This document shows, piece after piece, positions 1-64,000 of a DNA stretch of 64,000 nt. Below the pieces are notes generated by a model. That model made no database searches, was not told where the DNA came from, and worked only from the letters and a program-made list of their open reading frames with translations. This stretch comes from Marsupella aquatica (taxonomy: Eukaryota > Plantae > Marchantiophyta), in the NCBI GenBank assembly GCA_973895155.1, contig OZ316896.1, positions 7,263,278 to 7,327,277 on the forward strand. Reading direction: 5' to 3'. Position numbers and translations under genes: made by a program. Position 1 is the first letter of the stretch, and the number at the start of each line of letters is the position of its first letter.

Positions 1-3000
1 AAGCTGAATTGACCCATTAGCATAAACCTGGTGAACAACATAAGGACCCAACCACCGAGTATGCAACTTGCCTGGAAAATGAGCATACCTACTGTCATAG
101 AGTAATACCAGTTGTCCAGCAAGTAAAGAAGTTGGCTTCTTCAACTTCTTGTCATGATGTTGCTTCACTTGAGCTTGCTTCTTCTTCACTTGCTTGCTTG
201 CCTCTTCCCGGATTTCCTCCAACTCCTCCAGCTGGTAAGCTCTCTCCATTAAACTCTGGTCAGCCTCCATTCTCTCCTCCACACTTACCCTCAAAGTAGG
301 CACTTCAAACTCAACAGGTACAAGGGAGTGTTGTCCAAATACTAGGTAGAAAGGACTATGGCCGGTTGTGGTCTTGAAAGCAAGGTTGTAGGAGTACACA
401 GCTGAGTATAATTTGTCATCCCAATCAGTCTTGTGTGCCGCCACGGTTTTGTTCAAGATCTTGCCAATGATGCCATTAGCTCTCTCCGTTAATCCATTGG
501 CCTTGGGGTGATAGGGGGTGGTCTTCCTATGCTTAATCAAGTAATGGTTAGTGAGCTCCTCCACAACTTCATTCAAGAAGTGAGTCCCCCTATCACTAAC
601 CAGCTCTAGAGGTGGCCCAAATCTGGTAAAAATCTGTTGATACATGAACCTTGCTACTGTGAGAGCATTATCCTTGCTGGTTGGTCTTGCCTCTACCCAC
701 TTAGTAGCATAATCAGTTGCAAGAAGGATGTATCGATTCCTTCTAGACCTGGTCACAGGAGTGATGGGACCTATGAAATCTATACCCCACTTCTCAAAAG
801 GTGCAAGAGGTAAGATGGTGGTAAGAGGGTGATGCCTTGAGTGAGCTGGCTTACCTGTCCTTTGGCAAGGGTCACATCCCCTCACAAAAAGACTTACATC
901 CTTATGAAGTGTTGGCCACCAATACCCTGCATCAAGAATTTTCCTTGCTGTTGTTGCACTTGCATAATGGCCACCAGCCTCCTCCTCATGCATAGCTCTC
1001 ATCACAATGGAGATTTCCTTCTTCTCCAAACACCTCCTTAGTCTCCCATCAACTCCTTCCTTGTGAAGGACACCCTTCACCAATAAGTAAGGTCTGATTT
1101 TTCTCAGGAAAACAGCAGCCTCCTCTTGGTTCAAATCTCTTGGTAGCCGGGTTGTGAGAAGAAATTGGATGATATCCAAATACCATGTATCTCCTCCACT
1201 TCCCACATGAAAGAGGTCTTCATCTGGAAACTGATCATCCACCTCCTTCAAGTCCTCTTCTCCTTCAATCCTTGAGAAGAAGTCTGCATTCCCATGCTTC
1301 TTACCAGGCCTGACCCTCACCTCATAATCAAACTCTTGGAGCAACAAGATCCACCTTGCCACTCTACCAGTTACATCAGGTTTATTCACCATATACTTGA
1401 GAGCATTGTGATCAGTATGAAAGACCACCTTATAGCCCAACAAGTAGTGCCTAAACTTCTTACAAGAGTAGATGATTCCTAGAGCTTCTCTATCGGTTGG
1501 TGAGTAATTCTTTTCAGCTGGTGCCAATAGTCTACTTGCAAAGTAGATAGGGTGATCCCTATTCTGGTCATCAAGTTGACTAAGCACCACACCAATACAA
1601 AAGCCAGACACATCCACATACACATGAAATTCTCTACTCCAATCTGGTGCTATCAAGATAGGGGCTTCAACCAACCTGTTCTTCAACTCCTGAAAACTTG
1701 CTAGCCTCTCAACTGAGGGTTCAACCTCAGCCCCCTTCTTAAGCATGCTGGTTAGGGGTAAAGCTACTTTAGCAAAGTCCTTAATGAACCTTCTATAGTA
1801 GTTTAAACATCCCAAGAATCCCCTCAACTCTGTCACTGAAGTTGGAAACTTGACAGCCATCCAAACAGCAACCTTCTCTTGGTCCACTTCTATGCCCTTC
1901 TTGGATACCTTGTGGCCAAGTAGTATCCCTTCTTCCACACCAAAGAAGCACTTCCCTGGGTGAAGCTTCAAACCAACTTCCCTACATCTTTGGAAGGTCA
2001 TCCTCAAATGTTCAACATGGTCCTTCCCCCTTCCAAAAACAGCAAAGTCATCTATGAATACTTCCAAGAACTTTCTCAAGTAGTCATGAAAGATATTCAT
2101 CATCAACCTTTGGAACATACCAGGGGCATTACAAAGACCAAAAGGCATCCTCCGAAAGGCATAAATCCCCCACTCAGTAGTAAAGGCTGTCTTCAACTGG
2201 TCCTCCTTCCTTATCCAAATCTGGTTGTAACCTGAGTACCCATCTAGGAAGCTATACACTTCCCAACCAGCTACTAAATCAAGTACCATATCAGTAAATG
2301 GAATGGGATAGTGGTCCTTCTTAGTGGCCTCATTGAGTTTCCTAAAGTCTTGGCAAACTCGGATCTTAGGCTTACCATCCAAGCCTGGTTTCTTTGGTAC
2401 TATGACAATTGGAGAAACCCACTCACTATTCAACACAGGATAGATGAAACCTGCTTCCAGCAATTTGTCTATCTCTTCCTTCACCATCAAGGAGTACTTG
2501 GGATTCATCCGATATTGCCTTTGTCTCACAGGTGAAGCTCCTAGCATCAAGTCGATTCTATGCTCACCAAGTTCAGGGTTTACACCAGTAAGATCCAAGT
2601 GACTCCAAGCAAACACATCCACATATTCACCTAGCAAATCTTGGATAGTTTTCTCTTCACCTGATCCCAGGGCATTTCCCAAGTTGAAGGTCTTGTCTTG
2701 CTGGACAGAGATGGTTCTGTACTGCTCAGCTCGAATCACCTCCATCTTGTTCCTCATTGTGGAGTCAAAAGTGCCCTCAAGTTGTGCCAACCTCATGCCT
2801 CCATAGACGGGTGCATTTTCAGCACTTAACTCCTCCTTCTCCTTGCTTGAATGCTGGTCTTCCTGAGTCTCATCCTCCTCTGAGTTTGCAGCCTTCAATT
2901 GGTCCTCTAGCTCCTTTATCTTGAGCTTTAACAAGGCTAAGTGCTTAGCCTTTAACCTCTGGTCATTACTCCTTGTCTTGATCTCAACTTGGGCAGCACC

Positions 3001-5904
3001 CTTGCTGGTCTGATCAACCTCCTGAGCCATTGTGATAGTGTCTTCTTGGTTGCTCTCCTTGGCTGAGGTCTCAGCCTGCTTCACCTCCTCGAGACTGGTC
3101 ACTTCACTGAGACTGGGCAGAGGTGAATGGCTGGTAAGAGCCTCCTGCTCTTGCTCCTCTCCAAACACTTCTTCTTCAGTCCATTGGCTCACCATGTTCA
3201 ACATGTATACCTCATCCTCATCAGATTCAGATTTGGTACTCAACTCATCGGAAAGTTCAGAATCATATTCATCCAACTCATCAGTAGTCTCTCCTTGATG
3301 CTTGTCATGACCCCATGAAACTGAAGTGGCTGGTTTGCCAAACCTAAACTCCTTCTTGCCCCAATCAGACACTACTTTGGCTCCATATAGCCAAGGCCTC
3401 CCAATCAAGATTGGGTAAGTAGATGGCCTTGCTGGTCTCATCACCAAGTAATTCAACAAGAACTCCTGCCCCCCAATGAGAGTAGGTACTTGAGTAAGTG
3501 TCCCCACCGGTAGCACTCTTGCTCCATTTGCTAGCCTCATTGTCCTTGCTGTTGGCTGAAGTTTCTTGAAACCTAGTTGTTGGGCAGTAGCCTCAATCAT
3601 GATATTCACACCTGAGCCTCCATCAACTGGTACATACGAGAGTACACACCCATTTACTTGAACATCAATCTCAGGTGCTCCAAGGTCTTCACAAACCATC
3701 ATCACATCAGCTGGGGTACCAACCTTTGGAAGCTTCCTTCTTCTCCTTCCTACCAACATCTCCTTCAGTTGCCTCCTATACAAAGGGTTGTCTTTGATCA
3801 GCTGCCCCACTGTAGCAGTAACCAAACAATCTTTCACATCCTTCTTGATGTCATAAGAGGGTACCTTGCTGGTCTCTTTCTTCTCTTCCACCTCAGCTTT
3901 TTCCTTCAAAGCTTTAGCAACCTTCAGGTCTTTGTTGATGGCCTCTTGATGCTCCTTAGCCTCCATCTCCTCTAGTTGCCTCTTGACTTCCTCATTCACC
4001 TTGGGATAGAAGAGCTTCGGATGGTCTCTCTTGTAGTCACTATCTTCAGCTGGTGGGACTTGAACTTCTGCTCCAACTTCAACTTCGATTGGTGACTCCG
4101 TTGAGTGCTCCTTTCTCTCCTTCCTCTTCTTCCTCTCTTCCACTCTTTCCTTCTTTCTTGTGGACCTGGTAGACACCTTGTAACACACAGCTTCCTCCTC
4201 AGGTGTCTCCATTCCTGGTAGATCTGGCTGGTTCTCCCCACCAGCAACTTGTGTCACTCCATCTTTGGCCTCCTCTTGCCACTCCATACTCAAGAAGTTC
4301 ACTGTGGCTTCACCGGGAGCCTTGGCAACCGCTGGTGGTGGTGCTTCTATCCTTCCTATCATCATCTTGGCAGCAGATCCAATAGGACAGTTGGCTGTGG
4401 TATGACCCTCCCTTTTGCACACAGCACAAAGAGGATAGGGAGCTCCTTGTCCCTGCCTCCTTGGTTCGGGGCAACTGTTGGAATAGTGCCCTGGTTTTTG
4501 ACAGTTCCAGCAGATCACCACGGTAGTTCTTGCCACTCCCCCAGGTCCTTGAGGTCCCATTTGATCCACCATCCTTGGTTGAAGACCAGGCATCAGTTGA
4601 GGTGCCATGGGTGGAGCTGGTCTTCCTTGCAAAGTTCTTGGGCCTCCTGAAATCTGGTACACCATCTCCGGGGCTTCTTCATAGAAGTAGTCCACCACTT
4701 CACTTGCTTGATAAACATCGTTGGACTCTTCATTGACATACTGAACTTGATTCCTCCAACCTTGACACTCTTGAGGTGTATGGCCAAAACTCTTGCACTT
4801 GACACACCATACATGGGCTCTATTCACCGGCACTTTTCTCCTATCAGGTTGCACACCAGCAAAGTGAACTGATAGGGCCTTGAGTTGGTTGGTGATCTCA
4901 CTCATCTTGTTATCCATCACCTTCTTCTCCTTGGTTGCTGGTGTAGAACCTTCCACCAAGTTGAAGGTTGCAGATTTGTGGTGCTTACCACCTGGCTTCT
5001 TCTTGCTGGCTCTCCTCTTCTGGTCGCTTTTTCTCTTTGCCTTCTTCTTCTTCTTCTTCTTCTTCTTCTCGGAGTCCTCCTCAGAATCAGATTCTGAATC
5101 AGAACTGGAACTACTCTCCTCAGATTCCGACTCAGAAGTATCCTCAACTGAACTACTTGATTCACTTGAGCTAGAAGAAGAATCACTATAAGCAAATCGC
5201 TTCTTCTTTCTCCTACTCTTGGAACTAGAGATCTCAGCACTCCTATAAGACTGAGCCGCCTCAATGGCCTCATCCAACGTATTAGGGTGAGATTGCCTTA
5301 CTGAGACACCCATCTTCTTGGGTAGGCTTGCCACAAACCAAGCCAACAACATGGAGTCTACTGGTCTGGGGTCAAGCTTGGTAGCTAACCTTTGAAACCT
5401 TTGCAGAAACCTCCTTACTGACTCCTTGGATCCCATTCTGATCTCTCCCATCTTGATCAGAGCTTCCGATTCTTCTCCCACCTTCCTAAACTCCTGCAAG
5501 AATGCTAGCTTGAAGGCATCCCAATCATTCTTGATGGCATTTGATAGGCTATTGAACCAAGGTCTTGCTTCTCCTCTCAAGACCCCCGCCAAAGTGGTCA
5601 ACTTAATATCAAACTCTCCATTGGCTTGGGCTGTCCCAATGAAGTCCTCCAACCAAGCATCAGGATCCTCCTTGGGCTTGCCATGGAATGTCTTGTACTG
5701 AAATCTTGCTCTTTGAGTCACCACCATGGCTGCTTCTTGATCTTCACTTGTGTTGGTAGTGGAAGAAGATGTATCACTCCACCCTACACCAGGTTCCGCT
5801 TCAGCTTGCAAATGAATGTCCACCCAATCTGGTTGCTCCAACTGGTCACCAAAGTTGAAACTAAGAGAGGCTTCTTTTAGTGCTTGACTCCTTGTAGTGG
5901 GCAT
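1..5904 (-). CDS. gag-pol: Gag-Pol polyprotein (three CCHC knuckles, aspartic protease, RT, RNase H, integrase), open off the left edge
   Basis: ATG at 5904 (MPTTRSQA) is in frame with the integrase C-terminus at position 1 (...VYANGSIQL). The ORF track lists no stop-terminated ORF in this frame. Motifs: VDGGSGVN (PR), FIDDF (RT), VYVDVSG (RH), PFEKWGIDF and LVSDRGTHF (INT). Confidence 0.92.
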   Translation of the reverse strand, partial: MPTTRSQALKEASLSFNFGDQLEQPDWVDIHLQAEAEPGVGWSDTSSSTTNTSEDQEAAMVVTQRARFQYKTFHGKPKEDPDAWLEDFIGTAQANGEFDIKLTTLAGVLRGEARPWFNSLSNAIKNDWDAFKLAFLQEFRKVGEESEALIKMGEIRMGSKESVRRFLQRFQRLATKLDPRPVDSMLLAWFVASLPKKMGVSVRQSHPNTLDEAIEAAQSYRSAEISSSKSRRKKKRFAYSDSSSSSSESSSSVEDTSESESEESSSSSDSESDSEEDSEKKKKKKKKKAKRKSDQKRRASKKKPGGKHHKSATFNLVEGSTPATKEKKVMDNKMSEITNQLKALSVHFAGVQPDRRKVPVNRAHVWCVKCKSFGHTPQECQGWRNQVQYVNEESNDVYQASEVVDYFYEEAPEMVYQISGGPRTLQGRPAPPMAPQLMPGLQPRMVDQMGPQGPGGVARTTVVICWNCQKPGHYSNSCPEPRRQGQGAPYPLCAVCKREGHTTANCPIGSAAKMMIGRIEAPPPAVAKAPGEATVNFLSMEWQEEAKDGVTQVAGGENQPDLPGMETPEEEAVCYKVSTRSTRKKERVEERKKRKERKEHSTESPIEVEVGAEVQVPPAEDSDYKRDHPKLFYPKVNEEVKRQLEEMEAKEHQEAINKDLKVAKALKEKAEVEEKKETSKVPSYDIKKDVKDCLVTATVGQLIKDNPLYRRQLKEMLVGRRRRKLPKVGTPADVMMVCEDLGAPEIDVQVNGCVLSYVPVDGGSGVNIMIEATAQQLGFKKLQPTARTMRLANGARVLPVGTLTQVPTLIGGQEFLLNYLVMRPARPSTYPILIGRPWLYGAKVVSDWGKKEFRFGKPATSVSWGHDKHQGETTDELDEYDSELSDELSTKSESDEDEVYMLNMVSQWTEEEVFGEEQEQEALTSHSPLPSLSEVTSLEEVKQAETSAKESNQEDTITMAQEVDQTSKGAAQVEIKTRSNDQRLKAKHLALLKLKIKELEDQLKAANSEEDETQEDQHSSKEKEELSAENAPVYGGMRLAQLEGTFDSTMRNKMEVIRAEQYRTISVQQDKTFNLGNALGSGEEKTIQDLLGEYVDVFAWSHLDLTGVNPELGEHRIDLMLGASPVRQRQYRMNPKYSLMVKEEIDKLLEAGFIYPVLNSEWVSPIVIVPKKPGLDGKPKIRVCQDFRKLNEATKKDHYPIPFTDMVLDLVAGWEVYSFLDGYSGYNQIWIRKEDQLKTAFTTEWGIYAFRRMPFGLCNAPGMFQRLMMNIFHDYLRKFLEVFIDDFAVFGRGKDHVEHLRMTFQRCREVGLKLHPGKCFFGVEEGILLGHKVSKKGIEVDQEKVAVWMAVKFPTSVTELRGFLGCLNYYRRFIKDFAKVALPLTSMLKKGAEVEPSVERLASFQELKNRLVEAPILIAPDWSREFHVYVDVSGFCIGVVLSQLDDQNRDHPIYFASRLLAPAEKNYSPTDREALGIIYSCKKFRHYLLGYKVVFHTDHNALKYMVNKPDVTGRVARWILLLQEFDYEVRVRPGKKHGNADFFSRIEGEEDLKEVDDQFPDEDLFHVGSGGDTWYLDIIQFLLTTRLPRDLNQEEAAVFLRKIRPYLLVKGVLHKEGVDGRLRRCLEKKEISIVMRAMHEEEAGGHYASATTARKILDAGYWWPTLHKDVSLFVRGCDPCQRTGKPAHSRHHPLTTILPLAPFEKWGIDFIGPITPVTRSRRNRYILLATDYATKWVEARPTSKDNALTVARFMYQQIFTRFGPPLELVSDRGTHFLNEVVEELTNHYLIKHRKTTPYHPKANGLTERANGIIGKILNKTVAAHKTDWDDKLYSAVYSYNLAFKTTTGHSPFYLVFGQHSLVPVEFEVPTLRVSVEERMEADQSLMERAYQLEELEEIREEASKQVKKKQAQVKQHHDKKLKKPTSLLAGQLVLLYDSRYAHFPGKLHTRWLGPYVVHQVYANGSIQL

Positions 5905-6010
5905 GCCACTCACAATCACCTTCTTATCTCCCTTCTTCTCTTGAACAGCAAACCTGCAAACACACCTCCAAGTCTTGTGGCTCCACTCCAACAAAAACTG
6001 TAAAGAGTTG

Positions 6011-6028
6011 TCCCCGGCAGCGGCGCCA
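6011..6028 (-). promoter_or_regulatory. Primer-binding site, tRNA-Asp-like (Athila-type)
   Basis: Minus strand reads TGGCGCCGCTGCCGGGGA, 8 nt inside the LTR end, near-identical to the Athila PBS TGGCGCCGTTGCCGGGGA. Confidence 0.85.
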
Positions 6029-6036
6029 AAAACAAG

Positions 6037-9000
6037 GGTGGGACTCTATGTCAAACACTTGCCAAGGAGCTTAAGCGGCTTTTCTCCCCAAAAGACTACC
6101 TAATACCTGCTCCATGTCATACCAGGGTCACAAAGGATTGACAAAACTTCTGAAGTGTGCTTACAATGTCCAATCACTCCATACATAAGTAGTTTCAACT
6201 CTCCACTTCTAGAGAGGTAGTCCCCTTGACTACTTTTGTACTCACCCCTTCCCCTCTCCTCTACTCCAAGGATCAGCAAGGGGGATCTCCGCTCCAAGCT
6301 GTCACCTTAGAGTAGATTCTCACACAAACACCCAAGAACCCAAAGTACTTTCCTCTTCAAGCTTAAGTCTCCTCAAGACCCTCAAAGTAGTGTTACCCCT
6401 CAACCTTGCCCCCCTGGCCTTGGTTTGGGTCCACACATCCCCTTTGAGCCCTAGAGAAGGCTCCTCTATCTAAGGACTCTTCCTCTTGTTCTTACTTCTT
6501 GTTAACACCACACACCAAGCAAAGTACTTTCCACCCTCAAGCTATAATCCTCTCTAAGTCTCAAAGTAATGCTATACCTTAACCTTGCCTCCTTGGCCTT
6601 GGTTTTGTACTAGCACATCCCCTTCAAGCTTAGACCAAGATTATACCATAGCATGGACTCTTCTCTTGCTCTCATATACTTCAAATGCACTCACACTTAA
6701 TGGTCACAATGAAGATTGGTAAGTCTCCTTTTATTGCATCACCTTTACAACAAAAGTTCACTACACATTCTCCACACTAAGCATGGACCACCTCTCCTTT
6801 CTCAAGCTTAGCCCTACCTTGGCAAGGTAGAGATTTCACTTAAGAGATGAGACTCCCGGTCCCTAACAAATGAAAACTTCCTCCTTATATACTATCTCCT
6901 TCCACATCACACCAAGCTTGACCTGGGGTCCAACTATACCTCCCCCAAGTCCTCCTAACACACAAAGTCCAACTCTATAGTTCATAGCCCACCCTACTAC
7001 TTGCTATTTTGCCTCCTTCCAAGCCCTGGAATATGCCACACATGAGTGGTATGCTTTGACTTCCAAACCTACTCCCACTTATGGTCCTCCTCACCAGCTT
7101 ACCAACCCACTTGAAATCTCGCAAAAAGAGTGAGTGAGTCTCAAGTTGTGCCTAGTCAAAGTTGGCCTTATTTTACTTGTAACCCCTTTACTACCCTAAG
7201 TAAACTACCCCCTATATTTACTTTTCTTAACTTGATGGCCTTACACCTTTGGCCAAAGGTAAGTACCCTTCTCTAGAGCCTAACTCAAGTGGTATGGGTG
7301 CAAGAAAGGTCAGCCCCTAAATCTGGTATTCATTCCCCTATGCCGACTTTGGTTTGCAAGTTGTCGGGACTCCCTCGTGGCCTCGGTTAAAAATATATTT
7401 GAGTGATTACTTTTCTGGGGTTCCACCTTCACCAGGGGGTGCCTTATCTTCCCCTAACTCAGCACAAAAAAATTTGGGCCCCAACGGATACCTCTAGCCA
7501 AAGTTATGCCCATTCTCCCAAGGCCTGTTTTTGGTGTAAAGCGGGTGTAAGCGGCGGCCCGATTACACTTACCTTACATGCCCCTTATGGGGATTCCACG
7601 TGTCATGAGGGGAGAGCACTCTCATTATACTCATGTTTCTTATGAAGAAATTGTAAGGACAGCAATGTTTGCAGCCATTTCTCTCTCGTGAATTCAATCT
7701 AAAACCACAGCATTCTCTATTGGATTCTTTCTTGTGCAGCAGTCCAGCTGATCAGCCGCCAGCCCCTCAATTTCACAGCCACCATAGCTCACAGCCAGCC
7801 TAGTCAATTTCGCAGCTAGCCCACCTCTTCAATTTTGCCGCTAGCAACACAGTCAATTTCGCAGCTAGCAGCACAGTCACATCAGCGCATTTACAGCACA
7901 ACAACAGCAGATTTGAAGCACAGCAGCAGCAACCATAGCTTGATTCCTTCTCAGTCAAGCAGGTCTCTCTTCTCAATTTCGTAGCTGCCCACCTTTGCAA
8001 TTTCGCAGCTAGCAGCAGCATCATTCAATTCAGCAGCATCAAGGCAGCAGCCAGCCAATTCTCATGAGCATCTCGTGCCTGATTAGTAGGAGCACCTCTA
8101 ATCTAGTGTGCAGCTGTCATAGCAGCAAGCAGCCTTCCCAATTCAAAGCCAGCAGCGATCCTAATTTGCAGCCATAGCTCTTTTCCTTCTCAGCAGCCAT
8201 AGCTTCTTCAATCAGCAACAGCCCTTGCTTCTTCAATCAGCAGCAGCCATTTCAATTCAGCCGCCCTTCCTTCAATTCAGCCGCCCTTCCTTCAATTCAG
8301 CCGCCCTTGTGCTCAATTGATTCCTCAAGTAATCATGCAGCACCTTTGGACAGCCTCCCGGTGCTTGACGTCCTCACCAGCCTCGTGCTTGCTCCTCCTT
8401 GCCTCGTGCTCGCTCCTCCTTGCCTCGTGCTCGCCGCGTGATCGTCGCCCACGCGGTTTACACTTAGAAAAAAATACATTTTTTTTTGGAAAAACAGCAT
8501 TTTGGGGCGATTTTGGACCCCCCTCCAAAACTCACACATAAGTCCAAAAGGACTTCTGAGTAGCTCCACTGATTCTATGGACATAGGACTATGTCCGGGT
8601 TTACTAAGATATAAACAAAACCCTATAACAACTTTTCTAAAATTAGGCAAAGAGGGTCAAGTCTTTATGTCTTCCAAAATTCTTCTCAACTTTGAGATGC
8701 TCCCAAAAAGTAACCAAGTGTGACAAAGTTGTCCCACAAGTTTCTAGGGATAGAGGGGACCATACTTAACCCACTTCCAAACTTGGAACCCCTACATTTA
8801 CCCATCAGCTATTTTTCCCGGGACCCGCTATTTGGTAACTTTGATTTTTGCCAAAATACTTATAACTCCTAGGTTAAGACCCCACTTGACTTCATACTTT
8901 TTCAGGGTTCCCTAGGGACCTCCCAGCACCCATGGGAGAAATATCAGCCAAAAATAAGATGTCCGGTGTCGGGTCATTTTTCGGTCCCGACTTAGTCGCC

Positions 9001-9231
9001 TATTATAACTAAGGACGGACTAGTTTCCTGCCCCTCCTATAGTAACTTGCTTACCCCTAGATAACTTTGCATAACTAAATTCCCTCTTACCTCTACTAAG
9101 CTTCCCTTCTTACTTAAGTGCCCTAAACCTAGCTACTCTGATAGCACTAAAACTTTTTCCCTAACTATTTCCTCTTCTAAACGAAAGAATGTCATGTTTC
9201 TCTACACTAGCTGACACTGAGCCATCCCACA
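6037..9231 (-). repeat. 5' LTR of family 1 (~3.2 kb, non-coding, with internal tandem repeats)
   Basis: Starts TGTGGGAT at 9231 and ends GTCCCACC at 6037 (imperfect terminal IR) next to the PBS. Contains a ~180-bp duplication (~6330-6670), a 20-bp x3 repeat (~8252-8308) and a 21-bp repeat (~8380-8432). The partner LTR is not in the window. Confidence 0.7.
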
Positions 9232-10845
9232 ACGGAGCTCACAAGTGAAGATGGTACAAAGGGACCTGTAATTATGGTCGTACACATGGGCGCTGAAAGT
9301 CAGCCACCCTGTGCTTATTCTCCGCATTACATCAGAACAGACCCATGCTCCTTCCAGCTCACCTCCACTCTTCATCTGCCTGAGAATATCGACACCAGAA
9401 CTTGGGCCATTTGTACTCATTTTGAAGACATGAGCCCTATCGGTCTTGCTCCCCTGCCCAGGGAAAAGGTACCTCTGAACGTAAGGAAAATTATTCCGTG
9501 CTTGCATCTCACGAAGAGAATCCAACTCACCCTTTTTTGGGTTATCCATTTTCACGCTCCGGAATATGGCCTGGAATTTCTCAACAGTGGACACAACCTT
9601 CATCGATTCCCAAATCTCTCTCTCTTCTTCTTTTGATAGTTCTGAAGAAGACTCTGGATGCAAAAGAGAAACCAGGTTTCCTATAGACTTGTTAAGAACA
9701 CGCCCTGGCGTACACACGGGATTCGCTTTATGAACACCAGAAACTATCTCCTTCGCCTGCTTTTTTGCCAATCGAGATTTCCCCTTCCAAACAACGTGGT
9801 CATGGAAACCCATGTGAACAGCCAATCGAGACATATGTTTCACAACATTTGACTCAAGAGACGGCTTAGGATAGACATACAAAAGCTTAGCCGGACATTC
9901 ACGGATGCAGAGAGGCCTCTCCTCACAGAATCCGCACACCAACCCTCCTTCCTCCACAAGCTCACCAAGATGAAATGGCTCAGTAAATTGTCCCTTTCCT
10001 CGGAAGGAAGAGTCATTTTTTGAACCGGTGTGCTTCAACTTTCTACAGACCAGATTTTGGCATTCAAGTACACCGGCACATCTGACTTTTGACACAGACC
10101 AGTGATTGCGAGGTTTGAGATTAGCTGAAGTTGTGAGAAGTCTCGTCCATGGATAGCCGTCATTATCCCTATCCATGTCCTGAAGACCATATCCTCAACG
10201 AAATTGACCTTCCACCGGAGGAAGCTCAAAAATGCAGTTTCCGTTGTATGAAGTGGGCAAAGTCTGCACTTGAATCTCCTTCCAATCGTTTCCCCTGCGG
10301 AAATTTGCCAACTTGCTTGACCCAGTAATATTGAGAAAGGCATCATATGCACTAACTCGATAAAGAACTGGCTGAGATTGAAACTCGTTTTGACTCACTG
10401 CTTCAAAAACGGATTTCTCAGAAGACTTTGTCGACACAGAAGAGACATCCCTACCCACACTCTCAAGGGAGATGTCAATAATTTCTGGTACTGCAGGTGA
10501 CGGTCGAGTCGGGGATTCTGGATCGGAAACATTGATATGTGCAATGTCATCCTTACATGAGACTAGCTCTACATCTGAACCACCCTTTAGGTCCCAAGCT
10601 CTTTCTGGCAATATTCCTGAACCATTATCCGACACCTCGTGACTTCTGGATCCATCCCGAGAGTAAAGAACGAACAACTTCCAGATGAAATCATCTTTGA
10701 AAAGCCCAAACCTCGATGAGAGAAAAGACTCCTTGACAGAGATAATAGTATTCTCCGGAACATCCAGAACAACAACATCACCCGTCGTCTTTCTCTCGAT
10801 CACAACCTTCGATCCCAATGAAGACATGCTGGAAGTTTTGGACAT
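9232..10845 (-). pseudogene. MULE/Mutator-like transposase copy A with GCM-like Zn domain; one premature stop, 3' part cut off by the Gypsy insertion
   Basis: ORFs 10195-10845 and 9202-10176 share a frame, separated by TGA at 10195-10197. Motifs CAGVLECQNLVC...CGFC...C...HMGFHDH and WVCSD. Homologous to copies at 20-23.7 kb and 38-40 kb. Confidence 0.8.
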
Positions 10846-11020
10846 TACAGTCTACAGCAATCCACAATGTGAGATACTTCGCTCTCTTCTTTCTCCAAAT
10901 ACATATGAGGAAATGTGCTTGTGTAGGTGTTGGACTCAATGTATTTATTTAATAAATGCCTCTTATTCCCGTTATCTGACCGTTATTTTGTCTTATATGA
11001 CTCTATTTGCGGAATGATAA

Positions 11021-11134
11021 AGCTAGCGATCTCGCTAGCTCAATGAACCAAGTAAAATTGTTCAAATCCTTACAAAACACCCTTCAGGAGTTAATGTATT
11101 TAGTGGTCATTTTTTGGCTAGCGATGTCGCTAGC
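11021..11134. promoter_or_regulatory. Two GCTAGCGA-N2-TCGCTAGC palindromes in the divergent intergenic region
   Basis: AGCTAGCGA-TC-TCGCTAGCT at 11021-11040 and GCTAGCGA-TG-TCGCTAGC at 11117-11134. Function is inferred only. Confidence 0.6.
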
Positions 11135-11520
11135 AAAAACATTTCCTCATAAGAGACCATTGTGACCGTTTATATCCGTTGGAATTGGTCAACGGGTACC
11201 TACATGTCAACGGTACGGTACAGTACTGGACACCTGTCTCATTGTCATTAGATACTTTTCTTTCAGTCGTGAGTTTGGTGGTTCGTATTTCCGGAAGTCC
11301 ATGTATACCTGACGTTGTCTGAAAAATGATTGCGAGAAGAGTCGTACAGAATATTTGTATCTCTTTTCACAACCGGGCGCAGCATTCAGGTGAAAGCAAC
11401 AGACGAGGGTACGATTCTGTCTTTGATTGGAAGATCAATTCTCGGGTGTTTTTATGTTCGCAAAGCGTGTCGCCCTCGACCTTGACCTGTTGATACCCTT
11501 ATCACTTCACGGACCCCCTG

Positions 11521-14500
11521 ATGGAGGCATTGTCTTCACCCGAGAGCTTGTCATCAATAGGATCATTCAAGTCAGTCGAGTCAAGCCGAAGGGAGACCAG
11601 GTCTACAGTGAACAAGAAGGCGCTCCAGGCGGGATTGAAAACACCGAGGAGGCCCAAGATGGTGAACCAAGTAGATGTTGTGAATCCTACGTTTCAACCT
11701 GGAGCTTCAGAACCCTATTCTGTTGTCATCAATCGCCATCTTTTCCCTTTTGGAAATGATGAATTTGGATTCCCGCTCGCTCCTCCGAGGATTTCCCTTT
11801 GCAGAATGCGAAACATGCAGATTGTTCGGTCCTTACAAACTAACTCGACTGCGATCGAGACACTCAAGAATGAATTCCGGACGCAGGGATACATCGAAGA
11901 TGCGCCTCGATTTTACGTCCAAATGACCGGCGAAGATGGCCTTGTCCAGATGTGCGAGGATGTGATTCGGGAGTCGTGGGATGACATGTGGATTCTTCAG
12001 AATGAAGAATTCGAGAGGGAATGTGATTCTCACGAAGCTTTCAAAATTTTGAAAGACAAAATGTTTTGTGTTTTCGATGGAAATCATCGTCTGTACTCAT
12101 GGATGCAGCTTGCGGACAAGAATCCCCATGATGTCAAATATCATCCTCGAGTTGTTTGCCGAATTTTCAAGGGTGACAAGAACTCATTCGTGCAGATTGA
12201 GTCGGCAATGCATGCGCTGAATAGGTTTGTTTCTTTTCCTTCAAGCTGTGAATTGTATATAAAATTCTTTCATTTCCTCTTGTTAGCGATCTCGCTGACC
12301 TGTTTCTTTTGCTCAGGTTGACTCAATGTCACGTTGAGAATTCTTGGGTCCTTGAAGCAGAGAGAGTCCACAAGGTTCTCAGTAATGACCTTTCTGTATA
12401 CAAAGATATCATCGATGCAGACAACTACAAACTTTTCCAGCAGAAGATGGCAAATATCAGGAAACCGGCTTGGTATTCGAAGAACATGACACTCGATGCC
12501 TGCACGTACATTCTGTCTGCTGCTAATATTGCAGCGCAGACGGAAGATTTGAAGAAGAAGTTTCAGTTGAAAGAAGCGCAAGGAGAACCTCTTTCAAAAG
12601 CTGCGCAAGACATGGCAGTCAAAGACATGATGAAGGAGCAACTGGCAGATTGGAATGTGAAGGTGCCAAAGATTGGACCTCTCCTGAATCCTGAGTTTGG
12701 TGACTTTTTCCAGAAGTGTGTTGAGATGCACAACTACTGCGAACATGAGAGGAAGGAGGCCCAACGAACAGACGATAAAGGAAGGGGTAATGTGTCATGT
12801 GGTCTCGATCGTGCGAGGCTATTTACGGGTGTCTCATCGTTGACTCCCCAGCTCAGATGTGTACTCCTCGAGGCACAATGCAAACCTGAGCTTCGCAAGA
12901 AGTACTTCCACCCTGGTCAATTCTCGGACAGCGAAACAAAACTTTGGCTTCACCGATGGGCTGTTTGGGAGCAGGTTGAGTCAATTTGTTCTTCGCTCAT
13001 GTCTGAGATTATTTCAGAGTTGATCCCAACTGTTCCAGATGCAAGGATCCTTACTTCGTCTGAGAAGACAAAGCCATCGCTGATCCTTGACATAGAGGAG
13101 GACTTTGAAGATTTCCAAACGAGAGTGAAATCTCGTTTTTTCAAACAGATTTGGCCACCAAAGTCGGGTGAGAAGATTGACATCTCACTTTTTCGGAGGA
13201 GGGCGAAGAGATATACGTATTGTTTTTTTGTGGATAGAGAAGTTGCTGACAAAACATATTGGTGGTCCTATCCTGCTTGCTTCTCGCCTTGGATAGCAGG
13301 AGTGAAAGAGGATCCAACCTCTGTTAAATATGGAGAGTACTCGATGTACCCATGTGAGGGAGTGGAGGCTCCAAGGAAGATGAGTGAGTGGGAAGTCCTT
13401 CACTGTCCATGGTATTTAGAATCAGACAAATGGGCAGTGACATTTGACACAGCAGAGAAGGCAGCATTTCATATGATAAATCGAGGCTTGATACCAGAGT
13501 CGTACATTACAGAGTCCAAATTAGCTCCTGCAGAAGCCGAGGCTGGCGGATGTGATGCAATGGAGAAAGCTGTTCTTGGTGTAGCTGCCATTGTGGACCG
13601 GAGTAGATCGAGGAGACCTCGGAAAGTGCCGGTGAAGGACACGTCCAAAGATGGATCAGTCTTGTCTGGGAAGCAAAGTAAGTCTTTTTCTCCTCTTTTT
13701 TTCATACCTCATTCGGAGGGTAATTTTGTCTCAGTCACCTGTCTGACATTAACATGTTTTTCAGAGAAGAGAAAGGCTGCAGCCTCTGGCAGTTTGAAGA
13801 GTGGGGCGGATGATGGAGAAGAACCCAAGTCTCCTGATGTTGAGGTCACAACAAAATCTGCTGTGGACCTGGGTTCAATCAAGCGTTTGAAGAGGAAGCG
13901 CAATGTCCAAATTCTCTCCGACTCGGATGAGGAGGAAGCATGCGTCGCGCAAGGAGTAGCACGAATGTGTGGTCTTAAGAAGGACGGTGAGAGGCATTTC
14001 TTGGCGAAGAGCAATCTCACGGAAACTGCAAACTCAATTAGCCAGAGGAAAGTAAGACCTCCCTGGATGGGCGATGCGGATCAGTGGTTGTCTGGAATGA
14101 GCAAATCGAGCGAACACCCAAACGCCGTGATGATCAACGGAAAAAATTACGCTGGAATTGGTGCTCACTTGGGTTTCATATTCCTTCCCACGGGTCATCG
14201 AACAAGCGTCACAGACCGGGAGGTCCCGAAGTGGAATGTTTGGAGTGAGAAATTACCATATTATTTCTTTGGAGTCATGCGTCCGATGCTTGCCGATGAT
14301 GGTTATGTCGCAGTTCTTCACAGCTCTGACTATAACCATATGAGGCAAATTTTTTCTGCAGTCGAACAAAAGAACAAATTTAAACATGTCCGGCAGTATT
14401 CGGTTTTGCTTTCATCTCCTTTGTATCAGGCAGATATGGACATCGAGGTAAGATATCCTCCGTATTTTTTGTGCAATTTTTGCTAGCGAGCTCGCTAACC

Positions 14501-15047
14501 AAAAGTGCCCATTTCTTACGTATTATCATTTTCAATTCAGGTGGTTACTCTCATTATGGATATCTTCTGCAAGGTGGAATTCTCGGCAAAAGTCCCGAAA
14601 CATACAGGATATGTTCCAATGACTTCCTCGGAGGATGCCCGCCATAAATTGATGTTGAGTGTTTGCTACCCAAAAACTGATCCCAGTCCCAGGGCGGCTT
14701 TCGCAGGTTCCAATAGATTGTCAGTTGGGTTCATGCAAGCCGTAATGGAGATCCTTACTTTGCCAAAGGACATTGTCATTGACTGGACTGTTGGAGATGG
14801 AAGTGCTTTTGCCGATGGGGAATACGCTGGGAGATTTGTTGTGGGTGTTGAAGATCGAGACATTCTTCATCTGTGTGCACAAAGAACTTTGGCAAATGTG
14901 TTGGATAGACATGCCCAGAAGTTGAAAGGGGCCGCAGACCCGAAGAACGATGATCCCAAAGATGAAGGGTCTGATGATGAGTTCACCATCCCAGGAGATG
15001 ATCAGGGAGGGCCTTCAGACGAGAAGGATGAATTCGACCTGGAGTAA
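11521..15047 (+). CDS. Four-exon gene (~1084 aa): N-terminal ParB/Srx-like domain and C-terminal degenerate beta-class N4C/N6A DNA methyltransferase-like domain
   Basis: Exons 11521-12224, 12317-13677, 13765-14447, 14541-15047. Three GT-AG introns (92, 87, 93 nt) all keep the frame. FCVFDGNHRL is a ParB box-like motif. MRPMLADDGYVAVL and LTLPKDIVIDWTVGDGS...GRFVVGVED resemble the MTase motifs (T.PGD.VLDPF.GSG...GR.FIG.E). Confidence 0.75.
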
Positions 15048-15218
15048 AGCACTTGGCCTTTGATGTAGAACTCCCTATTTGGTGTTTTTCTTTTGTTTGT
15101 AGAATTTTCGGATGTTTAGTATTGATCCGATTCTGGTGATTTCTTCAGTGATAGGCGTTCGGATTGGTTTTCGGAGGAGAGATTCCGTCTTCGGAAAGAA
15201 ATCGAGGATCATTTTCTT

Positions 15219-15488
15219 GTGACCCCTGACAAGGGATTTGCGCTTCCATGCTATGCTGAAAAGACTGCAAAGGAGGTTGATGAAGCGCCCGTCGTTTTGA
15301 CTTGGGAGGGGAAAGGTCTGCGGTCAGTGAGGGGTGTTCGGAAAGCCCTTTACTGCCCTCAGTTCATAGATGATGAGGCTGGGACTGTAGCACAGTATGT
15401 TGACGGTTCGGCTGAGGAGACTGATAGGGAGTCCAATAGCGATCCTAGTAATTCCTCAGATGATTTGGAATCAAAGGATTCTCAATGA
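15219..15488 (+). other. Short ORF or possible extra exon downstream of the ParB-MTase gene, unknown product
   Basis: 89-aa ORF with an acidic tail; no recognisable motif. Confidence 0.2.
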
Positions 15489-16187
15489 CTCATGGTCAAT
15501 TTCAGATGCAATCTCATTCCAGAAGATATTTGTCATACCAAAGTTTTATTAAAGATGGATTGTGAAAGGTTTTTTGACCTGGTTTTGTTGACAGTGATGA
15601 TGCCTTTTCATTCAGTTCAGTGTAGTGAAGATCTCGATTTTTGAGTTTGTGAATATTTAAGTATCTGCATTTTCGTTTTCCTTAACTGTTTCACAGTATA
15701 TATTGACAATCTTACTTGGGAATGCGCCTTAACTACCCTCAGATTACGCGCAAACTTGCCTCGCTAGCCTGCTGTCCTCGCTAGCAAAACTCCTGTTTGC
15801 TCGCACAATAGAATACCTCCATGGTCCTTATTTTGTAATCTGATTAAGTAGGTTGCTGTATGCAAGGAGTAGCTATTGATATTGCATAACAATTAGCAAG
15901 ATGGCAAGAATAAGGGCAATCATGGCGTTAAGAGTAGGGAAATAAAAGCTACGTCGCGGGTGGTCGACGACCATATCTCTTTCAATATGTCATCAAATCC
16001 AGATCTGTAAAGAGCATTGGAAAGATCTGGTCAAGGCGAGTAAAATCGATATAAAACACTCGATAAACGGAGGTGTATTAAGAAAGATATGGCCTGATTA
16101 GTGTGATGGGTTAACTTGTGGCCGGAATTAGCGGATTCGGCTTCAGTTTCGGGTTAACCCAAGCTCGACCATGGCTTAGCTTATGTG

Positions 16188-16369
16188 AGCACGGCTTCAG
16201 CTTAGCTCAGGTCAGCACGGCTTCAGCTTAGCTTAGGTAAGCACGGCTTTAGCTTAGCTCAGGTAAGAACGGCTTCAGCTTAGCTCAGGTCAGCACGGCT
16301 TCAGCTTAGCTCAGGTCAGCACGGCTTCAGCTTAGCTCAGGTCAGCGCGGCCTCAGGTTAGCATAGGTA
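16188..16369 (+). repeat. 26-bp tandem repeat, ~7 copies
   Basis: Unit AGCACGGCTTCAGCTTAGCTCAGGTC, head-to-tail with no spacers. Confidence 0.9.
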
Positions 16370-16961
16370 AGCTCGGATTCGGGCTCAGCTTAGGCTAGGT
16401 TAGCGGATAGCGGATAGCGGGTAGCGGCCTAACCCGAGACCACGGGTTAGCTCTACTCGGGTTAGATAGGATAGCTAGGTTAGCCAAACTCGGGTTAGCT
16501 ATGTAACTCGGGTTAGCGCAGCAGTGAGTACCCCCTCTCGGTTGCGGGGGCATAACTCTCTGTGTATTTGACCAAATTGGCTATAATTGATCTCGTTGGA
16601 AAGAGGAGCTCAAGCCGCTTCCAACGCTGCTATCCACGCAGCAAATGGTTGAATAGAGAAATCGGGAGAGGAGGCGCAAGCTCGCAAAAACCATGGAGGA
16701 GGGCCGAATCCGAAGTACATAGCCAATTCGAGATAGAAATAAAGTTGCGAGTTAGGGTTCAGTAGTTAGAGATAGTGGCGGCTCTGTTAGGGCTGGGATG
16801 GGGCTCCAGCAGCGTAGTATCCACCCATTTGGGCTCAGTATGAGAGTATATAGAGCAGCCCCCGGTAGAGGCAGGGGGGGACTTCAGTTGTGTGATCTCA
16901 CTTAGACTGAGCAGCAGGGAGGAGCTCTGTGCAAGCAAGGCTGGACTTGGACGCTACGTGT

Positions 16962-18853
16962 TGTAGTTTACTATGAAGAACCAAAAACACATTTATAGGT
17001 CTTCAAACTCGGTATTCGTTCCCATAAAGAACAAGATGAGGTTGATTTGATACATAAAAACACAAATGAGAGTTTAAGAACTCTCCTTAACACATAGTAA
17101 TCAGGATTGATTACTTTACTAAGGTATTTTGAAGATCGCTCCATAGCGGTGAGTGGTTTTTAATGACAACTCAGCATCATGTAACCATAAATTAATGAAA
17201 AGGAAATGATTAACAAAACACAAGGAAAAATATCTCAAAGTATGCTAAGGGAGTCTGGAATAGACCAAGGTTACTCCTTAGACATAAGTCAAAATGAAAA
17301 GACTTAAGGATTCAAATCCATATTGTTTTTCAGATCTAAATTGCTTACTAGAGTACCTTTTAAAATGCCGTCAACATGTCTTATCCTTTCTTTCTAAGTG
17401 GTACTCAGATAAGATCTAAAAGGTAGCTACTTTAACATTTAGATGATACTAAGCAACATGAAAGAAAATCCATCAATTTCAAATAAGACTTAAACTCAGT
17501 GAGTTAACTCTAAGAACTCAGGAGATTGTAATGAGTCACCCAAAGAGGAATCTGTCATCACAACTCAAAAGATTTACACAATTGGAATTTTACTTCCCAT
17601 GATTTATTCAAAGGATTAAACCACAAGAAGGAGGAAAGTCTTCTCCTGGTGTCAAGCTTGATCTCGAACTCTTAACATTCATGATCAACTGGCAGAACAC
17701 CAAGGAAAGGCAAAAATTGCTAAACTTTACCATCATCTACACTAGTGGTAGAGGGGTCTTATAGTAAAAATCTACTGAGTGAGAGGTCACAGGGTCGAAG
17801 AGACATGCCTCTTCATACCCCTCAAAATTTTAAAATGGCGATTCAATAAGTGAAAAGCCGGAAAAATGGCTAAGTATGAACTCGTAACTAGTAACTATTA
17901 ACTCGTAATCGGCTGTCTATCGGAACTCGTAATCGGAAACTAGTAACTCTTAAACTAGTAAAAGCTAAGTCGTAACTCGTAATCGCGGTAAAGTAAAGAC
18001 TTGATGAATTCAACTATTTTTAACTTCCTAACTATAAGTCAGAAAACTCTGAGATTTTGCCATGAGGTTTTCCTAGGTACAGACTACATGCTAAATAAGT
18101 ATGACAGCTTCCAAAGCTCTAGAATGCATTTCTAAAAATCAGATAAGATGCACTACTCTAAAAACTAACTAAGAACACTTAGAGACTTCTTCAAGCTTGC
18201 TGTCGGATGTCCTCTGGTTCTAGTAACTCCACAAGGGTAACAATTCGGTTCTGGGTAACCTCTATCAGCTCAGCTTGGCATGGGGATCCTCTGGAGTAAG
18301 GTAGGCATCTCAGTTGTCTCTCAGGATACATCAAAGGCATTCTCTTCATCAAATAACATGAATCTATACGAAGAGCTTCTCTGTACATCCCGATCACATC
18401 ATAGTTGTTGCAGGTAGCAGCATACACTTGAGGATAATGAAACAGGAACTCATCACTACTCATCATCCTGGAATAGAAGGGTCGAAGTCTCCATTTGACA
18501 TCTCTGAAATACCGGTTGAAGCTGGGCAGAGTTTGAGAGGTAAGGTGGAAGAGAAGTCAGTAATGAGCGCCTATGTCTTGCATTCCTTCCCTTTCAAGGT
18601 GAGCTCTTCATCCGTTGTGGAGTCCCATTGAACTAGTTGTAAGATGTCACGATCACAGGGTCGCCAAATCTTAAGGTGTAACTCGTAAAGCAGTGAACTA
18701 GTAAACTCGTAAACTGAGTTTACTCGTAACTTAGGAACTTAGTAACTTTGAATGCTGTTTTAGTTACAGTTAGCAATAATTGCAGTCTAAACACCGTAAA
18801 AAATTTAAAAATTTTCAGTTTCTTCATGCTTTTGGAATTACCCACTACTTACA
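16962..18853 (-). mobile_element. Solo LTR of family 3, internally deleted, retaining the C-terminal piece of an LTR-borne ORF (18191-18466)
   Basis: TG...CA ends with CGTGT TSD (16957-16961, 18854-18858). Terminus CCCACTACTTACA matches CCCACTACTCACA at 42578. SSDEFLFHYPQVYAAT matches NSDEFLYHYPQVYAAT at ~40000. Confidence 0.85.
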
Positions 18854-20139
18854 CGTGTTGGGGAGAGCTTGGTTGTGCTATTACTCAGGGAGTAATCAGC
18901 CAAGCTTCACAGCAACGGGTTGCTAGGTTTGCGAGTTGGATTGTGGCTCTTTCTAGTGGGCAGCACAGCTGGGTTCTTTTCCCCCGATACAGAGCCTTGG
19001 TGATAGGTGATGTATTGGCGATTGTAAACTGTGGGGAGGATGTCAATTTGATTTGTGGTGAGCACATTAGGGAGGCTGAGACACTGATTGAGGGGCAACA
19101 GGAGGAGCATTTACAGTTCAGTCTGGCAAGGCTACGTGATCCATGGGGAGTCCCGGCCTTTGTCTGGTGGAGAGCACTAAGGGATCTATGGCCAAAGTAG
19201 AGCTTGCAGGGCAAGCGTGAGGCCGGGCCTCATTGCAGTCTGGGATAGATCGTCGTTAGGCCTGGTACCAGCTTTGAAGTCGAGTCAACTGTGCATGCGT
19301 AACTTGACGTTCTGAATTGGAGGTGTGAGATCTGTATGTGCCCCCAAGAATGAAGTGCAGTGAAGGAGGTTGAGTTCAGGATTGAGTTTGCAAGGCAAGT
19401 ACGGGATTGGTTCGAGTCCAATCTGCCGTCACAATCTGGAGTGAGCCGGGCTCAGGTTCAGGATTGAGCTTGCATGGCAAGCACGGGGCTTGTGGGGCAA
19501 GCATGTCGCAATCTGGAGTAGACAGCCTTCGGGCCTATTGTTCAGATCAAGTGTTCTCAGTGAACTATTGTGCACATCATTGAATCTAATTGAGTTTTCC
19601 TCTCAGGCCTCATTTCTCTCATGGATGTGTGTGTGTGAGGCAATCTGAGTGTATGATGGGACTCGCAGCGCCACTGAGAGGTGTACAGGGTGCATTGAAG
19701 CGGGCTGGGTGAGGACTGTCATAGCTCTGATTGCTGAGAGTGGAATGGCAAAGTGGTGAGGCAATGGCTTAGAAGTCCCTAAGCCTGGAATCAGTCAGGA
19801 GTCACTGGTTTATGGGTACATTCCGGTGGCGGAATAGAAACATCCCTATGACAGTAAGCATACGTATAGACCTATGCGCACCGTAGCGCTAGGCCCTGTG
19901 TGTACGGGCCCGATATGAAGGCCCCTTCTCACCAGAACTATCATGAGCACAGATCTGATTCCCAACCTTGGTTCTTAGGGATTGAGCTTGGGTGATGTGT
20001 GACGGAGTCTTGTTATGATAGTCTGGTGTTAAGGGCATAAATTGGTGTTCACCGGCCTTCACAACATCCCTTCGTGATCCTCAGGTACAAAGAGATGGTT
20101 TTGGCACCCATAGTGACGTTTTTGGTGTTAAGACCCATG

Positions 20140-23100
20140 TCAATCGCGTGACACGTTCACATTTATCCTGAGGTCAAACGAAGATGGCACAGATCGACTC
20201 GATCCTGTTGTTCGGGCTAAGACAAGTCCTTGCTCTTTGAGGAACGTGATTTCAGAAGGAGATAGGTTCGTACCCTTCAAAACACGCAAAATTTCAGGAA
20301 GAGGAGGAAGCTGATGAACACCACGACGTGGACGACTCTTATAACAGGTTTGGTTTGGGCAGAACCAAATCATTTCGGAGATCGGTTCGCCCCTGAAGAG
20401 ACGATGGCCCTTCACGACAATTCCAACAACACCGTCAGACGAATGGAAGCCAACCTTCTTGATACGATTTCAACACTCATCGCGATCAGAACTCCCATTG
20501 AGTGTCCCATTACACTGGGGACCTGCTCCATACTTGGACGTCCGTTGCAGTTGCCACTGCCCCAGAGGGACATCCTTCTCGAGCACAATCATGCGTGGAA
20601 GTGGATTCTGAAGTGAGGCTGGTGCACTGAGCGGAGGTTTTGTGGATCTTGTTGTACGGGTTGTTTGAGGGGTATTGTCTAGTGAATCAGTATCACCATC
20701 TGATGTGTCCATACCAGAGAGATTCACCACTCTTGTCACAGGATCATTAGAATTAGAGGGAATGGAGGCAAAGTCAGTTTTGTTTAGGTTTTTCCTTTTC
20801 AAACCATGAGTATTTGGTGTGGTTATGAGAACGGTGTCATGCCGATGGGAGTCTTGTGGAGAGACAGTCCCAGTTGCATGTCCCTTTCTCTTCATTGACT
20901 TGGTCACGATATCTCCGTTAAGGGGAGTACTTCTTTCCAAATCGAAGTCCGCCATGTTGGAAAGAAGCATGTTGGTCGCATCTTCAAATAACCTCGGCGA
21001 ACCTGCTTGATCGGCGGAATGGAACGCCAATTCCCATATAGTCGGTCCCTTTCCTCTGTTCAACCCTTTTCGATATGCACTGTATCCCGCAACTTGAGAC
21101 AGGGCTCGGTTTTGGTCCACTTTGCATGCTTCAAAAAGACCAACTTTTTTCTTTGTAGCCCAGGCTTTCATAGACGCATGCCTTGATTCTGACCCTGTAC
21201 AGTTTGGAATCAAGGCACCTTCTTCTGCGCTTTTGCTCTGCCATACTCCGAATGCAATAATCAGTACTAGCATTGTATTACCAGCGCCCGGCGCTGGCAC
21301 CGACAAGTATTTATAACATACGTGAAATACAATTTAGATTATGATTCTGGAACTTTATGGACATGTTGGACTCAAATACGAGCAAATCATACCAACGCCT
21401 GGCGCTAATATAAAGTTGATGGAAATGAAAGACAAGAGAGGAGATGGATGTCATACCACTCGAATAAAATTGCCCCACTGGCGCCATCAAACAACCCACC
21501 AGGATATCCAGCTTTGTAGCATCATGAGCTTTCCAGGGACACAGTTTCCTGATTGCCACCAAACCACAATCTCTCGGGACACGATACGCTACCACAAACG
21601 TTGGAGCGTTTCTTAGTTTCTCCCAAAGTCTCCGATGTTCCGATTGACATTCTTCGAGTACTCCTTCCTTGGAATGCCAATGGAAAGATTGATAAAAGTG
21701 AAATGCATCAGAGCGCTCCCTCTCCGGGTCTGGGTGTCCACCAAAAAAAACATTCTGCACAGCATTCCATCCAGCTTGTGCATTGTCCGCCATAAACCCT
21801 TGGATGACAACCTCCTGTAATCCATTCTCCTTGCAAACCTCAATCATAACTCTCCAAGCCTTTTCAAAAGACTCAGTGTCTTCACCTTTCAACTCGCATG
21901 TGAAAATTGTACAAAGTGCACGGAAGTTATGGTCGTAGACATGCGCGCTAAAAGTAAACCAATCGGTTGTGATACGCTGCATCACATCAAAACTGACCCA
22001 GGCTCCTTCAAGTCTTCCACCAGGTTGCATCTGTCTCAAAAGATCCACACCGGAACCATGACCCTTCGTGGTCATTTTAAAGATGTGAGGCCTGTCGTCT
22101 TGACATCCCTGACCCGGGAGCAAATACCTCTGGAGAAATGACAGGTTAATCTTCTTCTGCATTTGCGAGAGAAAATCAAGTTCACCCCAACCCTTTTGGT
22201 CTATCCTAACGCTCCGACAAAGAGATGCAAACTTCTAGGGAGTGGAAAGTACCATCAGAGACTTCCATATTTCAGTTTCTTCGATACAGTTTTTGATTAC
22301 TTTGCCACTAAAGATGTTCTAATTCACAATATTGCCACTATTTTTTCTGTATTTATAAAGATGCCACTATTTTGTATACGGATAACAAGTTTACCAAGGT
22401 AACTAGGGAAACTATATACGAAAACCATGACATTTTTGTAAATACAAAACAAATAGTGGCAGTATTATAAATTCAAACATCTTTAGTGGCAATGTACTTA
22501 AAAGTTGTTCTTCGATATCGACCATGTCGTCAACATGTTCGCAGAGAGCTTTCACTATGGACCCTGTAGCAGAATTCAAGATCCCAGCTGGTTTTGCCAG
22601 AGGATTGGCTTCATGATTTTTTTTATTTAAATCCTCAGCCATCTTCTCCGCACTCCTACATAAGGTTTTTCTACCTGGATGGTTATGCTCACCTATATGA
22701 ATCGCCAGGCGGGACATATGACTACATGTTTCCGCATCAAGTAATACTTGTGGGTACATATAGAACAAACGGGCAGGGCAGTACTTGACACAAAAAGGAA
22801 TCTGATCACAATAATGACACACAACACCGCCCTCTTCGATAAAAGATCCGACAGCATACTGACCACTAAGCTATGGAGTACCCTGCCATGCCTTAGCATT
22901 TGCCTTCTTCTTCCTTTGGAAGTACTTGCAGGACTTGTTCCGACATTCAATGAATCCCGTACAGGTAACCTTACCGAATTGCCAAAGTTTTTTCGGCTGA
23001 ACGTTCACGGTAGTTGGAAATATGAGTGTCCAATGTAGCAATCTTTGGCACGGTCCATGTCCCTAAGCCTAGAGCCTTTAGAGAGCATCTTGTCAATGGG

Positions 23101-23709
23101 TGGCAATTCAAACACGACGTTCCCGTTGTACTTAGTTAGCAGACAGGAGACTTGCTCATGTCTAAAATCACCCATTGATATGAACCTCGATAACTCGCTA
23201 TGACCAGTGGATTTGAGTAACGTATCCATTGCACTCTGCCGATACACGACCTCCAACTGGTTAGAGCTTCCTGGAGTCTCACCTTTAACGACAGCATGTT
23301 GCGGGACTTTCATTTTCAACGTAGGACTTGGAGTGTGATCCCCATCTTCACTAGAAGAAATCTTGACAACATCAAATGGAACTTGGGGGACACTGGACGG
23401 TCCTTCATGTTGTCTTACTCGTAGTGAGTACAAAATCCCCGCGTATAGATGCCAAAACCGTTCACCATCATCCACATTGAATGTTGTTGCATCTTCGATG
23501 TCATCACTGGTTTCGAGCTCTCGAACAATGGCCTCAATATCACTCATCCTCAAATCAAATCTCCCGCAAAGGTATCTCTCCCGGACCTGCTTGTACGTGT
23601 CTTCCACAGGGACAGGGATGGTCACAATATCTCTAGTCCCGAATCGGGATAGAACGATGGACCCAGACATTGCAATCAAAAACAAATAACGAGGGCTGTA
23701 ATGTTTCAA
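20140..23709 (-). pseudogene. MULE/Mutator-like transposase copy B, near full length, frameshifted, intron-containing
   Basis: WVSFD, FMADNAQAGW and SDAFHF (MULE D...D and C/DxxH motifs); GCM-like CHYC...HIGEHNHP. GT-AG intron at 21238-21456 is shared with copy C. Confidence 0.85.
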
Positions 23710-23947
23710 GGAAGAAAAGTCTATGGTAATATGGAGCTTATATCAGTCAAACATGGGAACTTCACGTTAACAGATCCATTTGTATAAGACATAAAACACA
23801 GTCGACATAGGATCCGTTGGCGACATAAATGATTTTTGTCATTTTTCCTCGATAAGTCTGAATGTCAGACGCATACATAATGCCAAAAAAGACACCACAA
23901 AAATCTTTAACAAACTCTAAGATATTGTATAGTTGGAACAATTTGAG

Positions 23948-24360
23948 TAGCGCCTGGCGCTAACTAAAATGTCTCCAATATAATATGCCCCAAATCTTGA
24001 TATTCCATACTAGCGCCTGGCGCTAGTATACGAAAAACCCTCCAGATGTCCATCAATACTATGAAATAATTGGATTGAAATGATCAATGAAAATGTGAAT
24101 TCTTTTAAAACTATGGATGAAAAATACTCGTTATCACTAGCGTCGGGCGCTAGTATAGGATGCAAGTAATGTTTCCCAAAAACCATTAAAACAATAGACA
24201 TTTCTTTAAATATGGGGTTGTTTTGATGAAATTTATGTATTCGAGGCACCATTTAAGACCTATTCTATAGCTGTTGTTTTTACTAGCGTCGGGCGCTGCC
24301 ATGACAATCATCCAAATTATCTACTTCAAGGGAAGTTGTTTATAATAGCGCCCAGCGCTA
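23948..24360. promoter_or_regulatory. Cluster of five TAGCGCC-N-GGCGCTA-type palindromes upstream of transposase B
   Basis: Copies at 23948-23962, 24007-24029, 24136-24154, 24282-24298 and 24346-24360. Confidence 0.6.
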
Positions 24361-24461
24361 GTATTCCGAGTGAGGGAGGAAAACGGTCATAACGGTAATA
24401 TTTAACGGTAACTTCTGAGCTCTGTGTGTGTTACGCTTCTTCTACCGAATGATTTAGCTAA

Positions 24462-24868
24462 TTAAGTTCTCAGCATACATACGTTGGAAAAGAGAACACA
24501 CCCATCAGGGCATGCGTCAATAGACACATAGTTCAGCCCAAGGTTAGACATCAATTTCCTAGCCTCGTACACATTTTTTGGAATTGCATTACCATTTGGT
24601 AACACATTTTGGCGCAAGAAGGTCAACAACTTTGTCACAAATATATTGGGAACATTGTGATTGCCACAGATGTTCAACAACAACACGACAAAGCCCAGCT
24701 TGGAGTAGTTCAACCCCTCGTAGATAGGAATGCAAGCTTCTTTGATGTGTTTTGGGCCCCCAAACACCCACTCCCTCTCTTGTGCACCTTCCCCAATGTC
24801 AAAGTCAGGTTCAGGTGGGCCGTGTCCAATGTGTGGTTGCGGTTCATTGTCCTCTTCTGATTCCACTG
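24462..24868 (-). pseudogene. CACTA (En/Spm) TnpD transposase fragment
   Basis: LPNGNAIPKNVYEARKLMSNLGLNYVSIDACPDGCVLF is typical of the CACTA transposase N-terminal region. Confidence 0.8.
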
Positions 24869-25963
24869 TGTTGGTGCGTCCCATGGCTCCCTAAACCCAA
24901 GAAACCCTTCTGCACAAGCCGATTCTCTTCTACTAACATTTTACACACATATACTGGACAGATCCTTCATCGGGTCATGAGATAAGTAGCCGGCCTATTC
25001 TATGCCTTCCCTTGTCTTCCTCTCCTGGTCTCCCTTTATGTATGTTTGGATTCCGCCACCGGAATGATCCCCAATTGGCTTGGGTTAGCCGCTAAGACCT
25101 CTCTCAGCTTGACACATCCAACTCTTACTACCTTGCTTACTTCTCTTCTCTCTAAGTAGTTGATGTGGGCAATCTTCAAACAAGTTAATGCGACACATAA
25201 ATAGCAAAATGACTCCTTCTAACTGAGTTATACCATGCATTTGCCATACAACTAGTACTTCTCATAAACAAGATCTGCGAACTAAGCCGTGAGGCCAACT
25301 CTATTCATCTCTTAGGCATGAGGAAACATGAATATACACAAGGGTCACTGTATAACTAACCAAGAGCTTCTTTTACTACTTGATCCCTGCCCTGCTGGTG
25401 CACTAAAAACTTGCTAAAGAAGAAGGCCCTAAACTCCCCGCTACCCGGGTACTTATCCTGGCAGTGGATCCGCCTAATGCCTTGTAGTGTAAGCCTAATC
25501 TATCCTATCTATAATCTACCTATGTACATCGAGGCAAGAGCACAAGTGTTGCTCTTACCAGTGATCCGCAATCCCACTAATCTAAGTGTTAGGGCCGCCT
25601 CTTGGTCCTGATCCTAATTCTAAACTTGGAGATTTGTGCCTGCCCTGCCCACTCACGCCTCCTCCTTCCATGTCCGCCCTCCTTAAAAGGAGCGGCCCTC
25701 CAACACCGTCATGGTAGCGGTGGCTGATCCTCAATGGACGCCCCCAATGTTTCCCCCGTAGCCACTATCGTAGGTCTGTCTTCTGGCACATTACCTGCCC
25801 CAGACCGAGTCAACTCTCCCACGGCCTGACCAGGTCCACCCTCAGCTTTGGCCTCAGCTTTGGCTACGGCCTCAGATCCGGCTATGGCCTCAGATCCAGC
25901 TACGGCCTCCCCGGCCTGCTCTAGGGATGGATCCGCTACCCCGGCTTTATCAATGATCGTCCC
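24869..25963 (-). mobile_element. Old truncated family-2 LTR (U5 end plus tail of the LTR ORF)
   Basis: TGTTGGTGCGTCCCATGG terminus; collinear with the 45015 LTR into the ORF 3' end. Confidence 0.85.
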
Positions 25964-26071
25964 TGTAAACCAAGGAAATAATTAAGTAGAATTAGTGGAG
26001 AAACGTCAAGTAGAAGATAATAGATCAAGTATTTAAGGGGGATTAGTAGCAGGTGGAAATAGCTTAGTAAG

Positions 26072-26503
26072 ATGGATGGGAGACTAACATTAGAAGGCAC
26101 GACAATTTTTGCTATTTGGAGTAGTACCGGATTAGGGTTTTGCTATGAAGGATGCGATACCAAGCTAGGAGACGGCAAAGATTGCGCTCTGGGGGTGAAA
26201 GCAAGACAACAAAGGCAAAGGGGAGAAGAACGATCGAACGTTTTTAGTAGGGATCGAGGCACTCATTTTTGCAAGCTTGTAGGAGAGGGGAAGCCCATGT
26301 TTTGATTTATGATCCGCCTTAGGGAGGGAGACTGCCGAGTATGGAATGAAGCAGGGCAACAGCTTTTCGGCATGAATGGTGAAACTTTCCAACAACAGTT
26401 GACTACTCCAGAAGCTGTTGAAGAATTTTGCAGGGGAGTCATGTCATCAAAGTGGAACCTGACGTTGGGACGAGAACTCGATCAACGACAACGTCACTGC
26501 TAG
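26072..26503 (+). pseudogene. RPA1 C-terminal OB/Zn-ribbon-like remnant, possibly Helitron-derived
   Basis: GFCYEGCDTKLGDGKDC and VWNEAGQQLFGMNGETF resemble RPA70 DBD-C. Split over two frames. Confidence 0.4.
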
Positions 26504-28261
26504 AGGCTAATCGCCGTTGAACGAGTAATCGTTTTTTGGAACATTAGTGAACCAGAAGATCCATTGAATGTTTATCATGTGACATCAGAATTTAGAAGCT
26601 TAACCGTTGGCAGTTCAAAAACCACGACCCCAACCACCAATCGCTTACAGAGATGTCCGATGTAGTAGTCTCAGTTGAATAGAGTATACCAACCGGAAAC
26701 CACGGATTGCGGTTTAGTAACCGCAAAACCACAATTTATTAACTGCTATGCAGTTATGTTCGATTAGTAAGTTAGATAACCATTTTTGTTAGTCGGACAG
26801 TTTGAAGACCGATAATTTTGCCGGAAGATAGTATTTAAGACAGGCAAGAGCGTAGAGTAGAGTGTCACTTTTGCAATAGGTAATCTGATTGAAAGGCGAA
26901 GCCAGACTTTCCTTAAGATGATCAGTAGATCTGTTTAAGTGTTCCCTACTCAGATGTGAGTAGAATTTTCGATGTTGAGAAGTAAAGAAATCATTATGAC
27001 ACAACCTGATGAATTGTTCGTGGATGAGTACCTTGTTGAGAGTCTACAGAAGAGATGGTGATTGACTATGAGATTATGAATTGAGAGTGAAGGGATTCAG
27101 AATTGAGGAGAGGAAAAATTAAAGAGAAGATTGAGTAAGACAATCGGAATTATAAAGAGAGTTGAATCTGTTAAAGTTATAAACCGAGGATTAGACAGAA
27201 GTATGTTAAGACGGTCATATTCCGATCGCAAGAATGAATGAGGATTAATTCACTCAGAGTGAACACATTGAGGAGTAACACCTTACGGAATCAAACCAAC
27301 AGACAACTTATAAGCAGTGGAGTCTGGCTAAAGTGTGTGTGTTTCAAGAATGACAATCTAATTGTCATACACCTGTAGCATAACGGAGTAATCGTTGAAT
27401 TGACATTCTACTTACGAATAGCCTTTCTTGATCTACTTCGTAACATAAGTAATTGATCGAATCCCTGGTGGGAGTATCAATGAGACGATTGGATCGAATC
27501 AGATCACAATCACTGGAAGTATGAATACTAGCTGTGGTGCGTCCCATGGCTCTCCAAACCCAAGAAAATCCCCTTGCTCAAGCCGATTCCCGCAGGTTTC
27601 GTCCTCGGCTTAGCGGCATGGGACGCTGCTAATTTCTCCTTCTACTACTATTAACATTTTACACACATATACTGGACAAATCCTTCATCGGGTCATGAGA
27701 TACTTAGCCGGCCTATTCTAGGCCTTCCCTTGTATTCCTCTCCTGGTCTTCCCTTAGGTATGTTTGGATTTCGCCGCCGGAATGATCCCCAATTGGCTTG
27801 GTTAAGCCGCTAAGACCTCTCTCAGCTCGACACATCCAACTCTCACTTGCTACTTCCCTTCATTGATGTGGGCACTCTTCACACAAGTTAATGCGACACA
27901 CAAATAGCAAAATGACTCCTTCTGACTGAGTTATACCATGCACTTGCCATACAAACAGTACATCTCATACCCAAGCTCTGCGAACTAAGCCGTGAGGCCA
28001 ACTCTATTCAGTTCTTAGGCATGAGGAAACATGAATATACACAAGGGTCACTGTATAACTAACCGAGAGCTTCTCTTACTACTTGATCCTAGCCCTACTG
28101 GTGCAACTAAAAATTTGCTAAAGAAGAGGCCCTGGACTCCCCACTGCCCAGGTATTTATCCTGGCAGCGGATCTGTCCAGAACTTTGCTGCGTAAGCTTA
28201 ATCTATCCTACCTATAATCTATCTAACTGTACAGCGAGGCAGGAGCACAAATGTTGCTCCT

Positions 28262-31200
28262 TGTGATGCCTAGACAGGAATCACTCGGCCGGTTAAGTGG
28301 GTAAAGCAGGAAGGCACCCTAGGAACACCTTAGTATAGGGACAAAACAAGGAAAATATAAACAATTAGGGGCAACCATGGAACCCGGGCAGAGGCCGGAG
28401 GTAAGGCTGAGGGTGAAAACCCGATTAGGGTTAGGGCGCGTTAAGCGTCGGCGGCTAGGAAGGATCAACGGGAAGAAGGACCGGCAGAGGAGAGGGGTAA
28501 GGAGCGCTTGCAGGAGATGGTGGCTCATTTGCGAGCACGAACTAGGCAGACGACTACGGGAGGCCAACTACTGTCAGCTGCTTAGGCAAGCACTCGGGGA
28601 GAGAGTAGATACCGACGATCGACCTAAGGAGGGTATGAGCAACGTCAATCAAGCGGCACATTTCTGGGGATGCCTGTTTGAACGGGCAACTGAGTACATC
28701 AAGACTTACGAGGACGAGGAGTCAGAAAGGGCAGCTCGAGAACGGCAGGAGCTCGCTCGATTGTGGGAGCTGCAGAAGACGGCTTTCTTAGGAGGCGAAC
28801 TCATCAAGGACGAGTTCCTGTGGACGCCTACTTCCAATCAACTCGACGATCTTCTGTTTTGCAAAGACAGCGTCATCGGCATCCGAGAGGCCATCAAGAA
28901 CTGCAACGACATACACTGGGAATTAAAGGGTAGCACGGAAAGGTGGACCCAGGCAACGGTGCTAGGAGAAACCTCCACGGCAGCAGAGATGAAGAGGAAG
29001 GGGGCCGTCAACGATGAAGCCACCCCGGCAAAAAGAACGAGGTCGGCGGCACCAAAGAGGCCAGCCGAGCAGCAGAGCAGGAGGCAGGGAGAAGCCGAAG
29101 AGGAGGAGGTCGATCCCATCAAGGCCATTCCAACCAGGGATGACACCTGGAAGGGCTGGGCGGCAACCCTACCGGTGGAGGTGCAACTACATTTTGCACG
29201 GGAGGAGGATGCATGCTTTACAGCCATGCAGACCAAGAGGTACCAAGGCTTCATGGCCGGATCCGGCTTGGAGGCCTTTGTAAGATTACCATGGCTGAAG
29301 CCAGAGGTACCGGAGTCAGACCTATTAGAATTCGTGGGGTCATGGGAACCCGAGACCAATTGCACGAGGATATATGGGAAGGATTTCTATCTTACTCCCA
29401 AGGTAATTGCCGAAGTGTTTGGCTTGCCGATAGGCAATAAGACCAAAGTTGATACCAGGAAGACCTTGCCTGACAAGGAGTTTCGGTCGTTCCCCGGGCC
29501 ATCAACGAAGAATGGCTTCTTCCGGAACACCTGCACCAACCCGCACATAGGAGAGATGATCGACTTCTTGCGGGTGACCATGCATTGTAACTTGCCGAGG
29601 GCAGAGATCGGCAAGGCACAGGTCTATCTGGCAGAAAGGCCAGACCCAAGCCGGGACTACAACGGGTACCTCCTCAACCAATTGAAGAAGATCTTAAAGG
29701 AGGAGCAGCAGGTAATCGGCATGGGGAGCGTGTCGCGGCTTGGCTATCACATGCCGCTGTTGTGCCGGTATGCCAGAGGTCAGACTTTTGCCCCGGTACT
29801 TCCCCTGCAGGTAAGGGCACCCGAGGAAGCTCCAACGCCGAGGCCGTTGGCTGAGAAGCCTCAACCACCTGTTAGTCCTACGATCGAGCAGGTGTTTAGG
29901 CCCAGGAAGGAAGACTTGCCGATGCAGCAACCAGGCATGCAGAGTCTGCTGAAACTACTGGAGAAAGAAAAGAAATCGGCATCGGCAACAACAACGGCAA
30001 TGACAACAATGCAGGACACTACTACAGAGGTAGGCCTACACCGGCTCACAAGAGAAAACCCCTTTGCTGGAGACAAGGAGAGAATCAGGCCGGAATCCAA
30101 GCCAGGTGTTCGAATGTACGTGGGAACCTCAAGCTCCGAATCTGAGGCAGAATTGCCTGAAGCTCCTACCAACGAAGAGGAGAGGGAGAAGCCGGACGTC
30201 CAAGAGGTAGAGGAGGCAGTGGAGGACTGCAGCCATGATAATTCCGGCTATGGGTCGGACCATCACGTTCCAGGAGTAAGGACCTGTGGCCGGTTTGTCA
30301 GACGGTGCAGGAATTTCAGGAGCGAATCAAGCAGAAGGAAGAGGCCGCCCTGGCTAAGGAAAAGGATTTACCAGGAGGAGATTGGCCGGAGGACATCAGG
30401 CGGCTAGCCGAAAAAGGAAGCAAACCTCTAGCCACGATTGAAGAGATCCGCAGGACGGCTTGGGAGCAGAGGCCACGATGGGTGATGCCGATCACTTCTA
30501 CTTACTCCACCTACGCTAAGAATAGAGCCATGGAGTATGGTGAGATGTGTGGGGAACTTGCGCTCGGCATCTTTGGAGAGGAGTTGGAGGTAGGACCCTT
30601 TTTCCATAGGGAGCAGTTGGAGAAGCACCAATTAGAAGAAGCGGTGGCTTTAGAGAGAAGCAAGAAGGACGAGGTCATTCGGCGGCTTAGGAGGATGGAA
30701 GCCGAGATTGAAGATCTAAGGGCGGCCAAGAAAGCCCAAGATGAACTGCGGATTAAACGACATGAGCTGAACATCATGCAGGGGCAGTTGGACACCGCGC
30801 AGGCTGATAATCAGAATATCAAGGATAAACTGACTCAGACGCAGGAAGAGTTGGCCGACACGATCAAAGAGAGGGAGAAGTGGAAGCAAGAGCTGAAGAA
30901 TACAGAGGAGGCCCACATAACAGCCAACAGCCGGGCCATGGCGGAGACCCAAAGAAAGGAATGGGCGTTGAAAGGGGAGCTCGAGAAAATCCGCGGAGCC
31001 CTTGAGCAGAAGGAGGTCGAGTTAGGGAAATCCTATCAAGGGATTATGGCGCTGCAGCAGGAGCTTGCGTCCCTGACGGCCAGCTTCAAGGCCGACCTAA
31101 GGGAGAAGGACGAGATGCTCGAACAGACTTACGCCAAGATGAACCAGATGGAGTCTGTCATCATTGCAGAGCTCGACAAGGAGCTAAGAGCAACCCAGGA

Positions 31201-32797
31201 GGAGAGGGCTACCTTGAAGAAGGAATTGGAGGAAGCCCACAGGGAGCAGGAGGAGGCCAAAAACGAGCTGGAGGGGGCACGTAAGGACCTGGATGAAACC
31301 CAAGAGGAGTTGGAGGAAATCACAAGGAAGATGGAGAACCTACAGCGGCGGGCCGACAACCAAACAGAGCGGCTGAAGAAACAAGCCGCAGTATTTAAAT
31401 GCTTAGCTGCAGCAGGTCCATCTCCCGTTGGGACAAACCAGTTACCAGGGGTGGTAATTGCCGAAGGACAAGCCGCGCCAACTGCACCAGTGCCGGAAGT
31501 AAGTGGGAAGGGGAAGGGACCAGCTGCCGAGCCACCAACGAAGAAGAAGCAGAAACCTTCAGGGTCAAGGAGTAATACGACTTCACAGGCCGTGGTGATC
31601 AAGGAGGTAGACCCAGCACCGACCCCAGACAGGGTCACGGCTAAGGATCCAACTACCCTAGGGGAAGGGGAGGCCGAAGCCGTGCGAGTGGCTGAGGCCG
31701 AAGCCGTGGGTATTGCCGAGGCCGGTGTCGAGGCTGAAGCCAAAGGTGGACCCAGTCAGGCCGATGGAGAGTTGACTCAGTCAAGGGCAGGTAATCTGTC
31801 AGAGAATGAACCTACGGCAGTGGCTGAGGAGGAAGCGTTGGGGGCGTCCATTAAGGATCCACCACCGGTGTCGTGACGGTGCAAGGGCGCCGTTCCTTTT
31901 AGGGAGGGCGGACGTGGAGGGAGGAGGCGTGAGTGGGCAGGGTGGGCGCGGATCTCCACGTTTAGGATTAGGATCAGAACCAGGAGCGGCCCTGACACTT
32001 AGCTTAGTGGGATTGCGGTCCCACTGGTAGGAGCAACACTTGTGCTCCTGCCTTGCTGTACATAGGTAGATTCGGGCAAGTAGATTACTGTTAAGTAGAT
32101 TAGGCTTACGATGCAAAGAATGGCGGATCCACTACCAGGATAAGTACCTGGGCAGCGGGGAGCTCAGGGCCTCTTCTTTAGCAAGTTTTTAGTTTGCACC
32201 AGCCGGGCTGGGATCAAGTAGTACGAGAAGCTCTCGGTTAGTCATACAGTGACCGTTGTATATATTCATGTTTCCTCATGCCTAAGAGCTGAATAGAGTT
32301 GGCCTCACGGCTTAGTTCGCAGAACTTGTGTATGAGATGTACTGTTTGTATGGCAAGTGCATGGTATGACTCAGTCAGAATGAGTCATTTTGCTATTTGT
32401 GTGTCGCATTAACTTGTGTGAAGAGTGCCCACATCAACAGAAGGAAGGAAAGTAAGCAGGGGAGTGAGAGTTGGATGTGTCGAGCTGAGAGAGGTCTTAG
32501 CGGCTTAACCAAGCCTATTGGGGATCATTCCGGCGGCGGAATCCAAACATACCTAACAAGACGGAGGGGAAGACAGGGGAAGACAGGGGAAGGCCTATAT
32601 TAGGCCGGCTACGTATCTCATGACCCGATGAAGGATCTGTCCAGTATATGTGTGTAAAATGTTAATAGTAGTAGTAGAAGGTTAGCAGCGTCCCATGCCG
32701 CTAAGCCACGGAAACAGCCTCGCCAAGCACGAAACCTGCGGGAATCGGCTTGAGCTGGGGGGTTTCTTGGGTTTAGGGAGCCATGGGACGCACCACA
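28262..32797 (+). mobile_element. Solo LTR of family 2 (4536 bp)
   Basis: Ends TGTGATGC...GCACCACA; CTCCT TSD at 28257-28261 and 32798-32802. Near-identical reverse complement of 45015-49669; no gag or pol. Confidence 0.95.
28377..31876 (+). pseudogene. LTR-encoded PMD-like/coiled-coil ORF, broken by one 100-bp deletion at ~30300
   Basis: ORFs 28377-30407 and 30305-31876 join if the 100 bp present at 47533-47632 are restored (~1199 aa). LLEFVGSWEPET...LTPKVIAEVFGLPIG resembles the plant mobile domain motif; a long E/K/Q/L-rich coiled coil follows. Confidence 0.85.
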
Positions 32798-35786
32798 CTC
32801 CTACCAGTGGATCCGCCATCCCACTAATCTAAGTGTTAGGGCCGTCTCCTGGTCTTGATCCTAATCCTAAACTTGGAGATCTGAGTCCGCCCTGCCCATT
32901 CACGCCTCCTACCTCCATGTCCGCCCTTCCTAAAAGGAACGGCGCCCTTGCACCGTCACGACACCGGTGGCGGATCCTCAATGGACGCCCCCAACGCTTC
33001 CCCCGTAGCCATTGCTGTCGGTCCGTCCTCTGACAGATTACCTGCCCCGGACCGAGTCAACTCTTCATCGGCTTGACTGGGTCCACCTTCGGCTTTGGCC
33101 CCAGCATCGGTCAGGGCCTTTGATACGGCTTCGGCCTCCCCGACTTGTTCTAGTGGAGGATCCGGTACCTCGGCTTCATCAATAGCTATCCCAGCCTTGG
33201 CCTTGCCATCCCCACCCTCTTCAACAGGTGGATCTACTGTCGTGACCATGCCGGAGGTTGGTGCCGGGTTGACCTCCTGGGTCATAACGGCTTGGTAAGC
33301 CGTATAACTTCCAGACCCAAAAGGTTTCCACTTCTTCTTCTTCCTTGTTTCGGTAGCTGGTCCCTTCCCTTTGCTACCTACCTCCGGCACCGGGGCGTGT
33401 GTCTCGGCTTGTCCTTCAGTCAGTACCCCTCCTGGTAACGGAGTTCCCAAAATTGGAATTGGACCAGATGAAGCTAAGCACTTAAATATTGCAGCCTGTT
33501 TCTTCAGCCGCTCCGTTTGGTTGTTGGCCCGCCGCTGTAAGTTCTCCATCTTCCTGGTGGTTTCCTTCAATTCCTCCTGGGCTTCCTCCAGGTCCTTCCG
33601 TCCCTCCTGCAACTCCTTTCTGGCTTCCTCCAATTCCAATTTTAAGGTAGCCCTCTCCTCCTGCGTTGCTCTTAGCTCCTTGTCGAGCTCCGTTACGACC
33701 TTAGACTCCATCTTATTCATCTTGGCATAAGTCTGGTCAAGCTGGTCGTCCTTCTCACGCAGGTCGGCCTTGAAGCTGGCCGTCAAGGATGCAAGCTCCT
33801 GCTACAGCGCAATAATCCCTTGATAGGATTTCCCTAACTTGGCCTCCTTCTGCTCAAGGGCTCCGTGGATATCCTCGAGCTCTCCTTTCAACGCCCTCTC
33901 CCTTCTCTGAGTCTCCGCCATGGCCCGGTTGTTGGCGGTTATGTGGGCCTCCTCTGCGTCCCTCAGCTCCTACTTCCACTTTTCCCTGTCCTTGACCGTG
34001 CCGGCCAACTCTCCTTGGGTCCGAGTCAGTTTATCTTTGATAATCTGATTGCCAGACTTAGCGGCATCCAATTGTCCTTGCATGATGTTTAGCTCATGCC
34101 GCTTAATCTGCAGCTCATCTTGGGCTTTCTTGGCCGCCTGCAGGTCTTCCACCTCGGCTTCCATCTCCCTAAGCCGTTGGATGACCTCGTCCTTGCTTCT
34201 CTCCAAAGCCACCGCTTCTTCTAATTGGTGCTTCTCCAACATCTCCCTCTGGAAAAAGGGTCCCTGCTCCAACTCCTCCCCAAAGATGCTGAGCGCAAGT
34301 TCCCCACACATCTTCCCGTACTCCATGGCTCTATCTTTAGCATAGGTGGAGTAAGTAGAAGTCATCGGCAACAACCACCTCGGCCTCTATTCCCAAGCCG
34401 CCTTGCGGATTTCTTTTACGGTGGCAAGACGGTTGCTTCTTTTTTCGGCAAGCCGCCTGATGTCCTCTGGCCAATCTCCTCCTGGTAAATCTTTCTCCCT
34501 AGCCAGGGCTGCTTTCTCTTCCTCCCTAAGTCGCTCCTGAAATTCTTGTGCCGTCTGCTTTATGCCGTCAAAGCTCGGGGGAGCAACCTCTGGTGGGGGA
34601 GACTCGGGGCTACTCTGCTGGGTGGGGTCCCCTCGAACTACACTTTAAATCAGCCACAGGTCCTTACTCCTGGAACATGATGATCCGACCCATAGTCGGA
34701 GTTATCATTGCTGTAGTCCTCCATCGCCTCCTCCACTGCTTGGACTCCCGGCTTCCCCCTCTGTTCCCCTGGTCCTGTCATGAAAACGGCCTCACAGATC
34801 ACGGGCCCTTGTTCCTCCTCTCGGTTCCAGGCTGTCCTCTCCCTCTGCTCTCCGTGGGAAGGAGCCTTAGGCTGCTTTGCCTCCGATTCGGGGCTTGAGG
34901 CTCCCACATACATTCGCACTCCCGGCTTGTGTTCCGGCCCGCTTCTCTCCTTGGCTCCGGTAAAGGGGTTTTCCCTCCTGAGTCGGCTTAGGCCGGCCTC
35001 TGGGGCAGTGTCCTGTACCGGTGTTGTTGCCGTTGCTGGTGCCGTTCTCTCCTTCTCCATTATTTTCAGCAGATTCTGCATGCCTAATTGTTGCATCGGC
35101 AAGTCTTCTTTCCTTGGCCGAAACACTTGCTCGATCGTAGGATTGACAGGCTGGTTGGGCTCTTCTGTTGCCAGCCTCTACTCCAGAACTTCCTCCGGTG
35201 CCCTTGCCGATAGGGGAAGTACTGGGGCAAAGATTTTACTTCTGGCATACCGGCATAACAGCGGCATGTGATAGCCAAGCTGGGACACGCTTCCCACGCC
35301 GATCACCTGCTGTTCCTCCTTCAAGATCTTCTTCAGTTGGTTGAGGAGGTACCCATTGTAATCCCGGCTTGGGTCTAGTTTTTCTGCCAGGTAGACCTGA
35401 GCCTTGCCGATCTCTGCCCTCGGCAAGTTACAATGCATGGTCACCCGCAAGAAATCAATCATCTCTCCGATGTGCGGGTTGGTGCAGGTGTTCCGGAAGA
35501 AGCCATTCTTCGTTGATGGTCCTGGGAACGATCGGAACTCCTTGTCAGGTAAGGCCTTCCTGGTATCAACCTTGGTCTTATTACCCATCGGCAAGCCAAA
35601 CACCTCGACAATCACCCGGGGAGTGAGATAGAAATCCTTCCCATACACCCTTGTGGAATTGATCTCGGGTTCCCATGATCCCACGAATTCTAATAAGTCT
35701 GAGTCCAGCACCTCCGGCTTCAGCCATGGTAATCTTACGAAGGTTTCCAAGCCGGATCCGGCCATGAAGCCCTGGTACTTCTTGGT

Positions 35787-38122
35787 TTTCCAAACCTATT
35801 CTCCTTTCCCTATCCACCGCAAAGATATATCTTCCAAGTTGCTGAGGGGGCAGACCAAACAATGCATACAAATCTTTCACCAAGATTTGAGATGCCATCC
35901 TAACCCCCTCATAAAACTTGCAAGCAATGAATACATGATATTCATTCTCTATACTAGAGCTATCACATAGTTGACAAACCCTCTTTTTCCTGTCAATATC
36001 CTTCCATCTCCCTTGTTCTACTTCAAGGTGGTGTGAGCTTAGTCTATACTGAGCAATAAGTTGTCTAAGTTGTACTGAGATAGTGCTAGATAAGTATTCT
36101 TGTTCTCGATATTTCTTCATGGGGTTCACATCTCTCATGTAGTATTGCTGCCGTGGGCTAGGTTCATGCCAAAGTTTGTGCAAAGCCTTTTGCTCAAGTT
36201 TTGCTCTTAGCTTGGTTGGGTGTGTTGGCCATTCATGTTCAGGAAAATCCCAAGCATGGGCCCACCTGCACACATCTGCATACCACCCTTTAGCTGAAGA
36301 TGAGCGCAAGGCATGAAAAGGAAATCTGTTTTCCTCCAACTCTCTTACACGCATGATGTATTTGAGTGTGTGGAAGAGTGCCTCCACCTCCAAAGGAAAC
36401 AAGCCTGCCTCTGCAAGTGTAAGTGTATATGGGGTTTGACTTGATCCCAAGCTCCATCTCAAGAAATAGCTTTTGCAGCCCCTCAATCTGTTGCCACCCA
36501 GATTTAGACACACCTGCTCCCCAAATTGGTGCTCCATAAAGAATGACTGGTTTCACCAAAGCTCCAAAGAGATGTTTCCTTAACCTCCAAGTGTGTAGAC
36601 CAGCTCTTTTGCATTTGTTCATGAATGCATAAAAAGCTCTGTACCCATTGGCAGCCCTAGATTTTACACATGAGGCCCAACTCAAGTTTTGAGAGAACTC
36701 CACCCCAAGGTATTTGTAGGTCCTCACAAATTCCACCAGATTCCCTTGGAAGTAGAGCTCTGGATTTTGTCGTGTGCCAATGCCCAAACACTTGGTCTTC
36801 TTGAGGTTGACTACCATCCCTGTTGCTTGACAAAACTCCTCCAAGGCATTGAGATGTCTTTGCAAAGCTTCTTGAGCATGAGCAAGTAGGACCACATCAT
36901 CTGCAAATATAAGAAGTTGGAGGACAAACCTACCCAATTGAGTGCCAACTCCACCATGCTCCTCCAAAATGTTGTGTAGCTGATCAATGAAGATGCCAAA
37001 TAGAGTTGGTGAGAGAGGACAACCTTGGATCACCCCAAGAGTGCTCTAGATTTCTTCAGAGGTTTCCTTTGAAAGTTTGATGCGCACTTCTTGGTACAAT
37101 TTAGAAACAGCCAACCTGAGCTCTTCAGGCACTTCCAACTCCACCATCCTATCCCAAAGCTTGGATCGGGAAACTTTGTCAAAGGCCTTGGAGAAGTCCA
37201 CAAACAAGCAAAATAATGGTTTATGTGGAGATTTGGCCTTTTCACACAACACCCTCAAGCAGAGAATGTGATCCATAGTGCTGAATTCTCTCCTAAAACC
37301 TGCTTGTGAAGGTGCCCTTTTCATCTCACTCTCCAACCAAGAGCTTAATCTGGCTTCAAGTAGTCCTCCCAAAACTTTAGCAAAAGTATTGCCTACCATG
37401 ATGGTTCTGTAGTTGTGCACATCGTCCTTGTTGCCTGCCTTGAAGATAGGCACCACTCTTCTGGTCATCCAAGCTTTAGGTAAACCTAAAGCCATTGCTT
37501 GATTCAGCTCATGCACCAAGTTTGTTAATAAAGAGGGTCCTCCCCACAAAAGAAGCTCCAAGTTCAGGCCCAACAGATCTTTAGCTTTCCCATGTTGCAT
37601 GTGGGAAAGATGCACCTTCACCTCCCTCTCTGTAAACTGAATGGTGTCCCCAAGGGGCAAAGGCATGCCACTAGCATCTGGAAAGAAATACAAGGATGTG
37701 ACATAGGTTACCAGGTCCTGGTGATCCAAGGGGGGAGTAGTCTTGCCTGATTGCATTCTCTCCCAAAAACGTTTTGGATGTTTGATGAACTCCTCACATA
37801 GTGATTGTTGATGACTCTTCAAGAAGCACCTCTTCTTGTGTTTGATGAAGTTCTTGTACATAGTGAATGCCAAAAGTCTCTTTTCCCCTGAATGTGATCT
37901 TGCTTGCATCCTTGCTCTAGCACAATCCTCGTCAAACCAAGCCTTCATGTTTTGCTTTCTAGGGGGTTTGGTGGAGAAAGTAGAGGCTGCTGCTTGTACT
38001 ATGACTTCTGAGAGCTCAATCTGATCATCCAGGGTATGGAGAAGATGTTCAAAGTTGGCTTTGAAGATGACTTCTCTATCAGGGTCTAGAAACAGAGGTT
38101 TGGGTACTGGCTTTCTATGCAC
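35787..38122 (-). mobile_element. Non-LTR retrotransposon (LINE) ORF2 fragment, RTE-X-like
   Basis: QAGFR, FVDFSKAFD, QGCPLSPTLF, IFADD, YKYLG, and C-terminal HHLEVEQGRW...CQLC...ENEYHVFIAC. Frameshifted and 5'-truncated; clade call is tentative. Confidence 0.88.
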
Positions 38123-39960
38123 TTTGTTTGGGATTATTGTTGGGAGCGCCCATTTTGTGTTGAGCTTTGTCTAGCGATGATGTTCTACATGTATGCGTCT
38201 TCCAAAGTTGATGTTGAGTCTGCTAAGCATATATCGCGGCTTGCCATTCACATTGGACATCATAACCATCCGAGCAAGCAAGTTTTTTCAAGAGAGGTAG
38301 AGAAAGTTGCAAAGATGCACATGGAACAAGGTTTGACTTTGAATCCGCGTGCAGCTGCGGCGGGTATGAAGAACACCGTCACCGGGTCTCTTTTTAAGGC
38401 AATGTGTGAGTCGTCAGTTCAAGACATGATCCCAATAGAAGAGACCAAGATTTTTGAATCTCTTCAAGTCATCTCAACGCCTCAGAAATTTGTGAACCTT
38501 CTGAGGAGTATCCGTCAAGACCAGAAAGGAAGAGGTGAATTGGAATTTATGGTAAGCATGCAGAAGAACATTTCATTCCCATTTCTGCAAAGGTTCTTGT
38601 TGCCAGGACAAGGGTCTCGAGATGAGAGTGCACACATTTTCAAGATGTCCACTAAGGATGAAGGCTGTGGTCTGGATCTTCTTCGAAAGATGAGTCCCGG
38701 AGGGCCTCTTGAGGGTTTGTGGGTAAGTTTTGATGCGATGCACCAAATGACAAAGGATTGCCTTACATTTAGTGTGCATGTTTATGACCATAACTATCGT
38801 GCACTTTGCACGATATTCACTTGCGAGTTGCGAGCAGAAGATACAAAATCCCTTGAGAGGGCTTGGCGTTTAATGTTGGAGGTGGCTGATGAGAACGGTC
38901 TTCAAGATGTCCACATTCATGGTTTTATGGCGGACAATGCTCAAGCTGGTTGGAATGCTGTGAGGAATGTGTTCTTTGGGGGACTTCCTGATCCCGAACG
39001 TGAGCGATCAGATGCATTTCACTTCTTTCAGTCATTTTGGAGACACTCAATTGAAGGCATTCCTAAGGGAAAGCAGAGTGAACATCATGCCCTATGGGAT
39101 AGGTTGCGGAATGCAAAGTCATTTATCAAGGCATATCGTATTTCTAGAGAAATTGATTCTTGGTGGAGGGCAGGGAATTGTTATCCTGGTAAATTACGAA
39201 TGTTGCAAGGTTGGATTTCATGGTAGGTTGTCCGATGGCGCCAATGGGGAAACTATTCGATTGGTAAGTATTCTAAACAATCGTTGGTCAGCGCCTGGCG
39301 CTACTCATACATGTTCAAAGTGATTACATATGCTATTGTTTCTATGTGTTCATTGGCTAGCGCCTGGCGCTAATCATACAGGTTCAAAGTGATTATATCT
39401 GCTATTATTTCTATATGTTCATTGGCTAGCGCCTGGTGCTATTCAAGTCCTAAATCTAACCTTGTTGGTGAATTCTGCAGAGCAAGAGTGTAGAAGAAGC
39501 GGCAATGATTCCAAATTGTGGTGGATCCGAGTCGTCTCACACGTCAATGATTGCCTGGCAAATGAAGAAGAAGGTTGGAGTCTTTGAAGGGTGTGAAACC
39601 GACCAGAACCGAGCGATCTCTCAAATTGCAGCCTATACGACTTACAAGAGAGGATTGAACAGAGGGAATGGTCCAACTGTGTTTGAGCTGGCTTTCCGCT
39701 CTGCAGATCTAGCGGGTTCCGCGGTTGTTTGAAGAAGCTTTGAACCTTTTCCTTTCCAATGCAGCTGAATTCGATTTGGAAAGGAATTCCCCTTTGAACG
39801 GGGATGTACATACCCGGTCAGTAAAGAGGAAGGGACATGCTACTGGAAATGTCTCTGAGTAGGACTCCCACAGGCATGACACTATCCTCATTACGACCCC
39901 AAACACCCGAGGTTTGAAGAGAAGAAATCTCAATAGAACGGAATTCTCTACGATTCCTTC
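38117..39960 (+). pseudogene. MULE/Mutator-like transposase copy C, truncated at both ends
   Basis: WVSFDAMH, FMADNAQAGWNAV, SDAFHF. GT-AG intron at 39264-39480 contains three palindromes. Confidence 0.85.
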
Positions 39961-42578
39961 TGAAGTAGCAGCATATACTTGGGGATAATGGTATAGGAAT
40001 TCATCAGAGTTCAGCATCCTGGAATAAAAAGGTCAAAGCCTCCATTTGACATCTCTGAGAGAGCTGGCCAGAGTTTGAGAGGTGACATTGTTCCAGATCC
40101 TCTGTTTCTCAGCAAATGAGTTGGTTGAAACCAGGGTAACTTTGGGCTCTCGAGGAATGTAATCGTGTTGCAGAGTAGTAGACTTCTTGCTCTGCATGAG
40201 AAAAGAAACCACAAAGTCCAGGGCATAGGCTACAAAATTCCCAAAATATGCTAGAACCAAATCTAGATCCTCCACCTCCACATCTCCTTGAAGTAGCATC
40301 ACAGCAAGGATGGGTCGGAAATAGATAGAGTCAATCCAGAACTCATCAAATTGTGCCATCTCCACTCTGGAAGTTCCAAAACACCTGAGGTCCATGATAT
40401 AACTGGCCTCGGTCTTCTTGAGATAGTAGTATCTCCAGAACTCTCCAACCGGTGGTCTGTTGGCCTGCATAATCTTACAGGTCTCCACATACTTGTGCAC
40501 TTGGGACTCTGGATGTCTCGGGTATCTACTCTCGATGGTGGCATTCTGGGGTGTCTGAGTAGATGAGGTGACAACTGCTACTAAGTTTGGATTGGATCTT
40601 AAGGCAGTATCAACATCTTCAAACCCTTGCCTAGGTGATGACTCTAAGGAGTTGTCATAAGATCGGATGGAATCAAAATCGGAGGGTGGATCAAAATCTT
40701 CAGGCAGATCCTCTCTGACGTAAGGGTGCTCATACTGTGACCGATTGTAGGTGGGTCCTTCTGTGGGTTTGTAGTTGGAATCAGGACTGTAAGGTCGTGA
40801 ACCTGGGCTAGGAGTTGACTAGCAGTTGGACATTGTTGGATCAAGTTGCTGACCACGGATGCTATCTGTCGAGGTTCACACTGAAGCATTTCTAGCAAGT
40901 CATCCACAATGGCTACACAGTTGGTACTATCTGCTATTGGAACAGGTTCACTTATTTCTAGGGGAGGGGGCTGTACAGTGGCAGGAGTACAGATCACAAA
41001 CTCCATTGGTGCTGGTTCTCCTGGAGGAGAGTTCATTCTGATAGGACTTAGCTGATCATGAAATGGTGACCTCAAACTAACAGCCTCCATTCTCAAATTA
41101 CTAACAGCATCATATAGTCCATCATCACTGCAACTGAGGAGAGATGTCAACTTATCGATAAGTTGCTGATTCGACTCTGCTTTCGAAGGAGTGGACCTGG
41201 TGGTCACATGAGGAGTAGCATCAGTTGGTGTAGCAACATCGTCTTGTTGATGGATGCTCCTTACTCCTTAAGCTTCTAGTGGATCTGCATCCATGGTCCG
41301 ACTGGGGGAATTCTCATTACTTATTGGATGACAAACGACTTTCCTGCTATGCATAGGAGAATGTGTAGGAACTTCTAATGAAGTATCCTCCATGGGAACA
41401 TCAGCATTCTCCTCAACGTTCTGATCATTTGAATCCAGTGGGGTGACATGTATAATGTCTTCCATGGGAATTTCTTCTTTGATACCCAGGTCAATTAGGA
41501 GTAACCCCCTCTCAAGATGTAAACAATCATGGGCATAATAGAACTGAGAGAGATAATTCTGTAAGCAAGTGGTCCTCCTTGCTTCCAAGCTCCTTACTTG
41601 ATCCTTTATTACATTAAACATAAGTAGGGCCAAATTCTTTTATAGCTCCACTATGAGCAACTACAATAGTGTTAGCCAAGGCCACATGACAGAGAGTTGG
41701 CTTTTTCGGATGAAGAATGGGTACCAGAAATTCCATGAGCACTCTCAATTTAGGATAAGTACATTGGGACAAGTTCCAACCATTCTTGAGATTTTGAGTT
41801 CCTGAGAAGTAAGGAGTGGAGATATCTTTCTTCTTGGAGTATAATGCCTCTCCTTCTGATGGGCAGCCAAAGGCGTAAGCAATCTGGTCAACAGTCCACA
41901 GGCTGGGATGAGCTTGAATTGTTCGTCTGAATTCAACAGGGATGATAGTCCCTTTTACAAAATCCTGCAAGTAGGAGTCGAGCTCGACATTCCAGGGAAT
42001 CTTGAGCAAGCGCTCCAATCCTAAGTGTTGTAAAGAATTATGTAGATTAGCAAAACTATCAGGCGCTCGTGGTATGCAAGCTGCCACCACTTTAGGAATT
42101 GCCAGTGCATCAACTTGGTACTGCTCCTCAGCGCCCAGATCCGCCATAGCTTTGACAATAATTTTGCGTGCTGAGAAGGTTGCTTCCGAAGGGGGAGAGC
42201 AAGTAAATTGGTGTGGTGAGTAGACAGGAGTGAGTGCCTGAACTCTACGCTCTGTTCCTATCAAGGCGTGAAGACCCCATTCCGTTGCTAAGGCCCGTTG
42301 CAAAGTTAGTCATAGCGCTGTAACATGAACTTTCCTTAAACGCTTAAGGCATAAGCCGTAATCCCGTATCGGCGTAAATGCGTAACATTGTAAACCCGTA
42401 AACCCGTAACGCTTATATGCGTAAACGCGTAAGCCCGTTATAAAGTATATCCATAGCTTTAGTAAGTTAGTCGGAACAAGGTTTACTTGGCACTTAACAG
42501 CAATAGGAGGCTTAAACACCTTAAAAAGTTTAATTTTTTTCAGTAATTTCAGGTTTTTGGTATTACCCACTACTCACA
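39961..42578 (-). mobile_element. Truncated family-3 LTR with a degenerate PMD-like ORF
   Basis: TGTGAGTAGTGGG terminus at 42578. ORF 41614-42303 (GLERLLKIPW...QDFV...IAYAFGCP...KNGW...C..P...MEFL) aligns with the family-2 LTR ORF; further fragments run to ~39965. Confidence 0.75.
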
Positions 42579-45014
42579 GTTGATGTGGGCAATCTTCAAA
42601 CAAGTTAATGCGACACACAAATAGCAAAATGACTCCTTCTGACTGAGTTATACCATGCACTTGCCATACAAACAATATTTTTCATACACAAGATCTGCGA
42701 ACCAAGCCATGAGGCCAACTCTATTCATCTCTTAGGCATGAGGAAACGTGAATATACACAAGGGTCACAGTATAACTAACCAAGAGCTTCTTTTACTACC
42801 TGATCCCAGCCCTGTTGGTGCACTAAAAACTTGCTAAAGAAGAAGGCCTTCAACTCCCCACAGCCCAGGTACTTATCCTGGCAGTGGATCCTCCTAATTC
42901 TTTGCAGCGTAAGCCTAATCTACCTAACTATAATCTACCTATGTACAGCGAGGCAGGAGCACAAGTGTTGCTCTTACCAGTGGATCCGCAATCCCACTAC
43001 TCTAAGTGTCAGGGCCGCCTCCTGGTCCTAATCCTAATTCTAAACTTGGAGATCTGAGCCCACCCTGCCCACTCACGCCTCCTCCCTCCATGTCCGCCCT
43101 CCTTAAAAGGAGCGGCCCTCCACCACCATCATGGTAGCGGTGGTTGATCCTCAATGGACGCCCCCAATGCTTCTTCCGTAGCCACTGCCGTAGGTCCGTC
43201 CTCTGACAAATTACTTGCCCCGGACCGAGTGAACTCTCCATCGGCCTGAGTGGGTCCACCCTCGTCTTTGGTCTCAGCATCGGCCACGGCCTCTAATACG
43301 GCTACGGCCTCCTCGGCATGGTCTAGTGGAGGATCCGATACCCCGGCTTCATCACTGATTGTTCCGACCTTGGCCTTACCATCCCCGCCTTCTAGGGGTG
43401 GATCGATCGTGATCCTGCCTGAGGTTGGCGCTGGTTGTACCTCCTCTGTCACAACGGCTTGAGAAGCCGCATTACTCCCTGACCCAAAAGGTTTCCGCTT
43501 CTTCTTCTTCCCTATTTCGGCAGCTGGTCCCTTCCCCTTGCCACTTATCTCCTGCACCGGTGCGCGAGTGTTGCGGCTTGTCCTTTGGCCAGTACTACTC
43601 CTGGCAACTTGGTTGCCCCAATTGGACTTGATGAAGCCAAGCACTTAAATACTGCGGCTTGTTTCTTTAGCCTAGGTGGAGTGAGTAGAAGTCATCGGCA
43701 TCAACCACTGTGGCCTTTGTTCCCAAGCCGCCTTGCGGATTTCTTCTATCATGGCTGGAGGGCTGCTTCATTTTTCTGCAAGCCACTTGATGTCCTTTGG
43801 CCATTCTCCCCCTGGTAAATCTTTCTCCCTATCCAGGGCTGCCCTCTCTTCCTCCCTGAGTCGCTCCTAAAACTCTTGTGCCATCTGTTTTATGCCGTCA
43901 AAGCTCGGGGGAGTGACATCTGGCAGGGGGGGACTCGGGGCTGTTCTGCTGGGTGGGGTCCCCTCGAACTACTCTTGGAAGCGTGGGGATGAAATGGCCA
44001 CAAGTCCTTATTCCTGGGACATGATGGTCCAACCCGTAACCGGAGTCATCATTGCCGTAGTCCTCCACCGCCTCCTCCACTGCTTGGACTATCGGCTCCC
44101 CCTACTGCTCCCCTGGTCTTGCCGTGAACACGGCCTCTTGCCGATCATAGCTAGCAAGTCCTAGTTCCTCCTCTGGCTTCCAGGTTGTCTTCTCCCTCTG
44201 TTTCCCCTGAACAGGAGCCTTAGGCTCCCTTCCCTCGGCTACAGGACTCGAGGCTCCTACATACATTCAAACCCCCCGGCTTGTGTTCCGGCCTCCTTCT
44301 TTCCTTGGCTTCGGTAAAGGGGTTTTTCTTCATGAGTCGGCTTAGGCCGACCTCTGAAGGAGTGTCTTGTACCTGTGCCGTTGCCGTTGCCATTCTCTTT
44401 TCCCTTCTCCAGCAATTTTAGCAAATTTTGCATGCCTGGTTGCTGCATCGGCAAGTCCTTTGTCTTCGGCCTAAACACCTGCTCGATTGTAGGACTATCA
44501 GGCTGGTTTGGTTTCTTTGTTGTCGGCCTCTATTCCGGAACCTCCTCTGGTGCCCTTGCCTGCAGTGGAAGTACCGAGGCAAAGATTTGACTTCGGGCAT
44601 ACCGGCACAATAGCGGCATGTGATAGCCAAGCTGGGACACGCTTCCCATGCTGATTGCCTACTGTTCCTCCTTCAAGATCTTCTTCAGCTGGGTGAGGAG
44701 ATACCCGTTGTAGTCCCGGCTTGGGTTTGGCCTTTCTGCTAGGTAGACCTATGCCTTGCCAATCTCTGGCCTCGGCAAGTTGCAGTGCATGGTTACCCAC
44801 AAGAAATCGATGATCTCCCCTATGTGCGGGTTGGTGCAAGTGTTCCGAAAGAAGTCATTCTTCATTGATGGCCCTGGGAACGATTGGAACTCCTTGTCTA
44901 GCAAGGTCTTCCGGGTATCTACTTTGGTCTTATTGCCCATCGGCAAGCCAAACACTTCGGCAATCACCCGGGGAGTGAGATAGAAATCCTTCCCATACAC
45001 CCTTGTGGAATTGG

Positions 45015-48000
45015 TGTGGTGCGTCCCATGGCTCCCTAAACCCAAGAAACCCCCCAGCTCAAGCCGATTCCCGCAGGTTTCGTGCTTGGCGAGGCCGTTT
45101 CCGCGGCTTAGCGGCATGGGACGCTGCTAACCTTCTACTACTACTATTAACATTTTACACACATATACTGGACAGATCCTTCATCGGGTCATGAGATACG
45201 TAGCCGGCCTAATATAGGCCTTCCCCTGTCTTCCCCTGTCTTCCCCTCCGTCTTGTTAGGTATGTTAGGATTCCGCCGCCGGAATGATCCCCAATAGGCT
45301 TGGTTAAGCCGCTAAGACCTCTCTCAGCTCGACACATCCAACTCTCACTCCCCTGCTTACTTTCCTTCCTTCTGTTGATGTGGGCACTCTTCACACAAGT
45401 TAATGCGACACACAAATAGCAAAATGACTCATTCTGACTGAGTCATACCATGCACTTGCCATACAAACAGTACATCTCATACACAAGTTCTGCGAACTAA
45501 GCCGTGAGGCCAACTCTATTCAGCTCTTAGGCATGAGGAAACATGAATATACACAAGGGTCACTGTATGACTAACCGAGAGCTTCTCGTACTACTTGATC
45601 CCAGCCCGGCTGGTGCAAACTAAAAACTTGCTAAAGAAGAGGCCCTGAGCTCCCCGCTGCCCAGGTACTTATCCTGGTAGTGGATCCGCCCTTCTTTGCA
45701 TCGTAAGCCTAATCTACTTAACAGTAATCTACTTGCCCGAATCTACCTATGTACAGCAAGGCAGGAGCACAAGTGTTGCTCCTACCAGTGGGACCGCAAT
45801 CCCACTAAGCTAAGTGTCAGGGCCGCTCCTGGTTCTGATCCTAATCCTAAACGTGGAGATCCGTGCCCGCCCTGCCCACTCACGCCTCCTCCCTCCACGT
45901 CCGCCCTCCCTAAAAGGAACGGCGCCCTTGCACCGTCACGACACCGGTGGTGGATCCTCAACGGACGCCCCCAATACTTCCTCCTCAGCCACTGCCGTTG
46001 GCCCGCCTACTGACAGATTACCTGCCCTTGACCGAGTCAACTCTCCATCGGCCTGACTGGGTCCACCTTCGGCTTCAGCCTCGACACCGGCCTCGGCAAT
46101 ACCCACGGCTTCGGCCTCAGCCACTCCCACGGCTTAGGCTTCAGCCACTCCCACGGCTTCGGCTTCCCCTTCCCCTAGGGTAGTTGGATCCTTAGCCGTG
46201 ACCCTGTCTGGGGTCGGTGCTGGGTCTACCTCCTTGATCACCACGGCCTGTGAAGTCGTATTACTCCTTGACCCTGAAGGTTTCCGCTTCTTCTTCGTTG
46301 GTGGCTCGGCAGCTGGTCCCTTCCCCTTCCCACTTACCTCCGGCACTGGTGCAGGTGGCGCGGCTTGTCCTTCGGCAATTACCACCCCTGGTAACTGGTT
46401 TGTCCCAACAGGAGATGGACCTGCTGCAGCTAAGCATTTAAATACTACGGCTTGTTTCTTCAGCCGCTCTGTTTGGTTGTCGGCCCGCCGCTGTAGGTTC
46501 TCCATCTTCCTCGTGATTTCCTCCAACTCCTCTTGGGTTTCATCCAGGTCCTTACGTGCCCCCTCCAACTCGTTTTTGGCCTCCTCCTGCTCCCTGTGGG
46601 CTTCCTCCAATTCCTTCTTCAAGGTAGCCCTCTCCTCCTGGGTTGCTCTTAGCTCCTTGTCGAGCTCTGCAATGATGACAGACTCCATCTGGTTCATCTT
46701 GGCGTAAGTCTGTTCGAGCATCTCGTCCTTCTCCCTTAGGTCGGCCTTGAAGCTGGCCGTCAGGGACGCAAGCTCCTGCTGCAGCGCCATAATCCCTTGA
46801 TAGGATTTCCCTAACTCGACCTCCTTCTGCTCAAGGGCTCCGCGGATTTTCTCGAGCTCCCCTTTCAACGCCCATTCCTTTCTTTGGGTCTCCGCCATGG
46901 CCCGGCTGTTGGCTGTTATGTGGGCCTCCTCTGTATTCTTCAGCTCTTGCTTCCACTTTTCCCTTTCTTTGATCGTGTCGGCCAACTCTTCCTGCGTCTG
47001 AGTCAGTTTATCCTTGATATTCTGATTATCAGCCTGCGCGGCGTCCAACTGCCCCTGCATGATGTTCAGCTCATGTCGTTTAATCCGCAGTTCATCTTGG
47101 GCTTTCTTGGCCGCCCTTAGATCTTCAATCTCGGCTTCCATCCTCCTAAGCCGCCGAATGACCTCGTCCTTCTTGCTTCTCTCTAAAGCCACCGCTTCTT
47201 CTAATTGGTGCTTCTCCAACTGCTCCCTATGGAAAAAGGGTCCTACCTCCAACTCCTCTCCAAAGATGCCGAGCGCAAGTTCCCCACACATCTCACCATA
47301 CTCCATGGCTCTATTCTTAGCGTAGGTGAAGTAGAAGTGATCGGCATCGCCCATCGTGGCCTCTGCTCCCAAGCCATCCTGCGGATCTCTTCAATCGTGG
47401 CTAGAGGTTTGCTTCCTTTTTCGGCTAGCCGCCTGATGTCCTCCGGCCAATCTCCTCCTGGTAAATCCTTTTCCTTAGCCAGGGCGGCCTCTTCCTCCTG
47501 CTTGATTCGCTCCTGAAATTCCTGCACCGTCTGTTTTATGCCGTCGAAGCTCGGGGGAGCAACATCTGGTGGGGGAGACTCAGGGCTACTCTGCTGGTTG
47601 GGGTCCCCTCGTACTACCCTTGGAAGTGTGGGGACAAACCGGCCACAGGTCCTTACTCCTGGAACGTGATGGTCCGACCCATAGCCGGAATTATCATGGC
47701 TGCAGTCCTCCACTGCCTCCTCTACCTCTTGGACGTCCGGCTTCTCCCTCTCCTCTTCGTTGGTAGGAGCTTCAGGCAATTCTGCCTCAGATTCGGAGCT
47801 TGAGGTTCCCACGTACATTCGAACACCTGGCTTGGATTCCGGCCTGATTCTCTCCTTGTCTCCAGCAAAGGGGTTTTCTCTTGTGAGCCGGTGTAGGCCT
47901 ACCTCTGTAGTAGTGTCCTGCATTGTTGCCGTTGCCGTTGTTGTTGCCGATGCCGATTTCTTTTCTTTCTCCAGTAGTTTCAGCAGACTCTGCATGCCTG

Positions 48001-49669
48001 GTTGCTGCATCGGCAAGTCTTCCTTCCTGGGCCTAAACACCTGCTCGATCGTAGGACTACAGGTGGTTGAGGCTTCTCAGCCAACGGCCTCGGCGTTGGA
48101 GCTTCCTCGGGTGCCCTTACCTGCAGGGGAAGTACCGGGGCAAAAGTCTGACCTCTGGCATACCGGCACAACAGCGGCATGTGATAGCCAAGCCGCGACA
48201 CGCTCCCCATGCCGATTACCTGCTGCTCCTCCTTTAAGATCTTCTTCAATTGGTTGAGGAGGTACCCGTTGTAGTCCCGGCTTGGGTCTGGCCTTTCTGC
48301 CAGATAGACCTGTGCTTTGCCGATCTCTGCCCTCGGCAAGTTACAATGCATGGTCACCCGCAAGAAGTCGATCATCTCTCCTATGTGCGGGTTGGTGCAG
48401 GTGTTCCGGAAGAAGCCATTCTTCGTTGATGGCCCGGGGAACGACCGGAACTCCTTGTCAGGCAAGGTCTTCCTGGTATCAACTTTGGTCTTATTGCCCA
48501 TCGGCAAGCCAAACACTTCGGCAATCACCTTGGGAGTAAGATAGAAATCCTTCCCATATATCCTCGTGCAATTGGTCTCGGGTTCCCATGACCCCACGAA
48601 TTCTAATAGGTCTGACTCCGGTACCTCCGGCTTCAGCCATGGTAATCTTACAAAGGCCTCCAAGCCGGATCCGGCCATGAAGCCTTGGTACTTCTTGGTC
48701 TGCATGGCCGTAAAGCATGCATCCTCCTCCCGTGCAAAATGTAGTTGCACCTCCACCGGTAGGGTTGCCGCCCAGCCCTTCCAGGTGTCATCCCTGGTTG
48801 GAATGGCCTTGATGGGATCGACCTCCTCCTCTTCGGCTTCTCCCTGCCTCCTGCTCTGCTGCTCGGCTGGCTTCTTTGGTGCCGCCGACCTCGTTCTTTT
48901 TGCCGGGGTGGCTTCATCGTTGACGGCTCCCTTCCTCTTCATCTCTGCTGCCGTGGAGGTTTCTCCTAGCACCGTTGTCCGGGTCCACCTTTCCGTGCTA
49001 CCCTTTAATTCCCAGTGTATGTCGTTGTAGTTCTTGATGGCCTCTCGGATGCCGACGACGCTGTCTTTGCAAAATAGAAGATCGTCGAGTTGATTGGAAG
49101 TAGGCGTCCACAGGAACTCGTCCTTGATGAGTTCGCCTCCTAAGAAAGCCGTCTTCTGCAGCTCCCACAATCGAGCGAGCTCCAGCCGTTCTCGAGCTGC
49201 CCTTTCTGACTCCTCGTCCTCGTAAGTCTTGATGTACTCAGTTGCCCGTTCGAACAGGCATCCCCAGAAATGTGCCGCTTGATTGACGTTGCTCATACCC
49301 TCCTTAGGTTGATCGTCGGTATCTACTCTCTCCCCGAGTGCTTGCCTAAGCAGCTGACAGTAGTTGGCCTCCCGTAGTCGTCTGCCTAGTTCGTGCTCGC
49401 AAATGAGCCACCATCTCCTGCAAGCGCTCCTTACCCCTCTCCTCTGCCGGTCCTTCTTCCCGTTGATCCTTCCTAGCCGCCGACGCTTAACGCGCCCTAA
49501 CCCTAATCGGGTTTTCACCCTCAGCCTTACCTCCGGCCTCTGCCCGGGTTCCATGGTTGCCCCTAATTGTTTATATTTTCCTTGTTTTGTCACTATACTA
49601 AGGTGTTCCTAGGGTGCCTTCCTGCTTTACCCACTTAACCGGCCGAGTGATTCCTGTCTAGGCATCACA
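45015..49669 (-). repeat. 3' LTR (4655 bp)
   Basis: TGTGATGC at 49669 immediately after the PPT; GCACCACA end at 45015. Confidence 0.95.
45936..49554 (-). pseudogene. LTR-encoded PMD-like/coiled-coil ORF, 3' LTR copy
   Basis: ORFs 47980-49593, 47243-48040, 46134-47372 and 45936-46130. A 1-bp deletion (~48059) and a 4-bp deletion (~47330) relative to the solo LTR, plus a private stop at 46134. Confidence 0.85.
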
Positions 49670-52600
49670 TAGCTCCCCACTTAATTGTGAAGCGTCCTCG
49701 CGAACAACTTCATCTTCGTCCATATAGTATTTCTTGAGGCGGTCATAATGGATGCGAACTGGATATACCTCTCCCGTAATGTTGGCCAATTGTACGGAGC
49801 CATTGGGGAACATCATGGTTACTCTAAAGGGTCCTAACCAGCGAGTGTAAAGCTTTCCTGGAAACCTACTATACCTACTGTCATAAAGTAGCACAAGATC
49901 ACCGGTATGAATACTAACTACTTTTAACCTTTTATCATACTGCTGCTTCATGATATTCTGTCTATATTCTACTCTCTCGGCTGAAATCATTCTCGCTTCC
50001 TCTAAAGCTTCTAACCTATATTCTCGCTCCTTTAGGCTCTCCTCCGCTGAGGCTCTTTCCTCAATTGTAACTTGAAATGTCGGTATCTCAAGTTGCATGG
50101 GTACCAGGGCTTCTTGTCCAAAGGTTAAGAAGAAGGGTGTATGACCGGTAGTGGATTTATAGGCCAGATTGTAAGCAAAAACAGCAGCAAACAATTTATC
50201 ATCCCAATCGAGTTTGTTCTGAGCTACTGTTTTGTTCAATATCTTTCCTATGATTCCGTTTGCTCGTTCTGTCAACCCGTTTGCCTTTGGATGGTAGGGA
50301 GTAGTAGGCCTATGTTTAACTAAATACTGCTCATTTAAACGACTAATTATATCATTCAAAAAATGGGTTCCTCTATCACTAACTAATTCTAGGGGTGCTC
50401 CATACCTGGTGAAGATCTGCTCATACATGAATCTAGCCGTAGTAATTGCATCATCCTTCGTTGTTGGTCTGGCCTCTACCCATTTAGTTGCATAATCCGT
50501 AGCCAGGATTATGTACTTGTTCCGTCGAGGGTGGGTCAGTGGTTTCAGAGGTCCAATGTAATCAATACCCCACTTCTCGAATGGTGCCAGAGGTAGAATA
50601 GGGTGCAGTGGATGCCTGGTGGACGCCCTTGGTCCTCCCGCTCGTTGACAAGGATCGCATTGTTTGATAAACTGATAGACATCCTTGTGCAAGGTGGGCC
50701 ACCAGTAACCGGCATTTAATATCTTCTTAGACGTGGTTACTGGGGCAAAATGTCCTCCGGCCTCCTCTCCATGCATGGCCCGTAGGACTCGTTTTACCTC
50801 TCTCTTTTCCAAACACCTTTGAATCGTGCCGTTGATTCCATGCTTGTGCAGTATGCCTTTAATGCACTGATACTGTCTGACCTTCCGCACAAAGACTGCG
50901 GCTTGCTCTCGGCTTAATCCTGGCTGTAATCTGGAAGTGCTGAGAAATTGTAAAATCTCAGGGTACCATGTACCAGCTATTTCCACAACGAATAGCTCCT
51001 CGTCGGGGAATCGATCATCGATGCAATCCGTGGCAGGTTTACCTGTGATCCTTGAAAAGAAGTCGGCATTGGCATGTAACTTTCCCGGCTTGATCCTCAG
51101 CTCATAGTCAAACTCCTGTAATAGCAAAATCCATCTTGCTACTCTGCCTGTAAGGTCCGGCTTATTGACTAGGTACTTCAAACTTTCATGATCAGTATGA
51201 AAGATTACCTTGTACCCTAGTAAATAATGCCTAAACTTTTTACAAGAATAAATGACTCCTAATGCTTCTCTTTCCGTGGTAGAGTAGTTCCGTTCGGCAT
51301 CGGCAAGCTGACGGCTTGCGAAGTATATGGGATGGTCCCTTCCTTTCTCATCCAACTGACTTAGTACTGAGCCAATACAGAAGCCCGAGACATCTACAAA
51401 AACATGAAAATCTTTGTTCCAGTCCGGTGCTATCATGACTGGGGCCTCTACTAACATCTGCTTCAATTCTACCACCGCTGTGACTCGTTCGGGTGTGGGT
51501 TCGAAGTCTGCTCCTGCCTTGAGCATATTGGTTAATGGTAAAGCTAGCTTGGCAAAATCCTTGATGAACCGGCGATAGTAACCAATGCATCCCAAGAAGG
51601 ATCTTACATCCTTTATGTTCTTAGGTTGCATGATATCTAGCCATACTGCTAGCTTACCTTTGTCAATCTCAATGCCCTTCCTTGATACCTTGTGACCTAG
51701 TAGCACCCCCTCGGTTACTGCAAAAAAACATTTATCTGGGTGTAACTTGAGACCCACCTCCCTACATCTCATGAAGGTTTTCCTGAGGTATTTAGCATGT
51801 TTCGATGCCTTCTCGAATACTGCAAAGTCATCAATGAAGATTTCCATGAACTTTCTCAAGTAATCATGAAAAATGTTCACCATTAATCGTTGGAACATAG
51901 CTGGTGCGTTGCAGAGTCCAAACGGCATACGATTGAAGACATAGATCCCCCATTCCGTGATGAAGGCCGTCTTGATTTGGTCTTCCTGCCGAATCCTGAT
52001 TTGGTTATAACCAGAGTATCCATCCATGAATGAATATAGTTCATGACTGGCTACCATGTCTAGTACCATATCAGTAAACGGTAAAGGAAAATGGTCTTTT
52101 AATGTTGCTTCATTCAGCTTCCTGTAATCCTGACAAACCCGGATCTTGGGTTTACCATCGGGTCCAGCTTTCTTGGGAACTATCACAATTGGAGACACCC
52201 AGTCTGAATGCAGGACTGGAGTGATGAATCCAGCTTCCACTAGTTTGTCGATTTCTGTTTTGACCAGCAGGGAATACTTCGGGTTCATCCTTCGAATTGG
52301 TTGTCGAAATGATTTGGCTCCTAACATGAGATCAATTCGATGTTCCCCTAGTGTTGGATCTACTCCCTTTAGATCTTGGTGACTCCATGCAAACACATCC
52401 TGAAATTCAATCAATAAGTCACTGATCTCTTTCTCGAGCTCAGGCGCTAGGTTTCTCCCTAAGTTCAGTTCTCTTCCCTCTCCTAAGTCGAGCTTCCGAT
52501 ATTGCCGTGCTTGGATCATATTAATCTGCTTCTTCAAATTCGGGTCCAGTTCGGCTTCCAGTCTCTCTAATCTCATACCTCCATAAACTGGGATCTCGGC

Positions 52601-52924
52601 TGGACTAGCCGAGTCGGTCCCTTCCTTGGTGTCCATAGATTGTCCCCTTACCGGTCTATTCAGTTTTGAATTAGTGGCCGGCTCCCCTTCCTGCCTTGGC
52701 TCTGGATCGTGTCTGTCCATCTCATCCACCTCTTGCTCCTGCGAGTTAGGCCGTTGTGCTCTCTCGGCTTCTAATAGGGCCTCAATTTGTTCTGCCCTCG
52801 TAATCGGCTTGTATGCCGATCCCTTGGTATTTAATTCCTTGCCGATGATCGATGGCGTTGTGGACCCCGTCGGCTCTGCCACAACGCCTGCAGAAAATCC
52901 ATTGTCCCTGCTACTGCTCCCCAC
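49658..52924 (-). CDS. pol: Pol (RT, RNase H, integrase; no chromodomain), in the -1 frame relative to gag-PR
   Basis: 1088-aa ORF with RVCQDYRKLN, FIDDF, VFVDVSG, HHCC Zn finger, WGIDY, SDRG, NGLTER. Stop codon lies inside the 3' LTR. Confidence 0.95.
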   Translation of the reverse strand: MGSSSRDNGFSAGVVAEPTGSTTPSIIGKELNTKGSAYKPITRAEQIEALLEAERAQRPNSQEQEVDEMDRHDPEPRQEGEPATNSKLNRPVRGQSMDTKEGTDSASPAEIPVYGGMRLERLEAELDPNLKKQINMIQARQYRKLDLGEGRELNLGRNLAPELEKEISDLLIEFQDVFAWSHQDLKGVDPTLGEHRIDLMLGAKSFRQPIRRMNPKYSLLVKTEIDKLVEAGFITPVLHSDWVSPIVIVPKKAGPDGKPKIRVCQDYRKLNEATLKDHFPLPFTDMVLDMVASHELYSFMDGYSGYNQIRIRQEDQIKTAFITEWGIYVFNRMPFGLCNAPAMFQRLMVNIFHDYLRKFMEIFIDDFAVFEKASKHAKYLRKTFMRCREVGLKLHPDKCFFAVTEGVLLGHKVSRKGIEIDKGKLAVWLDIMQPKNIKDVRSFLGCIGYYRRFIKDFAKLALPLTNMLKAGADFEPTPERVTAVVELKQMLVEAPVMIAPDWNKDFHVFVDVSGFCIGSVLSQLDEKGRDHPIYFASRQLADAERNYSTTEREALGVIYSCKKFRHYLLGYKVIFHTDHESLKYLVNKPDLTGRVARWILLLQEFDYELRIKPGKLHANADFFSRITGKPATDCIDDRFPDEELFVVEIAGTWYPEILQFLSTSRLQPGLSREQAAVFVRKVRQYQCIKGILHKHGINGTIQRCLEKREVKRVLRAMHGEEAGGHFAPVTTSKKILNAGYWWPTLHKDVYQFIKQCDPCQRAGGPRASTRHPLHPILPLAPFEKWGIDYIGPLKPLTHPRRNKYIILATDYATKWVEARPTTKDDAITTARFMYEQIFTRYGAPLELVSDRGTHFLNDIISRLNEQYLVKHRPTTPYHPKANGLTERANGIIGKILNKTVAQNKLDWDDKLFAAVFAYNLAYKSTTGHTPFFLTFGQEALVPMQLEIPTFQVTIEERASAEESLKEREYRLEALEEARMISAERVEYRQNIMKQQYDKRLKVVSIHTGDLVLLYDSRYSRFPGKLYTRWLGPFRVTMMFPNGSVQLANITGEVYPVRIHYDRLKKYYMDEDEVVREDASQLSGELCDA
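49670..49682 (-). promoter_or_regulatory. Polypurine tract, inside the integrase coding sequence
   Basis: AAGTGGGGAGCTA abuts the LTR TG; same sequence at 63054-63066. Confidence 0.8.
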
Positions 52925-55632
52925 TTAGCCGTTTCATCCAATTGGTCTACATCCTTAACTTCCTCCGGAATTGCAGCTAAAAAGGTGGATTCTATTGTAA
53001 AGCAGTCCTCGACCTCTTCGTCTTCTTCTTCCAAGTCACCTTCCATTGGTTCTTGCCATAATCCGCTGGGGGGTACCTCTGGTCCAAAGACACCTTCTTC
53101 GGTTAGGTTAGTGAAGCATTCTAACCAACGTACTTCATCGGCTGACTCCAGTCCACTATCGTACCCATCTACTTCCCTTATGCTTTTCCTACGGTCATCC
53201 TTAGTGTCCCAGGATACCGTGATAGAGGGGGTCCCGAAAGTGAACTGCTTTTTACCCCAATCTTCTATTACCTCGGCTAGGTACAGCCATGGCCTACCAA
53301 TCAATAGCCGGAATGACGTAGGATTTACCGGCTTCATTACTACATAGTTAATGCTAAAGAAGATACCTCCTATCTCTGTCTTGATGCCGGTTAACACTCC
53401 CGTCGGAATGACCTGATATCCATTGGCCATGTTCAACACTCTTCCAGTCATCTCCGGTGTTAGACCCCACCCTTTTGCTGTTGAATCAATCATAATACAT
53501 ACCCCTGATCCTCCATCGATGGGTACCCATAGTAATAATTCTCCTTGAATCATTAATGGTAATGCTGGGGCTCCTTGATCTTCTTCTATCATTAGTACGT
53601 CGGATCTGGTTGCTACCTTGGGTAATCTCGGCTTGCCGAGAATAGCCTTCCTTAATTGCTTCCGGAAGTACGGGCTATTTTTCAATAGTTGACCTACTGT
53701 TGCCGAGACTCTAGATTCTAGTACATCTTTAGCCAGGTCATAGGGAACAATCGGCTTCTCTTCTGGTGGTGTTTCCGTCTTGGATTCGGCCAGTTTTGCC
53801 ACGCTAGTCTCCACAGCTGTTGGGTCTTCCGAAGCAAACAATGCTTTTGCTCGTTTTACATCCTTGGCAATGGCTTCGGTATTCTCCAGGGTTTCTAATT
53901 CTCTTAGTTGTTCCTTAACACTAGCCGTAACAGAGGGGTAGAACAACTTAGGATGATCTCGATTGAAGTCGCTATCTTGTGAAGGATTGGTTTCACTGGT
54001 GGGCTCATGGCTTACCTGTATTGCCGGAGCCCTCCCTTCTCCTTCTGTTGATGTTGACGAAGAGTCGATCCTTTCCTCCGTAACCTTCCCTTTATTTTTG
54101 GCCAGCCCATCCCACCTTTCCTTCCTTCTGGTAGATCGAGTAGAGACCCGGTAGCAATCATGATCTAAATCCTCCTCTGAGAAGGTTGATAGGGCTTCGG
54201 CCTCATCATCAGATGGTACGAACTCTGCCTCGGCATCCTCTTGCCATCCTAGTTCGATGTGGTTGATTTGAACTCCTCCGGGGGTAGTACCTGGCGGTAA
54301 GATCTTGATCGGCAAAAGCTTATGATTTGCGGCCAGGCCTGCCAACCAAGTAGGACATTGCCCTAGCATATGACCTTCCTGTCGGCATCCCATACATAGC
54401 TGAGCTGGTTGTCCATCACCCTGTTTGCGTGCATTCGGGCATTCTCTAGCAAAATGGCCAGGTTGACCACAATTATAGCACGCCGCAAATCTTTGCACAT
54501 TCGGCCTAGGAGGTACTGACGGGTTCTGAATAATCCGAGGATACATCTCTCCTGGATTGTTCCTTAACCCTGACCACAGAGATGCAGGTCTGTTGGATAG
54601 GTCTCGTGCTCCAGTCTCACTGATGCCGAAAACACTATCAGCGGCATCTCCCAAAAAGTACTCTACTTCTCCCTGACATGGTCTGATCTCGGCCACATGC
54701 CGAACATGATTAGTATTAAGCTTAGGACAAGCATCTTTATGGTGTCCGGTTTTATAACATAAGGCACACCATACAGAGCTATCCTCCTGTACTACCTTCT
54801 TCTTTGGTTTTACCTCTGCAATGATAGCCTTAAGTTGCTCGGTAAGGGCTACGATGTTATCTGGTGGCTTAGCCTCCATCTTGACTTTCGTCTTCCCTCT
54901 CCTTCTGCCCTTCCTTTTCCTAGTTTTTTCTTCTTCAGAACTAGAAGATGACTCACTCTTGCTACTCCCACTATCCGAGCTTGACTTATCACTTCTAGAC
55001 TTCTTGGAATGTTTCTTCTTCTTATCTTTTTTCTTATGGGGTGATCCCTCCTCTGATGAGGAACTCTCAGACTTAAGCTGTTTCTTCCGGCTTGTGATAT
55101 CTGCATTAATGTATAATTGAATATCCTTAATTGCTTCGGCTAAGGTCTCCGGGTTCTCCTTCCTAATTGCAAAACTCATCTTCTGTGGCAAAGCATTCAC
55201 CAACCATTGAAGTTGCATACCTTCAGATGCATTGGTCTTTGTACGTCTTACCAGTTTCTGAAAGCGTTGCAAGAACTTCCTGAAGGATTTGTTCTCCTTG
55301 AACCAAAGTTGTCCCAACTTCAGCACTGCTAGTTCTGAAGTTCCAATGGGTCGAAACTCCTTAACAAAGAGTGTTTTGAAGATATCCCAGATGGCTTGAT
55401 CTTCCACATCTAATGCTCTGTACCAAGGCCTAGCCTCACCCTTGAACAGGCCGGGAAGAATCTGCATCTTGATGGCTGATTCTCCATTTGCTGCAGCGGT
55501 TCCCTCGAAATCATCCAACCATTCGTCCGGATCCTCATCTCCTCTCCCATGAAATGCCTTGTAATGTATGCGCGACCGCTGGCTCAATCTGGTCCCTGGC
55601 CTCTCGTCTGGCCGTGCCTCTGGTTCCCCCAT
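52831..55632 (-). CDS. gag: Gag-protease (933 aa)
   Basis: FHGRGDEDPDEWL capsid motif, three CCHC knuckles, protease IDGGSGV and LLIGRPWL. Confidence 0.93.
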   Translation of the reverse strand: MGEPEARPDERPGTRLSQRSRIHYKAFHGRGDEDPDEWLDDFEGTAAANGESAIKMQILPGLFKGEARPWYRALDVEDQAIWDIFKTLFVKEFRPIGTSELAVLKLGQLWFKENKSFRKFLQRFQKLVRRTKTNASEGMQLQWLVNALPQKMSFAIRKENPETLAEAIKDIQLYINADITSRKKQLKSESSSSEEGSPHKKKDKKKKHSKKSRSDKSSSDSGSSKSESSSSSEEEKTRKRKGRRRGKTKVKMEAKPPDNIVALTEQLKAIIAEVKPKKKVVQEDSSVWCALCYKTGHHKDACPKLNTNHVRHVAEIRPCQGEVEYFLGDAADSVFGISETGARDLSNRPASLWSGLRNNPGEMYPRIIQNPSVPPRPNVQRFAACYNCGQPGHFARECPNARKQGDGQPAQLCMGCRQEGHMLGQCPTWLAGLAANHKLLPIKILPPGTTPGGVQINHIELGWQEDAEAEFVPSDDEAEALSTFSEEDLDHDCYRVSTRSTRRKERWDGLAKNKGKVTEERIDSSSTSTEGEGRAPAIQVSHEPTSETNPSQDSDFNRDHPKLFYPSVTASVKEQLRELETLENTEAIAKDVKRAKALFASEDPTAVETSVAKLAESKTETPPEEKPIVPYDLAKDVLESRVSATVGQLLKNSPYFRKQLRKAILGKPRLPKVATRSDVLMIEEDQGAPALPLMIQGELLLWVPIDGGSGVCIMIDSTAKGWGLTPEMTGRVLNMANGYQVIPTGVLTGIKTEIGGIFFSINYVVMKPVNPTSFRLLIGRPWLYLAEVIEDWGKKQFTFGTPSITVSWDTKDDRRKSIREVDGYDSGLESADEVRWLECFTNLTEEGVFGPEVPPSGLWQEPMEGDLEEEDEEVEDCFTIESTFLAAIPEEVKDVDQLDETAKWGAVAGTMDFLQALWQSRRGPQRHRSSARN
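52841..52900 (-). promoter_or_regulatory. Candidate -1 programmed ribosomal frameshift signal
   Basis: G_GAT_TTT (52900-52894) in gag phase, 5-nt spacer, perfect 10-bp stem GGCGTTGTGG/CCACAACGCC; loop GCCGA can pair with downstream TCGGC. Confidence 0.75.
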
Positions 55633-55661
55633 GTCGGTTGGAGACTCACTTCTCCTTACCG

Positions 55662-58600
55662 ACTCTCACTCCCCTGCTTACTTTCCTTCCTTCTGTTGAT
55701 GTGGGCACTCTTCACACAAGTTAATGCGACACACAAATAGCAAAATGACTCATTCTGACTGAGTCATACCATGCACTTGCCATACAAACAGTACATCTCA
55801 TACACAAGTTCTGCGAACTAAGCCGTGAGGCCAACTCTATTCAGCTCTTAGGCATGAGGAAACATGAATATACACAAGGGTCACTGTATGACTAACCGAG
55901 AGCTTCTCGTACTACTTGATCCCAGCCCGGCTGGTGCAAACTAAAAACTTGCTAAAGAAGAGGCCCTGAGCTCCCCGCTGCCCAGGTACTTATCCTGGTA
56001 GTGGATCCGCCCTTCTTTGCATCGTAAGCCTAATCTACTTAACAGTAATCTACTTGCCCGAATCTACCTATGTACAGCAAGGCAGGAGCACAAGTGTTGC
56101 TCCTACCAGTGGGACCGCAATCCCACTAAGCTAAGTGTCAGGGCCGCTCCTGGTTCTGATCCTAATCCTAAACGTGGAGATCCGTGCCCGCCTTGCCCAC
56201 TCACGCCTCCTCCCTCCACGTCCGCCCTCCCTAAAAGGAACGGCGCCCTTGCACCGTCACGACACCGGTGGTGGATCCTCAATGGACGCCCCCAATACTT
56301 CCTCCTCAGCCACTGCCGTTGGCCCGCCTACTGGCAGATTACCTGCCCTTGACCGAGTCAACTCTCCATCGGCCTGACTGGGTCCACCTTCGGCTTCAGC
56401 CTCGACACCGGCCTCGGCAATACCCACGGCTTCGGCCTCAGCCACTCCCACGGCTTCGGCTTCAGCCACTCCCACGGCTTCGGCTTCCCCTTCCCCTAGG
56501 GTAGTTGGATCCTTAGCCGTGACCCTGTCTGGGGTCGGTGCTGGGTCTACCTCCTTGATCACCACGGCCTGTGAAGTCGTATTACTCCTTGACCCTGAAG
56601 GTTTCCGCTTCTTCTTCGTTGGTGGCTCGGCAGCTGGTCCCTTCCCCTTCCCACTTACCTCCGGCACTGGTGCAGGTGGCGCGGCTTGTCCTTCGGCAAT
56701 TACCACCCCTGGTAACTGGTTTGTCCCAACAGGAGATGGACCTGCTGCAGCTAAGCATTTAAATACTGCGGCTTGTTTCTTCAGCCGCTCTGTTTGGTTG
56801 TCGGCCCGCCGCTGTAGGTTCTCCATCTTCCTCGTGATTTCCTCCAACTCCTCTTGGGTTTCATCCAGGTCCTTACGTGCCCCCTCCAGCTCGTTTTTGG
56901 CCTCCTCCTGCTCCCTGTGGGCTTCCTCCAATTCCTTCTTCAAGGTAGCCCTCTCCTCCTGGGTTGCTCTTAGCTCCTTGTCGAGCTCTGCAATGATGAC
57001 AGACTCCATCTGGTTCATCTTGGCGTAAGTCTGTTCGAGCATCTCGTCCTTCTCCCTTAGGTCGGCCTTGAAGCTGGCCGTCAGGGACGCAAGCTCCTGC
57101 TGCAGCGCCATAATCCCTTGATAGGATTTCCCTAACTCGACCTCCTTCTGCTCAAGGGCTCCGCGGATTTTCTCGAGCTCCCCTTTCAACGCCCATTCCT
57201 TTCTTTGGGTCTCCGCCATGGCCCGGCTGTTGGCTGTTATGTGGGCCTCCTCTGTATTCTTCAGCTCTTGCTTCCACTTTTCCCTTTCTTTGATCGTGTC
57301 GGCCAACTCTTCCTGCGTCTGAGTCAGTTTATCCTTGATATTCTGATTATCAGCCTGCGCGGCATCCAACTGCCCCTGCATGATGTTCAGCTCATGTCGT
57401 TTAATCCGCAGTTCATCTTGGGCTTTCTTGGCCGCCCTTAGATCTTCAATCTCGGCTTCCATCCTCCTAAGACGCCGAATGACCTCGTCCTTCTTGCTTC
57501 TCTCTAAAGCCACCGCTTCTTCTAATTGGTGCTTCTCCAACTGCTCCCTATGGAAAAAGGGTCCTACCTCCAACTCCTCTCCAAAGATGCCGAGCGCAAG
57601 TTCCCCACACATCTCACCATACTCCATGGCTCTATTCTTAGCGTAGGTGAAGTAGAAGTGATCGGCATCGCCCATCGTGGCCTCTGCTCCCAAGCCGTCC
57701 TGCGGATCTCTTCAATCGTGGCTAGAGGTTTGCTTCCTTTTTCGGCTAGCCGCCTGATGTCCTCCGGCCAATCTCCTCCTGGTAAATCCTTTTCCTTAGC
57801 CAGGGCGGCCTCTTCCTCCTGCTTGATTCGCTCCTGAAATTCCTGCACCGTCTGTTTTATGCCGTCGAAGCTCGGGGGAGCAACATCTGGTGGGGGAGAC
57901 TCAGGGCTACTCTGCTGGTTGGGGTCCCCTCGTACTACCCTTGGAAGTGTGGGGACAAACCGGCCACAGGTCCTTACTCCTGGAACGTGATGGTCCGACC
58001 CATAGCCGGAATTATCATGGCTGCAGTCCTCCACTGCCTCCTCTACCTCTTGGACGTCCGGCTTCTCCCTCTCCTCTTCGTTGGTAGGAGCTTCAGGCAA
58101 TTCTGCCTCAGATTCGGAGCTTGAGGTTCCCACGTACATTCGAACACCTGGCTTGGATTCCGGCCTGATTCTCTCCTTGTCTCCAGCAAAGGGGTTTTCT
58201 CTTGTGAGCCGGTGTAGGCCTACCTCTGTAGTAGTGTCCTGCATTGTTGCCGTTGCCGTTGTTGTTGCCGATGCCGATTTCTTTTCTTTCTCCAGTAGTT
58301 TCAGCAGACTCTGCATGCCTGGTTGCTGCATCGGCAAGTCTTCCTTCCTGGGCCTAAACACCTGCTCGATCGTAGGACTACAGGTGGTTGAGGCTTCTCA
58401 GCCAACGGCCTCGGCGTTGGAGCTTCCTCGGGTGCCCTTACCTGCAGGGGAAGTACCGGGGCAAAAGTCTGACCTCTGGCATACCGGCACAACAGCGGCA
58501 TGTGATAGCCAAGCCGCGACACGCTCCCCATGCCGGTTACCTGCTGCTCCTCCTTTAAGATCTTCTTCAATTGGTTGAGGAGGTACCCGTTGTAGTCCCG

Positions 58601-59990
58601 GCTTGGGTCTGGCCTTTCTGCCAGATAGACCTGTGCTTTGCCGATCTCTGCCCTCGGCAAGTTACAATGCATGGTCACCCGCAAGAAGTCGATCATCTCT
58701 CCTATGTGCGGGTTGGTGCAGGTGTTCCGGAAGAAGCCATTCTTCGTTGATGGCCCGGGGAACGACCGGAACTCCTTGTCAGGCAAGGTCTTCCTGGTAT
58801 CAACTTTGGTCTTATTGCCCATCGGCAAGCCAAACACTTCGGCAATCACCTTGGGAGTAAGATAGAAATCCTTCCCATATATCCTCGTGCAATTGGTCTC
58901 GGGTTCCCATGACCCCACGAATTCTAATAGGTCTGACTCCGGTACCTCCGGCTTCAGCCATGGTAATCTTACAAAGGCCTCCAAGCCGGATCCGGCCATG
59001 AAGCCTTGGTACTTCTTGGTCTGCATGGCCATAAAGCATGCATCCTCCTCCCGTGCAAAATGTAGTTGCACCTCCACCGGTAGGGTTGCCGCCCAGCCCT
59101 TCCAGGTGTCATCCCTGGTTGGAATGGCCTTGATGGGATCGACCTCCTCCTCTTCGGCTTCTCCCTGCCTCCTGCTCTGCTGCTCGGCTGGCTTCTTTGG
59201 TGCCGCCGACCTCGTTCTTTTTGCCGGGGTGGCTTCATCGTTGACGGCTCCCTTCCTCTTCATCTCTGCTGCCGTGGAGGTTTCTCCTAGCACCGTTGTC
59301 CGGGTCCACCTTTCCGTGCTACCCTTTAATTCCCAGTGTATGTCGTTGCAGTTCTTGATGGCCTCTCGGATGCCGACGACGCTATCTTTGCAAAACAGAA
59401 GATCGTCGAGTTGATTGGAAGTAGGCGTCCACAGGAACTCGTCCTTGATGAGTTTGCCTCCTAAGAAAGCCGTCTTCTGCAGCTCCCACAATCGAGTGAG
59501 CTCCAGCCATTCTCGAGCTGCCCTTTCTGACTCCTCGTCCTCGTAAGTCTTGATGTACTCAGTTGCCCGTTCGAACAGGCATCCCCAGAAATGTGCCGCT
59601 TGATTGACGTTGCTCATACCCTCCTTAGGTTGATCGTCGGTATCTACTCTCTCCCCGAGTGCTTGCCTAAGCAGCTAACAGTAGTTGGCCTCCCGTAGTC
59701 GTCTGCCTAGTTCGTGCTCGCAAATGAGCCACCATCTCCTGCAAGCGCTCCTTACCCCTCTCCTCTGCCGGTCCTTCTTCCCATTGATCCTTCCTAGCCG
59801 CCGACGCTTAACGCGCCCTAACCCTAATCGGGTTTTCACCCTCAGCCTTACCTCCGGCCTCTGCCCGGGTTCCATGGTTGCTCCTAATTGTTTATATTTT
59901 CCTTGTTTTGTCACTATACTAAGGTGTTCCTAGGGTGCCTTCCTGCTTTACCCACTTAACCGGCCGAGTGATTCCTGTCTAGGCATCACA
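55662..59990 (-). repeat. 5' LTR lacking its last 326 bp and the PBS; carries a second copy of the LTR ORF (56257-59875)
   Basis: Matches 45341-49669 and joins ~30 nt upstream of the gag ATG at 55632. Confidence 0.92.
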
Positions 59991-60523
59991 ATTGGTCTCA
60001 GGTTCCCATGATCCCATAAATTCTAATAAGTCTGAATCCGACACCTTCGACTTTAGCCATGGTAATTTCAAGAAAGCTTCCAAGCCGGATCCGGCCATGA
60101 AGCCCTGGTACTTCTGAGTCTGCATAGCCGTAAAGCATGCATCCTCTTCACGTGCAAAGTGTAATTGCACTTCCTCGGGGAGGTCGCCGCCTAGCCTTTC
60201 CTGTGTCATCTCTTGTCAGAACAACATTGATGGGGTTGACCTCCTCTTCTTCGGCTTTGTCCTGGCTCCTGCTCCCTTGCTTGCTTGGCTTCCTTGGTGC
60301 CGCCGACCTCGTTCTCTTCGCAGGGGTGGTCACTTCGTTGGCGTTTCCTTTCCTCTTCATAGCTACTGCCATGGATGTTTCTCCTAGCACGGTTGCCTTC
60401 ATCCACCCCTCCATGCTACCGTTCAACTCCCAGTGTATGTCGTTGCAGCAGTTGATGGCTTCCCGGATGCCGACTATTTTGTTCTCACAAAACAAAAGAT
60501 CATTGATTTTGTCGCTAGTAGGT

Positions 60524-62472
60524 CACTAGTACATATTTAGCTGATTTCCGATGCTCAATTTTTGCAAACAATTGGCGTCCGATTCTTTTAGAATCGGAAA
60601 TTCCCATTATCACAAAATGGCAATATGCCATACTCTCAGCTTTGGATATCTTCATTTCCGATGTAATTAACAATGGAACCTTTCTGATGCGGTAAAAAAT
60701 GGATCATATCCGTTACAAAATACATCGGATCCCCTAACAAAAAATTTGATTGATATGTCCGATGTTTTTTGTAACGGAAATAATGTGCGTTTCAATATTG
60801 ATCGGAAAAGTTTTGTAGTTGATAAGAACGGATATTATATCCAATTGTGGTAAAATGGCAAAGTCCGATGTTGAGAGAATGGGAAAGTCCGATGCTGAGA
60901 GAATGAGAAAGTCCGATGCTAGGAGAATGGGAAAGTCCGATGCTAGTAGAATGGGAAAGTCCGATGCTGGGAGAATGGGAAATTTTCATTTTGGCAAAAC
61001 GACAAATTCCTATTGTGTTAGATGGGGCATGTAGTTGCACCGACATACTCTTCCTAGAAAAGAGGATACAATCATTCTTGCATGTTTGAATGACTTCATA
61101 CTTGAGGCAAATGGACTTAATTGAATGTTGTTCTTGCCTCCTTCCAAGACCCCAAAATATTGTTCCCTTTTGGCAATATTTGCTCAACATGCAAAATCAA
61201 AATTTATCATCTAAAAGGAGATTGCTTGTCCCATGTAGTCTTTGTTGCAAGTCCAACAACATCATAGTTGATGAAAGATGAGACAATCGGGAGCTGCCCT
61301 TGACGCCAAGGCTTTGGAAGGACCAAAATATTAATCTTCCATAACTAATAAACTATAATGATCTTATGTCAAGTTGGATGGAGGAGGGCTTTACTATTCA
61401 CGAATGACCCCAAATTTCTATTGATTGCTCCAAGGAAATTAAGAGGGTAATCGTAATTATAGATCACTCAATGCAAACATGCAATATCATAATAGAGCAA
61501 AACTGGGATTTATTAGTCTAATGCCACACTTTTGTGGCATAATCACTACATTGCCACTCTTTTTCTTGTATTTATCACTCTGCCTCTCGTTTGAGTCATT
61601 GGTTAAGAAAAGTAACTCAGGTTAACTACCTAAGATCCGTCGTTGAGATTTCTTTTGGTCTTCCCATTGGATGGTCGTCGCTTCCCTCACGGTTACATTT
61701 TGAACCCTTAGTATAGTTTGCGGAGGGGTGGGTCGGCTAATCCATTTCTCCTCCCCTCCATTTCTCTATCACCATAGTCGAGGCGCATTGGCTGCGTCTT
61801 TGCTCCACCCTTGCCACTATCGTTGCGTCCTCATTTCCCCGGCCCGGGCTGTGTTGTCGTTGATCCTGGCTGCCTCTAGCTTGGCTGGGGCTGCATTGTT
61901 GCATGTTTCCTGTTGGCCTCTCCCGACTCTGCCCAGCTTAGGTCCAAATTATGGGTCTTAATAAATTTAGAAGTGTATAAAATTCCTAAACACTCCAAGT
62001 CAAACAATAAAAGTGTTAAGCTTGCATGTACATTGTGAGGGATAAGAACCACAAAGTTAAGCTCATGTTGGAGGAATAGCAATTGGGATGGGTGACCACT
62101 TAGTTGAGGAATGAAAAGTTGAAATGTCAAAGGAGATGGGCACCTTGCTCATGGTTGCAAAATGAAAGTAAATATACAAAGGAAGAGATGGGTGACCTGA
62201 GCACCCCGCGTCCGCTCCAATGTGTATCCCATTTTCATTGTTTTGCTCTTTCCCATTCTCCCAGCATTGGACTTTCCCATTCTCCCAACATCGGACTTTC
62301 CCATTCTTTCAGCATTGGACTTTCCGATTTAAGTCCGATTGTCGATATCCGATACTTTTATCATGGCATGTTACGATGCCGGCAGAATTGGATGTATGGT
62401 TTTTTTATATTTTGTTTTACAAAGACGTCCGATGTGGAGAGAATTGGAAAAAGGAGGTAAAATGTACTAGTG
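60524..62472. mobile_element. Non-autonomous CACTA element
   Basis: TIR CACTAGTACAT...ATGTACTAGTG with 3-bp TSD GGT. 24-bp GGAAAGTCCGATGCT repeats in opposite orientation (~60860-60980, ~62250-62330). TnpD remnant ICLKYEVIQTCKNDCILF. Confidence 0.92.
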
Positions 62473-63041
62473 GGTGTCCACAGGAATTTAACCGTGATGA
62501 GTTCTCCTCCTACGAAGGCAAACTTCTGTAGCTCCCACAGTCAAGCGAGCTCCTGCCATTCTCGAGTGGCTCTCTCTGATTCTTTGTCCTTGTAGAGCCC
62601 AATGTACTCAATTGCCCGTTCTAACAGGCATCCCCAAAAATGAGCAGCCTGATTGACGTTGCTCATACCCTTCCTTGAATTGATAGTCTGTATCTGCTCC
62701 CTCCCCCGCTCCCTCCCCAAGTGCTTGCCTAAGCAGCTGACAGTAGTTGCTTCACGTAGTCGTCTGCTTAGTTCGTGCTTTCAAATGAGCCACCATTCCT
62801 TGCGATCAATCCTTACCCCCCTGCCTGGTCTTCCTTCCCGTTAGTTACCCATAGCCGCCGGTACTTAGCGCGTCCTAACCCTAATCATGTTCCCTCTCTC
62901 GACGTCCTTACTTCCAGCCTCAGCTCGGGTTCCATAGTCACCCTTAATTGTTTATATTTTCCTTGTTTTTGTTACTATACTAATGTGTTTCCAGGGTACA
63001 CTCCTGATTTTTACCATTTAAACTGGCCTAGTGATTCCTGG

Positions 63042-64000
63042 CTAGGCATCACATAGCTCCCCACTTAATTGTGAAGCGTCCTCACAAACAACTTCATCTT
63101 CATCCATATAGTATTTCTTGAGGCGGTTGTAGTGAATGCAAACTGGGTACACCTCTCCAGTTATGTTGGCCAATTGCACGGAGCCATTGGAGAACTTCAT
63201 GGTTATCCTTAAGGGTCCTAACCAGCGAGTGTAAAGTTTACCTGGAAACCTACTATACCTACTGTCGTAAAGTAATACAAGATCTCTTGTGTGAATACTA
63301 ATTGGTTTCAACTTTTTATGATATTGCTGCTTCATGGTATTCTGTCTATATTCTACTCTCTCAGTTGAAATCATTCTTGCCTCTTCTAAAGCTTCTAATC
63401 TATATTCTCGCTCCTCTAGGCTTTCCTCCTCTGAGGCTCTCTCTTTAATTGTAACTTGAAATGTAGGAATCTCAAGTTGCATGGGTACCAGAGCTTCCTG
63501 TCCAAATGTTAAGAAAAAAAGTGTATGACCGGTAGTGGATTTATAGGCTAAATTGTAAGCAAAAACAGCAGCAAACAATTTATCATCCCAATCGAGTTTG
63601 TTCTGGGCTATGGTCTTGTTTAATATCCTTCCTATAATTCCATTGGCTTGTTCTGTCAACCCATTTGCCTTTGGGTGGTAAGGAGTAGTAGGCCTATGTC
63701 TAACTAAATACTGCTTATTTAAACGACTAATTATATCATTCAGAAAATGGGTTCCTCTATCACTAACTAATTCTAGTGGTGCGCCATACCTGGTGAAGAT
63801 CTGCTCAAACATGAATCGAGCCGTAATAATTGCATCATCCTTCGTTGTCGGCCCGGCCTCCACCCACTTAGTTGCATAATCCGTGCCCAGGATTATGTAC
63901 TTGTTCCTCCGAGGATGGGTTAATGGTTTCAGGGGTCCAATGTAATCAATACCCCACTTCTCAAATGGTGCCAGAGGTAGAATAGGGTGCAGTGGATGTC
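63042..64000 (-). CDS. pol: Integrase C-terminal half of the older family-2 element, open past the right edge
   Basis: Closely similar to the end of the 49658-52924 protein, ending ...SQLSGELCDA*. Confidence 0.9.
   Translation of the reverse strand, partial: HPLHPILPLAPFEKWGIDYIGPLKPLTHPRRNKYIILGTDYATKWVEAGPTTKDDAIITARFMFEQIFTRYGAPLELVSDRGTHFLNDIISRLNKQYLVRHRPTTPYHPKANGLTEQANGIIGRILNKTIAQNKLDWDDKLFAAVFAYNLAYKSTTGHTLFFLTFGQEALVPMQLEIPTFQVTIKERASEEESLEEREYRLEALEEARMISTERVEYRQNTMKQQYHKKLKPISIHTRDLVLLYDSRYSRFPGKLYTRWLGPLRITMKFSNGSVQLANITGEVYPVCIHYNRLKKYYMDEDEVVCEDASQLSGELCDA

Follow-up and report, generated by a model that had tools for sequence, protein, structure and literature searches.

Within the 64-kb window (the whole stretch of DNA that we analyzed), a transposase gene and a long accessory gene are arranged head to head. 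As the sequence-only reading of this DNA had proposed, their ATGs lie at 10845 on the minus strand and at 11521 on the plus strand, with 675 bp between them. The features of the locus are as follows.

6031..9231, minus strand: 5' LTR of a Gypsy element, beginning TGT at 9231 and with a primer-binding site near 6030; inserted into the transposase and foreign to the transposon
9232..10845, minus strand: Mutator-like DDE transposase, 5' 538 codons, with an in-frame TGA at 10195-10197; severed at 9232, short of the second D and of the E
10846..11520, no strand: divergent intergenic region, 675 bp, with two perfect TAGCG-N4-CGCTA palindromes (11024-11037 and 11119-11132)
11521..12224, plus strand: exon 1, encoding a likely ParB/Srx-superfamily domain (about aa 60-235) with DGNHR at 186-190
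12225..12316, plus strand: intron 1, phase 2, 92 nt, GT-AG, with a one-mismatch palindrome at 12284-12297
12317..13677, plus strand: exon 2, encoding a middle domain (aa 236-640) that is conserved and belongs to no known family, followed by a linker of low complexity
13678..13764, plus strand: intron 2, 87 nt, GT-AG, without an in-frame stop; a 2-nt deletion in most copies, in four of four runs
13765..14447, plus strand: exon 3, encoding a basic linker with NLS-like runs, then the N-terminal half of a β-class methyltransferase (MTase) fold, with motif IV as F828-L-P-T831
14448..14540, plus strand: intron 3, 93 nt, GT-AG, with a perfect palindrome at 14484-14497
14541..15047, plus strand: exon 4, encoding the SAM-binding motif I (D997-W-T-V-G-D-G1003), E1020 and an acidic tail; TAA at 15045-15047 unless spliced further
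15044..15148, plus strand: likely intron 4, 105 nt, GT-AG, of intron-like composition
15149..15488, plus strand: likely exon 5, 113 codons, acidic, of exon-like composition, with an in-frame 3-nt indel among copies and a weak match to the tail of a Riccia homologue (P0115)
15761..15819, no strand: subterminal half-sites TCGCTAGC at 15761 and 15778, then the predicted element end at 15819, where contigs from three runs have loose ends (15819/15820)

The accessory gene was first read as three frame-keeping GT-AG introns joining four exons into a stop-free product of 1084 aa, with DGNHR at residues 186-190, and this structure holds. The introns are independently supported, because the position of the first is shared with relatives, the residues that the third would encode are absent from homologues and the frameshifting indels listed fall in introns. 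Intron 1 falls at the identical codon in all four related metagenome loci (34-42% identity), which at 1.2-1.8 kb are too short to reveal any transposase, while the 31 residues encoded by intron 3 are missing from seven annotated or continuous homologues. Among the indels listed (12 of 44), the frameshifting ones sit in introns 2 and 3, and exon 2 has a 3-nt indel. The apparent stop at 15045-47 overlaps the GT donor of the likely intron 4, which together with exon 5 would likely lengthen the product from 1084 to 1196 aa. Pfam offered no family for any window exon of the gene.

As for the transposase, it is Mutator-like by motifs only. MULE transposases are recognized by a DDE triad in which (C/D)xxH follows the second D and a W precedes the E. 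The transposase homologues and two sister copies contain this signature as FDVMH...FMAD...DAFH...WRQWG...GSES-x-H; the window transposase retains the first D alone because its frame is severed at 9232 by the Gypsy LTR, and loose contig ends at this position carry the frame onward. At the in-frame TGA, contigs of three of the four runs, and part of the fourth, have a G at 10197. None of 17 transposase sequences matched the Pfam MULE families and one matched IS256 (E 0.035); the window transposase itself had no Pfam match, and a PDB search with the transposase profile returned nothing.

The element is a multi-copy DNA transposon, likely of the Mutator type and probably of a liverwort-type host, the present copy being broken and its accessory gene intact. 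Contigs related to it from four runs span both genes. MULEs have TIRs, or non-TIR ends, and an 8-11 bp TSD (PMC6446971). The limit had been placed at 15785; the loose ends in three runs move it to about 15819, which puts the half-sites TCGCTAGC 40-60 bp inside the element. The opposite end lies beyond the 64-kb window, behind the Gypsy insertion.

The N-terminal domain of the accessory protein likely belongs to the ParB/Srx superfamily, on the strength of weak, convergent matches. Atlas matches included DUF3723 (0.96) and, at rank 22, ParB_N (0.92); a DGQHR profile matched three of 13 N-terminal sequences (E 0.002), a ParB-like PHROG matched five (best E 0.054) and PF02195 matched none of the 13. 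In the GNHR motif, G-N-H is invariant in 13/13 sequences and R is present in 12/13, giving a single arginine in contrast to GERRxR. Fold models of the ParB exon, from a single sequence or 13 rows, were poor (pLDDT 59), and fold searches gave nothing clear, Foldseek returning no match at E≤0.001 and the best VIA Z being 3.7. A PDB sequence search with this exon was likewise empty, and a phage and plasmid search gave no credible match. No HTH was identified in the protein, and the atlas had no usable match for the middle domain (aa 236-640).

The TAGCG-N4-CGCTA palindromes, which the sequence-only reading does not mention, are a candidate target for a clamping or de-silencing role. The pattern occurs four times in the 64-kb window, every time in non-coding DNA of this element, which makes up a 26% share; none of 100 shuffles reached four N4 sites. 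The patterns were picked after inspection of the sequence. A version with an N5 spacer has eight sites in the window, all within two sister elements, where they lie upstream of the transposase gene as well as inside it. Neither sister element has an accessory gene inside the window, both copies being truncated where it would begin. Since these elements have palindromes but no visible accessory gene, the transposase is just as good a candidate for binding them. The palindromes might then be sites for the transposase, in which case the accessory protein would assist transposition as a cofactor that bridges ends or scaffolds the complex, and would have no role in chromatin. This would fit the proximity of the half-sites to the element end and the Cys/His-rich N-terminal region of the transposase, which we take to be GCM-like. 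However, the full sites are internal, in the promoter and introns, with no array at the end; the truncation of the sister copies falls where an accessory gene is expected to start; and a relative (L002) bears two copies of a different palindrome of its own in intron 1 of its accessory gene. We consider this alternative unlikely, if still a serious one.

The C-terminal module is a β-class amino-methyltransferase fold, as the sequence-only reading had suggested, aligning by HH-align at 98.2% over 215 columns, with motif IV ahead of motif I. Searched against the PDB, the family profile found DpnA (E 8e-7) and CcrM (1.5e-5), and 12 of the 31 MTase-region proteins scanned matched PF01555 at E≤0.1, one of them above the cut-off. 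The catalytic DPPY is replaced by FLPT in the window protein, where F828 aligns to the catalytic D and T831 to the Y. Across 46 aligned rows, the first position of motif IV is D or S in only eight, F, Y or A prevailing there, and no row has an aromatic residue at the fourth (0/46). Since the whole family has lost motif IV, the accessory protein is probably not a methylation writer, and the earlier suggestion that the element marks its own DNA finds no support. That the domain is active, with a rebuilt active site by which it deposits 4mC or 6mA on the element, is improbable in our judgment. Such activity would account for the strong conservation of the SAM-binding residues (D997 in 38/43, G1001 in 36/43, G1003 in 38/43 and E/D1020 in 36/40), of P830 (44/46) and of a P-x-W-N-x-W motif (W 42, N 44 and W 39 of 48), as well as for the D that four Riccia-type rows retain at the first position of motif IV. 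Yet the residues lost are those that, as described for CcrM and N4CMT, hold and stack the target base (PMC10406627), and an SPPY to APPA mutation is reported to abolish N4CMT activity (PMC8885841).

Relatives of the gene are found in the liverworts Calypogeia and Riccia, with several paralogues per liverwort genome, and the MTase region matches 89 clusters at 50% identity with conserved motifs. In a tree of 21 rows with long branches, the window protein groups with the Calypogeia homologues (99/98), apart from those of Riccia; searches of viral contigs and prokaryote genomes yielded no relatives. Six of nine listed coding differences in the accessory gene are synonymous (p 0.004-0.018), a share that does not differ significantly from the 3/11 of the transposase (Fisher p 0.17). 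The present copy differs from the commonest contigs by about 1% (6/460 and 2/250), so that the intactness of the accessory gene says little by itself, and the head-to-head linkage was seen at this single copy. A hint of it elsewhere, and only a hint, is that two fragments, one of transposase (P0004, 63%) and one of ParB (P0028, 65%), both lie on 5882-bp Logan contigs, a length shared by none of 10 further MTase matches. That the gene is a captured passenger, useless to the element and intact through the youth of the copy alone, would suit this short distance and single pairing but is very improbable given the conserved clusters, the paralogues, the synonymous excess and a ParB-MTase fusion on an unrelated transposon in Ectocarpus.

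We now come to our preferred reading, which we put forward tentatively, with a little less than even confidence: the accessory gene may encode a self-targeting DNA-binding regulator of its transposon, with the MTase-fold domain as a SAM- or base-binding module. Loading of the protein at TAGCG-N4-CGCTA in the promoter region and introns would be aided by its likely ParB-type domain. The MTase-fold domain, lacking its catalytic motif, would serve as the binding module and not as a writer, and the protein could then spread along the element. The benefit would be a shared divergent promoter that stays active or is protected against 5mC silencing by the host, in the manner of VANC in VANDAL. Counted against this explanation, the present copy looks to have been methylated despite its intact accessory gene and sites, because C>T/G>A differences concentrate at CG or CHG (11 of the 14 listed, against 35% expected, p 0.001; the tally covers 27 places among those listed, 40 of 948). 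The CpG o/e of the element (0.64-0.73) is similar to that of other young repeats within the window and so gives no evidence of protection. A bolder and rather doubtful extension is that liverwort Mutator families carry a parS/ParB-like system of eukaryotes, in which a clamp gated by nucleotide would load at family-specific palindromes with a spacer co-evolving with the protein, would spread along the element and would use a dead amino-methylase as a base-flipping reader or shield against host 5mC silencing. If true, plants would have evolved a second sequence-specific anti-silencing system independently, out of bacterial parts.

The architecture had been thought undescribed, but it has precedents, which we compare here. 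Sola1-1_Ec32 of Ectocarpus is a DNA transposon whose accessory gene, opposite the transposase, encodes a 1104-aa protein with a ParB-like and an N4C/N6A MTase domain, for which binding and modification of the element that carries it have been proposed (PMC12477816). The window protein shares the length of about 1100 aa and the domain pair, its ParB half being likely only; the proteins are compared by description only. That element is 21.5 kb long, with a Sola-1 transposase, in a brown alga, whereas ours belongs to a land plant and has a Mutator-like transposase, a lost motif IV and family-specific palindromes in introns. The red-algal Plavaka PAG2/PAG3, found also on Chondrus Mutator elements, share transposon-borne PF01555 methylase and ParB-like domains, and inverted repeats adjoining the ParB gene are proposed as its binding sites (bioRxiv 10.1101/2025.02.11.637652). 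There, however, methylase-SET and ParB-2OG oxygenase are separate genes and the repeats form tandem arrays, in contrast to the single ParB-MTase fusion and dispersed palindromes of the window (same source). VANDAL21 of Arabidopsis is likewise a Mutator-like element with an accessory gene and family-specific short motifs in non-coding parts, which VANC21 binds in introns, intergenic and terminal regions (PMC5735166). VANC is apparently an unrelated protein, to judge by the lack of a Pfam match in the window gene; its 9-mer motifs have grown by tandem repeats, and its anti-silencing is demonstrated, whereas that of the window protein is a prediction. Bdelloid N4CMT and Marchantia DN4MT1 share the bacterial-origin β-class amino-MTase fold in a eukaryote, but they belong to the host, retain SPPY/TSPPY and have proven activity as 4mC methylases, whereas the window protein is carried by a transposon and has FLPT and a ParB-like N terminus (PMC8885841, PMC10406627, bioRxiv 10.1101/2021.02.12.428880). 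With bacterial ParB-parS, the window protein shares palindromic target sites (candidates here) and a G-x-x-R patch in the N-terminal domain, but it has GNHR in place of GERRxR, no identified HTH and no ParA (bioRxiv 10.1101/2024.12.04.625172).

Most of what had first been read at this locus stands, namely a eukaryotised, multi-copy accessory gene on a DNA transposon, which encodes a β-class MTase fold and is paired head to head with the Mutator-like transposase gene, the ParB half being likely only. What is new is a land-plant, pseudo-enzyme form of a known transposon ParB-methylase accessory gene. Our literature search found no bryophyte case, and closer relatives may be described in subscription papers (e.g. 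Iyer et al. 2011, green-algal cases) and bioRxiv supplements. ParB/methylase accessory proteins have been proposed to bind the transposon that encodes them and to modify it (PMC12477816 and the Bostrychia preprint), the latter naming VANDAL as the sole proven self-binding case. The element offers a land-plant test case, in which both the protein and its 14-bp candidate site are named and a sister family, its spacer one base longer, can serve as control. The family-wide loss of motif IV means that the working principle may be binding rather than methylating, which would alter the reading of the algal cases.

The copy at 9232-15819 is a real but dead member of a two-gene Mutator-like family. The sequence-only reading proposed a transposon with a ParB-methylase-like gene. 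In this copy the transposase carries a TGA at 10195-10197, where the contigs have CGA, and ends at 9232, at the start of a Gypsy 5' LTR. Loose contig ends at 9232 (two runs) carry the transposase frame onward, matching homologues, while those at 15819/15820 (three runs) mark the other element end, beyond which an LTR-like repeat adjoins. Contigs aligned on 7500-17500 numbered 371 to 9942 per run (4 of 7 listed runs; three coded organisms) and covered 30/30 bins in 4/4 runs, contig depth not being equivalent to copy number. Hundreds of 85-99% variants cover the two genes, and the family is therefore multi-copy. Since no single contig among those listed bridges both genes, the head-to-head linkage is shown only in the window copy. 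Among named organisms, the transposase has homologues in the liverwort Calypogeia fissa, and the methylase region in the liverworts C. fissa and Riccia sorocarpa, with several paralogues in the latter; this points to a bryophyte host. Neighboring features are as follows.

1-9231, minus: Gypsy element whose 5' LTR is 3.2 kb long (TGT at 9231, a primer-binding site around 6030, then gag-pol); internal CpG near-absent (observed/expected 0.09-0.25) even though it inserted after the Mutator-like element and shows 0 differences to run contigs over 7528-8701
16174-16380: 26-bp tandem unit repeated eight times, within the LTR-like repeat that lies to the right of the element
20470-24420, minus: a second element of Mutator-like type, decayed and related to the main one (transposase ~20470-23680)
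22291-22503: imperfect inverted repeat of ~210 bp inside the second transposase, which may be a MITE
24420-24880, minus: short open frame, presumably resembling a CACTA/EnSpm transposase N-terminus
28261-35800 and 42579-60500: nested LTR-retrotransposon segments, 97-99% identical, in both orientations, amid which lies an intact gag-pol (49658-55665, minus)
38090-39950, plus: a third transposase, related to the other two and truncated at its 5' end, adjoining a LINE-like reverse transcriptase (36290-38170)
60582-60959: long imperfect inverted repeat of ~330 bp

As for the transposase, none of 17 sequences matches the Pfam MULE family and one weakly matches IS256. In the homologues and the two sister copies, a first D is followed ~65 residues on by a second, then, after a further 29 residues, by DAFH, and finally by a W-rich motif and GSES-x-H. 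On this motif order, which we take to be the Mutator signature, the transposase would be Mutator-like; its Cys/His-rich N terminus is presumably GCM-like. The second element shares 31-62% protein identity with the main one, by segment, and is cut near 24420, roughly where an accessory gene would start.

The accessory gene was read correctly from the sequence: the divergent start codons (minus-strand 10845, plus-strand 11521) were borne out, as were the three GT-AG introns, giving a stop-free spliced product of 1084 aa. Intron 1 lies at the identical codon, followed by GTAAGT, in 4/4 related metagenome loci (34-42% identity), and the intron-3 segment is absent from seven continuous homologues. 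Intron 2 has no in-frame stop in the window copy, and most copies in 4/4 runs have a 2-nt deletion within it. A GT donor overlaps the stop codon at 15045. The stretch 15044-15148 is intron-like in composition (GC 0.36, T 0.46) and 15149-15488 exon-like (GC 0.49, T 0.27). Splicing out the former would yield 1196 aa, with an inferred fifth exon at 15149-15488, for which the only sequence support is that the tail of Riccia P0115 matches it weakly (E 0.022 in a search of the proteins gathered here).

The N-terminal domain has twelve homologues (40-68% identity), with G-N-H in 13/13 rows and R in 12/13. Its atlas clusters are DUF3723 (0.96, 0.95) and, at rank 22, ParB_N (0.92, 11% of members); matches to DGQHR and to ParB-like PHROGs are weak, and 1/13 rows matches DUF1015, which we take to be kin of ParB. 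The weak agreement of these four libraries points to the ParB/Srx superfamily as its likely home. Conservation extends to the middle domain of 400 aa, which three homologues share at 41-47% and which is assigned to no family.

In the methylase domain, the family profile matched the beta-class enzymes DpnA (E 8e-7) and CcrM (1.5e-5) in the PDB, and, below significance, MboIIA and a cytosine-N4 enzyme. HH-align gave 98.2% over 215 columns against four phage methylases, although these were picked by weak similarity, which flatters the E-value. It placed F828-L-P-T831 on D-V-P-Y, and the alignment with DPPY of CcrM has that register too. A query translated through intron 3 retrieved 89 cluster representatives, one of them (P0113) spurious. 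Residues at motif IV were tabulated as follows.

Motif IV residues in 46 rows (window protein and 45 homologues; P0113, P0080, P0120 and P0049 dropped)
First residue: F in 11, Y in 11, A in 11, S in 4, D in 4, another in 5
Fourth residue: T in 33, N in 5, S in 3, another in 5; aromatic in 0

In CcrM and the bdelloid methylase N4CMT, the first residue of the motif forms a bond to the target amine, and the fourth stacks against the base (PMC10406627); changing SPPY to APPA kills N4CMT activity (PMC8885841). Judged from the alignments, the motif IV loss is family-wide rather than decay of the window copy, and it tells against the proposal that an amino-methyltransferase marks the element's own DNA. 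SAM-binding positions are conserved (D997 38/43, G1001 36/43, G1003 38/43, E/D1020 36/40), as is P-x-W-N-x-W in methylase-domain rows. The likeliest reading is a pseudo-enzyme still binding SAM. Riccia sorocarpa paralogues P0105, P0107, P0111, P0115 and P0125 have D at the first position (DPPT, DLPS, DMPT, DMPS) and are the best candidates for residual activity.

With the contig majority taken as ancestral, 14 of 27 listed in-element differences were C>T or G>A, 11 of them in CG or CHG context (40 of 948 places listed). Since inserting, the window copy has probably been methylated, the codon now turned into a stop included, and this counts against the element being protected.

TAGCG-N4-CGCTA (at most one mismatch) occurs at four sites in 64 kb, two between the genes, one in intron 1 and one in intron 3, with two half-sites near the element end. 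No shuffle of 100 reached four, a figure that overstates because the patterns were chosen after inspection. TAGCG-N5-CGCTA occurs at eight sites in the window, all within the sister elements: five upstream of the second element's transposase and three, spaced by 69 bp (39289, 39358, 39427), in an intron of the third. Spacers of 2, 3 and 6 gave zero sites in the window. Where the sites lie, and that the families differ in spacer, are not consequences of post-hoc pattern choice. Among the metagenome loci, intron 1 of the related gene in L002 has two CTCGGC-N7-GCCGAG palindromes (L002:885-998), L003 has one weaker site, and L001 and L004 show no palindromes. The palindromes, which resemble parS, are a candidate cis site of the element; their non-coding, family-specific layout is that reported for targets of VANC, the anti-silencing protein of Arabidopsis VANDAL (PMC5735166).

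The architecture, initially thought undescribed, is already known: in the brown alga Ectocarpus, the transposon Sola1-1_Ec32 has, on the strand opposite its transposase, a gene for a 1104-aa protein with a ParB-like and an N4C/N6A methylase domain (PMC12477816). Red-algal Plavaka and Mutator elements are reported to carry methylase-SET and ParB-oxygenase genes, the latter beside inverted repeats (bioRxiv 10.1101/2025.02.11.637652), and Iyer 2015 reports chlorophyte ParB-HTH-fused methylases of a different methylase group (PMC4738411). A 2026 preprint deals with DAM domains in retrotransposons, ParB being unmentioned in its accessible text. We found no bryophyte description of such an element in the literature. 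New here are the host lineage and the transposase type; the element also has a methylase that appears catalytically disarmed and a candidate cis site.

Follow-up and report, generated by a model that had tools for sequence, protein, structure and literature searches.

A Ty3/gypsy retrotransposon family of the liverwort Marsupella aquatica carries a long accessory reading frame within its LTRs, with a core predicted to fold like VANC21

In Marsupella aquatica, a Ty3/gypsy element (family A) carries a sense open reading frame (ORF) that takes up ∼3.6 kb of each long terminal repeat (LTR; span from the first ATG, 3,619 nt). The element lies in the analyzed window, a 64,000-bp stretch of contig OZ316896.1. 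The LTR ORF is under purifying selection and has homologs in other elements, where they are placed between pol and a short LTR. For its core, the predicted fold is that of VANC21, a protein with which an Arabidopsis transposon counters silencing. We somewhat favor an account in which this non-chromovirus element received the accessory gene in its LTR through a shift of the polypurine tract (PPT), and in which a nuclear product with a VANC21/PMD-type fold would act in trans. The coordinates of all features are listed in Table 1.

Table 1. Features of family A and family D in the window
Feature	Position	Strand	Remarks
Ty3/gypsy element, family A	59990 to 45015	minus	14,976 bp; TSD, TG..CA ends, LTR pair, gag-pol
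TSD, left copy	45010..45014		5 bp, identical to 59991-59995
TSD, right copy	59991..59995		5 bp
3' LTR	45015..49669	minus	4,655 bp
5' LTR	55659..59990	minus	4,332 bp; 99.5% identical to 45338-49669
gag-protease ORF	52831..55632	minus	Retrotrans_gag and zinc knuckle (Pfam E 7e-9 and 1.5e-8); protease motif by eye
pol ORF (RT-RNase H-integrase)	49658..52924	minus	overlaps gag in a different frame
PPT in use	49670..49682	minus	overlaps last integrase codons
T-run and purine tract	45899..45920	minus	possible old 3' PPT relic, ∼20 nt past the ORF stop
Non-coding LTR tail	45015..45935	minus	∼920 bp
A-rich block with TATA-like word	49564..49588	minus	25 nt, identical in older copy; candidate ORF promoter
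LTR ORF, 5' copy	56257..59875	minus	two shared frameshifts, one private stop
LTR ORF, 3' copy	45936..49554	minus	first ATG at 49554; Met87 (49296) is the probable start
Core domain	48142..48747	minus	∼200 aa; predicted VANC21/PMD-type fold; modelled from solo copy 29184-29789
Long charged helical region	46446..47309	minus	likely coiled coil; weak coiled-coil family matches, below cut-off
Solo LTR, family A	28262..32797	plus	98.7% identical; own 5-bp TSD
Older family-A copy, split by the element	42579..63998	minus	integrase end and PPT 63998-63054; LTR pieces 63053-62469, 60522-59991, 45014-42579
Second older family-A LTR, split by the solo LTR	27533..35786	minus	pieces 35786-32798 and 28261-27533
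Family D insertion	39965..42578	minus	TGT start; frameshifted homologous ORF from ∼430 bp inside
Family D solo LTR	16962..18853	minus	TG..CA, 5-bp TSD; middle deleted, ∼120 C-terminal ORF codons left

The element showed the Ty3/gypsy order of gag followed by RT-RNase H-integrase, with LTRs, a PPT and a target site duplication (TSD), and had inserted into an older LTR, also of family A. The LTR boundaries proposed by a sequence-only reading of this DNA proved real: they are fixed by the 5-bp TSD and by the PPT where integrase ends, and further by older copies and a solo LTR flanked by a TSD. The element has TGTG...CACA ends; the LTR of one older copy begins at the same base (63053) behind a PPT and integrase end, the other terminates at the same CACA (27533), and these older copies are 80-85% identical with ends as in the TSD-flanked units. 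The length of 4,655 bp given earlier for both LTRs holds for the 3' LTR only: the 5' LTR lacks its last 323 bp (45015-45337 have no match there), the PBS (primer-binding site) is gone too, with most of the leader, and gag starts 26 nt past the break. None of the family-A LTR ends in the window is followed by a PBS. The LTRs make up 60.0% of the element, as had been estimated (∼60%), and the pol stop codon falls within the LTR. No Pfam match to a chromodomain or a second RNase H (aRH) was found in pol at E 0.05. The two LTRs differ by 21 substitutions and no indels (K2P 0.005), 19 of the substitutions being transitions. That the long repeat is an artefact of assembly or tandem duplication, with a usual short-LTR element at its base, is hardly credible: the 5' junction is indeed abnormal and one relative in the comparison set (L009) is such a case, but two TSD-flanked units and the older copies share their ends, the LTRs of the element differ at the sites just given, and the solo LTR, which has a TSD of its own, ruled this reading out.

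In the solo LTR, the LTR ORF is split into long frames of 694 and 544 aa. Within family A, no full-length copy with a short LTR and a single internal ORF was seen, and the ORF-in-LTR layout recurred in the window in another family, D. It may also be present in as many as three metagenome relatives. L001 and L016 show a PPT motif and TGT start ahead of the ORF (in L001 the start matches the LTR end over 8 bp in inverted orientation), with contigs that end within the ORF or 218 bp past it, where a second boundary is possible; the layout of L013, which is sister to L002, a relative with an internal ORF, is ambiguous. In two of four sequencing runs, the ORF exceeded the internal region in summed contig depth 3.0-fold and 3.7-fold, at a level similar to that of the tail; the remaining two were sparse, with spikes in pol, and since summed contig depth is no copy number, this excess is only a hint.

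No copy of the LTR ORF in the window is unbroken. Both LTRs of the element share frameshifts at LTR offsets 1610 and 2341 and have one private stop each, while a separate loss of 100 bp affects the solo copy. Codons 1 to 86 showed no third-position excess (14/18/17), whereas later segments did (11/6/20, 17/15/28 and 10/6/28), and for this reason the protein probably starts at Met87 and measures ∼1,120 aa instead of the ∼1,200 aa first suggested. Comparison of the solo copy with the older copies yielded core dN/dS values of 0.12 (0.06-0.20) and 0.14, close to the integrase control (0.10), with 0.24 in the helical region, 0.39 in the linker and 0.62 at the C terminus. The same ORF segments read in shifted frames gave 0.62-1.50. 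The LTR ORF is therefore under purifying selection. Contigs both with and without the two frameshift length differences occurred in the sequencing runs. Because the copies in the window are broken, the young LTR pair shares two frameshifts and both contig versions are present, part of family A has spread without an intact gene.

In the pol tree, which held no labelled references, family A grouped with Calypogeia (100/100) in a bryophyte-rich clade apart from angiosperm matches, and the nearest named relatives of the element were liverwort sequences; no pol relative was found among viral contigs. Sister element C and L001/L002 have one PBS word, putatively of the tRNA-Asp type, in common with Athila-like loci. 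Profiles of the core relatives and of the 3' ORFs of pol relatives matched with 97.4% probability (E 9.5e-12), and among 7,824 pieces an HMM built without family-A sequence recovered the ORFs of family A (E 1.3e-6 to 3.7e-6). Of 21 HMMER matches, three (P0125, P0139, P0141) proved unrelated or too short and were left out. No match came from a word-indexed search of proteins with the ORF, nor from one with alignment A4 among proteins of 1,379-3,935 aa. The earlier claim of an accessory gene inside the LTR is borne out, and by these comparisons the LTR ORF is homologous to a sense 3' accessory ORF placed between pol and a short LTR in relatives. Six relatives (L002, L003, L009, L011, L014 and L020) have the ORF internally with an LTR start behind it, four of them (L002, L003, L014 and L020) also with a G-rich PPT-like tract between pol and the ORF. 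Their LTRs of ∼1-1.6 kb correspond to the family-A tail in size and place. L009 and L010 appeared to carry the ORF on both sides of gag-pol; their repeat spans the contig from start to end and omits the LTR end, with an LTR start behind the ORF, and the doubled ORF of L009 was dismissed as the wrap-around of a circular unit.

Since relatives keep the ORF internal, four of them with PPT-like tracts on both sides, the LTR likely grew by a switch to the upstream PPT. Plus-strand priming would have moved from a PPT behind the accessory gene to the PPT at the integrase end; reverse transcription would then copy the gene into both LTRs, and the gene would persist in solo LTRs. The ∼920-bp tail is likely the ancestral short LTR (that of L002 measures ∼1 kb). 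A candidate relic of the old 3' PPT scored 7.6 with a position weight matrix versus 7.4 for the true PPT; it was not above shuffled sequence, as 87 of 100 shuffles reached at least the second-best site, which outscores the relic. Alternatively, one element could have supplied the pol end, PPT and LTR start and a second element the module of ORF and LTR, the two being linked by a template switch, which we consider rather unlikely. Such a capture would fit the match of the PPT in use, with its upstream motif and TGTGATG LTR start, to the post-ORF PPT of L002 (39/45 nt, E 8e-7); the tract is closer to the downstream tracts of L002 and L003 than to their upstream, post-pol ones. It would also fit the affinities of the core: Calypogeia proteins and L003 are nearer to it than are the ORFs of L001 and L016, whose pol is the sister group. 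However, the two tracts represent a single motif, selection would preserve the tract in use at any position, and relatives already have the upstream tract in place.

The conserved TATA-like block near the LTR start may be a promoter of the gene itself, and Met87 the start of translation; if so, any LTR could express the gene. The block could instead promote the whole element. A reading in which the ORF lies in R/U5 and not in U3, the block driving genomic RNA with the ORF as first cistron, in the manner of a 5' extra ORF, and gag-pol reached by splicing or reinitiation, is improbable. It accords with the best-conserved block in the LTR head being TATA-like, 95 bp from the start, and with no clearly conserved TATA in the tail, but it requires a minus-strand strong-stop product of ∼4.5 kb, while internal-ORF relatives do with an LTR of the size and place of the tail, and the tail is better conserved than the ORF (92% versus 84% identical to the older copy).

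The core model (pLDDT 88.5, pTM 0.86) matched VANC21 best among 48,161 chains (Z 8.2, rmsd 3.9, 194/202 residues; next Z 2.4), at 8% identity and with a Z near the level at which the tool warns that matches may be unspecific. Another comparison gave Z 8.1, and Foldseek also ranked VANC21 first (TM 0.50, E 0.78); a first fold attempt (19 sequences, pLDDT 57) had given weak matches, with VANC21 at Z 3.1. VANC21 was not recovered by a profile search of PDB sequences. Neither the ORF pieces nor any of 38 alignment members matched Pfam PMD (PF10536), and the DUF1985/DUF287 families had no match among ORF pieces and alignment members. Transposase_32 (PF20167) did not match the query ORF, while six of the 38 alignment members matched it (best E 1.4e-8), and the four scores listed were 19-27 bits against a cut-off of 45; the Atlas placed Transposase_32 and ATHILA clusters at 0.89, at lead level only. 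The PMD-like character proposed by the sequence-only reading therefore stands at the level of predicted fold, through VANC21 and its structural tie to the MAIN/MAIL1 PMD (PMC13547354; bioRxiv 2024.09.27.615353), and fails at the level of a Pfam PMD match. PMD-C has likewise been found structurally similar to the VANC DUF1985 (bioRxiv 2024.09.27.615353; PMC13547354).

VANC21 of VANDAL21 (Arabidopsis Mutator-like; PDB 9LNK/9LNJ) resembles the family-A protein in the predicted core fold over nearly its whole length and in that it is an accessory protein encoded by a transposon and has a coiled-coil region (PMC13547354). Unlike the family-A ORF, it belongs to a eudicot DNA transposon, and it binds arrays of a 9-bp motif (PMC5735166), whereas no short-word enrichment or motif array was found in the family-A tail; in the family D solo LTR, one 8-mer occurs seven times (0 of 200 shuffles). 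Gypsy-encoded clades also exist among PMD proteins, which comprise PMD-A of Gypsy and host MAIN/MAIL1 (PMC5418596), but PMD-A was described from angiosperms, and the link to family A runs via VANC21.

Given this fold and the several basic clusters in the protein, the product would be a nuclear protein that acts against silencing by binding its own family's DNA or chromatin. Some nuclear role at DNA or chromatin is moderately probable on the model, an anti-silencing role as such only tentative. Because the element was copied from a template with an already frameshifted ORF, the protein would work in trans. An integration-targeting or particle-assembly factor, its helical region oligomerizing and its core tethering the pre-integration complex to chromatin, seems unlikely. 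In the window, copies of family A lie densely nested within LTRs of the family, which lacks a chromodomain, and Athila-domain and VANC proteins are predicted to oligomerize via coiled coils (PMC13547354); yet a copy with a broken ORF transposed, so the protein is not needed in cis, and the sole solved relative is an anti-silencing DNA-binding protein. A membrane or movement protein of the env-like kind, which has been proposed for the sense 3' ORFs of Athila-type elements, is very improbable, even though position and orientation are those of 'env-like' ORFs (PMC7264820): the protein lacks a transmembrane-type segment (no hydrophobic helix; best 19-residue means 0.72 and 0.82), the fold match is a nuclear DNA-binding protein, and the viral fold library held no match to the core at E 0.001 (best E 0.018, TM 0.37).

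Athila-type elements (Athila4, Calypso, Bagy2) likewise combine a non-chromovirus gag-pol without an aRH match with a sense ORF past pol. The TSD is 5 bp in both TSD-flanked family-A units and in 95% of Athila elements (PMC6317226), and Athila4 and Calypso reportedly carry an additional PPT in the linker (PMC2829016). In Athila-type elements, however, the ORF is internal (PMC7264820, PMC6317226), whereas that of family A lies in the LTR, is doubled and is kept in solo LTRs. Retrosat2/RIRE3/RIRE8 and Ogre likewise have an extra ORF and LTRs 3-5 kb long (PMC3485330, PMC6317226), but their ORF0 lies upstream of gag-pol, apart from the LTR, and Ogre has an aRH. Phygy/Selgy differ by a 4-bp TSD and no extra ORF. 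In the literature searched, we found no plant case of an LTR-borne gene. Retroviral U3 genes (MMTV sag; the overlap of nef and foamy-virus accessory genes) are protein genes copied into both LTRs; they are much smaller, encode unrelated proteins and belong to vertebrate retroviruses.

What the extra ORFs of plant Gypsy elements do is an unsettled matter (PMC7264820), and so is the origin of PMD from retrotransposons or host genes (PMC5418596). A VANC21-like fold in a 3' ORF family of early-land-plant elements would provide a testable hypothesis for the former and a deep outgroup for the latter. The relatives with two PPTs suggest a simple path to a 4-fold longer LTR, and LTR finders with small length limits would probably miss or mis-cut such elements. 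A wider reading, which we hold to be doubtful, is that bryophyte Gypsy elements repeatedly moved a VANC-like anti-silencing gene with its promoter into their LTRs. Solo LTRs would then be free-standing counter-silencing genes that outlast the host's main means of retrotransposon removal, the VANC/PMD fold an ancient retrotransposon protein, and Athila 'env-like' ORFs in part its relatives. For family A itself, a gene in the LTR is doubled in dose and survives LTR-LTR recombination, and the leftover LTRs might help the family escape silencing.

When the window was compared with itself, two segments of 4,332 bp in direct orientation (45338-49669 and 55659-59990) proved 99.5% identical, and a further copy of 4.5 kb, inverted, appeared at 28262-32797. 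Read along the minus strand (59990 to 45015), the family-A element, a Ty3/gypsy retrotransposon, opens with TGTG and closes with CACA; an identical 5-bp word flanks it on both sides, and its insertion site is an older LTR of family A itself. Between its LTRs sit a gag-protease ORF and, in a different frame, RT-RNase H-integrase; a G-rich polypurine tract (PPT) lies within the final integrase codons, and the LTR begins immediately after it. Since the inverted copy retains the two LTR ends and lies within a 5-bp target-site duplication (TSD) of its own, it is a solo LTR. One older copy has its LTR start at the identical base (63053), preceded by a PPT and an integrase end, and another terminates at the identical LTR base (27533). 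Since these ends are shared across the solo and older copies, the family-A LTR unit is 4,655 bp. TSD, PPT, solo LTR, and older copies thus bore out the length and fixed boundaries proposed in the sequence-only reading, as did computation its estimate that LTR makes up ∼60% of the element (60.0%). The 5' LTR lacks its final 323 bp, and the primer binding site (PBS), along with nearly the whole leader, is also gone; this copy is probably dead. We consider the layout itself, with the ORF inside the LTR, to be solidly established.

Retroviruses carry genes in U3. Extra ORFs of retrotransposons are placed in the internal region (PMC7264820), likewise in the accessible part of PMC6317226, and the available text of PMC3485330 positions ORF0 upstream of gag-pol; that of PMC12885004 lists liverwort lineages only. 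No plant retrotransposon with an extra ORF inside the LTR was found in the open full-text literature, and a prior mention elsewhere is possible.

In the 3' LTR, the ORF opens with its first ATG at 49554 and closes with a stop at 45936, a span of 3,619 nt that agrees with the predicted ∼3.6 kb. No family-A copy in the window has it unbroken. Frameshifts at LTR offsets 1610 and 2341 are common to both LTRs and absent from the solo copy and one older copy; each LTR also has one private stop, and a 100-bp loss within the ORF is private to the solo copy. Because both LTRs derive from a single template, the ORF of the parent RNA was already broken, and its product was therefore unnecessary in cis. 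At the two shared breaks, both length states were present in contigs of four public runs. Taken in its natural frames and compared pairwise with older family-A copies, the solo copy gave the following Nei-Gojobori dN/dS values: core (a domain of ∼200 aa), 0.12 (bootstrap 0.06-0.20) and 0.14; N-terminal part, 0.21-0.32; linker, 0.39; helical region (a likely coiled coil), 0.24; and C terminus, 0.62. The controls were 0.10 (integrase) and 0.62-1.50 (ORF segments in shifted frames). Third-position excess was present in later segments and not in codons 1-86. At 95 bp from the LTR start, a block of 25 nt that includes a TATA-like word is unchanged in the older copy. From these sequence features we infer a putative promoter and leader followed by a start at Met87. 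The expected single long sense ORF was thus present, but its ∼1200-aa product would shrink to about 1,120 aa if translated from Met87.

Of the named pol relatives, the best with high coverage or identity were from Calypogeia, Riccia, and Marchantia, and 3 of 10 core relatives looked up were Calypogeia fissa proteins. A midpoint-rooted tree of 38 rows (17/79 metagenome loci and 19/120 proteins; L019, L042, L043, and L052 were too short and omitted) united the family-A element, element C, and two Calypogeia proteins in one group (100/100). A bryophyte host is likely. The 5-bp TSD and extra ORF rule out Phygy and Selgy as defined in the accessible part of PMC6317226 and would fit Athila as given there. 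Element C (1-6030, minus strand), from a sister family of Gypsy type that stands at 63-70% in pol and 36% in gag, has no homologous ORF upstream of its PBS; its PBS-like word lies ∼20 nt after the nearest CA, as does that of locus L002 at 11 nt, a spacing longer than usual.

Other features of the window
Feature	Position	Strand	Remark
Transposase-like ORF, three diverged copies	9205-10851, 20473-23742, 38090-39961	-, -, +	43-68% aa
Multi-exon-looking gene	11494-15047	+	opposite first transposase-like ORF
Decayed LINE reverse transcriptase	35787-38170	-	truncates older family-A LTR
Insertion of ∼1.9 kb in older LTR	60522-62469		24-bp tandem arrays, inverted orientation, near both ends
26-bp tandem array, 8 copies	16174-16380		in target sequence of family-D solo LTR

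By eye, the transposase-like ORFs show motifs reminiscent of Mutator-type DDE enzymes; no Pfam family was found for them. The multi-exon-looking gene, possibly transposon cargo, has no Pfam or Atlas match; we take it to carry a ParB-like DGNHR word near its start and a methyltransferase-like word near its end. The ∼1.9-kb insertion resembles a non-autonomous DNA transposon.

A scan for pol relatives (14/64 parts of a metagenome collection; 79/454 loci kept) yielded elements carrying a sense ORF downstream of pol. The core HMM matched the post-pol ORFs of L003, L002, L013, and L020 (E 6e-5 to 4e-3), the reverse HMM from the relatives' 3' ORFs recovered the family-A ORFs at about 1e-6, and profile-profile alignment gave 97.4% probability. 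In six loci (L002, L003, L009, L011, L014, and L020), the LTR start is located downstream of the ORF; L014 has a genuine LTR pair (1.6 kb). A doubled ORF in L009 was rejected as an LTR-borne layout, being assembly wrap-around. In L001, L016, and L013, the ORF follows a PPT and a TGT start, and the far end lies beyond the contigs; seven other loci with an ORF match (L004, L005, L018, L019, L024, L029, and L079) are assigned to neither layout. A second G-rich tract separates pol and ORF in 4/6 internal-ORF loci, and the accessible part of PMC2829016 describes an additional PPT in the pol-ORF linker of Athila4 and Calypso. The motif marking the used PPT of L002 and L003 is found at the integrase end in family A. 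In the simplest reading, the upstream PPT would take over from the downstream one, and the ORF would thereby become LTR sequence. Recombination could generate the same layout, and a PPT switch is weakened by the relic tract after the ORF, which was not above chance; we nevertheless lean toward the PPT switch.

Family D, another family of the window, has an insertion with a TGT start at 42578 and a homologous, frameshifted ORF ∼430 bp inside. A family-D copy (18853-16962) shares this start, ends in CA, and is flanked by a 5-bp TSD; with its middle deleted, it retains about 120 C-terminal ORF codons. The family-D ORF is closest to those of L013 and L002 (36-39%), and the L002 ORF is internal, so the ORF probably moved into the LTR at least twice, judging from sequence relationships. 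ORF-position labels on the 38-row tree required two changes, whichever label was used.

No Pfam family was found for the core, and 6/38 aligned core relatives matched Transposase_32. A core model from the 38-sequence alignment (pLDDT 88.5, pTM 0.86) had VANC21 bound to target DNA as its sole clear match among 48,161 solved chains (Z 8.2, rmsd 3.9, 194/202 residues, 8% identity; next Z 2.4); Foldseek ranked a sister VANC21 entry, itself a match at Z 8.1, first (E 0.78). According to the accessible text of PMC13547354 and bioRxiv 2024.09.27.615353, the DUF1985 region of VANC21 resembles the PMD of MAIN/MAIL1. The description "PMD-like" is therefore right at the fold level, though not as Pfam PMD membership; PMD ancestry is left undecided in the accessible part of PMC5418596. 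In L009, L011, L014, and L020, of a more distant Athila-like clade, the core domain heads internal 3' ORFs of 900-1,340 aa with Transposase_32 matches. This co-occurrence suggests that Transposase_32 is a VANC/PMD-fold domain, not a transposase.

An 8-mer occurs seven times in the family-D LTR (0/200 shuffles), and no short word was enriched in the family-A LTR tail. Repeated short words were also seen in noncoding LTR or linker sequence (window 16962-18853 and 42352-42438; L002; L013:2400-2500) and differ between families; such family-specific words would fit candidate sites at which the accessory protein binds. As stated in the available part of PMC5735166, VANC21 recognizes a short motif and strips methylation from the transposon family it comes from. 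The LTR ORF protein has several basic clusters and no membrane-type helix. A shared fold alone is no proof of function, but we slightly favor a nuclear role on DNA or chromatin; more tentatively, the protein may act against silencing.
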